Below, piece after piece: positions 1 to 32,000 of a stretch of DNA of 32,000 nucleotides. The stretch is taken from the NCBI RefSeq assembly GCF_035285525.1, contig NZ_JAYKGW010000039.1, positions 1-32,000 on the forward strand. Direction: 5' to 3'. Each line of letters begins with the position of its first letter. Position 1 is the first letter of the stretch. The translations under genes were made by a program, and so were the position numbers. The notes below the pieces were generated by a model. That model did no database searches and had not been told where the DNA came from. It worked only from the letters and a program-made list of their open reading frames with translations. The stretch is from Okeania sp. Its GTDB lineage: Bacteria > Cyanobacteriota > Cyanobacteriia > Cyanobacteriales > Microcoleaceae.

Positions 1-2
1 AT

Positions 3-560
3 ACTCTTGCAGGTTTAGCAGGTGATGACACCTTGGCAGGAAATGATGATAATGACAGTTTAGTAGGTGGTGAGGGTAATGATTCTATAGATGGTGGTGA
101 CGGCAATGATACCTTTATTGGTGGTCTCGGAGTAGATACCCTATCTGATAGTAGTGGTGATGACTTCTTTGTTTATACCGATTCCTTAGATGGTGGTGGA
201 ACAAGCTTTAATGCAGATGCTACCTCTATTGGTACTGCTATTAGTGCTGGTTTATTTGACCGCATTACTGGTTTTGAAGGCTTAGGTGCAGAAGGTGGAG
301 ATGTTCTGGCATTTTCTAGTGAAATTCTTCCATCTCTAGATAATATTGTCACTAACGTACAAACTGTCGATAATATTTCTGATAATGTTTTATCCGGAAG
401 TCCTGGTTTATTCTTGTATGAAGGAGGAGACAATACTTATCTAATTTATGATGCTGATGGGGACAATACCACAGGTGATAATTCCCAAATTTTAGCAGAA
501 TTAGAAAATGTAAATGGAGTTATTGCTGTGGATCTAAATGATGATTTTACTGTTATTTAA
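3..560 (+). CDS. C-terminal part of an RTX-type (hemolysin-type calcium-binding repeat) protein; the 5' end lies upstream of the window
   Basis: The frame is open from nt 3 (TLAGLAGDDTLAGNDDNDSLVGGEGNDSIDGGDGNDTFIGGLGVDTL...), so the TTG at 33 in the ORF track is not the true start. It contains GGxGxD nonapeptide repeats and ends with TAA at 558-560. Confidence 0.85.
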   Translation, partial: TLAGLAGDDTLAGNDDNDSLVGGEGNDSIDGGDGNDTFIGGLGVDTLSDSSGDDFFVYTDSLDGGGTSFNADATSIGTAISAGLFDRITGFEGLGAEGGDVLAFSSEILPSLDNIVTNVQTVDNISDNVLSGSPGLFLYEGGDNTYLIYDADGDNTTGDNSQILAELENVNGVIAVDLNDDFTVI

Positions 561-561
561 T

Positions 562-613
562 CAGGACTGACGCAAAGAAACCGGGTTTCTGGGTTCGCCT
601 GGCTTTAGTCCTG
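562..613. repeat. Small palindromic element CAGGACT...GAAACCGGGTTTC...AGTCCTG directly after the stop codon; a possible terminator
   Basis: The outer arms CAGGACT (562-568) and AGTCCTG (607-613) enclose an inner hairpin GAAACCGGGTTTC. The same family recurs at 784-888 and, degenerate, at about 4640-4745. Confidence 0.7.
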
Positions 614-783
614 CTAATTACATTACATTGCAAATATATGAGGTACAAATATTAAAGATAAAGTCTTTGTAGTGTAAACATCTTACCTGCCCAAAGTTTA
701 CCTCATATAAAATCCGGTTGAATACTCCTTATATAGTTGTCGGAGATGGGGAGATGGGGAGATTGAAGTGTAGATAAAATTAT

Positions 784-888
784 TAGGACTTACGCATGCG
801 AAACCCGGTTTCTACGACAAATCGTTGTTTTGAGCAGTAATAATCTACCCTCGTACCGGGTTTCTAGGTTCACATGGCTTTAGTCCTG
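784..888. repeat. Longer member of the AGGACT...AGTCCT palindromic repeat family
   Basis: The sequence is TAGGACTTACGCATGCGAAACCCGGTTTCT ... ACCGGGTTTCTAGGTTCACATGGCTTTAGTCCTG. It shares its ends and the CCGGGTTTC core with 562-613. Confidence 0.65.
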
Positions 889-938
889 ATTATGAACATA
901 TACTATATAACCAGATTCTATATAATATAAAATTCGGA

Positions 939-1104
939 TATAGCAGTCGAAGCAAAGGACGCAGACATTTATAAATCTTAAAACCCTTTGAGATTCAACT
1001 GTTCCCTGTTAAGTGTTCCCTTATAGCAGTCCAAGCAAAGGACGCGGACATTTATAAATCTTAAAACCTTTTAATATTCAACTGTTCCCTGTTCCCTGTT
1101 TCCT
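939..1104. repeat. Tandem direct repeat, 2 x 83 bp, upstream of the beta-helix/RTX gene
   Basis: TATAGCAGTCGAAGCAAAGGACGCAGACATTTATAAATCTTAAAACC... starts at 939 and again at 1022 with a few mismatches. Each copy ends in GTTCCCT heptamers. Confidence 0.85.
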
Positions 1105-1217
1105 AGCGCGTAGCGCTATAAAACCCACTAAAATTAATCTGAATTTTTCCTGATCGGAGCCAACTACCAACGTCTAATAGAACAGTAAATTAAGTGAGTT
1201 TTAAAACCAAACAAATT

Positions 1218-3599
1218 ATGACTATAATTACTGTTACTAATCTTAACGACAGTGGAAATGGTTCTCTAAGACAAGCGATCGCTGATGCTAGTTCAGGTGA
1301 TACCATTCAATTTAACGACAGTCTAGGTGGTGGCACTATTAACCTCAATAGTGAACTATTAATTGATAAAAATCTTACTATTGATGGGGATGAAACCAAC
1401 CGAGTCACTATAGATGCACAAGGTAACTCTCGTGTATTTAACATTGATGACGGCACTAGCAGAGATCGGAATGTTATCATTGATGGAGTTATCATCACAG
1501 GTGGAAATGCTTCTGGTCGTGGCCAAAATAAAAAGGGCGGTGGTATATTCACTAATGAAGCACTGACTCTCAGCAATAGCATAGTTACAGGCAACACAGC
1601 ATCAGGTAGTGCAGCTGATGGTGGTGGTATCTATGTCAATGACTTAGGTAGCGCCGATATTGCCAACACTACTATTAGCAATAATACAGCAGGTGATGAT
1701 GGTGGTGGTGTCTTCGGATTTGGTACTGTAAATATTAGTAACTCTACTATCAATAACAACTTAGCAAGTGGAGATACTGCCGATGGTGGTGGTGTTTATA
1801 TCGTTGGTAATACAAATATTTCTAATTCCACTATCAGTGGTAACACAGCCAATGGCGATGGTGGTGGTGTATATGTTAAAGATGGTACACGTCCCGATGC
1901 CACAATCAGCAATGCTACAATTACTAATAACCAAGCACCAGCAGGTAAGGGTAGTGGTTTAGCTGCTTTTGGAAGCAGTAATACTACAACTGTCACTTCT
2001 AGCATTATTGCTGGTAACGTTAACAGTGATGTTGACGACCTAACTGGCGGTAGTAACGCCATCCAAAGTGGAGGCAACAACTTAATTGGCATAGGAAACT
2101 CTTCTGCAAGATTTAATGCTACAGGCGACACAACAGGAAGCACTAACCCTGGTCTAGATATTCTTGCTGACAACGGTGGATTGACTCAAACCCATGCTTT
2201 ACAATCTGGTAGCGCCGCTATTGATGCTGGTAGCAGCTCTGGTCTGACTAATGACCAACGCGGAACAGGTTTCGCTCGCGTTGTTAATGGTGCTGCTGAT
2301 ATTGGTGCTTTTGAGTCTGGCAACTCTACACCTACTCCTACACCAACCCCAGATACTATTATTGGTACTGGAAACAATGATACTATTGAGGGCAATAATC
2401 AGGATAATCGTATTGACGGTCGCGGAGGAGCAGATCAAATCAGTGGCCTCGAAGGTAATGATGAACTGATCGGTGGTAGTGGTAGTGATGATTTGTTCGG
2501 TGATGAAGATGATGACACCCTTGATGGTGGAAATGGTCGCGATCTACTTGAAGGTGGTGATGGTCGAGATAGTCTGCTAGGTGGTAACGGTCGAGACACT
2601 CTCCTAGGTGGTAACGGTAACGACACTCTTGACGGTGGTATTGCTAACGACACTCTTGACGGTGGAGATGGTCGTGATATTTTCGTATTGCGTGCTGGTG
2701 ATGGCAATGACCAGATCGAAAATTTTGAACCAGACACAGATGATTTCTTGTTAGATGGTTTAACTGAAAGTGACGTGATTGTAGTTCAAGATGGTAATGA
2801 TGCTGTTATCCGGGTCGCTGCAACATCAGAAGATTTAGCAACTGTACTAAATACCCAAGCTACAGAAATTGATCTTCCTACTGGTTCTAATGAGATTATT
2901 GGTACTGGAGATAATGATACTATCTCAGGTACTGATGAAGATGACACAATCAGAGGTTTAGGTGGAGAAGATGACATCACTGGTGGCAGTGGTTCAGATC
3001 AATTGTTTGGTGGTACTGGTGACGATAGCTTGGTAGGTGATGAAGGTAATGATACTCTTCAAGGTGAAGATGAAAATGATACCCTCATTGGTGGTGAAGG
3101 TCGAGACAGTCTCCTAGGTGGTAATGGTAACGATCGCTTAGTAGGTAATAGTGGCCGAGACAACCTCATAGGTGGTAATGGTAACGATACTTTGCTAGGT
3201 GGTGGCAGTAATGATACTCTTGACGGTGGTAGTAGTAACGATAGCTTGGTAGGTAATGGTGGCCGAGACAACCTCATAGGTGGTAGTGGTAACGATACTT
3301 TGCTGGGTGGTGGCAGTAATGACACTCTTGACGGTGGTATTGGTGACGATGAACTGACTGGTGGCAGCGGTGCTGACAGTTTTGTATTACGTGCTGGTGA
3401 TGGCTTTGATACTATTTTTGGTTATGAAGATGGAACAGACAACTTCTTGTTAGATGGTGGTCTGACTTTCAGTGACTTAAGTATAATTGCTAGTGGTGGT
3501 GGTACTCTTCTACAGGAGACTGCAACATCAGAAGATTTAGCCTTTTTGGACGGTATTTCTCCTACAACTATTAATTCTAGTGATTTTGTTACTATTTAA
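1218..3599 (+). CDS. Secreted-type right-handed beta-helix protein (CSLREA-like N-terminus, PbH1-like repeats) with two RTX calcium-binding repeat blocks
   Basis: This is the 801-aa ORF; I prefer the ATG at 1218 to the alternative GTG at 1194. The N-terminus reads ITVTNLNDSGNGSLRQAI, followed by repeated GGGIYV/NSTISGNTA beta-helix turns and a PTPTPTP linker. Two blocks of GGxGxD repeats follow, each ending in FVLRAGDGxDxI...TDxFLLDG...ATSEDLA. Confidence 0.9.
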   Translation: MTIITVTNLNDSGNGSLRQAIADASSGDTIQFNDSLGGGTINLNSELLIDKNLTIDGDETNRVTIDAQGNSRVFNIDDGTSRDRNVIIDGVIITGGNASGRGQNKKGGGIFTNEALTLSNSIVTGNTASGSAADGGGIYVNDLGSADIANTTISNNTAGDDGGGVFGFGTVNISNSTINNNLASGDTADGGGVYIVGNTNISNSTISGNTANGDGGGVYVKDGTRPDATISNATITNNQAPAGKGSGLAAFGSSNTTTVTSSIIAGNVNSDVDDLTGGSNAIQSGGNNLIGIGNSSARFNATGDTTGSTNPGLDILADNGGLTQTHALQSGSAAIDAGSSSGLTNDQRGTGFARVVNGAADIGAFESGNSTPTPTPTPDTIIGTGNNDTIEGNNQDNRIDGRGGADQISGLEGNDELIGGSGSDDLFGDEDDDTLDGGNGRDLLEGGDGRDSLLGGNGRDTLLGGNGNDTLDGGIANDTLDGGDGRDIFVLRAGDGNDQIENFEPDTDDFLLDGLTESDVIVVQDGNDAVIRVAATSEDLATVLNTQATEIDLPTGSNEIIGTGDNDTISGTDEDDTIRGLGGEDDITGGSGSDQLFGGTGDDSLVGDEGNDTLQGEDENDTLIGGEGRDSLLGGNGNDRLVGNSGRDNLIGGNGNDTLLGGGSNDTLDGGSSNDSLVGNGGRDNLIGGSGNDTLLGGGSNDTLDGGIGDDELTGGSGADSFVLRAGDGFDTIFGYEDGTDNFLLDGGLTFSDLSIIASGGGTLLQETATSEDLAFLDGISPTTINSSDFVTI

Positions 3600-3643
3600 T
3601 TCAGATTAACCTCTTTTTCCAAGTCTAAGTTAAATTGATTATC

Positions 3644-3679
3644 AAAGCGATCGCTCATTATTAGAGAGCGATCGCTTTT
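3644..3679 (+). terminator. Rho-independent terminator for the RTX gene, built from two HIP1 sites
   Basis: The sequence is AAAGCGATCGCTC-attatta-GAGAGCGATCGCTTTT, a stem of about 11 bp followed by a T run, 45 nt after the stop codon. Confidence 0.7.
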
Positions 3680-3775
3680 ACAGCAGATTCCAACCATAAG
3701 AAGTACAGATATTAATAATTCAACCTATCTAATGCGGGCTTTCCAGCCCGCGTGAGTGTGGTAGAATCTGCTGTA
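3679..3775. mobile_element. MITE-like element with 12-bp terminal inverted repeats TACAGCAGATTC / GAATCTGCTGTA
   Basis: The left arm is 3679-3690 and the right arm 3764-3775, with an internal hairpin GCGGGCTTTCCAGCCCGC. Related elements with TTACAGCA termini lie at 13469-13696 and 13766-13861. Confidence 0.7.
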
Positions 3776-3933
3776 TATTATAACAGAAGGCAGAAGCGGT
3801 GCGACCCCGCGTCGGCGACAGACCCATGAGACCTCGCCATACCTCGATCGCTTTTTGCGCATTCCACTTACATTGAAATTCTCTATTACTGAAGAATACC
3901 GCGTTTTTGCCTAAGCGCAACGTCGGGAGTATG
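3776..3933. other. Locally GC-rich, stem-rich segment of unknown nature (candidate ncRNA or gene remnant)
   Basis: 40 of the 60 nt at 3791-3850 are G or C, in an otherwise AT-rich window. Short stems are visible (GGCGA...TCGCC and GCGG...CCGC on the minus strand). The only ORF covering it (3729..3983) has no recognisable motif. Confidence 0.3.
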
Positions 3934-4350
3934 TCAAAGATAACGTATAATAGCAACTCTGCCATATCTGGGGTCAATTTCAATTCCCATTATTTCTAAA
4001 GTTATTAAAGAAGTAGTAGACTCGACAAAAATAGAGTAATTTGTCGTCGTACCTATTGACAGAGATAAACATTGATTAAAAATTTCTTGCCTATGCTTAA
4101 TAGGCAAAAAATTATGTTCCCCGATTCTTAATGCTGCTTGATTATAAAAAGAAAATTGACCCTGGAAGTTAAGGATACCAGCAGGAGTTGGAAATTCTTC
4201 ACACCACCTTAAGGCTAAAAACCATTTAGCTTCTGAAAGTCTTTGATATTCTCGGTTTGGGTTAGGGTGTTGTAAAACTTTGTATCCCCTTTCACTGGCG
4301 AAAATTGTTCCCCCTAAAAACCCAAACACTATGCCAATGGTATTACCCAT
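3934..4350 (-). CDS. Hypothetical protein (138 aa), no motif recognised
   Basis: The ORF has an ATG start with CAGTTAT heptamer repeats just upstream. I recognise no family signature. Confidence 0.5.
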   Translation of the reverse strand: MGNTIGIVFGFLGGTIFASERGYKVLQHPNPNREYQRLSEAKWFLALRWCEEFPTPAGILNFQGQFSFYNQAALRIGEHNFLPIKHRQEIFNQCLSLSIGTTTNYSIFVESTTSLITLEIMGIEIDPRYGRVAIIRYL

Positions 4351-4394
4351 GTTGAAATAGCTCCATCCATAATGTGAGAGATATTGGGTTTATT

Positions 4395-4417
4395 CAGTTA
4401 TCAGTTATCAGTTATCA
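4395..4417. repeat. STRR-type heptamer repeat (CAGTTAT)x3
   Basis: The sequence CAGTTATCAGTTATCAGTTATCA is read directly. Confidence 0.9.
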
Positions 4418-5226
4418 ATACCTCATAGCTTTTGTCAGAGGCTGGAAATACTGAAATCTATTTTTTTCATCTTTGGTATCTTTGAACAGGATTAAATTTT
4501 TGAGGAATATAGTCTTGTGTAGTAAGAAGGAATACACACAAAAGCAGGAAAAAGATTAAAAATATTCTCTACCTCCCCATTATAAAAAAGTAGATCCTAA
4601 ATGTGTTCTATAGATGCCCCTGAAAAGTAACTTTTTCAGTCATAAGACTTACACAGAAAGAAAACGGGTTGCTCGACGAAATTTCCTATTTTGAAAGTAA
4701 TTTTAGGGCAATAAACCCGATTTCTGATTTAGGGTTGGCTGATTAAATCTAAAAGTATTTGTAGATAAAGGTTTCAGTATTTTTAGGATCGGAAAAAGTG
4801 CAAGTTTTTAGGCGGCTCAGGTTCAGACATCTGAGCATCTGACGTTAACTAGGACAGAAAAATTAAGGAACTATTCTTTCAAATACTTCCTCTATAACTC
4901 CCCTAAATCCTTACTTTTAACTATTTCCTACTTCCTACTCCCTACTCCCTACCTCCACAACAAAGATTTTCCATACCCAAACCCTAGTTAGATGGAACTT
5001 TAATTATTACTAATTAGCACAAACTGAATAATCTTTTTGATAATTATGATCCAGCTAGTGTTAATTATTTTGTAAGCATTTCCTGCGGAATGCTGCACCA
5101 ACAGCTATGAGCTGTCAGCACTCTAAAATGGTTAGAACTTACCTATCATAGATAAGTTTTATAGCTTATGAATATCTTATCGGCTGTTCAGCAAATACCT
5201 AATTATTTTCAGCATATATTTATGAT

Positions 5227-6276
5227 TCATTTCATGGCTTGTTTTCTAATTAAGTTTTGTGTACTTACTAGAGCGCTGTTCAACTCATAATTACGTTGCT
5301 GCGGATTTTTCAGATAAGCTTGTTGTTCTTGCTCTATCATCTCTACATCTTGCTCTACTAAACCATCAAGTAATTTTTGAGCTGAACCAAATAAGCTTTT
5401 TTTAATAAATCGTCTAAACCATTCTGGTAGTTTATGTAAACGGGAGAAGCTATGAAGGGATGTAAAATGGATTAGATACCCTTGAGTTTCTATTTTATTA
5501 ATCGGGCATAAAAGGCAATAAATTTTAAAGTCTTTTCCTAAATTTGAAACCCAATTTGGATAGATATAACTAACATTTAATGGTTCGGGATGAAGTTGTC
5601 GTAAAGCGGGAAATAATAATTGAGATATTGACCAAATTTTGTCAATTTGATAATAGCTTTGAGCGTTATAAAAAGCATCTACTCGGTCGTCATTTGCAGA
5701 TAAATCTATTAATTCTGCTGCTGCCCAAGCTTGCCAATTTTGATGCAAATGTCCGTGGTGCATATCCATTAAATTTTCGATTAAATAAGAATAATGAGCA
5801 CGACATTTTATTACTGAAATTGTGGCAATATAATTAAGATTTTCCCACTCAGGAATTTCTAGGGGAGAAATTAAATCTGCTAATGATTTATCTCCAGGAA
5901 ACACCCAGATCAAACCGTTTAATTCTTGAACTGGAAAAGTCTTAATTTGACAAGTAGGTAATTTTTGATTACTTGCTAAATAAGGTACATAAGAACATTC
6001 TCCACTTGACTTAAAGCGCCATCCGTGGTAAGCACATTCTAATTCATCAGCGATCGCACGACCAGAACTAAGTTTGACGAAACGATGAGGACAAAGATCT
6101 TCGAGAGCGTGGACTTTTCCATTAAGACCCCGGTAAAGAACGATAGGTTGCTGCCAAAGGGTAATGTTTAAAGGTTGAGATTTGAGTTCTATGCTACGAG
6201 CAACAGCATACCAATGGTTTTGGTTAATTCCCAAGTTACGGATATCATGGTAGAAAGTAGTTTGAGGAGAAGACAT
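5227..6276 (-). CDS. Rieske [2Fe-2S] non-heme-iron oxygenase (PAO/Tic55-like aromatic-ring-hydroxylating oxygenase family)
   Basis: The Rieske motif is CPHRFVKLSSGRAIADELECAYHGWRF (CxH-x16-CxxH). The mononuclear-iron motif ENLMDMHHGHLH lies further downstream. The protein is 349 aa. Confidence 0.85.
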   Translation of the reverse strand: MSSPQTTFYHDIRNLGINQNHWYAVARSIELKSQPLNITLWQQPIVLYRGLNGKVHALEDLCPHRFVKLSSGRAIADELECAYHGWRFKSSGECSYVPYLASNQKLPTCQIKTFPVQELNGLIWVFPGDKSLADLISPLEIPEWENLNYIATISVIKCRAHYSYLIENLMDMHHGHLHQNWQAWAAAELIDLSANDDRVDAFYNAQSYYQIDKIWSISQLLFPALRQLHPEPLNVSYIYPNWVSNLGKDFKIYCLLCPINKIETQGYLIHFTSLHSFSRLHKLPEWFRRFIKKSLFGSAQKLLDGLVEQDVEMIEQEQQAYLKNPQQRNYELNSALVSTQNLIRKQAMK

Positions 6277-6281
6277 ATATT

Positions 6282-6319
6282 CAGTTATCAGCTATCAGTT
6301 ATCAGTTATCAGTTATCAG
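6282..6319. repeat. STRR-type heptamer run (CAGTTAT/CAGCTAT, about 5 copies)
   Basis: CAGTTATCAGCTATCAGTTATCAGTTATCAGTTATCAG lies directly upstream of the oxygenase start codon. Confidence 0.9.
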
Positions 6320-6876
6320 TTTTTAGTTATCAGCGAAACTTAACTTAGTCAGGACTTAGGCCAAGGTACTAGATATAGAGTTAAAAAACGAGACCCCTCT
6401 AGTTTTGAGCGCTATATATATGGTCTGGTGCGTTAGTCCTGTTAGTCATCTTCCAGATAACTTTAGCTATTAACCAAAAATTTTAATCCTTGGCCTGATC
6501 AGTTTTTAGTTATCAGCGAAACTTAACTTAGTCAGGACTTAGGCAAAGGTACTACATATAGAGTTAAAAAACTATAGCGCTATAGTTTTGAGCGCTATAT
6601 ATATGGTCTGGTGCGTTAGTCCTATTAGTCATCTTCCATATGACTTTAGCTATTAACCAAGAATTTTAATCCTTTATCAGTTATCAGTTTTTAGTTATCA
6701 GCAAAATATTAACTTAGTCAGGACTTAGGGAAAGGTACTAGATATAGATTTAAAAAACTATAGCGCTATAGTTTTGAGCGCTATATATATGGTCTGGTGC
6801 GTTAGTTATCAGCAAAATATTAACTTAGTCATCTGAAAGATGACTTTAGCTATTAGTCAAGGATTTTAATCCTTGG
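6317..6876. repeat. Tandem array of three composite units of about 183-190 bp in the divergent intergenic region
   Basis: The anchor CAGTTTTTAGTTATCAGC(G/A)AAA recurs at 6317, 6500 and 6685. Each unit carries TCAGGACTTAGG, the 20-bp perfect palindrome AAACTATAGCGCTATAGTTT (units 2 and 3), an AGTCATCT...AGATGACT hairpin and AAGGATTTTAATCCTT. A partial fourth copy lies at 6988-7040 and a related copy at 29221-29290. Confidence 0.85.
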
Positions 6877-7185
6877 CGGTTCTTGGCGCTAAAGTCATCC
6901 CCCAACTCCGCCAAGAAATAAATTTCTACAGCGAGCAACAGAAGTCATCTCAAGATGACTAAAAGCACAAGATAATATATAAACCAACAGTTATCTGGAA
7001 AATAACTTTAGCTATTAGCCAAGGATTTTAATCCTTAGCCAAAAAACTCATATCAGTTATAAGTTATAACCATAAGAAATCAATCATTGGTGATACCATT
7101 TCTCAATGAAGTTGCGCTTAATAAAAGGTAACAGTTCTTGAAAAATTAAGGTCTGGGTAAGAATTATTAAGCGCATTGTTATAGA

Positions 7186-7275
7186 GAAATGATATGAGAA
7201 AAAACTGTAGGGGTTTGGTCTCCAAACCCAGACAAAAAGGGATTTGGAAACCAAACCATTACCATCAAATCTTAC
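7186..7275. mobile_element. Member of the GAAATGAT...GTAGGGGTTTGGTCTCCAAACCC repeat family
   Basis: The sequence GAAATGATATGAGAAAAAACTGTAGGGGTTTGGTCTCCAAACCC...AAATCTTAC belongs to the same family as 13192-13302, 13320-13432, 29057-29180 and 29281-29350. Confidence 0.7.
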
Positions 7276-7721
7276 TGAAAAATTAAGGTATAAAGCCTCT
7301 CCATTGATGGAGAAAAAGCGGTCAAGAGATGGCGAGGTTTCCTCCTCATATTCAATCTACCAAGAAAAGAAAAAAATTCCTTTTAGTCAATCCTCGTTTT
7401 TATAATAAGAGGCAATTATTAATAATTAGGGCTTGCGTATGGAAATATGAAAAGATTAATATATAAAGATTTTAGCCTTTTTATGTCTGAAAAAAGTACC
7501 TGTTTTTCATCTTTTCATAGTCAAAAAGTTGGTATTTTAGGCGAGATCAGCAAAGAAAATCAAGGGACGATTCCATACTACTATCTCCTCTATAATTCCT
7601 ACTTATTCTGGATTGCAGGATTGCTGGATTCTGACTCCTATCCTTAACAAAAAGACTTTTACGGTTCCCGATAAATCAGCAAACCCTAATTAATTTAGTA
7701 TTTTTATAGGAAAATTTAACA

Positions 7722-10700
7722 ATGATTAATATCCCAGGTTATCAAATTATTGCCAAAATTTATGAAGGTCCTAATTCTATAGTTTATAGAGCGAAACAAG
7801 AGCCAAATAATTTACCTGTTGTACTTAAACTTAGCCAAAGAAATACCTCTGGGGAATTAGGAAATAATCGATACAAAAAAGAATATGAAATTCTCAAGTC
7901 TTTAAATATTTCTGGAGTAAGTAAGGCTTATGGATTAGAAAAATATCAGAATACTTTAGTGATGGTAACAGAAGATATTGGTGGTACATCTCTCAAAACA
8001 TTAATTGCCTTAGAAAAGTTTACTATTTTAGGCTTTTTAAATTTGGCTATTAAGGTAGCTGAAAGTTTAGGAGAAATTCACAGTTCTAATATTATTCATA
8101 AAGATATTAATCCATCTAATATAATTTTTAATCAGACAACTGGGGAATTAAAAATTATAGATTTTAGTATTTCCTCTCTATTAACTCGCGATCGCTATAA
8201 ACTAGAAAATTCTAATATTTTAGAAGGTACTTTAGCATATATATCTCCGGAACAAACTGGTAGGATGAATTCTGCGATAGACTATCGTACAGATTTTTAT
8301 TCTTTGGGTGCTACTTTTTATGAACTATTAACTCAGGAACTACCTTTTAAGAATACTGATGCGATGGAATTAGTTCATGCTCATATTGCTAAACAACCGA
8401 AACCTCCCCATGAAATCAATCCCGAAATTCCCAAAATATTATCCAATATTATCTTGAAGTTATTAGCAAAAACTCCAGGGGAAAGATACCAAAGTGCTTG
8501 GGGTTTAATTTCTGATTTAGATGAATGTTTAAATCAACTTCAAACAACATCAACAATAGTAGAATTTCCTCTGGGTAGTCAAGATATTTCTGATAAGTTT
8601 CAAATTCCACCAAAGTTGTATGGGAGACAATCAGAAATCTCAGCACTAATGGGAGCTTTTGACCGTGTGAGTAATGGTAAAAAAGAAATGATGTTAGTAA
8701 CTGGTTATTCTGGGATAGGTAAATCAGTTTTAGTACAAACAATTTCTCAACCAATTATTCGTCAAGGTGGATATTTTATTTGGGGAAAATTCGACCAATT
8801 TCAACACAATATTCCTTATTCAGCAATTGTTAGTGCATTCTCGGAATTAGTTAGAATTATTTTAAGTGAAAGTGAAGCTAAATTGCATGAATGGAGAAAT
8901 AAACTTTTAGCAGCTTTTGGTACTAACGGGCAAATTATTATTGATGTAATTCCTGAATTAGAATTAATTGTCGGACCTCAACCAAAAATTCAAGAATTAG
9001 GAGCAACTGAAACTCAAAATCGTTTTAATATTATATTTCAAAAGTTTATTGAATTATTTTGTCAACCAGAACATCCTCTAGTTATTTTTCTTGATGACTT
9101 GCAATGGGCAGATTCTGCTACACTGAAGTTAATTAAATTAATGATGACGGATGAAGAAACAAAGCACTTATTTATAATTGGAGCATATCGAGATAATGAA
9201 GTTAATTATAATCATCATTTAATGATGACTTTAGATGCTATTTGGTCTCAGTCTGGGAATATTAATTATGGGCAAATAAATCAAATTAATTTAACTCCTT
9301 TAAAGTTTGAACATATCACTCAATTAATTGCCGAGACATTACATAGTGATAAAAACTCGGTTCAAGAATTAGCAGAGTTAGTAGAAACTAAAACAGGTGG
9401 AAATCCTTTTTTTGTCAATGAATTTATGAAAACTCTCTATCAGGAAAATTTGCTAAAATTTGATTTGGAAAGGATTCGGTGGGAGTGGGATATGGAGAAA
9501 ATTACCGCACTTGATATTACCGATAATGTGGTGGAGTTAATGATTGGAAAGTTACAAAAATTACCAACTTTAACTCAGAAGGTTGTTAGTTTAGTTGCTT
9601 GTGTCGGAAATCAATTTGATTTGAATACTCTTTCTTTAATTTATGAAAAGGAATCTTATGGAACTTTTCAAGATTTATTACCTGCTATTCAGGAAGGATT
9701 AATTCTACCTGCTTCGGAAACAGAAGCTGAAAATGTAGAATTGAATTTATATCCATTTTTAATTCTGAATTATAGATTTTTGCATGACCGAGTGCAACAA
9801 GCAGCTTACACTTTTATAGATGAATCGGAAAAACAAGCAGTACATCTGAAAATTGGTCGTTTATTGTTAGAAAATACTCCTCCAGAATATCGTGGGGAAC
9901 GAGTGTTTGATTTAGTAGATCATCTAAATTTAGGCAGAACTTTAATTACAGATGAACCAGAAAAAATTGAATTAGCAAAACTCAATTTAGAAGCTAGTAA
10001 AAAAGCTAAAGATGCCACAGCTTATGTAGCTGCTAAAGAATATATTACTGCAGGCATATCTCTATTAAATCAGAATTGTTGGGATAAATATTATGACTTA
10101 ACTTTTCCCGTATATAAAGAAGCAGCAGTAGTAGAATATTTAAACAGTAATTTCTCAGAAAGTGAAGCATTAATCAAAATAATATTAGATCATTCACAAT
10201 CTGTTCTGGAAAAGATAGAAGTTTATAATTTATTGGTGATTCAATATACTTTACGCAGTGATTATGAAAAAGCAATTGTCGCTGGGAAAAAATCTCTAGG
10301 ATTACTAGAAATAGAATTGCCAGAAACAGATTTACAAACAGCAATTAATCAGGAATTTGTTAAAGTTAAAGAAAATTTAGGCGACCAAGAAATTGCTAAC
10401 TTAATTAATCAAAAAGAGAATCAGACATCACAATCTAAAATCGCTTTAGGATTATTAACAAGTTTGATGGCATCTTGTTATTTAACTAATCCGGAACTAT
10501 GGACGTTAATGATACTCAAAGGCGTTAATATTTCCCTAGAATATGGTTCCATTGCCGAATCATGTCTTTGTTATACTAATTATGGAATAATTCTTAATAG
10601 TTATTTCGGAGATTATCACTCCGCATATCAGTTTGGTTTATTAGCTTTAAAACTAACAGATAAATTAGGAATTTCCGGATTAAAATGTAAAGCTTGTGCT

Positions 10701-13148
10701 GGATTTGCTAATTCATTAAGTTTTTGGTTTAAGCACATTAGAGAATCTAATTTAATTAACCAAGAAGGATATGGAGCTGCTTTAGAATCAGGAGATTTAG
10801 AATATGTGGGTTATCTTTTACATAACACATCTCTTAATTCATTATTTCAAGGTCAACCTATTCCAGAAATGTTGACAGAGATTTATCGCCATTTACAATT
10901 TGCTCAAAAAACTAAAAATCAACTTTCCATAGATACTTTAATTGGCATTAAAAATCTTCTAGAAAATCTGTCATTAAAATCTGAAAGTGAGGAGACTTAC
11001 TCTCTAGAAGACGAACAAATTAATTTCCATATTAATATAGCTGAAGAAACAGAATATTTAGGTAGTTGCCAAGAACATCAAAACTTTTATTCCTTGTGCA
11101 TATATCTGATTTATAAATCATATCTTTTCTATTTGTATGGAAACTTAGATGTAGCATTAGATAGTATTCTTTCAGCTAAAAAATATATCGGATTTATCAC
11201 AGGTACTTTACCCACTACCGAATTTAACTTTTATTATTCACTAATTTTAATTGCTTTTTACCCAAATGTTTCTGAAATTAAGCAAAAAGAATATTGGCAA
11301 CAAGTAGAAATAAATCAACAACAGATGAAAATTTGGGCAGATAACTGTGCCGACAACTTTGAACATAAATACTTATTAGTAGCAGCAGAAATTGCCAGTA
11401 TTTGCGGAGACAAAATAGTAGCAATAGACTTATATAATCAAGCTATAGAATCTGCCAGTAAAAATGAATTTATTCAATATGAAGCATTAGGTAATGAATT
11501 AGCCGTAAAATATTGGTTAAATCAAAATAAACCTAAATATGCTAGAGTGCATTTACTAGAAGCTTACTATAGTTATCAAAATTGGGGTGCAAATAGAAAA
11601 CTAAAAGACCTAGAAAATCAATATCCAGAACTACAAAATATATTAACAGTTAACAAACCAATGATCTACCCTCACAATACATCAATTTCCGATGATACTA
11701 ACAGTAATAGTCAATCTTTAGATTTAGCCACAGTTATTAAAGCATCTCAAGCAATTTCTAGTGAGATTGTCTTAGATAAATTATTATCTAAATTGATGAA
11801 AATTCTCATCGAAAATGCTGGTGCAGAAAAAGGGGTACTCCTACTATCAACAGAAGGTAAATTAATTAATAAAGCTGAAGCTACTTTAAATTCTCAAGAA
11901 GTGCTAGTGCAAAAGACGGAAATTAATCAATCTGAAGATTTACCACTAACAGTAATTAATTATGTAGAACGAACTCGCCAAGACGTCGTATTAAGTAATG
12001 CTTTTGCCGAAGACCGTTTCACAACCGACCCTTATATTGCCAAAATTAAACTTCAATCTGTTTTATGTACTCCGATTATTAATGGAGGCAAACTTATTGG
12101 AGTTTTATACCTAGAAAATAACCTAACTACAGGTGCATTTACTCCAGAACGTTTGGAGATATTAAGACTTTTATCCTCCCAAGCAGCAGTTTCTTTAGAA
12201 AATGCAATTTTGTATGCTTCAGTCGAACAAAAAATCCAAGACAGAACCCAAGAATTAAACGAAAAAAATATTCGACTGGAACAAACATTACACGAACTGA
12301 AGCGTACTCAATCCCAACTTATTCAAAGTGAAAAAATGTCAAGTTTAGGACAATTAGTTGCCGGGGTAGCTCACGAAATTAATAATCCTGTGGGCTTTAT
12401 TTATGGCAATCTTTCTCCTGCCAATGAATATATTTCTGACTTACTAAACTTGATTGAATTATACCAAGAAAATTATCCCGAACCTGTAGATGAAATTCAA
12501 GATGAAATTGAAGATATAGACTTAGAATTTCTCATCGAAGACTTACAAAAACTTTTAACTTCTATCAAAACCGGAGCCGAAAGAATTAGAGATATTGTGA
12601 TTTCTCTGCGCAACTTCTCCCGGTTAGATGAAGCTGATATGAAACAGATAAATATCCATGAAGGGATTGATAGTACCCTACTAATTTTACATACCCGTAT
12701 TAAAGAAAAATCAGATAGACGGGAAATTGAAATAGTCAAAAATTATGGTAATTTACCACAGGTTGCTTGTTATGCTTCTCAAATGAATCAAGTATTTATG
12801 AACTTGTTGAATAATGCAATTGATGCTTTAGAAAAACTGCGGGATAAAGAAAAAGAAGTAGACAATAAACCAACTATTATAATTTCTACTGAAGTCACAG
12901 ATTTACAAACAGTAAAAATCAAATTTTCTGACAATGGTAGTGGTATTAGTCCTGAAGCATTATCGAAAATATTTGACCCATTTTTTACTACTAAAGCAGT
13001 TGGTGTAGGTACAGGTTTAGGATTATCAATTAGTTATTCAATCGTAGTAGAAAAACATGGAGGTGACTTGAGTTGTGTTTCTGAACTTGGAAAAGGTTCA
13101 GAGTTCATTATTGAAATTCCTGTTAAAGCAAAAAATAATAATGGATAA
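7722..13148 (+). CDS. Multidomain sensor: N-terminal Ser/Thr-kinase-like domain, P-loop (AAA/STAND-type) NTPase, long helical/TPR-like region, GAF domain and C-terminal histidine kinase (HstK-type architecture)
   Basis: The kinase subdomains are VVLKL, IIHKDINPSN (8097-8105 = HKD), IIDFS (8160-8168) and LAYISPEQTGR. The Walker A motif GYSGIGKS is at 8703-8726 and the Walker B-like motif is LVIFLDDLQWAD. The GAF-like region spans about 11715-12215. The H-box is GVAHEINNP (His at 12372-12374), with N-box NLLNNAIDA, G1 DNGSGI and G2 GTGLGL. Confidence 0.92.
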   Translation: MINIPGYQIIAKIYEGPNSIVYRAKQEPNNLPVVLKLSQRNTSGELGNNRYKKEYEILKSLNISGVSKAYGLEKYQNTLVMVTEDIGGTSLKTLIALEKFTILGFLNLAIKVAESLGEIHSSNIIHKDINPSNIIFNQTTGELKIIDFSISSLLTRDRYKLENSNILEGTLAYISPEQTGRMNSAIDYRTDFYSLGATFYELLTQELPFKNTDAMELVHAHIAKQPKPPHEINPEIPKILSNIILKLLAKTPGERYQSAWGLISDLDECLNQLQTTSTIVEFPLGSQDISDKFQIPPKLYGRQSEISALMGAFDRVSNGKKEMMLVTGYSGIGKSVLVQTISQPIIRQGGYFIWGKFDQFQHNIPYSAIVSAFSELVRIILSESEAKLHEWRNKLLAAFGTNGQIIIDVIPELELIVGPQPKIQELGATETQNRFNIIFQKFIELFCQPEHPLVIFLDDLQWADSATLKLIKLMMTDEETKHLFIIGAYRDNEVNYNHHLMMTLDAIWSQSGNINYGQINQINLTPLKFEHITQLIAETLHSDKNSVQELAELVETKTGGNPFFVNEFMKTLYQENLLKFDLERIRWEWDMEKITALDITDNVVELMIGKLQKLPTLTQKVVSLVACVGNQFDLNTLSLIYEKESYGTFQDLLPAIQEGLILPASETEAENVELNLYPFLILNYRFLHDRVQQAAYTFIDESEKQAVHLKIGRLLLENTPPEYRGERVFDLVDHLNLGRTLITDEPEKIELAKLNLEASKKAKDATAYVAAKEYITAGISLLNQNCWDKYYDLTFPVYKEAAVVEYLNSNFSESEALIKIILDHSQSVLEKIEVYNLLVIQYTLRSDYEKAIVAGKKSLGLLEIELPETDLQTAINQEFVKVKENLGDQEIANLINQKENQTSQSKIALGLLTSLMASCYLTNPELWTLMILKGVNISLEYGSIAESCLCYTNYGIILNSYFGDYHSAYQFGLLALKLTDKLGISGLKCKACAGFANSLSFWFKHIRESNLINQEGYGAALESGDLEYVGYLLHNTSLNSLFQGQPIPEMLTEIYRHLQFAQKTKNQLSIDTLIGIKNLLENLSLKSESEETYSLEDEQINFHINIAEETEYLGSCQEHQNFYSLCIYLIYKSYLFYLYGNLDVALDSILSAKKYIGFITGTLPTTEFNFYYSLILIAFYPNVSEIKQKEYWQQVEINQQQMKIWADNCADNFEHKYLLVAAEIASICGDKIVAIDLYNQAIESASKNEFIQYEALGNELAVKYWLNQNKPKYARVHLLEAYYSYQNWGANRKLKDLENQYPELQNILTVNKPMIYPHNTSISDDTNSNSQSLDLATVIKASQAISSEIVLDKLLSKLMKILIENAGAEKGVLLLSTEGKLINKAEATLNSQEVLVQKTEINQSEDLPLTVINYVERTRQDVVLSNAFAEDRFTTDPYIAKIKLQSVLCTPIINGGKLIGVLYLENNLTTGAFTPERLEILRLLSSQAAVSLENAILYASVEQKIQDRTQELNEKNIRLEQTLHELKRTQSQLIQSEKMSSLGQLVAGVAHEINNPVGFIYGNLSPANEYISDLLNLIELYQENYPEPVDEIQDEIEDIDLEFLIEDLQKLLTSIKTGAERIRDIVISLRNFSRLDEADMKQINIHEGIDSTLLILHTRIKEKSDRREIEIVKNYGNLPQVACYASQMNQVFMNLLNNAIDALEKLRDKEKEVDNKPTIIISTEVTDLQTVKIKFSDNGSGISPEALSKIFDPFFTTKAVGVGTGLGLSISYSIVVEKHGGDLSCVSELGKGSEFIIEIPVKAKNNNG

Positions 13149-13191
13149 TTAATCATTAATAATTAATAATTAATCATTAATATAGCCATAA

Positions 13192-13432
13192 GAAATGATT
13201 TGTGAGAAAAAAACTGTAGGGGTTTGGTCTCCAAACCCTAGCGCTAACATATTTAAAGAACCCCCTTGAATCAAATCTTATAACCTATTTAGCATTGCTA
13301 TAATTGATAATTAATATATGAAATGATTTGTGAGAAAAAAAGTGTAGGGGTTTGGTCTCAAAACAAAATTGCTAAAGGGTTTGGAGACCAAACCCCTACG
13401 ATAAAATCTTACAACCTATTTAGCATTGCTAT
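13192..13432. mobile_element. Two tandem copies (13192-13302 and 13320-13432, period 128 bp) of the GTAGGGGTTTGG palindromic MITE family
   Basis: Both copies start GAAATGATTTGTGAGAAAAAAA(C/G)TGTAGGGGTTTGGTCTC and end AATCTTA(T/C)AACCTATTTAGCATTGCTATA. Copy 2 carries the full palindrome GTAGGGGTTTGGTCTC...GGAGACCAAACCCCTAC. Confidence 0.8.
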
Positions 13433-13468
13433 AATTAATAATTAATAATTGATGATTAATCTCTAATA

Positions 13469-13696
13469 TTACAGCACTTTTGAGGATGTTAAGGTACATT
13501 TTGAAAGATTAATATCTATCTTTGTAACACAGCCTTCTAGGCTGTAACCAACAAGATGCTTGTGTTACCAAATCCACTGTAACACAGCCTTCTAGGCTGT
13601 AACCAACAAGATGCTTGTGTTACCACTCATTACTAACAGACTTCCAGCTTTTAACAAAAAAAATTTTGTACCTCACTAACTCCGAAAGTGCTGTAA
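13469..13696. mobile_element. MITE with about 30-bp imperfect terminal inverted repeats and an internal 55-bp tandem duplication
   Basis: The left end is TTACAGCACTTTTGAGGATGTTAAGGTACA and the right end is TGTACCTCACTAACTCCGAAAGTGCTGTAA. The internal unit GTAACACAGCCTTCTAGGCTGTAACCAACAAGATGCTTGTGTTACCA starts at 13524 and again at 13579. Confidence 0.8.
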
Positions 13697-13765
13697 GTCT
13701 AATTAATTAGCCAAGCTACCTCTAGTTATCTAAAGATGACTTGTGTTGTTAATAAGAGGTAATTA

Positions 13766-13861
13766 TTACAGCAGATTCTATCTTAGTATGGTACAGCTAT
13801 GACAGCCTAGAAGGCTGAACTGCAAAATATTTGTACAACATAAACTTGGAATCCACTGTAA
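13766..13861. mobile_element. MITE of the TTACAGCAGATTC family
   Basis: The sequence is TTACAGCAGATTC...CAGCCTAGAAGGCTG (hairpin)...GGAATCCACTGTAA. The left end is identical to that of the 3679-3775 element. Confidence 0.7.
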
Positions 13862-13878
13862 TTATTAATTATTAATTA

Positions 13879-14763
13879 TTAATTATTCCCTGCTGCTTCA
13901 GGACTAAGAATAATAGTATATTCTCCACCATCGCTCTGCTGAATAACTACCACTGGAGGACTAACATTTGACGGGGCGTTTTTTGGGAGGGAGGGAAATA
14001 TATAATATTGACCATTTGTATCAAATAGCAGTCGCCAGATAACTTGGGGAAAGTCAGGGTCAGTTTTGTTATTGTAATCTCGTTCTAATAACTTTTTATA
14101 TAATTCTATATCTCCGATTATACGAAAATTGCTAATATTAGGATTGTCTGTTAAGTCACGAATTTTTCTGCCTAATGGAAGTTGGTTTTCTGGAGTTATT
14201 AAAGTTACTACTGGTAAAGATGATGTTTCGTTGTAAGCGTCTTGAATAGCATCAAGATTTCCTTGAGTTTTACCAAGGAAAAATAGAGTCATTAATAACC
14301 AGAAAATTATGACTATTTCTTTAATTAAAGCTTGGTCATAATCTTGATAGTTAATTTCTGCAAAATAAAAAAATGATTGAATATTACGGGTGATTTTAGG
14401 GCGTTTAATTTTCCCAATCCATCCCAATAATTTCCAACCCAATTTATTAATAAATTTATCTAGTTTTTGAGTTGAAAATTTAATCAGATTAAAAATAATT
14501 GGAATTATAATTGGAAGCAGGATAAAAGAAGCGATCGCAGTCCAAAGAGTACGGAATAAAGTTGAAAAATCTCCACGGGATAAGTTGCCGAAAAATACTT
14601 GTATTGGTACTATTAAAAATGATTCAAATGGTAAATCTAGGCTGGTTACTTCTAGTTGAAAATAACTGAAATAAGCCCAACGATAAATCCAACCTGTGAA
14701 ATATAAACCTATTCCTAAAAAACTTAATAAACCAGCAGTTTTTCCCAACATATTTTTTAGCAA
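13879..14763 (-). CDS. Hypothetical integral membrane protein (294 aa)
   Basis: The N-terminal half has several hydrophobic segments (LLSFLGIGLYFTGWIY, IASFILLPIIIPIIF, IVIIFWLLMTLFFL) and the C-terminal half is soluble. No family motif is recognised. Confidence 0.7.
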   Translation of the reverse strand: MLKNMLGKTAGLLSFLGIGLYFTGWIYRWAYFSYFQLEVTSLDLPFESFLIVPIQVFFGNLSRGDFSTLFRTLWTAIASFILLPIIIPIIFNLIKFSTQKLDKFINKLGWKLLGWIGKIKRPKITRNIQSFFYFAEINYQDYDQALIKEIVIIFWLLMTLFFLGKTQGNLDAIQDAYNETSSLPVVTLITPENQLPLGRKIRDLTDNPNISNFRIIGDIELYKKLLERDYNNKTDPDFPQVIWRLLFDTNGQYYIFPSLPKNAPSNVSPPVVVIQQSDGGEYTIILSPEAAGNN

Positions 14764-14801
14764 TTAACAATTAAAAATTACACCCTAAAATATTTAATAA
14801 A

Positions 14802-14889
14802 TGTAGGTTGGGTTGAGGGACGAAACCCAACAATAATACAATATGATCAGGCTTGTGTTGGGTTTCACTTCGTTCTACAAGGGCCTACA
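14802..14889. mobile_element. MITE of the TGTAGGTTGGGTT...AACCCAACA family
   Basis: The sequence is TGTAGGTTGGGTTGAGGGACGAAACCCAACA ... TGTGTTGGGTTTCACTTCGTTCTACAAGGGCCTACA. Relatives lie at 22156-22230, about 23263-23300, 26417-26460 and 26670-26712. Confidence 0.75.
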
Positions 14890-14980
14890 TTTTAGCCGTC
14901 TAACACACTCTAAAAATTTTGCACTAATATAGTAATTAAACATATTAGGAGTAATTAATATTTCTATCGGGTACTAATCT

Positions 14981-15565
14981 ATGAAGATAACTAAAATTAC
15001 CATCATTTTCCTCATGGCCTGCCTAACTTTAGGAATCCAAGATAGAAGACAAGTAATTGCTAACTCCAAACCTATAGTAGAAACTAAAGCTATATCAACC
15101 ACAAAACTTATTCCTTTTTCCTTCCCTACTAAAGCAACAGTGGTACTAAAAGATGGTGATAGTAGATCGGGTAAACTAACAGATATTAATTCTCAAAATA
15201 TTACTATTAAAAGAGGTCAGAAGATTGCTCAAGAAGCGATCGCTAATATTGATTGGATTGAATTTAATGGAGACATTTGGTGGCCAGCTTCTAGTAAGTA
15301 TACTAAGTTTCGTGGACTGGAAATAGAGACGAAATATAAACCCCGAAATTTTCAGTTACGAATGGATGGCTTGGAATGGGAAGATGCAGAAAACGGTGTT
15401 GCAAATGTTAAACCTGAAGCTGTGGTTGGAGTAGATGAGAGAGAAGGTTTGCCCCGTAGTATAAATACTTCTAATAAGAGTCGTTATATTGTCAGCAAGG
15501 TAAAGTTTGAACCAGATCAACAAATTTTAATTATTACTGCTACTTCTCAATCAAGAACAGAATAG
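14981..15565 (+). CDS. Hypothetical exported protein or lipoprotein (194 aa)
   Basis: The N-terminal signal-like segment is MKITKITIIFLMACLTLG, with a lipobox-like LMAC. No other motif is recognised. Confidence 0.65.
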   Translation: MKITKITIIFLMACLTLGIQDRRQVIANSKPIVETKAISTTKLIPFSFPTKATVVLKDGDSRSGKLTDINSQNITIKRGQKIAQEAIANIDWIEFNGDIWWPASSKYTKFRGLEIETKYKPRNFQLRMDGLEWEDAENGVANVKPEAVVGVDEREGLPRSINTSNKSRYIVSKVKFEPDQQILIITATSQSRTE

Positions 15566-15923
15566 ATATTTCTAGAAAAGAGGGAACAGGGAACACTTAA
15601 CCCACTCCTAACTCCTCCCAGGAGGCAGGGACTATTTATTGTCCCTAGAGAAAAAAAGAAGGAGGAGAAGGAAGACAAGGAAGACAAGGAAGAGGGGGGA
15701 GTGTGGAATTGAAAAAATATAGGGTTGAAATATTCTCTGACGACAAAGAATTAGCCCTGCTCCCAGTAGGGGAATAATTGATAATTTATAAATAAGAATT
15801 GATTGGATTTTTTATTTTTGGAGATATCTAATAGATATTTGCAGAAATTAATAGTTAATTTTTCACAATTTATCTACTATAATTGCTAGAATTTTAATAT
15901 TCATAATCTTTGGGATAATAACT

Positions 15924-16151
15924 ATGCTATCTGTCGAAGAACTAATTAAAGAAGCCTTATCTTTACCGAATATCCAGAGGACACTTTTAGTAGAAAAGTT
16001 GATTGAAAGTCTGGAGTTTGATATAGATGAAAAAATTCAAACTGCTTGGATAAATGAAGCTAAAAAACGTCGCGATGAAATTAAGAATGGTGATATTTTA
16101 CCCATCCCTGGAGAAGAAGCTTTAGCTAAGGTAAGGCGGATTTTAGAATAA
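15924..16151 (+). CDS. Addiction-module antitoxin component (TIGR02574-like small helical protein)
   Basis: The 75-aa protein MLSVEELIKEALSLP...WINEAKKRRDEIKNGDILPIPGEEALAKV has the family's typical pattern. Its stop overlaps the toxin start by 1 nt (TAATG). Confidence 0.8.
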   Translation: MLSVEELIKEALSLPNIQRTLLVEKLIESLEFDIDEKIQTAWINEAKKRRDEIKNGDILPIPGEEALAKVRRILE

Positions 16152-16444
16152 TGAAATATATTTTTCATCCTGCTGCTTTAACAGAATATTCTGAAGCTGT
16201 TGAATTTTATGCAGAGCGTCGAGTAGAAATTGCACAAAAATTTATTAATGCTGTGGAAAATACTATTTTCAAAATAGTTGAATATCCCACTCGTTGGCCT
16301 GCGATTGATCAAGATATTCGTCGATGTCTAATCCAGAAATTTCCTTATGGTATTATATACACAATTGAAGATAATTTTATTCTGATTTTAGCAGTTATGC
16401 ACTGCAGTCGAAAACCTGGATATTGGAAAGATAGGGTTAAGTAA
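16151..16444 (+). CDS. Type II toxin, RelE/ParE family
   Basis: The 97-aa protein reads YIFHPAALTEYSEAVEFY...FPYGIIYTIEDNFILILAVMHCSRKPGYWKDR, which is typical of ParE-like plasmid-stabilisation toxins. It is translationally coupled to the upstream antitoxin. Confidence 0.85.
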   Translation: MKYIFHPAALTEYSEAVEFYAERRVEIAQKFINAVENTIFKIVEYPTRWPAIDQDIRRCLIQKFPYGIIYTIEDNFILILAVMHCSRKPGYWKDRVK

Positions 16445-16567
16445 AAACTACTAAATTTTTGATATTTTTTTACCCTACTTTACTACGATAATTAAAGATT
16501 GTTGGGATTTGAAATATATTCTATTCCCGACTTTCTATTACCTTAAAAAAAAATACTGAATATCGCT

Positions 16568-16813
16568 ATGAGCATTATTATTTCTGATGAAATGTTGTGT
16601 ACCACTAGAATGACCGAATCTGAGATGAAATTGGAAATAGCTGTTATGCTTTTCCAAAAAGAAAAACTAACTTTAGGTCAAGCTAGTCGGTTTGCTGACA
16701 TGAATAGAATTGCTTTTCAGCATTTATTAGCTAGTCGGCAAATTCCAGTTCATTATGACGTAAAAGACTTGGAAAAAGATATTAAAAACTTACAGGAGAT
16801 GGGAATAATATGA
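16568..16813 (+). CDS. UPF0175-family antitoxin (the usual partner of DUF3368/PIN toxins)
   Basis: The 81-aa protein reads ...ESEMKLEIAVMLFQKEKLTLGQASRFADMNRIAFQHLLASRQIPVHYDVKDLEKDIKNL. Its stop overlaps the next ATG in ATGA (16810-16813). Confidence 0.8.
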   Translation: MSIIISDEMLCTTRMTESEMKLEIAVMLFQKEKLTLGQASRFADMNRIAFQHLLASRQIPVHYDVKDLEKDIKNLQEMGII

Positions 16814-16878
16814 TTGTTGTTAGCGATACTTCAGCTATTAATAACTTACCGTCAGTAGGGTGCGTTAGCGAAGCGTAA
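16810..16878 (+). pseudogene. Remnant (first 13 codons or so) of a DUF3368/PIN-domain toxin gene, truncated by a MITE
   Basis: MIVVSDTSAINNL is a typical PIN/DUF3368 N-terminus. From codon 15 the reading runs into the MITE terminal repeat (PSVGCVSEA*). Confidence 0.7.
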
Positions 16879-17046
16879 CGCACCGAAATATTTATCAGCA
16901 AAATTGAATATTTAGCAATACAAATGATTGCTAGTAAACACGTCGGTTTAATATGGTTCATTCGGATGTCGCCGATAGGAAAGCATAACGCATCGGAACA
17001 TTACGGTTTAGGCGGTGCGTTACGCTATCGCTAACGCACCCTACTG
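16853..17046. mobile_element. 194-bp MITE with terminal inverted repeats of about 32 bp, each itself a hairpin
   Basis: The left end is CAGTAGGGTGCGTTAGCGAAGCGTAACGCACC and the right end is GGTGCGTTACGCTATCGCTAACGCACCCTACTG, which reverse-complements to CAGTAGGGTGCGTTAGCGATAGCGTAACGCACC. Confidence 0.85.
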
Positions 17047-17051
17047 GACTA

Positions 17052-17237
17052 TTAATTTTCTTTTCTTCGTTTCAAAGGAGTTTTAATGAATTTGATTTTC
17101 CCTTTCCATTCTTTCTCGAACTGCTTTTGTCTCTCCAGACAATCAGCTAATATTAATTCCGGATCGTAGTTAAAAGCTTTGGCGTGTTCTTCTCGAATTT
17201 GGTAAATTTCTTCTAAAATTTCATCAGGTAACATCAT
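17052..17237 (-). CDS. Small hypothetical protein (61 aa)
   Basis: The protein MMLPDEILEEIYQIREEHAKAFNYDPELILADCLERQKQFEKEWKGKIKFIKTPLKRRKEN is charged and helical. I cannot name a family. Confidence 0.5.
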   Translation of the reverse strand: MMLPDEILEEIYQIREEHAKAFNYDPELILADCLERQKQFEKEWKGKIKFIKTPLKRRKEN

Positions 17238-17267
17238 AGTTTTTTCTTGCTAATTTATATGGTGTAA

Positions 17268-17340
17268 AATCCCCCTAAATCCCCCTTTGAAAGGGGGACT
17301 TTGAATACTCCCCCCTTACAAAGGGGGGCAGGGGGGGATA
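17268..17340. repeat. CCCCCTTTGAAAGGGGG hairpin repeat: 1 unit plus a terminal variant
   Basis: The sequence is AATCCCCCTAAATCCCCCTTTGAAAGGGGGACTTTGAATACTCCCCCCTTACAAAGGGGGGCAGGGGGGGATA. Confidence 0.85.
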
Positions 17341-17463
17341 CTTGCTCTGGCGGTTAAATAGCTAATAACATTAGAAGTAGACAATTAGAATTAAAAATTC
17401 AAAGTTAAAAGAAATAATATTTAGTGTTAGTATACTATTATAATCACTTATTACAAGGAAATA

Positions 17464-17880
17464 ATGCCAGCCAAAGATACTTATCATCAAGCTGTCAAAA
17501 ATGCTTTAATTAAAGATGGTTGGAAAATTTTAGCAGACCCTTATGTAATCAAATACAAAGATGCTGAATTATTTGCCGATTTAGCAGTAGAAAAACCTAT
17601 TGTTGCTCAAAGAAAAGGAGAAAAAATTGTTGTTGAAATTAAAAGCTTTTTAAGTCCCTCACCTATGAGAGATTTTGAAATGGCTTTAGGACAATATATT
17701 TTATATCGAAATTTAATCAATCTTACTCAACCAGAGTATCAAATTTACCTAGCAATTAAAGACAGTGTTTACGAAAACTTTTTTCAACGAGATTCAATTC
17801 AAGATATTACTAAAATAAATCAATTACTTTTGATTATTGTTGATATGGAACAGGAGGAAATTATCAAATGGATAAATTAG
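17464..17880 (+). CDS. xisH: XisH family protein (PD-(D/E)xK-like motif), copy 1
   Basis: The signature is MPAKDTYHQAVKNALIKDGW...FADLAVEK...KIVVEIKSF...ALGQYILYR. It overlaps xisI by 13 nt (ATGGATAAATTAG). Confidence 0.88.
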   Translation: MPAKDTYHQAVKNALIKDGWKILADPYVIKYKDAELFADLAVEKPIVAQRKGEKIVVEIKSFLSPSPMRDFEMALGQYILYRNLINLTQPEYQIYLAIKDSVYENFFQRDSIQDITKINQLLLIIVDMEQEEIIKWIN

Positions 17881-18209
17881 AAAAATATCGTAATTATATT
17901 AAAAAGATATTAACAGAATATCACGAATGGGTTTTAGGGGCAGCAAATTTAGACCGAGAAAGTTGTCTGGTTTTTGACGAGATACACGATCAATATTTTT
18001 GGCTGTTTATGGGTTGGGAAGGGAAGAAAAAAATCAGAAATATTCAAGTTCATATTCGGATTAAAAATGAGAAGATTTATATTGAGGAAGATTGGACGGA
18101 GTCAGGAATGGCTAATGAGTTATTAAGGGAAAATGTATCGAAAGAAGATATTGTTTTAGCTTTCCACGATCCTGAATCTCGTAAGTTAACTGATTTTGCT
18201 GTTGTTTGA
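17868..18209 (+). CDS. xisI: XisI family protein, copy 1
   Basis: The signature is MDKLEKYRNYIKKIL...IRIKNEKIYIEEDWTE.GMANELL...KEDIVLAFHDPESRKLTDFAVV. Confidence 0.88.
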   Translation: MDKLEKYRNYIKKILTEYHEWVLGAANLDRESCLVFDEIHDQYFWLFMGWEGKKKIRNIQVHIRIKNEKIYIEEDWTESGMANELLRENVSKEDIVLAFHDPESRKLTDFAVV

Positions 18210-18210
18210 T

Positions 18211-18326
18211 AATCCCCCTAAATCCCCCTTTGAAAGGGGGACTTTGAAGAACTTCCCCTAAATCCCCCTTTGAAAGGGGGACTTTGAAGAACTCCCCCAT
18301 TTGAAAGGGGGGCAACGGGGGATATA
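18211..18326. repeat. CCCCCTTTGAAAGGGGG hairpin repeat: 2 units plus a terminal variant
   Basis: AATCCCCCTAAATCCCCCTTTGAAAGGGGGACTTTGAAGAACTTCCCCTAAATCCCCCTTTGAAAGGGGGACTTTGAAGAACTCCCCCATTTGAAAGGGGGGCAACGGGGGATATA lies directly after the xisI-1 stop. Confidence 0.85.
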
Positions 18327-18382
18327 AAACTGTACCTCACAAGTATGGGGATTGCTGTAATTTATTTGAGGAAAATAAGGCT

Positions 18383-18475
18383 ATGAAACGAATTATTATT
18401 ACCTCTCTAATCGGAATCACAATCCTGACTACAACTCCCCTAATACTGCTACTATTACCAAAACGGATATACTAA
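18383..18475 (+). pseudogene. Duplicated 5' relic (about 26 homologous codons) of the TPR-CHAT gene
   Basis: MKRIIITSLIGITILTTTPLILLLLP is nearly identical to the start of the 19494 gene (MKRIIITSLIGITTLNITPLILPLLP). Homology is then lost and a stop follows (KRIY*). Confidence 0.75.
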
Positions 18476-18492
18476 GTTATTACAAGGAAATA

Positions 18493-18909
18493 ATGCCAGC
18501 CAAAGATACTTATCATCAAGCTGTAAAAAATGCTTTAACTAAAGATGGTTGGAAAATTACTTTTGACCCTTATCCTATTAAATATAAAGAAGTTAAATTA
18601 TTTGCCGATTTAGCTGGTGAAAAAACAATTTCTGCAACACGAGAAGGGCGTAAAATTGTGATTGAAATTAAAAGTTTCCTGAGTCGTTCTCCTATGCGTG
18701 AATTTGAAACAGCATTAGGGCAATATTTAATTTATCAAACATTTCTTTCTATCACTTATCCTAGTTCTAAAGTTTATTTGGCAGTTAATCACAAAATTTA
18801 TGAAAAGTTTTTTGTACAAATGGCAATTGAATTAATTATAGAAAAATATAAAGTTTCAGTATTAGTCGTTGACATTCAAAAAGAGGAAATAATTAAATGG
18901 ATAAGCTAA
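18493..18909 (+). CDS. xisH: XisH family protein, copy 2
   Basis: The signature is MPAKDTYHQAVKNALTKDGW...FADLAGEK...KIVIEIKSF...ALGQYLIYQ, with the same 13-nt overlap with xisI. Confidence 0.88.
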   Translation: MPAKDTYHQAVKNALTKDGWKITFDPYPIKYKEVKLFADLAGEKTISATREGRKIVIEIKSFLSRSPMREFETALGQYLIYQTFLSITYPSSKVYLAVNHKIYEKFFVQMAIELIIEKYKVSVLVVDIQKEEIIKWIS

Positions 18910-19238
18910 TTAATTATCAAAATATCATCAAACAAATTCTCACTAATTATCAAAGAATATCGGCACAAGTTCCCGATCCTGATATAGATGAAGTATTAAT
19001 ATTTGATGATGAAAGAAGTCAATATCTTTGGTTTAATATTGGCTGGAAAAATGATAGACGAGTTCAAGCTATTTCTGTTTATATTCGGATTAAAAATGAA
19101 AAGATTTATATTGAGGAAGATTGGACGGAAGAAGGAATGGCTAATGAGTTATTAAGGCAAAATGTATCGAAAGAAGATATTGTTTTAGCTTTCCACGATC
19201 CTGAATCTCGTAAGTTAACTGATTTTGCTGTTGTTTAA
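18897..19238 (+). CDS. xisI: XisI family protein, copy 2
   Basis: The protein starts MDKLINYQNIIKQIL. Its last 50 codons or so are almost identical at the DNA level to copy 1 (19084-19238 versus 18055-18209). Confidence 0.88.
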   Translation: MDKLINYQNIIKQILTNYQRISAQVPDPDIDEVLIFDDERSQYLWFNIGWKNDRRVQAISVYIRIKNEKIYIEEDWTEEGMANELLRQNVSKEDIVLAFHDPESRKLTDFAVV

Positions 19239-19241
19239 ATT

Positions 19242-19434
19242 GAGAATCCCCCTAAATCCCCCTTTGAAAGGGGGACTTTGAGAATCCCCCTAAATCCCCC
19301 TTTGAAAGGGGGACTTTGAGAATCCCCCTAAATCCCCCTTTGAAAGGGGGACTTTGAGAATCCCCCTAAATCCCCCTTTGAAAGGGGGACTTTGAAGAAC
19401 TCCCCCCTTTGAAAGGTGGGCAAGGGGGGATATA
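19242..19434. repeat. Tandem 38-bp hairpin repeat x4 plus a terminal variant
   Basis: The unit GAGAATCCCCCTAAATCCCCCTTTGAAAGGGGGACTTT starts at 19242, 19280, 19318 and 19356. The variant GAAGAACTCCCCCCTTTGAAAGGTGGGCAAGGGGGGATATA starts at 19394. Confidence 0.95.
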
Positions 19435-19493
19435 ATACTATTTCTCACAAGTATGGGAATTACTATAATTATTTATTTGAGGAAAATAAGACT

Positions 19494-22090
19494 ATGAAAC
19501 GAATTATTATTACCTCTCTAATCGGAATCACAACTCTGAATATAACTCCCCTAATACTGCCACTATTACCACAAGAGAGTTACGCCCAAACTTCTGACTC
19601 TGAGGCAGAAAAGTTAGAGCAGTTACTAAAAACAGCATCGCAGCAAAGGAAGGGAATACCAATATCAGGAGTCTATAGAAGCATTTCAACAAGCTTTAGT
19701 TATTGCCAGAAAAATTAAAGACCGAAAAAAAGAGGCAGATGCTAACCTTGGTCTTGGTGTCAACTACGATCATATAGGTCAACCACAAGAAGCATTAAAC
19801 TTTTATAACAAAGCTTTGATAATTTTTCGGGAAGTAGGCGATCTCTCAGGTATTTCCACCACTCTTAATAATATTGGTATAGTTTACCGTCAAACAGGTG
19901 AACCCCAAAAAGCATTAGAATACTACGAGGAAGACTTACTTATCAGTCAGAAGATTGGCGATCGCTCCGAAGAAGCGGTTACGCTCAATAACATTGGTGT
20001 AGTTTACCGCCAAATAAGTGAACCTCAAAAAGCATTAGAATACTACCAGCAAGCTTTAGCTATCTGGCAGGAAGTAGGCGATCGCTCTAGAGAAGCTGCT
20101 ACTCTTAATAATATTGGTGCAGTTTACCACACTATAGGTCAACTCCAAAAGGCATTAGAATACTATGAGCAAGACTTACTAATAAATCGGGAAATAGGCG
20201 ATCGCTCAGGTATTTCTACTGCTCTTAATAATATTGGTCTAGTTTACCATCGTATAGGTGAACCTCAAAAAGCGTTAGAATATTACGAGCAAGACTTACT
20301 AATCAGTCGGGAAATAGGCGATCGCTTTGGAGAAGCTATTACTCTCAATAATATTGGTGGAGTCTACGAAAATATAGGTGAACCGCAAAAGGCATTAGAA
20401 TACTAGCAGCAAGCTTTACTTATCAGACAAGAAGTAGGCGATCGCTCTGGGGAAGCTACTACTCTCAATAATATTGGTTTAGTTTACCATGTTATAGGTG
20501 AACCGCAAAAGGCATTAGAATACTACCAGCAAGCTTTACATATCAGGCAAGAAGTAGGCGATATCTCTGGAGAAGCTATTACTTTCAATAATATTGCTTA
20601 TCTTCACCGAGATAACAACGAACCAGAGAAAGCTATACACCACTGGGAAAAGTCAATACAAATTACCCTAAAAATGCGTGCGGGGTTAAAAAAAGAAGAC
20701 CGCAAATATTTTTTAGGAGATAATGACTATAAAGCGAATGCTCTTGTCGATTTTCTCATTGAGCAAAATAAACCTGATGCTGCCTGGCAATGGTATAACC
20801 GAGTTACTACTTTCGACCTCGCTGACTACACTCGCCTTATTGATGCCAAAGTCAAAAACCCAAAAGCTCAAAAACTGATTAACCAATGGCAACAAAACAA
20901 TCAACAATTACAATTTTTCTACAGCAAAATAGAAGATAAATGGACTCCCCAACTTTCCCAACAAATTAACCAGTTACAAGCAGAAACCAGCCTACTCGCA
21001 GAAAACATTAGCAAAGAATGCCCAGAAGTTGCCGAGCTTTTTGAGTTCAAGCCAGAAGACATCGACAAACTTAAAGCCAATATTCCACCAGATACTGTTG
21101 TTATTCAACCTGCTCTTTTAACTGGTAATACAGAATTTCCCGATAGCATCGCCATATTTTTTGTCACCAGAGATAAACCTGTCTTAGTTAAAAAATTTCC
21201 TATAGATAAAAAAGAATTTAATGACATCCTCACAGAATATCGACAGCAACTAGAAAATCCCAACGCCGACGACTACGACATTAACCAAGAAAAACTCTAT
21301 GACTATCTGATTCGCCCAATGGAAGCAGAAATAGCTGCTTACCCCCCCCAAACAACTTGCCATCATCGCTACCGGAAAATTGCGTTATATTCCTTTTGAA
21401 ACCCTATTTGATAATCAAACAGACCAATATTTACTGGAAAAATATCCCATCCACTACCTCACTCGCATCTCTGGCAACAAAAAACCGGAATCAAAAAACA
21501 CTAAACGCCAGAAAGTATTAGCATTTGGAAATCCGACTCCCACAAAATTAAATCTCCCTGGTGCAGAAGAGGAGGCTAAAGCGATCGCCGAAATGTTATC
21601 AAGCAAACATTACATTCGAGAAGAGGCAACCCTCCCTCGTTTTAAAAACGAATCCCTCGGTTTTTCCTTAGTGCATCTCGCTACCCACGGTTGCTTTCAA
21701 AAAGGTGGTTGCCCTGATGTTGGTTTAGAGGAAGGTACTATTTTGTTTGCCAACGATAAAACTTTTAATATCAGAGATGCTGCACTTTTAGGATTAGAAA
21801 ATACAGATTTAATCGTTTTGAGTGCTTGCCAAACTGCCATGGAAGCTAACTCTAACGGTGAAGAAATAGCCGGAGTTGCCTATTTATTTGAGCGTGCCGG
21901 TGCGGATGCTGTCATTGCCAGTTTATGGAATGCCGAGGATGAGACAACCAAGGATATTATGGTGAAATTTTATCAGTATTTGCAACAAGGAATGACCAAG
22001 GTGGAGGCATTACGTCAGGCGAAGTTAAGTTATGCTAGGGAGTATGTCAGTCCGTTTTATTGGTCCCCTTTGATTTTGATAGGAAATTGA
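19494..22090 (+). pseudogene. TPR-repeat / CHAT-domain (caspase-like) protease gene with two frameshifts and one in-frame TAG
   Basis: The gene has a signal-like N-terminus and at least 7 repeats with an exact 120-bp period (GCATTAGAATACTA at 19911, 20031 ... 20511). The CHAT domain retains the catalytic His (LATHG, 21686-21688) and Cys (LSACQT, 21827-21829). The lesions are a frame change within 19630-19660, TAG at 20404-20406 where paralogous repeats have TAC, and a frame change at the C8 run 21342-21349. Confidence 0.8.
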
Positions 22091-22103
22091 AGGAAGAAGG
22101 AGT

Positions 22104-22133
22104 TGTAGGGACGTTGCATGCAACGTCCCTACA
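22104..22133. terminator. 30-bp perfect palindrome after the CHAT gene stop (possible terminator or dispersed-repeat hairpin)
   Basis: TGTAGGGACGTTGCATGCAACGTCCCTACA lies 14 nt after the TGA at 22088-22090. No T run follows. Confidence 0.45.
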
Positions 22134-22155
22134 GAGTCAGGAGGAAGTTAAGCTT

Positions 22156-22230
22156 TGTAGGTTGGGTTGACGTAGGAAACCCAACAATGATTGGTATATG
22201 TTGGGTTCGCTGTCGCTTAACCCAACCTAC
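22156..22230. mobile_element. MITE of the GTAGGTTGGGTT family
   Basis: The sequence is TGTAGGTTGGGTTGACGTAGGAAACCCAACA...TGTTGGGTTCGCTGTCGCTTAACCCAACCTAC. Confidence 0.8.
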
Positions 22231-22275
22231 TACTAAAATTGTGGGTATTTGAGCAAGCAACCACCGAAGACCTCT

Positions 22276-22346
22276 CCCCCAACCCCTCTCCTGCAAGGAG
22301 AGGGGAGTTCTCTCCCCCTTCCCTTGCAGGGAAGGGGGTTGGGGGG
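22276..22346. repeat. Nested GC-rich palindromes (CCCCTCTCCTGCAAGGAGAGGGG and CCCCCTTCCCTTGCAGGGAAGGGGG)
   Basis: The two hairpins are at 22283-22305 and 22314-22338, flanked by CCCCCAACC / GGTTGGGGGG. They lie just 3' of the Uma2 gene stop on the minus strand. Confidence 0.8.
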
Positions 22347-22374
22347 TTAGGTTTTTCTTTTCACTACTTTTAAT

Positions 22375-23220
22375 TTAATCTGGCTCAATACCCAAATCCC
22401 GCAACTTAGCCTCAAGCTCTGCCAACTTCTGTAAAGCGGACTCCTTTTCTTGCTTTTCCTGTTCCGCACGTTGTAAAGCGGACTCTTTTTCCTGCTTTTC
22501 CTGTTCCGCACGTTGTAAAGCAGACTCCTTTTCTTGCTTTTCTTGTTCCGCACGCTCGGCACCAGTAGGAATCACATTTCCCTCAGCATCGCACCAACGT
22601 AACCAAACATCTTCCTTGCCTTCAAATTTTCCTGACCATAAAGTTAACCCCAACTGAACTTTTTCTAACCAAGTTTCCGTCATTTTCTGATAACCGCTTG
22701 CTCTCAACTCATAAACTTCTAGCAGAGAGTCTCCTAACATTTTCAGGGGATCGAAAACCACATAATACCAGGCTCCCATCCGGGCATAATTTTTAAGTTT
22801 ACTACCCAACTCGTTCCCCACTTTGTTAGAAACTATTTCCACGACTACATCTGGAGCTTTACCAAATTTCCAAGTATAATAGCTGCGGTCTTTTTTATGC
22901 TCCCAGTCATCGGGTATTGTCACATCTAGACTCAGAAAAACATCAGGCACTAAAGCTGGTTTTTCTGTAGAGTAAAATACTCCCACATTCGCTCCTGCCA
23001 AAAACTGACTGTTGCCATCTACACCAGACCATGAATCATATAAACAGTTGGTTAGGAGACGTTGTTGTTTTTCTGATTGAAAATTATCCACGGGAGTATC
23101 ATCCTCTATGGTTAAATCGCTAATATCGGGTTCAGGTGGAGTTTCATATTCTATTACATAATAACTAATACCAGGAGTAGTTACTTCTTCTGTTTCATCT
23201 GTTTTGATTTTAGATATCAT
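22375..23220 (-). CDS. Uma2-family (DUF820) endonuclease with a C-terminal repeat tail
   Basis: The typical N-terminal motif is DDTPVDNFQSEKQQRLL, followed by the core ...VPDVFL...PDVVVEIVS.... The C-terminus carries RAEQEKQEKESALQ x3. Confidence 0.85.
   Translation of the reverse strand: MISKIKTDETEEVTTPGISYYVIEYETPPEPDISDLTIEDDTPVDNFQSEKQQRLLTNCLYDSWSGVDGNSQFLAGANVGVFYSTEKPALVPDVFLSLDVTIPDDWEHKKDRSYYTWKFGKAPDVVVEIVSNKVGNELGSKLKNYARMGAWYYVVFDPLKMLGDSLLEVYELRASGYQKMTETWLEKVQLGLTLWSGKFEGKEDVWLRWCDAEGNVIPTGAERAEQEKQEKESALQRAEQEKQEKESALQRAEQEKQEKESALQKLAELEAKLRDLGIEPD
22429..22554. repeat. Intragenic tandem repeat, 3 x 42 bp, encoding RAEQEKQEKESALQ
   Basis: Units start at 22429, 22471 and 22513 (TTGTAAAGCGGACTC(C/T)TTTTC(T/C)TGCTTTTC(C/T)TGTTCCGCACG on the plus strand). 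Confidence 0.9.
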
Positions 23221-23391
23221 AATTTTACTTCCTAATTTACTTTAGGACAAAATATTTAGCTTCGTAGGCTGGGTTAATGTCAAGGAAACCCAACCTAATC
23301 AATTAATTTTTATGGGTAGGCGTTGCCTGTCTAATGGTATGCTTAAAAATTAATTATATTGTTATTCTTTGATTAAGTCAATGTTGTATTT

Positions 23392-23727
23392 TCAACCAAC
23401 AGCATATTCAGTAAATTTCCTCATAAATGGCGTATGAAAAGCAATAACAATATCCTTTTTATCTACTCCATTCGCCACTAACTCAGCAGCAATATCCCTT
23501 TCGGTTGCATTCCATTGAATCCAAACTTTTTCATCTTTAATATCAACATGAATGATACAACTATGTATCCATGTTTGCTCATCCCAACCCAGATAAACTA
23601 TTAGATAACGATTTCTTTCAACATCGAAAATAGTTGCAACTTCTATTTCTCCATGAGCAGGTTTATCTTGACTGTAATCTAATAACCATTCTTGAATACA
23701 ATGACGATATTTTTCTAATTTTTCCAT
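23392..23727 (-). CDS. xisI: XisI family protein, copy 3
   Basis: The signature is MEKLEKYRHCIQEWL...IHVDIKDEKVWIQWNATERDIAAELVANGVDKKDIVIAFHTPFMRKFTEYAVG. Confidence 0.88.
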   Translation of the reverse strand: MEKLEKYRHCIQEWLLDYSQDKPAHGEIEVATIFDVERNRYLIVYLGWDEQTWIHSCIIHVDIKDEKVWIQWNATERDIAAELVANGVDKKDIVIAFHTPFMRKFTEYAVG

Positions 23728-23777
23728 TGGACAATTTCCTCTTTTTCAACTTCATAAATAATTAATTTAATATCATT

Positions 23778-24134
23778 TTATTCAATCATTATTCGTGGTA
23801 ATTCTAATTGAAAAAAAGTGTTATATGTTACTGTTGGTATAGCAAGATAAAGAGTTCTTTCTGGAGCCTTTTTTGTCAGAGCTTTATGGTAAATCATATA
23901 TTGTCCCAAGGCTGTATGAAACTCATATCTTGCTGATGATTGAGGCAAAAAACTTTTAATTTCCACCGCAATTTTTCGTTGACTATTTTCGGCAGCAATT
24001 AATTTTTGAGAACCTAAATCTATTGACATATTTACACCACCAAATCTAATAGAATATGGATCGTGAGTAATGCGCCATCCTTCTTTGATTAGGGCATTTT
24101 TAACAACAGTATGAAAAGCATCTCTAGCAGACAT
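23778..24134 (-). CDS. xisH: XisH family protein, copy 3, shortened by an in-frame TAA (the full-length equivalent would be 23715..24134)
   Basis: The signature is MSARDAFHTVVKNALIKEGW...IDLGSQK...KIAVEIKSF. After TAA (23778-23780) the same frame reads NDIKLIIYEVEKEEIVQWKN*. That matches the XisH C-terminus and restores the 13-nt overlap with xisI. Confidence 0.8.
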   Translation of the reverse strand: MSARDAFHTVVKNALIKEGWRITHDPYSIRFGGVNMSIDLGSQKLIAAENSQRKIAVEIKSFLPQSSARYEFHTALGQYMIYHKALTKKAPERTLYLAIPTVTYNTFFQLELPRIMIE

Positions 24135-24221
24135 ATTTAAGGGACATTAACTTGATTTTGATTGTATTTTACCTCAATAGTCACTCACAGGCAAGATGCC
24201 TGTGCTACAGAGAGCGATATC

Positions 24222-26174
24222 TCAAATTTTCAGAATCCCTTCTGGATTTACTGATAATAATTTTCGCTTTTGTAAACCTTCTTTTGAAATAATTTCATTT
24301 GCTGCTAATAATCCACTACTAACTGCTCTTTCCATTAAACCACAAGGAAAGGGCATTTTTACCCAATCTCCAGCAAACATTAAGTTAGAAATACCACTAT
24401 TAGTTTCGGGACGTTCCTGATAACTACCTGGAGGATAAGCGGAAAAGTTTTTCTGATTTACTAACTCTCTATGCAACAAGTTAGCATCTTTTAATTCCGG
24501 TACAACTTCATATAATTCTTCTGTAAAAGTTTTCAGTAATTTTTCTTGAGTAGGAAATTGTTTTTCTTTATAACAATAAGCGTGTAATTCCACTACACTA
24601 CCACCGGTTTTTTCATGCCATTCAATAAATTGTTCTTGAATGCGATGATAGAGAGTAATACTATCAGTTAATTCATAGCCAGATAGAGAAGTAAAGTTGC
24701 TATGTTGCCATGCAAAATCTCGGTCAAACCAAAAACGACAGACTGCAAAAGGGTCAGCTATATCTAATTTTTGAATCTGAGATTTAACATTTTGATTTAC
24801 TTCCCCTTCCATTAAATTAAATAAGTTTTTAACTCCGGGAACATCTGTAGCTAAAACATAATAATCTGCTGTAATTTCTGTAGAAATAATTTCTGAGTTA
24901 TTTTCCATTATGCCAACTAATTTAACTTCATTTTCTTGATTTTCAGTAATTTTATAACGGGATAAATCTCGTTTTGCCGGACCTGCTAATACTTTTCCAT
25001 TTCTATCATAAACTGCCCCGTGACAAGGACAGTAAAATTTGCCATCTTCCGCTAATTCCACAGTACAACCTTGATGAGTACAAGTTAGAGAAATAGCTTC
25101 ATTTTCATCAGAATTAGGTTTAATAGCAAAGAGGCGATCGCTCGAACCAAAATATTTAACTTCCCGATTATTAATTTCCAAATTACGTTCTACCCAAAAA
25201 GGAATTAAATTTTTTATTTCTCCTAACTGATAACTAATTGAACTAATTTTATTGTCTTGCCAATTAATGTTACTAACCCCAACATCAGTGAAAATTTTAC
25301 CTCCTTGATTCTGAATTTCTTGAGCAATAGGTTGTACTAAACTGGTACCCATATCTTGTCTTGTACCATTAAAAGCTAAACCTTCTGGATTGCCAAAAAA
25401 ATAGAAGTGAAAAAACTGCATTAATTCGGCAACACTCAATTTATCTGGAGCATTCAGACTAGATTTAGTAAAAGGTAAAAAATACAAATCGTACAATCCT
25501 TGAGGGAAATCTTTTTCCACCCATTCCGCTACAGATAAATTGTCAAGTTGCTGATAAGTTTTCTCTACTTGAAAGCCACCTATAGCTCGAAAAACTTCCC
25601 AATGTTTAGGTTTAATTAAATTAATTCCCCATCTCAATCTATTAGGAGAAGAAATTCCTAAATCTACTATATTCCAAGGAAAAGCAGAACTGTTAGGACG
25701 AAAAATTTCTGGTTGATATTTTCCTTCTTTAAACACCAAAGAATAAAATTCTAAAGATTGAAAATTATTGGTAATATTTAGTTCTTCTACCAAACTATTC
25801 AGATTATAATATTGAGGGAAAAAACCATGAAAACCATGTTCCATCATAAATTTTTCTCCCTCCACATCAACAGACCAACTAGCAATTTTACCTCCTAGTT
25901 GTGGAGATTTTTCTAATAAAGTAACCGTAAAACCTCGCTGACTAAGTTCATAAGCACAAGCTAATCCTGCTAATCCAGCGCCAATTACTACTACACTTTT
26001 AGATTTGTTTAAATATTTTGGTAAATCTAGATTATTTTGATTAAAAACTGTTGGTTTAGGTTTATAAAATCGAGAATAACCGAGTAAGCTAGTAGCAGCT
26101 CCAATAGTTAATAATTTGAGAATTGTTCGTCGTGAAACTGATGGAAATGAGTTGAGATTAGTTGATTGATTCAT
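24222..26174 (-). CDS. FAD-dependent oxidoreductase (amine-oxidase/phytoene-desaturase-like fold) with a twin-arginine signal and an inserted b6f/bc1-type Rieske [2Fe-2S] domain
   Basis: The Tat-like motif is SRRTILKLLTIGAATSLL (RR at 26127-26132). The dinucleotide fold is VVVIGAGLAGLACAYELSQRGFTVTLLEKSPQLGGK. The Rieske motif CTHQGCTVELAEDGKFYCPCHGAVYD lies in an insert at about 24900-25202. The C-terminus carries the FAGDW motif. Confidence 0.85.
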   Translation of the reverse strand: MNQSTNLNSFPSVSRRTILKLLTIGAATSLLGYSRFYKPKPTVFNQNNLDLPKYLNKSKSVVVIGAGLAGLACAYELSQRGFTVTLLEKSPQLGGKIASWSVDVEGEKFMMEHGFHGFFPQYYNLNSLVEELNITNNFQSLEFYSLVFKEGKYQPEIFRPNSSAFPWNIVDLGISSPNRLRWGINLIKPKHWEVFRAIGGFQVEKTYQQLDNLSVAEWVEKDFPQGLYDLYFLPFTKSSLNAPDKLSVAELMQFFHFYFFGNPEGLAFNGTRQDMGTSLVQPIAQEIQNQGGKIFTDVGVSNINWQDNKISSISYQLGEIKNLIPFWVERNLEINNREVKYFGSSDRLFAIKPNSDENEAISLTCTHQGCTVELAEDGKFYCPCHGAVYDRNGKVLAGPAKRDLSRYKITENQENEVKLVGIMENNSEIISTEITADYYVLATDVPGVKNLFNLMEGEVNQNVKSQIQKLDIADPFAVCRFWFDRDFAWQHSNFTSLSGYELTDSITLYHRIQEQFIEWHEKTGGSVVELHAYCYKEKQFPTQEKLLKTFTEELYEVVPELKDANLLHRELVNQKNFSAYPPGSYQERPETNSGISNLMFAGDWVKMPFPCGLMERAVSSGLLAANEIISKEGLQKRKLLSVNPEGILKI

Positions 26175-26300
26175 CAGTAAGAATTTGATTACTTTGGGAA
26201 TTTTTAATTTGGCTGATTAAAGCTCTGCTATATTGTAGTTGGGTAAATAATTTTTGGCTATGAAAATATATAATGTTTAAGGTTTTCTCAACTTTTTGGT

Positions 26301-26340
26301 TAATCCCCCCAAACCCCCCTTTGAAAGGGGGGCTTCAGAA
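26301..26340. repeat. Solitary variant of the CCCCCTTTGAAAGGGGG hairpin repeat
   Basis: The sequence is TAATCCCCCCAAACCCCCCTTTGAAAGGGGGGCTTCAGAA. Confidence 0.8.
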
Positions 26341-26406
26341 TTTAGGTTGATGTTATAAGTTTATTAAAATGATAGAATATTATATTGTTTTGAATCTTCA
26401 TTATTA

Positions 26407-26751
26407 AAAATGGAATTATGTAGGTTGGGTTGAAGAATGAAACCCAACACAAATAGCTAACATTTTGCTAGTCAATGTGATGAGTAATTTGAAATTAATT
26501 ATATTGATTAGTAAATGATGAATATCCAGGAAATAGACGGCAAATATAATTCTTAACTATTGACATAAATATTGACTCTAAATATTCTTTACTTCCTACC
26601 TCAAAACTCAGCTCCATAATATTTTTTCAGATCTGAAAATAATTAGCGATCACTTATAAAAAATAGAATTATGTAGGTTGGGTTGAAGAATGAAACCCAA
26701 CACATATAGCTAACATTTTGCTAGTCAATGTGATGGGTAATTTGAAATTAA
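26407..26751. repeat. Two direct copies of about 93 bp (26407-26499 and 26659-26751) containing a GTAGGTTGGGTT half-element
   Basis: AAAAT(G/A)GAATTATGTAGGTTGGGTTGAAGAATGAAACCCAACACA(A/T)ATAGCTAACATTTTGCTAGTCAATGTGATG(A/G)GTAATTTGAAATTAA occurs twice, 252 bp apart. Confidence 0.85.
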
Positions 26752-26993
26752 AAATATGTAAGCATTCAGCTATTAGCAACTCAGCAGTCAGCTTTGAGTT
26801 TTTTTAATGAATCAAAGTAAACTAAGCACTCTTTTAACTTCTACTTTTCAACGATATATCTGAGTTGTTAAACCATATAATTTATCGCCGGAAATTATAT
26901 AAATGTGTCTCAAAAGCTGATAGCTGATAGCTGAGTGCTGTTTGCACAGCATTCCGCAGGAAATGCTTACTAAATTTTATTCTATCTGGTTCA

Positions 26994-27467
26994 TCAAGAC
27001 AAAACTTTCGATAGTAAAATTGTCAATGATACTATGATAATTAAACCACTACATCCACTTATAATATTCATCCAATTAGTCTTACTATTAAAAAATTCTC
27101 CTGTAACCATTCCCAGACAGATTAACCATCCTATTAAAGCAAATATTTTCCAGATAACAGAATTTATTAGTATCGAGATTATTGCTGCGGGAAGAACAAC
27201 TAAAACTAAAGCAAATGTTGCCAGATAAATTATAGAAAAAATAGTAGATATGATTCGAGAAACCTGCTTAACTTGCACCAATTTTAACTGGATAGAATCT
27301 ACATCTATTGAAGCATTTTTATCCACCTTGAAATTTAATTGGAATTGTTTTTCTGTAGAAGTAGATGATGCTTCTAGTAAGGATTTTTGAGCTAATATTT
27401 GATTAATTAAACCAAAAAATAGGGTTTCTTCTTCTTTTGTCAATCCTTCAATTAGTGAGTTGTTCAT
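26994..27467 (-). CDS. Hypothetical membrane protein (157 aa)
   Basis: The N-terminal half is soluble. The C-terminal half has about 3 hydrophobic segments (IISTIFSIIYLATFALVLVVLPAAIISILI, IFALIGWLICLGMV, GLIIIVSLTILL). Confidence 0.6.
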   Translation of the reverse strand: MNNSLIEGLTKEEETLFFGLINQILAQKSLLEASSTSTEKQFQLNFKVDKNASIDVDSIQLKLVQVKQVSRIISTIFSIIYLATFALVLVVLPAAIISILINSVIWKIFALIGWLICLGMVTGEFFNSKTNWMNIISGCSGLIIIVSLTILLSKVLS

Positions 27468-28270
27468 TTTATTATGCCTAATGTAAAAGCCATGCAGTAT
27501 TATAGCATTGAGACAAATATTTACTGTAAATATTTTTTACTTTCTACCTCTCTACTCAGCTCCATAATATTTTTTATGTCTCAAAATAATTAGCGATCGC
27601 CTGCAAATTTTCCCAACAAATAATTTTTATTTAGCTATTAACTCCCTAGCAATAAGTATTCAGCTATTAACATAATTTATGTAATTAATTTCTATAGGTA
27701 GTTAATAAAATATTTGATAATTAACAAAAGATTTGATTTTTTGACTTGAGTTGTTCTGAATCATTAATTATAGTTGTTTAACTTAAAAATAAGATGTTTT
27801 TTTATCTAAAACTTCGTCATAGCAAGAAAGCTTTGTCTCAATCTAAAGTTAAATGACTATATATATAGCAATCCTATTTTATTTGTGTATAAAAATTTTA
27901 CTGCTTTTCGGGAATAGGTAATGGGTAAGAGTTTAGGAATTTATTTCTGGTTTTTTGAATTGTTACAATCAATTTAGGATTCCTATAAAAGGGTTAGGGA
28001 GGTTAGATGCAACCTAAGGATTCAGCTATTAGCTATCAGCAATAAAAACATCAACTTTAAGAAGGATATTTAAACGAATATATATATGCTGGAAAACAGA
28101 ATTTTGTACTCAGAAAAATTTCTGATTTATCGGGAACCGTATCATAAAGCTTTTAGTTTTAGATAAAAGCAATAGCTGACTTCTGAATACTTACGATGCA
28201 ACCTCCCTTCGTAGTTTATATCAAAAAAAACAAAACAATGAACAAGCAAAATGTCTGTGCTACTAAACTA

Positions 28271-28978
28271 TTAAAACTTATAATTTTGCTCTTTTATCCA
28301 CAAACTTAAAGGTACAGCTTTTCCTTGAGAATTAACTTTTACTTCTACCACAAAAGGGATGTCTTCTTCTGAATTAATACTACGTTGTACTTCTTGAATA
28401 TTTTGATTAATTTTTTCTCGTCTATTCTCTGGCATATAATAAGTTTCTAAACCGTATATAACTCTCCAACCATCAAATTTTCCTTGAATAGCTATTTGAT
28501 TATCTGGTAAATTTTCTGGCATTTTTGCACTTACTGCCACAGGTTGCCAAACTTTCGGAATATCTGAATTTTCTATTTTTTTAGGAGCAGCTAAAGTTAC
28601 ATAAATATTAGTTTGATTATTTGCATAAAATCTGCTAGAAGTTTCTAATTCAAATTGATTCCAACCTGGAAGTTTACTTAAATTATCTTTGCTGGAAATG
28701 TCATAACTTAATACTTGATAATAACCGCGCAAAAAGTCATAAGGATCTACAGGTGCAGTTTGTAAAATAACTGTTTTACCTGTAATGTGAGTATAAATAG
28801 CTTGAGCAGGAACTGACAAAATTAATGTTAATTGCAAACTTAAAGGCAAAAGAAATCGCCAGATAGGTATTTGTTTTGTGAGAGATTTCTTTTCATTAAT
28901 AGGTAAGTTTATCTCTTGAGTATTATCTTGATTTTTAGTTGATAAATTGTTTTGACTAAAAGGGTTAGAAAATTTCAT
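28271..28978 (-). CDS. GDYXXLXY-domain membrane-anchored protein
   Basis: I prefer the ATG at 28976-28978 (MKFSNPF...). The longer ORF-track start at 29137 would translate purine-rich repeats. There is one TM segment (IWRFLLPLSLQLTLILSV) and the motif DPYDFLRGYYQVLSY. Confidence 0.75.
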   Translation of the reverse strand: MKFSNPFSQNNLSTKNQDNTQEINLPINEKKSLTKQIPIWRFLLPLSLQLTLILSVPAQAIYTHITGKTVILQTAPVDPYDFLRGYYQVLSYDISSKDNLSKLPGWNQFELETSSRFYANNQTNIYVTLAAPKKIENSDIPKVWQPVAVSAKMPENLPDNQIAIQGKFDGWRVIYGLETYYMPENRREKINQNIQEVQRSINSEEDIPFVVEVKVNSQGKAVPLSLWIKEQNYKF

Positions 28979-29056
28979 TTTAGTATCTCCTGTGTTAAGA
29001 AGGAAGAAGGAAAAAGGAAGAAGGAAGAAGGAAGAAAATAATAGATAATTGATAAT

Positions 29057-29180
29057 TATAGCAATCCTAAATAGGTTGTAAAATTTTATCGTAGGGGTTT
29101 GGTATCCAAACCCAAGCGTCAGGGATTTAGGGAGCAAACCCCTAAAGTTTTTTTCTCACGAATAATTTCAAATCGCTCTA
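29057..29180. mobile_element. GTAGGGGTTTGG-family MITE, inverted relative to the copies at 13192-13432
   Basis: TATAGCAATCCTAAATAGGTTGTAAAATTTTATCGTAGGGGTTTGG... is the reverse complement of the ...CCCCTACGATAAAATCTTACAACCTATTTAGCATTGCTATA end seen at 13395-13432. Confidence 0.8.
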
Positions 29181-29493
29181 ATTATCCATTAGAGATATAC
29201 CAATCCTATTTTATTTGTGTCAAAAATATTCAGGACTTAGGGAAAGATACTATATATAGAATATAGAGTTTAAAAACTATAGCGCTAAGGGGTTTGGATA
29301 CCAAACCCCTACAGTTTTTTTTGAGGAATGATTTCACATTGCTCTAATGGATAATTTTAGACATATAGCAATCATATTTTATTTGTGTCAAAAATTTAGT
29401 TGCTTTGGGGTAAAAGGTGAGAGTTTAGGAGTTGATTTCTAGTTTTTGAATTGTGACAACATAAGCACAGATTGCTATAGTTTTCATTATCAA

Positions 29494-30888
29494 TTATTTA
29501 TTATCAATTGATAAATGACGTTCGTACCACAAACCAGCAACTATTACTCCTACACCACATAAAATAAGTACAAAAGACTTCAGTAATAATCCAGTATTGT
29601 ACTCAAAAGTACGACTAACAATTTGTAAAGTTAGCAACACTAAACCACCCCAAAAAGTACCTCTATTTCCTCTTGCTAATCCAATTCTAATTAAACCTGC
29701 TGCCAAGAGAAACATTTCTATATTAATAATAAAAGTGGCTATTTCTGGAATTTCATTAATACTCAAATGCCAAAAACATAATATGGCTGTCACTACAATC
29801 AAACCTAAAACTATACCACTAACTAAATCTAATCGCCAACTTTGAGAATCTCTTTGATTTGGTCTTGCTAAAAACAACCATTCCGTAACAGTTAATCCGA
29901 CAAATATTAAAACTTCAGCTAAAGTTAACCATTGAACTTCTAATGATTCCCCGAAATAATATTCTAATGAAAAGTTCTGCCAAAATCCTCGAAAAGATAT
30001 CAAGAAAAATCCAATACTCAAATACCAAATAGCTAAATTTCTGGCTAGAGGTTGAAAAATTCTGCTATCTATTTTAGGCAAAATAATATCATCATAACCC
30101 CACAATAATGCTGGAGGTAAAACTAAAGCGATCGCTCCCCATAAACCATGATTTGATAAATTAAAAACTAGGAATAAACTAATCTCTAAAGCTATCAGTA
30201 TTATCAATATAGATAGAAAGAAAATTATTCGGGAATTGCGCAAATAAGCCAGGGGAATAAATAACAATACTCCCACCAAAGACATATATTCTATGATGAA
30301 CTGTAACCAAGAAAATTCTCCTGGGGAAAATACAGTTGATAACCCCATAAAATAGCCTAATCCTATCAAGAGAATAGCCATAATTCCCAGAGAAGTTATT
30401 TGTAAACTATAAGCCATTACTAAAACTCCTAATCCCCAAACAATATATAATCCGTAGGGAGAACCACCAATATGAAACATTTGAGCCATTAGTGCTATAT
30501 TTGCGCCTAAAATTAAGGCTCCAAATATTAATAATCCATGACCTAATTTTGGTTTTTTATTAGTAGTATTAAGTAGAGTATTTTGCTGTCGCCATAGATA
30601 AAAACCAACCGTATTAACTCCAATAAATAAAGTTAATAATAGTAATGTTTTTACTTCTCGCGACCACTCTTGCCAGTTAGCAGAAACAAAAGTAATTATA
30701 CCTAGTCCTAGAAGCATACTACCTAGAGAAATTAAGATAGTAATAAAACGAGAACTAGCAGCCTTTTCTAAACAATCAAATTGGTAACGTTCTGATAGTT
30801 GTTGATACAAAATATCATCAATTAATCCTTCTGTTTGCCATAGTTTCGTTTCTTTACGGAGCTGGCGACGAAACTTTTCTGTAATCAT
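29494..30888 (-). CDS. DUF2157-type polytopic membrane protein (the usual partner of GDYXXLXY proteins)
   Basis: The N-terminus is FRRQLRKETKLWQTEGLIDDILYQQLSERYQF, followed by at least 10 hydrophobic segments. The protein is 464 aa. Confidence 0.75.
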   Translation of the reverse strand: MITEKFRRQLRKETKLWQTEGLIDDILYQQLSERYQFDCLEKAASSRFITILISLGSMLLGLGIITFVSANWQEWSREVKTLLLLTLFIGVNTVGFYLWRQQNTLLNTTNKKPKLGHGLLIFGALILGANIALMAQMFHIGGSPYGLYIVWGLGVLVMAYSLQITSLGIMAILLIGLGYFMGLSTVFSPGEFSWLQFIIEYMSLVGVLLFIPLAYLRNSRIIFFLSILIILIALEISLFLVFNLSNHGLWGAIALVLPPALLWGYDDIILPKIDSRIFQPLARNLAIWYLSIGFFLISFRGFWQNFSLEYYFGESLEVQWLTLAEVLIFVGLTVTEWLFLARPNQRDSQSWRLDLVSGIVLGLIVVTAILCFWHLSINEIPEIATFIINIEMFLLAAGLIRIGLARGNRGTFWGGLVLLTLQIVSRTFEYNTGLLLKSFVLILCGVGVIVAGLWYERHLSIDNK

Positions 30889-30941
30889 TTTATTTTTAGA
30901 ATAAGTTAGGAATTTACAGCAAATTTTAGGTATACAGGGAA

Positions 30942-31118
30942 TAGGGAATACTTAACTGGGAATAGGGAATAGGGAATACAGAAATAGGAGAAAAATCAAA
31001 TAGGGAATACTTAACTGGGAATAGGGAATAGGGAATACAGAAATAGGAGAAAAATCAAATAGAGAACACTTAACTGGGAATAGGGAATAGGGAATAGAGA
31101 AATAGGAGAAAAATAAAA
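30942..31118. repeat. Tandem 59-bp repeat x3 built from GGGAATA heptamers, 54 bp upstream of the DUF2157 start
   Basis: Units starting TAGGGAATACTTAACTGGGAATAGGGAATAGGGAATACAGAAATAGGAGAAAAATCAAA begin at 30942, 31001 and 31060. Confidence 0.9.
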
Positions 31119-31525
31119 TATAGATGTACCTTATGACTGTGGGAAACACTATATCGCTGTATATAAGTTATTGTAGCAATTAAAAATTTTAACTTAAATT
31201 CATAGATGCCAGTTGCAAAATTGCCACATTTATCTAATTTTATTCTTGAAAAAACCGGGTTGATTTTATAGTAAGCATTTAGCAATCAGCTATCAGCTAT
31301 CAGCTATTATTCTTGGTCTGGGATAAAAGCTTTATTTAAACTCTTTCCTTAAGAAATATTATTAAGGTAAATGTATAAGCTTTTCAGATTACAAAAATGC
31401 TAGAAAAATCCTGAAATAAACCGTATTGAGGTACTGATAACTGATAACTGAAATAACCCGGTTTTTGACTTTTTTTTAGGAGAAAATAAGTACCCTAATT
31501 TAACAATTAACAATCCCATTTTTAA

Positions 31526-32000
31526 TCATGCTTCAGGATTTAATGGTTTTCCTGAACCTTCATAATTTTCATCTCCTCCTACTCCTAACTGTTGACGACC
31601 ATTCCGAATTACCTGAAGCATATCCGTTAACTGTTGTTCAATAGTATTAAGTACATGATCTGCATAGTCATCAGCACCATTCTGAATTTCATCAGATTCG
31701 GCGATCGCTCTAGCTCTCATTTCTTCTAATTCTTGTTGAGCTTGATAACGAATTTGTTCAATTTCAGCAATAGTAGCTTGTTGAATAGCTTCACAGTCTA
31801 GCTGCACCTGGTTTCTCAGTTGGTCTGCTTCCTGTTTAGCTTGCTGTACAAGGCCCATTTCATTTAAAAGTTGGGAAGCTCGTTGTTCAGCATTTTCGAT
31901 AATTTCTTCTGCATAAAGTTCAGCTTCTTGCAAAATTTCATCCTTATGTCGGACAATCATTTCTGCTTCTTGAAAAGCAACTGGTAAATTCAGACGTACT
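31526..32000 (-). CDS. Coiled-coil protein (DivIVA-like or ATP-synthase-b-like helical protein); the 5' end is probably beyond the window
   Basis: The reading frame stays open upstream of the listed ATG to the window edge (...VRLNLPVAFQEAEMIVRHKDEILQEAELYAEEII...). The sequence is rich in Q, E and A heptads. Confidence 0.65.
   Translation of the reverse strand, partial: VRLNLPVAFQEAEMIVRHKDEILQEAELYAEEIIENAEQRASQLLNEMGLVQQAKQEADQLRNQVQLDCEAIQQATIAEIEQIRYQAQQELEEMRARAIAESDEIQNGADDYADHVLNTIEQQLTDMLQVIRNGRQQLGVGGDENYEGSGKPLNPEA

Follow-up and report, generated by a model that had tools for sequence, protein, structure and literature searches.

The question raised by this locus is what xisH and xisI do in a place where no recombinase accompanies them. 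According to the passages of PMC4874684 and PMC5311408 that cite Ramaswamy et al. 1997, XisF-dependent excision is the sole genetic role assigned to both proteins. The preliminary description of the window (the whole 32-kb stretch of DNA that was analysed) proposed a selfish or defensive module of a nuclease and its partner, translationally coupled and independent of XisF. In this study, we consider the chances about even that xisHI is a toxin-antitoxin (TA)-like cassette, with the toxin gene first, that needs no neighbouring recombinase. On sequence grounds, it is a plausible new TA-like family made of known genes. The pairs lie in an island of ~8 kb that Pfam resolves into small two-gene modules and nucleases, with the following features:

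15924..16151, + strand: antitoxin of the ParE module, Unstab_antitox, 75 aa (Pfam PF09720, E 1.7e-15)
16151..16444, + strand: ParE/RelE-type toxin, 97 aa, intact (Pfam PF05016, E 8.8e-11, full length)
16568..16813, + strand: UPF0175 antitoxin, 81 aa, now an orphan (Pfam PF03683, E 8.8e-23)
16810..16848, + strand: remnant of a DUF3368/PIN toxin gene, 13 codons, MIVVSDTSAINNL (residues 1-13 of Okeania L001:5445-5936)
16853..17046, no strand: MITE-like palindromic element, 194 bp, truncating the PIN gene
17464..17880, + strand: xisH1, intact, 138 aa, PD-(D/E)xK nuclease fold (Pfam PF08814, E 2.5e-56)
17868..18209, + strand: xisI1, intact, 113 aa (Pfam PF08869, E 1.4e-40; PDB 2nwv, E 3e-38)
18213..18298, no strand: 40-nt hairpin repeats in tandem (CCCCCTAAATCCCCCTTTGAAAGGGGGACTTTGA type), closing unit 1 (Tandem Repeats Finder: 2.2 copies, 95% matches)
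18383..18472, + strand: duplicated 5' fragment of the TPR-CHAT gene (MKRIIITSLIGIT...), 90% identical to 19471-19583
18493..18909, + strand: xisH2, intact, 138 aa (Pfam E 1.2e-54)
18897..19238, + strand: xisI2, intact, 113 aa (Pfam E 7e-42), with 13-nt overlap ATGGATAAGCTAA
19240..19406, no strand: 38-nt hairpin repeats in tandem (4.3 copies, 98% matches)
19494..22090, + strand: TPR-CHAT (caspase-like protease) pseudogene (Pfam TPR_12 and CHAT; tblastn)
22375..23220, - strand: Uma2, restriction-endonuclease fold, 281 aa (Pfam PF05685, E 1.2e-14)
23392..23727, - strand: xisI3, intact, 111 aa (Pfam E 1.5e-42)
23715..24134, - strand: xisH3 with a nonsense mutation (translation with internal stop; Pfam profile positions 1-116 of 134)

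All gene families named in the preliminary description were recovered at their positions by the Pfam HMM search. The antitoxin stop of the ParE module and the ParE start have one base in common. The UPF0175 protein is 95% identical to an Okeania orthologue that precedes an intact DUF3368 PIN gene (163 aa) at the syntenic locus. In the window, the loss of the PIN gene proved to be real: its 13-codon remnant matches the Okeania gene, overlaps UPF0175 by ATGA and is followed by the palindromic element with its perfect inverted arms (16853-16885 and 17013-17046). The TPR-CHAT gene, described as decaying, is indeed a pseudogene, to which an intact 1180-aa Okeania orthologue aligns by tblastn (19494-22087) in several pieces (residues 1-53, 46-389, 370-940 and 936-1180) and at least four frames. 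About 0.9 kb of its TPR repeats is gone, and the Pfam domains span 19816-20406 (TPR) and 21380-22090 (CHAT). Pairs 1 and 2 are a tandem duplication, in which the 5' end of the CHAT gene was copied along with the xisHI unit. Compared with Okeania, xisHI and the CHAT gene are arranged differently in the window. Uma2, which carries a 14-aa repeat three times at its C-terminus (42-nt x 3 repeat), follows directly after xisH3-xisI3 in the same orientation. We interpret the region as a small variable island that gathers selfish two-gene modules in a filamentous cyanobacterium related to Okeania. It comprises the intact ParE module, the UPF0175 antitoxin orphaned when the MITE destroyed its PIN toxin, the Uma2 nuclease, a dead TPR-CHAT gene and three xisHI cassettes, of which two are intact and one is decaying.

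The families of all three xisH-xisI pairs that had been described were found, but only pairs 1 and 2 are intact. Pair 3 is xisH-defective because of an in-frame TAA at codon 119 of xisH3 (Glu in relatives). The open reading frame stops at 23778 (118 aa), and the lost 20 codons, equivalent to two beta strands (model strands 122-137), are still in frame up to a relic of the 13-nt overlap. Accordingly, the overlap attributed to every pair is present in pair 1 (ATGGATAAATTAG) and in pair 2, where it reads ATGGATAAGCTAA, and only as the relic ATGGAAAAATTAG in pair 3. An AGGAGG Shine-Dalgarno (SD) sequence for xisI1 lies inside xisH1. The pattern (A/I)DL...(V/I)EIKSF occurs in all three XisH copies, as described, and corresponds to the invariant residues D39, E58 and K60, which XisH1 possesses. 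The destroyed PIN gene, the fragmented CHAT gene, the nonsense codon of xisH3 and the MITE and hairpin arrays in the spacers could also indicate a gene graveyard, i.e., mobile remnants in a permissive intergenic zone, with xisHI copies that lack a present function in this genome. We regard this as distinctly unlikely, since pairs 1 and 2 are wholly intact, with invariant residues, overlap and SD all in place. Furthermore, identity to the Okeania orthologues is 93-94% for XisH1 (93%) and XisI1 but only 65-67% for the flanking genes, which indicates purifying selection or recent transfer. XisI2 shares 92% identity with the orphan XisI_b of Okeania.

The TA-like reading draws on features that are conserved far beyond the window. 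Across 79 independent genomes of three phyla (cyanobacteria of all orders, Acidobacteriota and Chloroflexi), the overlap of xisH and xisI measures exactly 13 nt at 76 of the 87 scored junctions, and an SD-like GAGG precedes the start by 7-18 nt in 88 of 96 intact xisI genes. All 72 XisH proteins compared have D39, E58 and K60, together with D5, H8, W20, D25, Q77 and Y81. XisH1 matches PDB 2inb/2okf (E 1e-34), and its AlphaFold model superimposes on both with TM scores of 0.84-0.85 (query-normalised) or 0.90-0.91 (target-normalised); restriction enzymes match the XisH fold more weakly. XisI (XisI1 model pLDDT 92.6) has a fold of its own, in which fold comparison detected no recognisable DNA-binding or antitoxin domain, and no convincing conserved operator was found upstream of xisH. 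Classical antitoxin autoregulation is therefore not evident. Three protein clusters carry a RelB-like antitoxin domain fused to XisI, on TA-rich contigs without xisH. Earlier publications already assigned XisH to PD-(D/E)xK and recorded xisHI in the absence of xisF (PMC3424549, PMC4853749, PMC2674450). For a conflict gene, the family shows unusually high conservation, which counts against the TA-like reading.

The window was described as free of XisF-type or other recombinases, and this was borne out: neither the survey of ORFs of >=90 aa across the 32 kb nor the serine- and tyrosine-recombinase probes gave a match. In none of the 79 other genomes does a serine recombinase lie closer than 10 kb to xisHI. 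Over 90 loci and the window, serine-recombinase homologues are absent and tyrosine recombinases occur near xisHI at one locus only. The closest relatives are xisH-xisI of the Anabaena/Nostoc PCC 7120 fdxN element, with the same Pfam families (PF08814, PF08869), a tight operon with xisH first, and folds that match the solved structures 2okf, 2inb, 2nvm and 2nwv. Unlike the fdxN pair, the window pairs have neither an XisF-type recombinase nor a recognisable excision element; three divergent copies stand side by side next to TA genes, with no nif or fdx, in a host that is probably non-heterocystous. XisH and XisI might nevertheless assist a serine recombinase from another part of the genome, acting on it in trans as accessory or directionality factors as in Anabaena, so that the window copies would serve excision or inversion events invisible from the window. 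This is the sole role with experimental support: in the passages of the literature concerned, XisF activity requires both genes, and XisI is listed as a recombination directionality factor, in the company of Bxb1 gp47, phiC31 gp3 and SPbeta SprB (PMC5311408). In Calothrix NIES-4101, eight serine recombinases coexist with three xisHI operons that lie outside its nif elements. We still consider an in-trans role unlikely. Unlike the directionality factors of Bxb1, phiC31 and SPbeta, xisHI has no integrase partner near any of the 79 loci, and three divergent pairs would hardly be needed for one recombinase. The family also occurs in non-heterocystous cyanobacteria, Acidobacteriota, Chloroflexi and Beggiatoaceae, from which an XisF homologue is unreported. 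The fdxN role may represent a secondary recruitment of one xisHI pair; serine-integrase directionality factors are known to derive from unrelated proteins, often with another primary function.

The two genes decay unequally, as a TA-like cassette would suggest. Besides 82 pairs with both genes intact, we counted 11 broken xisH genes with an intact xisI, some of them in draft or metagenome assemblies where sequencing frameshifts are possible, and three orphan intact xisI genes. Among these 14 cases are pair 3 of the window and the syntenic Okeania locus, where xisH2 is deleted and xisI2 kept. The reverse, an intact xisH with a broken xisI, was seen once and is doubtful, and no intact xisH lacked xisI among the surveyed loci. 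Sampling bias works against this asymmetry because the loci were collected through XisH. Co-factors of a recombinase predict equal loss of either gene, in contrast to the observed about 11-14 versus 0-1. Pairs are also found on 40 plasmids, some of 35-53 kb, where essentially every XisH place has an adjacent XisI; a partial xisH of 'Nostoc azollae' has no listed XisI, yet an unannotated xisI adjoins it. Conversely, about 12-14 of 47 XisI-bearing plasmid records (53 places in all) have no annotated xisH under the best match.

An enrichment of xisHI near TA genes had been anticipated and was observed as a distance-dependent excess. Type II TA genes of the Pfam-verified families PIN, HicA, HicB, ParE, DUF433, DUF5615 and DUF2283 make up 27 of 467 ORFs within 2.5 kb of xisHI, 15 of 488 at mid distance and 3 of 352 beyond 6.5 kb (odds ratio 7.1, p = 1e-4). 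A TA gene is nearby in 22 of 79 loci (25 if two unverified families are counted), and 14 of the 79 hold several xisHI copies. Shared insertion hot spots could also give rise to a TA association. The proposed defence role has no statistical support: PADLOC has no model for XisH or XisI, and recognised defence systems are not commoner near xisHI than far from it. With the other half of the earlier proposal, a selfish, coupled module that needs no XisF nearby, each comparative test run agrees.

The same neighbourhoods bear on a host-beneficial two-subunit nuclease for restriction-like or abortive-infection defence, or for repair, with XisI as a targeting or regulatory subunit and no antidote. In two plasmid examples, the only ones of this kind, xisHI is held in restriction-type operons: xisH-xisI-Uma2 between hsdM and hsdS-hsdR of a type I restriction-modification operon on Euhalothece pEu2, and xisHI between a DUF1156 gene and a Swt1-HEPN gene in Tolypothrix. 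In Planktothrix, xisHI adjoins a 'putative restriction enzyme'; TIR/SEFIR, HEPN, iSTAND and EAD4-TPR genes recur nearby, and the Lyngbya xisH promoter is reported to contain a putative LexA box. Such an enzyme seems to us fairly unlikely, as xisH occurs in 0 of 50,697 phage genomes, no methyltransferase partner shields the host's own DNA, and a heteromeric enzyme does not predict that a lone xisI survives and a lone xisH never does.

We favour the TA-like reading because the 13-nt overlap is conserved, no association with recombinases is seen, the TA excess depends on distance, xisH is lost where xisI is kept, plasmids carry the pairs, and XisI is fused to antitoxin domains. XisH would be a minimal Mg-dependent PD-(D/E)xK nuclease with the catalytic triad D39, E58-x-K60; fold and invariant residues are observed, activity and substrate predicted. 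XisI may be the cognate binding partner that keeps XisH harmless or restricts its action. Both are always made together: xisI begins 13 nt ahead of the end of xisH, and its SD is encoded in the XisH C-terminus. Cassette loss or stress might free XisH. Like the toxin-first type II systems HigBA, HicAB and MqsRA, xisHI consists of two small, co-oriented, overlapping genes, is multi-copy, plasmid-borne and patchy, clusters with other TA loci, and loses the toxin-like gene first while the partner stays. Unlike in these systems, the presumed toxin is of a DNase type (PD-(D/E)xK) instead of an RNase or translation inhibitor, and the unique XisI fold lacks a ribbon-helix-helix, helix-turn-helix or Phd-type DNA-binding domain.

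Nuclease-immunity pairs (colicin DNase-Im, barnase-barstar, polymorphic toxin cassettes) similarly combine a small nuclease with a small cognate protein, and share conserved ends, a core that diverged across the gene junction, and orphan partner genes. In contrast to them, xisHI is intracellular, without a secretion or delivery domain or a signal peptide. The identity profile of the window copies confirmed the mosaic cores noted before: XisH2 is 59% identical to XisH1, with a near-identical 5' end and a diverged core, and the final 170 nt of xisI2 are ~95% identical to xisI1. The variable stretch begins in the C-terminal half of XisH and ends in the N-terminal half of XisI, with conserved ends on either side. 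Potentially, it sets cognate specificity and is swapped as a cassette by recombination. The window paralogues are 44-59% identical to each other, and XisH1 shares 75-93% identity with proteins of other orders, a pattern that fits old specificity types spread horizontally.

Every gene family named for this region in the preliminary description was matched by Pfam at its place in the list below, and that description was essentially right apart from three corrections. The features are:

7722-13148 (+), island flank: Ser/Thr kinase-AAA_16-TPR-GAF-histidine kinase, 1808 aa, an unusual multidomain protein
15924-16444, Unstab_antitox antitoxin and ParE toxin (Pfam), genes sharing one base at 16151
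16568-16813, UPF0175 antitoxin (Pfam), intact
17464-18209 (+), XisH and XisI, pair 1 (Pfam)
18493-19238 (+), XisH and XisI, pair 2 (Pfam)
19416-22090, TPR and CHAT fragments (Pfam)
22375-23220 (-), Uma2 (Pfam)
23392-24134 (-), XisI and XisH, pair 3 (Pfam)
24222-26174 (-), island flank: amine-oxidase-type flavoprotein, 650 aa, unusual in that a Rieske domain is inserted mid-protein

Further products of the 32-kb window are RTX proteins, a Rieske protein, GDYXXLXY and DUF2157. Rfam gave no match in 14000-26000, and a promoter and terminator scan returned nothing above chance.

The Unstab_antitox and ParE genes are a ParDE-type toxin-antitoxin (TA) module, both being profile-matched, adjacent and overlapping. 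The UPF0175-PIN (DUF3368) module is not intact in the window; as had been proposed, its antitoxin is complete and its toxin is destroyed. Only 13 codons of the PIN gene are left, identical to the start of the intact Okeania DUF3368 gene, and the rest is cut off by a MITE-like element of 194 bp (16853-17046) with perfect inverted ends of 33 nt (CAGTAGGGTGCGTTAGCGAAGCGTAACGCACC...). A palindrome upstream of xisH in another locus (L049), GGTGCGTTA...TAACGCACC, resembles this element. Between the PIN remnant and xisH1 lies an ORF of 61 aa (17052-17237, minus strand, MMLPDEILEEIYQIREEHAKAF...), which has neither a Pfam or NCBIfam match nor a counterpart in the syntenic Okeania locus and could be another small orphan module component. 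The TPR-CHAT protease gene is decaying, as described before: it is split into at least four ORFs and shortened against its 1180-aa Okeania orthologue. This intact protein aligns to 19494-22087 as four overlapping pieces, which makes the window gene a shortened, frame-shifted pseudogene. The CHAT pseudogene and Uma2 converge on a hairpin with a perfect 13-bp stem (22104-22133, TGTAGGGACGTTGCATGCAACGTCCCTACA), probably a terminator or some other small palindromic element. The 3' end of the Uma2 gene carries three tandem 42-nt repeats (22430-22555), each encoding AERAEQEKQEKESALQR; the resulting tail is coiled-coil-like, which is unusual for a protein of the restriction endonuclease fold.

Family membership and fold of XisH and XisI are established. 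The three XisH copies match PF08814 of the PD-(D/E)xK clan (E 2.5e-56, 1.2e-54 and 9.7e-47), XisH3 only at profile positions 1-116 of 134, and the solved XisH structures 2inb and 2okf were matched at E 1e-34. The AlphaFold model of XisH1 (pLDDT 82) reached TM scores of 0.84-0.85 (query-normalised) and 0.90-0.91 (target-normalised) to these two PDB entries; its next matches after the XisH entries were AF2093 and then, weakly, restriction and nicking enzymes. XisH was already put among the PD-(D/E)xK proteins in 2012 (PMC3424549). The PD-(D/E)xK pattern noticed in all XisH copies holds at sequence level, with the candidate catalytic residues D39, E58 and K60 in 3/3 window copies. This triad is invariant in 72 XisH homologues, and so are D5, H8, W20, D25, Q77 and Y81. 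XisI matches PF08869 (E 1e-40 to 1e-42 in the window) and 2nwv (E 3e-38), and its model (pLDDT 92.6) has a TM score of 0.93 to 2nwv; a Foldseek search of the PDB found XisI entries only. NCBIfam holds no match for either protein. Searches returned 2,525 XisH protein clusters and, by profile, 2,225 XisI clusters at 50% identity, the latter nearly all standalone and 110-115 aa long. Identity of XisH1 to its counterparts in Okeania, Planktothrix, Microcystis, Dolichospermum, Dactylococcopsis and others is 75-93%, and the three XisH paralogues of the window share only 44-59% with each other.

All three xisH-xisI (xisHI) pairs that had been described are present, one of them with a defective xisH. 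The xisH3 ORF ends at an in-frame TAA at codon 119, where relatives have Glu; the 20 codons that follow (NDIKLIIYEVEKEEIVQWKN) stay in frame up to the old xisI3 overlap, and by the AlphaFold model of XisH1 the lost part comprises the last two beta strands. The 13-nt overlap ascribed to each pair is present in pair 1 (ATGGATAAATTAG) and, with the reading ATGGATAAGCTAA, in pair 2; pair 3 retains only a relic. A scan with one genome per species gave at least 588 XisH loci, 79 of which were kept; they come from Acidobacteriota, Chloroflexi and every order of cyanobacteria. Here xisH is nearly always followed by xisI. Of 87 scored junctions, 76 overlap by exactly 13 nt, with the pattern ATGGAnnnnnTAR, and a GAGG-type Shine-Dalgarno motif lies 7-18 nt upstream of the start in 88 of 96 intact xisI genes, encoded by a conserved 'EE(I/V)' in the XisH C-terminus. 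An obligatory co-translation architecture is thereby established, and as in type II TA systems the two genes are small, adjacent, co-oriented and overlapping.

Pairs 1 and 2 arose by tandem duplication of a unit of roughly 1.0-1.1 kb, in which hairpin repeat arrays and a copied 90-nt start of the TPR-CHAT gene are also found. The two units are 97% identical in the first 60 nt of xisH; identity drops to 35-65% from the 3' half of xisH through the 5' half of xisI, returns to 93-98% over the final 170 nt of xisI and is about 90% beyond it. By this profile the mosaic cores that had been suspected are real. Across the family, the variable parts are XisH 90-135 and XisI 20-60, which is the same contiguous stretch that differs between pairs 1 and 2. 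The hairpin unit of 38-40 nt (ATCCCCCTAAATCCCCCTTTGAAAGGGGGACTTTGA) forms arrays directly upstream of xisH1 (17263-17338), after xisI1 (18213-18298) and after xisI2 (19240-19406, 4.3 nearly perfect copies). These arrays give spurious minus-strand ORFs (PPFKGG...) and may mark the ends of duplicated xisHI units or serve as terminators.

The closest relatives of the window are Okeania spp., which are non-heterocystous. In Okeania sp. SIO2B3 a syntenic locus (L001) contains counterparts of two flanking genes, UPF0175, DUF3368, the intact 1180-aa TPR-CHAT protein, one XisH and two XisI; this locus lacks the ParE module, Uma2 and pair 3, and its xisHI units are placed differently around the CHAT gene than those of the window. 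The Okeania XisH and XisI_a correspond to pair 1 (93% and 94% identity), and the orphan XisI_b corresponds to XisI2 (92%). Only about the last 25 nt of xisH2 remain 5' of XisI_b; thus Okeania deleted xisH2 and retained xisI2. The copy number of xisHI differs between close relatives, which is established here, and the cassettes are gained and lost over a short evolutionary scale.

Loss of xisH with retention of xisI is not confined to Okeania. Copies from 81 sources were classified by profile searches of six-frame translations:

Intact and broken xisHI copies
both genes intact, 82
xisH broken, xisI intact, 11
intact xisI without xisH, 3
both broken, 3
xisH intact, xisI 'broken' (divergent N-terminus, probably intact), 1
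xisH intact, no xisI, 0

Intact xisH without intact xisI is thus represented by 0-1 copies versus 14 of the reverse type, which is the genomic signature expected of a toxin and its antitoxin. The loci were ascertained through XisH, so that a lone intact xisH would have surfaced if it existed. With gene length allowed for, the one-sided probability of 11 versus 1 is about 0.008. Plasmids are an independent data set that agrees, and plasmid carriage of xisHI is established: 40 plasmids carry XisH, in essentially every case with XisI adjacent, the exception being a partial xisH of 'Nostoc azollae' that lists no XisI and is adjoined by an unannotated xisI. XisI occurs on 47 plasmids, and about 12-14 of these records list no annotated xisH at the best match. 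In Thiomargarita genomes, 4 xisH versus 7 xisI and, in another, 22 versus 32 were reported (PMC10756260), counts that lean in the same direction. This asymmetric decay is established, and it is predicted by a pair in which one gene is harmful alone; two equal co-factors do not predict it. It is quite improbable that the xisHI copies of this genome are inert remnants: xisH3 is broken, and pairs 1 and 2 are intact and keep all invariant residues.

The genes xisH and xisI are labelled 'fdxN element excision controlling factors' in thousands of genomes, on the basis of one genetic study in one strain. We consider it unlikely that the pairs act as accessory factors of recombination in trans. In favour of such a role, XisI has been grouped with serine-integrase directionality factors (PMC5311408); the genomic surroundings point elsewhere. 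In the fdxN-type system the large serine recombinase XisF is encoded with the pair, whereas the window pairs have none in 32 kb. Pfam searches of the ORFs found no recombinase, integrase or transposase gene in the 32-kb window, as had been claimed, and jackhmmer with gamma-delta resolvase, Hin, phiC31 integrase and XerD probes, run without a positive control in the data set, likewise found none there. The same type of search, with the same reservation on the control, detected a serine-recombinase homologue in 0 of 90 xisHI loci; jackhmmer probes were used because a strict regular expression for serine recombinases would miss phiC31-type N-termini. A large serine recombinase was found within 10 kb of xisHI in none of the 79 other loci, tyrosine recombinases in only 1 of 90 and TnpB in three of the loci examined. 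Independence from a nearby recombinase is therewith established. Neither an interruption of a housekeeping gene nor long direct repeats were seen around the cluster; short att-like sites cannot be recognised without the recombinase. Pairs without xisF have been noted in Beggiatoaceae and in non-heterocystous cyanobacteria, where their function is 'still to be disclosed' (PMC4853749, PMC2674450) and is openly described as unknown (PMC2674450).

The neighbours of xisHI were obtained by calling ORFs in the 79 loci, clustering all of them and annotating recurrent clusters by Pfam through representatives; this replaced Pfam tallies of 150 near and 150 far random ORFs among the top 25 families listed, which gave poor resolution. 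Recurrent neighbours were Uma2, PIN, HicA, HicB, ParE, DUF433, DUF5615 and DUF2283, and also a TIR/SEFIR-FGE protein, an EAD4-TPR protein, WD40 proteins and aconitase B. ORFs of seven Pfam-verified TA families made up 27 of 467 ORFs within 2.5 kb of xisHI, 15 of 488 at 2.5-6.5 kb and 3 of 352 beyond 6.5 kb (near versus far, Fisher odds ratio 7.1, p = 1e-4). Half of them sit less than 600 nt from the pair, and 22 of 79 loci have a TA gene within 2.5 kb (25 of 79 with two unverified families counted). The location of xisHI in TA islands is established. A test for enrichment near TA or defence genes had been proposed; the TA part is borne out by 27/467 versus 3/352, and the part on recognised defence systems is not. 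No PADLOC model matches XisH or XisI, and the near and far samples revealed no clear excess of recognised defence systems by xisHI, the matches being dominated by one methyltransferase and ABC-ATPase cross-matches.

Some plasmids place the pair beside restriction genes. The window (22375-24134, minus strand) and two plasmid loci (L098, 5998-7359; L099, 11757-13186) share the same-strand order xisH-xisI-Uma2. On Euhalothece pEu2 (L098) this trio interrupts a type I restriction-modification operon between hsdM and hsdS-hsdR. On a 42-kb Tolypothrix plasmid (L099) it has a helicase/DUF1156 gene pair on one side and a Swt1-HEPN gene on the other, and on a 35-kb Planktothrix plasmid it adjoins a 'putative restriction enzyme'. 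Insertion inside restriction-type operons is anecdotal, with two cases (pEu2 and the Tolypothrix plasmid). Uma2 as an obligate third partner was rejected: in about 7 of 79 loci it is the immediate neighbour of xisHI, yet it is equally common far off. The plasmid arrangements would suit a two-subunit nuclease or defence enzyme that benefits the host, a reading we regard as rather unlikely given the PADLOC comparison and xisH in 0 of 50,697 phage genomes.

For XisI, a link to antitoxins comes from fusions. A RelB-like antitoxin domain (PF18506) is fused to full XisI in three protein clusters, with Thr in place of XisI Met1 (L093, 346-909; L094, 1205-1768; proteins P0186, P0194 and P0237), and the metagenome contigs concerned carry Phd, PIN and UPF0175 genes nearby and no xisH. 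Regarding DNA binding by an antitoxin and its operator, the XisI fold itself is unique, these RelB-like fusions exist, and palindromes upstream of xisH in several loci are overall only slightly above the shuffled expectation, some being HIP1 or MITE sequences. A conserved operator upstream of xisH is accordingly not claimed. Tandem XisI-XisI and XisI-XisI-XisI proteins exist as well (P0381, P0354, P0289); no natural XisH-XisI fusion was present among the best 150 XisI relatives.

Of the earlier interpretation, the TA-like and recombinase-independent part agrees with these comparative signatures, and the anti-phage part found no support in PADLOC. We give about even chances to a reading of the 8-kb region as a variable islet made up of selfish two-gene modules, with xisHI as a TA-like cassette whose nuclease gene comes first. 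XisH would cleave nucleic acid in vivo and be harmful alone, XisI would bind and neutralise it, and the variable junction region may determine cognate specificity. With somewhat less than even confidence, it is tempting to speculate that XisH-XisI is a large unrecognised family of the TA or abortive-infection type, a PD-(D/E)xK DNase with a private antidote, whose specificity resides in the C-half of XisH together with the adjoining N-half of XisI, a stretch exchanged as a cassette while the ends on either side stay conserved. A serine recombinase would then have exapted one such pair for fdxN excision. Both the genes and the kind of system are already known. The full-text literature searched, which leaves most subscription journals outside its coverage, contained no paper proposing xisHI as a TA or defence module. 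The TA-like reading would alter the meaning of a widespread annotation: if the pairs are nuclease-antidote addiction modules, the excision-factor label is misleading for nearly all copies. Cyanobacteria would gain another abundant TA family, with a DNase-type enzyme as toxin, and in the fdxN system a developmental recombination switch would have domesticated a selfish module. With an invariant triad, 13-nt coupling, asymmetric loss and a TA-island location as its signatures, the idea is directly testable.

Some features of the xisH surroundings were observed in subsets of loci. In Lyngbya majuscula, the published promoter for xisHI transcription lies 33 bp upstream of xisH and contains a putative LexA site. 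In several members of one xisH subfamily (L027, L031, L033, L038, L043, L048 and L053), a TATAAT box is followed by a palindrome, AGGTGnGT...ACnCACCT, about 20-50 nt before the ATG and hence at an operator-like position; it is not general in the xisH family and statistically weak overall. Aconitase B lies near xisHI in 12 of 79 genomes, within 2.5 kb in 10 of them (loci between L013 and L050, e.g. L039, 1649-4255), which looks like a conserved insertion site.

Follow-up and report, generated by a model that had tools for sequence, protein, structure and literature searches.

Tandem xisHI cassettes with near-identical ends and discrete, deeply divergent cores in a cyanobacterial genome: concerted evolution at the ends of a two-gene module

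XisH and XisI are both required for XisF-mediated excision of the fdxN element in Anabaena PCC 7120. This requirement, which goes back to Ramaswamy et al. 1997 (cited in PMC4874684 and PMC11249958), stands as the sole genetics, and the sole experimentally shown role, of the two proteins. XisH has been assigned to the PD-(D/E)XK fold in published work (PMC3424549). No description of a constant-ends/variable-core structure of xisHI, or of its concerted evolution, was found in the searchable literature.

The stretch of DNA analysed here (the window, 32 kb) carries two xisHI cassettes, A and B, head to tail on the forward strand at an offset of 1029 nt, with coding parts that align gap-free. xisH-A (17464-17880) and xisH-B (18493-18909) each encode 138 aa of the PD-(D/E)XK nuclease fold family and match PF08814 over their full length (E ~2.5e-56 and ~1.2e-54). 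xisI-A (17868-18209) and xisI-B (18897-19238), of 113 aa each, do the same with PF08869 (E ~1.4e-40 and ~7e-42). All four genes thus lie where the first-pass annotation had placed them. The reading frames of xisH-A and xisI-A overlap by 13 nt. XisH-A matches PDB entries 2inb and 2okf (E 1e-34) and XisI-A matches 2nwv (E 3e-38). The array is preceded by a flank, U (17341-17448), presumed to be the xisH promoter region and ~94% identical to the flank before the B cassette of a metagenome contig, L001. Further upstream lies a nested G/C-rich, MITE-like hairpin element (ATCCCCC...GGGGGAT; 17269-17340, fold z = -4.1); homologous Okeania sequence extends up to 17269 and lacks it. The pattern CCCCCTTTGAAAGGGGG has 22 matches on both strands, with 0 expected.

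The likeness of the two cassettes runs beyond the xisI stop codon, through a G/C hairpin array and the 5' UTR of a TPR-CHAT gene, into about 28 codons of that gene. In the array 3' of xisI-A (18211-18322, fold z = -5.4) a 40-nt unit is present 2.2 times, and in the one 3' of xisI-B (19240-19432) a 38-nt unit is present 4.3 times; each array also has a closing arm. The CHAT sequence behind cassette A (18357-18467) is a remnant rather than a gene, with a 30-aa ORF at 18383-18475. Its identity is about 90-91% with 19468-19577 and 92.6% with the beginning of the Okeania SIO2B3 CHAT gene. Co-duplication of the start of this gene had been proposed at about 26 codons and is borne out at slightly greater length. 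Homology of the fragment stops at ~18462-18467, giving a unique junction near 18462-18477; this array junction (18455-18480) is known from one assembly. Two derived sites are common to the fragment and the window's own CHAT gene, as against L001 and Okeania. The TPR-CHAT gene itself (19494-22090), with an N-terminal signal-like peptide and Pfam matches to TPR and CHAT, is a pseudogene with broken ORFs: in tblastn, the intact 1180-aa Okeania orthologue has to be followed through frames 3, 1 and 2.

Identity between A and B is strongly uneven. Over 17449-18209 it falls from 96.7% in the ends to 60.5% within 17530-18052, with sharp breaks at 17530 and 18052 and a maximum chi-square of 105.8 (null from 300 permutations: mean 10, maximum 23.4). 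The near-identical ends and diverged cores that the first-pass annotation described are therefore real, they persist after gap-free alignment, and the divergent residues it quoted match the translations. The 5' constant block of cassette A (17449-17529; ribosome-binding site and xisH codons 1-22) differs from that of B (18478-18558) at 2 positions, with a longest perfect run of 48 nt. Divergence then sets in at position 17530, so that the near-identical start of xisH spans 66 bp, not the 75 bp first estimated. The 3' constant block (18053-18209 in A, 19082-19238 in B; XisI residues 62-113) has 6 mismatches over xisI nt 186-342 and a longest perfect run of 78 nt, in agreement with the "last 155 bp" of the earlier description. 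Between them lies the variable core (type A, 17530-18052; type B, 18559-19081), which covers XisH residues 23-138 and XisI residues 1-62. dS between A and B is 0.085 in the 5' block and 0.069 in the 3' block; in the core it ranges from 1.1 to saturated. Inside each type, dN/dS is 0.13-0.26, which shows purifying selection acting on discrete, long-established types; the diversifying selection suggested earlier is not borne out. Across all types, protein conservation peaks in XisH residues 1-22 and XisI residues 62-113; conservation of the ends is partly due to constraint at the protein level.

Phylogenetically informative sites in the two parts of xisI behave in opposite ways. In nt 1-185 they sort by type rather than by genome, 76:0 for the window versus Okeania, 41:2 for the window versus Roseofilum and 40:1 for Okeania versus Roseofilum. 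In nt 186-342 they sort by genome rather than by type, with counts of 3:0, 24:0 and 20:0 for the same three comparisons. This indicates that the ends evolve in concert. The sites of the 5' constant block favour genome 6:1, and a scan of the whole cassette places the switch from type to genome exactly at the breakpoints. The site counts show that homologous recombination, as gene conversion or as unequal crossing-over, has exchanged the ends recently and repeatedly. In consequence the ends follow the genome while the cores follow the type.

The cores have their closest counterparts in other genomes. Core A shares 95% identity with that of Okeania SIO2B3; core B shares 97% with that of L001 and 89-91% with Okeania B cores, against 60-61% between A and B. 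At the protein level, XisH-A and its counterpart in Okeania sp. SIO2B3 have 93% of residues in common. XisH-B shows 95% to a homologue, P0175, encoded on L001 and L002, and 85% to Okeania SIO2C2, and XisI-B shows 92% to an orphan XisI-B of SIO2B3. The nearest relatives are thus Okeania (Oscillatoriales) and not the Nostocales first assumed. These comparisons across genomes show the two cores as lineages that split long before the host clade diversified. In L001 a single cassette is found in the order flank (the one upstream of A in the window), B cassette, hairpins, CHAT. Within Okeania, the flank 5' of A in SIO2B3 is also the flank 5' of B in SIO2F4, and the SIO2B3 MAG carries A directly 5' of a B remnant. 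The synteny comparison that had been proposed, as a means of telling whether one or two cassettes are ancestral, returned both states: single cassettes in L001 and SIO2F4, and A plus a B remnant in SIO2B3. The cassettes lie 5' of CHAT in the window and 3' of CHAT in four Okeania species, so the window and Okeania arrays do not share the same context.

Constant ends around a variable core characterise this xisHI subfamily in general, beyond the present duplication. Among distant cassettes, between-type identity reaches within-type identity at the ends only. At least five types of XisI N-terminal half (36-52% aa identity) have one class of C-terminal half in common (79-89%), and 88 pairs fall into 14 clusters of XisH core and 11 clusters of XisI N-terminal half, with a single class of ends. 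Reticulate pairing of XisH cores with XisI N-terminal halves was not found among these 88 pairs. Mixed-type arrays are frequent, occurring in at least 16 other loci. The 3' identity of different types at the same locus has a median of 89.5%, versus 79.1% between loci (Mann-Whitney p = 6e-11; 23 same-locus pairs, which exclude the window's own and are not independent samples). Ends that sort by genome and cores that sort by type are also shown in other cyanobacterial orders. This recurrence across cyanobacteria points to xisHI pairs being shuffled via recombination at their ends.

As to function, the catalytic D39 and E58-x-K60, together with QY..Y, are invariant in 82 of 82 distinct XisH homologues. 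In the surveyed loci, most of them found through XisI queries, xisH and xisI form 89 intact pairs; another 92 intact xisI stand alone, and no intact xisH does. The corresponding counts for incidentally sampled members are 13, 17 and 0. The absence of lone xisH beside so many lone xisI suggests that the nuclease cannot do without its partner. All 45 intact A or B pairs match in type, a constancy that linkage alone could explain. A further pair in the window lies on the reverse strand. xisI-3 (23392-23727; PF08869, E 1.5e-42) is intact, while xisH-3 (23715-24134), of a different subfamily and matching PF08814 profile positions 1-116 of 134, has an in-frame stop at codon 119 (...RIMIE*NDIKL...QWKN*), a sequence that recurs in an independent Logan contig, L164. 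xisI-3 lacks the A/B constant ends, and the 5' end of this pair shows only ~66% nt identity. Neighbouring genes include a ParE/antitoxin pair, an orphan UPF0175 and a Uma2 nuclease. PADLOC and NCBIfam searches returned no match. The case for a toxin-antidote-like function of XisH and XisI is circumstantial.

We favour, with a probability of roughly 0.7, the view that A and B are old specificity types stacked here as an array of two modules, with ends that recombine as homology arms and with an XisH nuclease and its cognate XisI encoded by each. Strong protein constraint would keep the ends alike, thereby providing built-in homology arms (the perfect runs of 48 and 78 nt) by which cassettes may be swapped, stacked into arrays or deleted. 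The array would most likely have arisen in the window's lineage from a single-cassette arrangement, U - xisHI - hairpins - CHAT, such as survives in L001. An illegitimate or unequal crossover could have joined CHAT codon ~28 of one copy of the locus to the cassette promoter of the other. The copies may have differed beforehand, one carrying the A and one the B allele; alternatively, A may have replaced the first core of a B-B duplication. Together with losses from an ancestral A-B array, heteroallelic crossover and duplication plus core replacement make up three possible orders of events. XisH is envisaged as a PD-(D/E)XK nuclease that either needs its cognate XisI to be active or is held in check by it, with the pair-specific part lying in the variable core. 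In the surveyed loci XisI often outlives XisH, and never the reverse, as in toxin-antidote modules.

An A-B array ancestral to the Okeania-like clade is a tentative alternative that we consider improbable, though not strongly so. According to this model, ongoing conversion keeps the ends alike, L001 and SIO2F4 lost A through a crossover between 5' constant blocks, and the array in the window is not a recent gain. A does lie immediately 5' of B in both the window and SIO2B3, deletion between direct repeats of at least 48 nt would be easy and yield exactly U-B, and divergence between window and Okeania is similar for the A (95%) and B (89-94%) cores. However, the side of CHAT on which the cassettes lie differs between the window and the four Okeania species, and the CHAT fragment calls for an event in the window's own lineage, since its derived sites are those of the window's CHAT gene and not of L001. 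Joining of two strains or loci, one A and one B, through their common ends during assembly is very unlikely. Ends and hairpin arrays are indeed repeats of the kind that confuse assemblers, independent Logan contigs of SRR19514071 that match the window at 100% end at 16882 and 23020 and leave the array uncovered, and the exact A and B XisH and XisI proteins were not found on record. Yet the junction of CHAT codon ~28 with the B promoter is novel sequence, which would be missing if U-A-CHAT and U-B-CHAT had simply been fused. Moreover, the copies downstream of A and B show ~9% divergence and unequal repeat numbers, A directly 5' of a B remnant occurs independently in the SIO2B3 MAG, and mixed-type arrays are seen in at least 16 other loci. 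Least probable is a plain tandem duplication that drifted without recombination, with strong purifying selection on the ends and a relaxed or diversifying middle. Its merits are that the two ends are the family's most conserved segments and that the CHAT fragment shows that some duplication took place. It is contradicted by dS values of 0.07-0.085 in the ends against saturation in the core, by cores with 95-97% identical counterparts in other genomes, by end sites that sort by genome (24:0 and 20:0) and none by type, and by the sharp breakpoints. The first-pass annotation had likewise preferred exchange between differing alleles, and the dS contrast, the foreign core counterparts and the informative-site switch uphold that preference.

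A further alternative concerns function rather than history. XisH (nuclease-like) and XisI (directionality-factor-like) may be accessory factors for XisF-type large serine recombinases, their cores matching recombinases or attachment sites instead of each other. The fdxN requirement is in its favour, being the only experimentally shown role, as is the proposal of an endonuclease and a directionality factor by Hwang et al. 2014, cited in PMC4853749. We nevertheless regard this as doubtful: the window's ORFs of at least 90 aa include no recombinase gene, the closest relatives are non-heterocystous Okeania, xisHI without xisF occurs in many taxa, where its function is called unknown (PMC4853749, PMC2674450), and the total lack of lone xisH beside 92 lone xisI is left unexplained.

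The locus of cognate pairs that we prefer has several partial parallels. Like the fdxN XisH/XisI of Anabaena (Nostoc) PCC 7120, for which structures are available (PDB 2inb, 2okf, 2nwv, 2nvm, 3d7q, 2nlv), it comprises full-length members of both families in a tight operon with overlapping genes, and it shares the D...ExK signature of the PD-(D/E)XK type. Unlike the fdxN element, it has no XisF recombinase or interrupting DNA element, its host clade is non-heterocystous and it stacks modules of differing type. With type II toxin-antitoxin systems it shares two small, translationally coupled genes, many paralogues per genome and clustering with ParE/antitoxin and UPF0175; as with orphan antitoxins, the nuclease decays or is lost while its partner stays intact, and is never found alone. 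In contrast to those systems, the role shown for xisHI is in fdxN excision rather than in toxicity, neutralisation or autoregulation, it lacks a PADLOC match and its nuclease gene comes first, the less common order.

The CDI cdiA-CT/cdiI and Rhs orphan modules also vary in a block that takes in the C-terminal part of an effector together with the partner gene beside it; they too use constant sequence as a homology arm and form arrays with extra or orphan partner genes. XisH differs in being a free-standing protein of 138 aa without a delivery or secretion domain, and the constant C-terminal half of XisI provides a second homology arm; an intercellular role would be pure speculation. The hsdS genes of type I restriction-modification systems resemble xisHI in their conserved-variable-conserved layout and in the exchange of specificity-bearing segments between nearby copies by recombination in the conserved parts. 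They belong to other protein families, and xisHI has neither an invertase nor an inverted-repeat shufflon, while its variable block spans two genes. Finally, the segmental concerted evolution of tuf genes and rRNA operons likewise makes paralogous tracts within a genome closer than orthologous ones and leaves sharp tract ends. In xisHI, by comparison, conversion is limited to the start and the end of a two-gene module, whose interior remains divided into discrete, deeply divergent types.

Cassettes A and B each carry a complete xisH gene (17464-17880 in A, 18493-18909 in B) followed by a complete xisI gene (17868-18209 and 18897-19238), all on the plus strand. The two genes overlap by 13 nt in A and B as well as in copy 3, a third xisHI pair in the window, and the cassette measures 746 nt in 46 of the 46 cassettes extracted. 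With an offset of 1029 nt, the coding parts of A and B give a gap-free alignment. XisH-A and XisH-B score 190 and 184.5 bits against PF08814 (cut-off 25) and match the entire profile (positions 1-134), and XisI-A and XisI-B score 138.5 and 142.7 bits against PF08869 (cut-off 25) over its full length. Solved monomer structures are matched by XisH (PDB 2inb and 2okf, E 1e-34) and by XisI (2nwv, E 3e-38; 2nvm, 3d7q and 2nlv). XisH belongs to the PD-(D/E)XK nuclease superfamily (PMC3424549). Among 82 distinct homologues, conservation is at least 90% at D39, E58, K60, Q77, Y78 and Y81; these residues include the predicted nuclease signature (D...E-x-K), are kept in all types and are carried by A, B and copy 3. 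NCBIfam returned 0 matches for the four XisH and XisI proteins of A and B, nor did these match the defence-system models of PADLOC-DB 2.0 at E <= 0.01.

G/C-rich hairpin repeats lie 3' of each xisI (2.2 copies after A, 4.3 after B) and are followed in both cassettes by the 5' UTR and start of a TPR-CHAT gene. After B comes the TPR-CHAT gene proper (19494-22090); after A there is a fragment only, of about 28 codons (18357-18467), which abuts the promoter region of cassette B at a unique junction. The first-pass annotation had held that the duplication took in the start of TPR-CHAT, and this fragment bears it out. The TPR-CHAT gene itself is a pseudogene here, with internal stops: its alignment to the intact 1180-aa orthologue of Okeania SIO2B3 needs frames 3, 1 and 2, and it has fewer 120-nt TPR repeat units than that orthologue. 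Nested G/C hairpin elements (ATCCCCC TAA ATCCCCCTTTGAAAGGGGGACTTTGA ... GGGGGAT), whose internal units of 38-40 nt vary in number, occupy 17269-17340, 18211-18322, 19245-19432 and 26301-26335. None is present at the homologous Okeania positions, and relatives occur elsewhere in Okeania contigs; the element looks like a small mobile palindromic (MITE-like) element. An Rfam search of 16800-19800 gave only hairpin matches below threshold, which we read as chance. The promoter scan gave no signal above shuffles, the terminator scan found none and the plasmid search gave no match.

Over 17449-18209, A and B are 96.7% identical outside 17530-18052 and 60.5% identical within it. The maximum chi-square for this mosaic is 105.8, against 23.4 for the largest of 300 permutations. 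Between the two cassettes, dS and dN are 0.085 and 0.019 in xisH nt 1-66, 1.12 and 0.34 in xisH nt 67-414, and 0.069 and 0.025 in xisI nt 187-339; in xisI nt 1-186 dS is saturated and dN is 0.63. The longest stretches of perfect identity measure 48 nt in the 5' block and 78 nt in the 3' block. The A/B mosaic is real and sharp, as had been proposed from the sequence alone, where tandem cassettes with near-identical ends and divergent cores were described. Here, the core runs from xisH nt 67 to about xisI nt 185, and the ends are the constant blocks on either side (ribosome-binding site plus XisH 1-22; XisI 62-113).

The cores of A and B belong to two old lineages. Compared as DNA, the A core shares 95% identity with that of SIO2B3, and the B core 97% with that of metagenome contig L001 and 89-91% with Okeania B cores; identity between A and B cores is 58-64% in every comparison. 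XisH-A shares 93% protein identity with a protein of Okeania sp. SIO2B3 and has relatives at 80-88% in Microcystis, Planktothrix, Kamptonema and Nostocales. For XisH-B, protein identity is 95% to a metagenome sequence and 83-85% to proteins from Okeania, Dapis, Anabaena and Aphanizomenon. Within each core type dN/dS is 0.13-0.26, indicating that both cassettes are maintained genes.

Cassette ends track the genome, whereas cores track the type. Parsimony-informative xisI sites were counted in quartets drawn from genomes with both types, namely the window, Okeania SIO2B3 and Roseofilum (contig L021). In xisI nt 1-185, sites grouping by type against sites grouping by genome number 76:0 for the window versus SIO2B3, 41:2 for the window versus Roseofilum and 40:1 for Okeania versus Roseofilum. 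In nt 186-342 it is the genome that prevails over type, by 3:0 (plus one cross site), 24:0 and 20:0, respectively. Over the whole cassette, window versus Roseofilum, the genome:type counts are 19:0 in the upstream 40 nt, 6:1 in xisH nt 1-66, 11:73 in the core and 24:0 in the last 156 nt. On a variable-site display the breakpoints are identical in all A/B comparisons, and there are window-specific substitutions common to A and B. The switch of the quartet counts at the breakpoints sustains the earlier interpretation that cassette exchange or gene conversion, rather than a duplication that drifted, shaped the pair. Codon-usage convergence does not account for this switch: by-genome sites number 2-3 per 100 nt in the core versus 15 in the 3' end, where by-type informative sites are zero.

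In this xisHI subfamily the cores are variable and inherited together, the ends on either side are constant and recombine, and cassettes often stand stacked in arrays; no description of such a constant-end, variable-core organisation of xisHI was found in the searchable literature. In cassettes of other taxa, identity between types equals that within types at the ends (72-86%) and falls to 42-70% in the core only. Among 118 distinct 113-aa XisI proteins, taken from the fetched loci, the N-half falls into at least five types that are mutually 36-52% identical, and the C-half forms one class for all of them (79-89% identical). Likewise 88 intact pairs, from loci mostly found through XisI queries and from metagenome contigs that are partly redundant, yield 14 XisH-core clusters and 11 XisI N-half clusters, in all of which the XisH N-termini form one class and the XisI C-halves another; no reticulate pairing of XisH-core with XisI N-half clusters was found among these 88. 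Clusters of mixed type are common (24 different-type pairs in 16 loci), and mixed arrays are present in Geminocystis, Dolichospermum, Sphaerospermopsis, Spirulina, Aerosakkonema, Roseofilum and metagenomes. In a test on 23 different-type pairs, the window's own left out, the median identity of the xisI 3' end was 89.5% within a locus versus 79.1% between loci (p = 6e-11, the pairs being non-independent). XisH 1-22 and XisI 62-113 are the most conserved protein segments and coincide with the constant ends. Protein constraint may keep the ends alike enough for homologous recombination, which would homogenise them within a genome. Contig L141 holds a broken xisH with its xisI, next a full pair of another type and last an orphan xisI. 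Stacks of orphan xisI genes at 360-550 nt spacing, without xisH between them, are seen in metagenome and genome contigs, at L141 1765-3892, at L118 955 and 1314, and at L081 10640 and 11121. The Nextera adaptor GTCTCGTGGGCTCGGAGATGTGTATAAGAGACAG at positions 1-55 of L002, an ENA metagenome contig, is contig-end contamination and not biology.

The window is syntenic with Okeania contigs, the shared parts being 13891-16848 and the TPR-CHAT gene (77-94% nucleotide identity). The host is therefore a relative of Okeania (Oscillatoriales), a non-heterocystous genus, and not a member of the Nostocales as the first-pass annotation implied. Cassettes lie 3' of CHAT in four Okeania species and 5' of it in the window. 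On the 3' side of CHAT, a full B cassette is found in SIO2F4, and a truncated xisH-B beside an intact xisI-B in SIO3B5 and SIO2C9; in SIO2B3 a full A cassette is followed by the final ~40 nt of xisH-B and then by a xisI-B that is intact. A truncated or deleted xisH-B beside an intact xisI-B is located at 9178-10342 of the SIO2B3 contig (L005) and near 9640-10342 of L007 and L008; L007 also carries a second copy of the final ~38 nt of xisI, made after insertion of a palindromic element. The flank upstream of A in SIO2B3 is that found upstream of B in SIO2F4, and homology between cassette contexts extends from 9-19 nt before the xisH ATG to the xisI stop.

Synteny comparison with relatives, as had been suggested, uncovered a single-cassette state of the locus, which L001 represents. 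This contig holds the window's flank upstream of A (~94% identical), which there runs straight into a B cassette (96.4%), followed by two hairpin copies and the TPR gene. The two hairpin/CHAT-start copies of the window each have their own derived changes, and share two derived sites against L001 and Okeania. This favours duplication or homogenisation within the window's lineage. The simplest path would be an illegitimate crossover linking CHAT codon ~28 in one copy of the locus with the cassette promoter in another, involving A and B alleles, or two B alleles with the first core replaced later. Alternatively, the A-B array may be ancestral, with cassettes lost later in the relatives. No unique path was derived from the Okeania order (CHAT then cassettes) to that of the window (cassettes then CHAT). 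The notion of the cassette as a site-specific mobile element is unsupported, terminal repeats and target duplications not having been found. The tandem junction of the array rests on one assembly. Exact look-ups of XisH-A, XisH-B, XisI-A, XisI-B and the 30-aa ORF of the CHAT fragment found none on record, so that there is no independent assembly of the array; two Logan contigs, from an independent assembly of run SRR19514071, match the flanks at 100% and end at repeats short of it.

The neighbours of the cassettes include an Unstab_antitox/ParE toxin pair (15924-16444) and, next to it within 15924-16813, an orphan UPF0175 gene (16568-16813), whose usual DUF3368 partner is absent from the window and present in Okeania SIO2B3. 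On the other side are a putative endonuclease of the Uma2 family (22375-23220, minus strand), in which three 42-nt tandem repeats (22430-22554) encode a C-terminal ALQRAEQEKQEKES, and copy 3 (23392-24134, minus strand). The latter belongs to another subfamily, with an xisH interrupted by an in-frame stop at codon 119 and an intact xisI, and its sequence is also found in an independent Logan contig. Several other palindromic repeats lie within 22100-22340 (GGGACGTTGCATGCAACGTCCC, GTAGGTTGGGTT...AACCCAACCTAC and CTCTCCCC/GGGGAGAG types) and recur in Okeania contigs, sometimes adjoining xisI. Farther away, the window encodes an RTX-repeat beta-helix protein (1194-3599) and an 1808-aa multidomain signalling protein (7722-13148; Ser/Thr kinase, AAA_16, GAF, HisKA, HATPase), and has long non-coding tandem repeats at 6306-6806 (183-nt unit) and 13188-13447 (128-nt unit).

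The fetched loci contain 89 intact pairs, 92 lone intact xisI genes that leave space for a partner, and 0 lone intact xisH genes; members outside the ascertainment number 13, 17 and 0, respectively. Of the intact xisI genes of type A or B, about half have an xisH that is disrupted, partial or missing. Together with the gene overlap and the strict matching of types, the asymmetry is in keeping with a nuclease that requires its cognate partner or is held in check by it. On such circumstantial evidence, XisH may be a toxin-antidote-like nuclease dependent on XisI in one of these ways. The window locus and about 160 related loci display discrete, always correctly paired core types, recombining ends, mixed arrays and xisI genes that outlive xisH, a pattern that predicts type-specific XisH-XisI recognition and an XisH activity that is harmful or tightly controlled. 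We give a chance of roughly one in four to the proposal that xisHI is a multi-allelic cassette system, with pair-specific cores and ends acting as homology arms. If so, the xisHI copies that occur by the hundreds, unexplained, in filamentous and colonial cyanobacteria would serve toxin-antidote, self/non-self or defence purposes and would not be recombination accessories. The system would comprise at least 5-14 core types in this small sample; cores would be swapped between paralogues, chromosome copies and strains via the constant-end homology arms, leaving arrays with orphan 'immunity' xisI genes.

The literature assigns XisH and XisI a single role, as accessory factors when XisF excises the fdxN element during development in Anabaena (PMC4874684, PMC11249958). 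Their role outside fdxN excision has been called unknown, and xisHI is multicopy in non-heterocystous cyanobacteria and giant sulfur bacteria (PMC2674450, PMC4853749). The fdxN system has an XisF-like large serine recombinase, whereas no recombinase or resolvase domain was found in ORFs of at least 90 aa of the 32-kb window and none was called adjoining the Okeania cassettes. Moreover, the fdxN module sits inside a gene-interrupting element of a heterocyst former, unlike the window cassettes, which are flanked by syntenic chromosomal genes common with Okeania. With type II toxin-antitoxin systems xisH-xisI shares the layout of two small, neighbouring, co-oriented and overlapping genes; as with toxins and orphan antidotes, xisI is also found alone and xisH is not, a circumstantial likeness in loci mostly found through XisI. 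CDI/Rhs arrays combine a variable effector C-terminus and its partner with a constant displacement sequence, to which the block of XisH 23-138 plus XisI 1-62 corresponds, and orphan xisI genes are likewise present in arrays. However, the CDI/Rhs effector is the tip of a large delivered protein, whereas XisH is free-standing, a whole ORF of 138 aa that has a separate RBS and start codon and no upstream fusion. As expected under concerted evolution by gene conversion, paralogous tracts of one genome are closer than same-type tracts between genomes and the phylogeny is discordant across the breakpoints, on quartet counts, identity matrices and the same-locus versus other-locus test alike. The locus is a clean natural case of gene conversion limited to the ends of a two-gene module: its genes are new members of known families, and their arrangement and evolution are variations on known cassette and gene-conversion systems.
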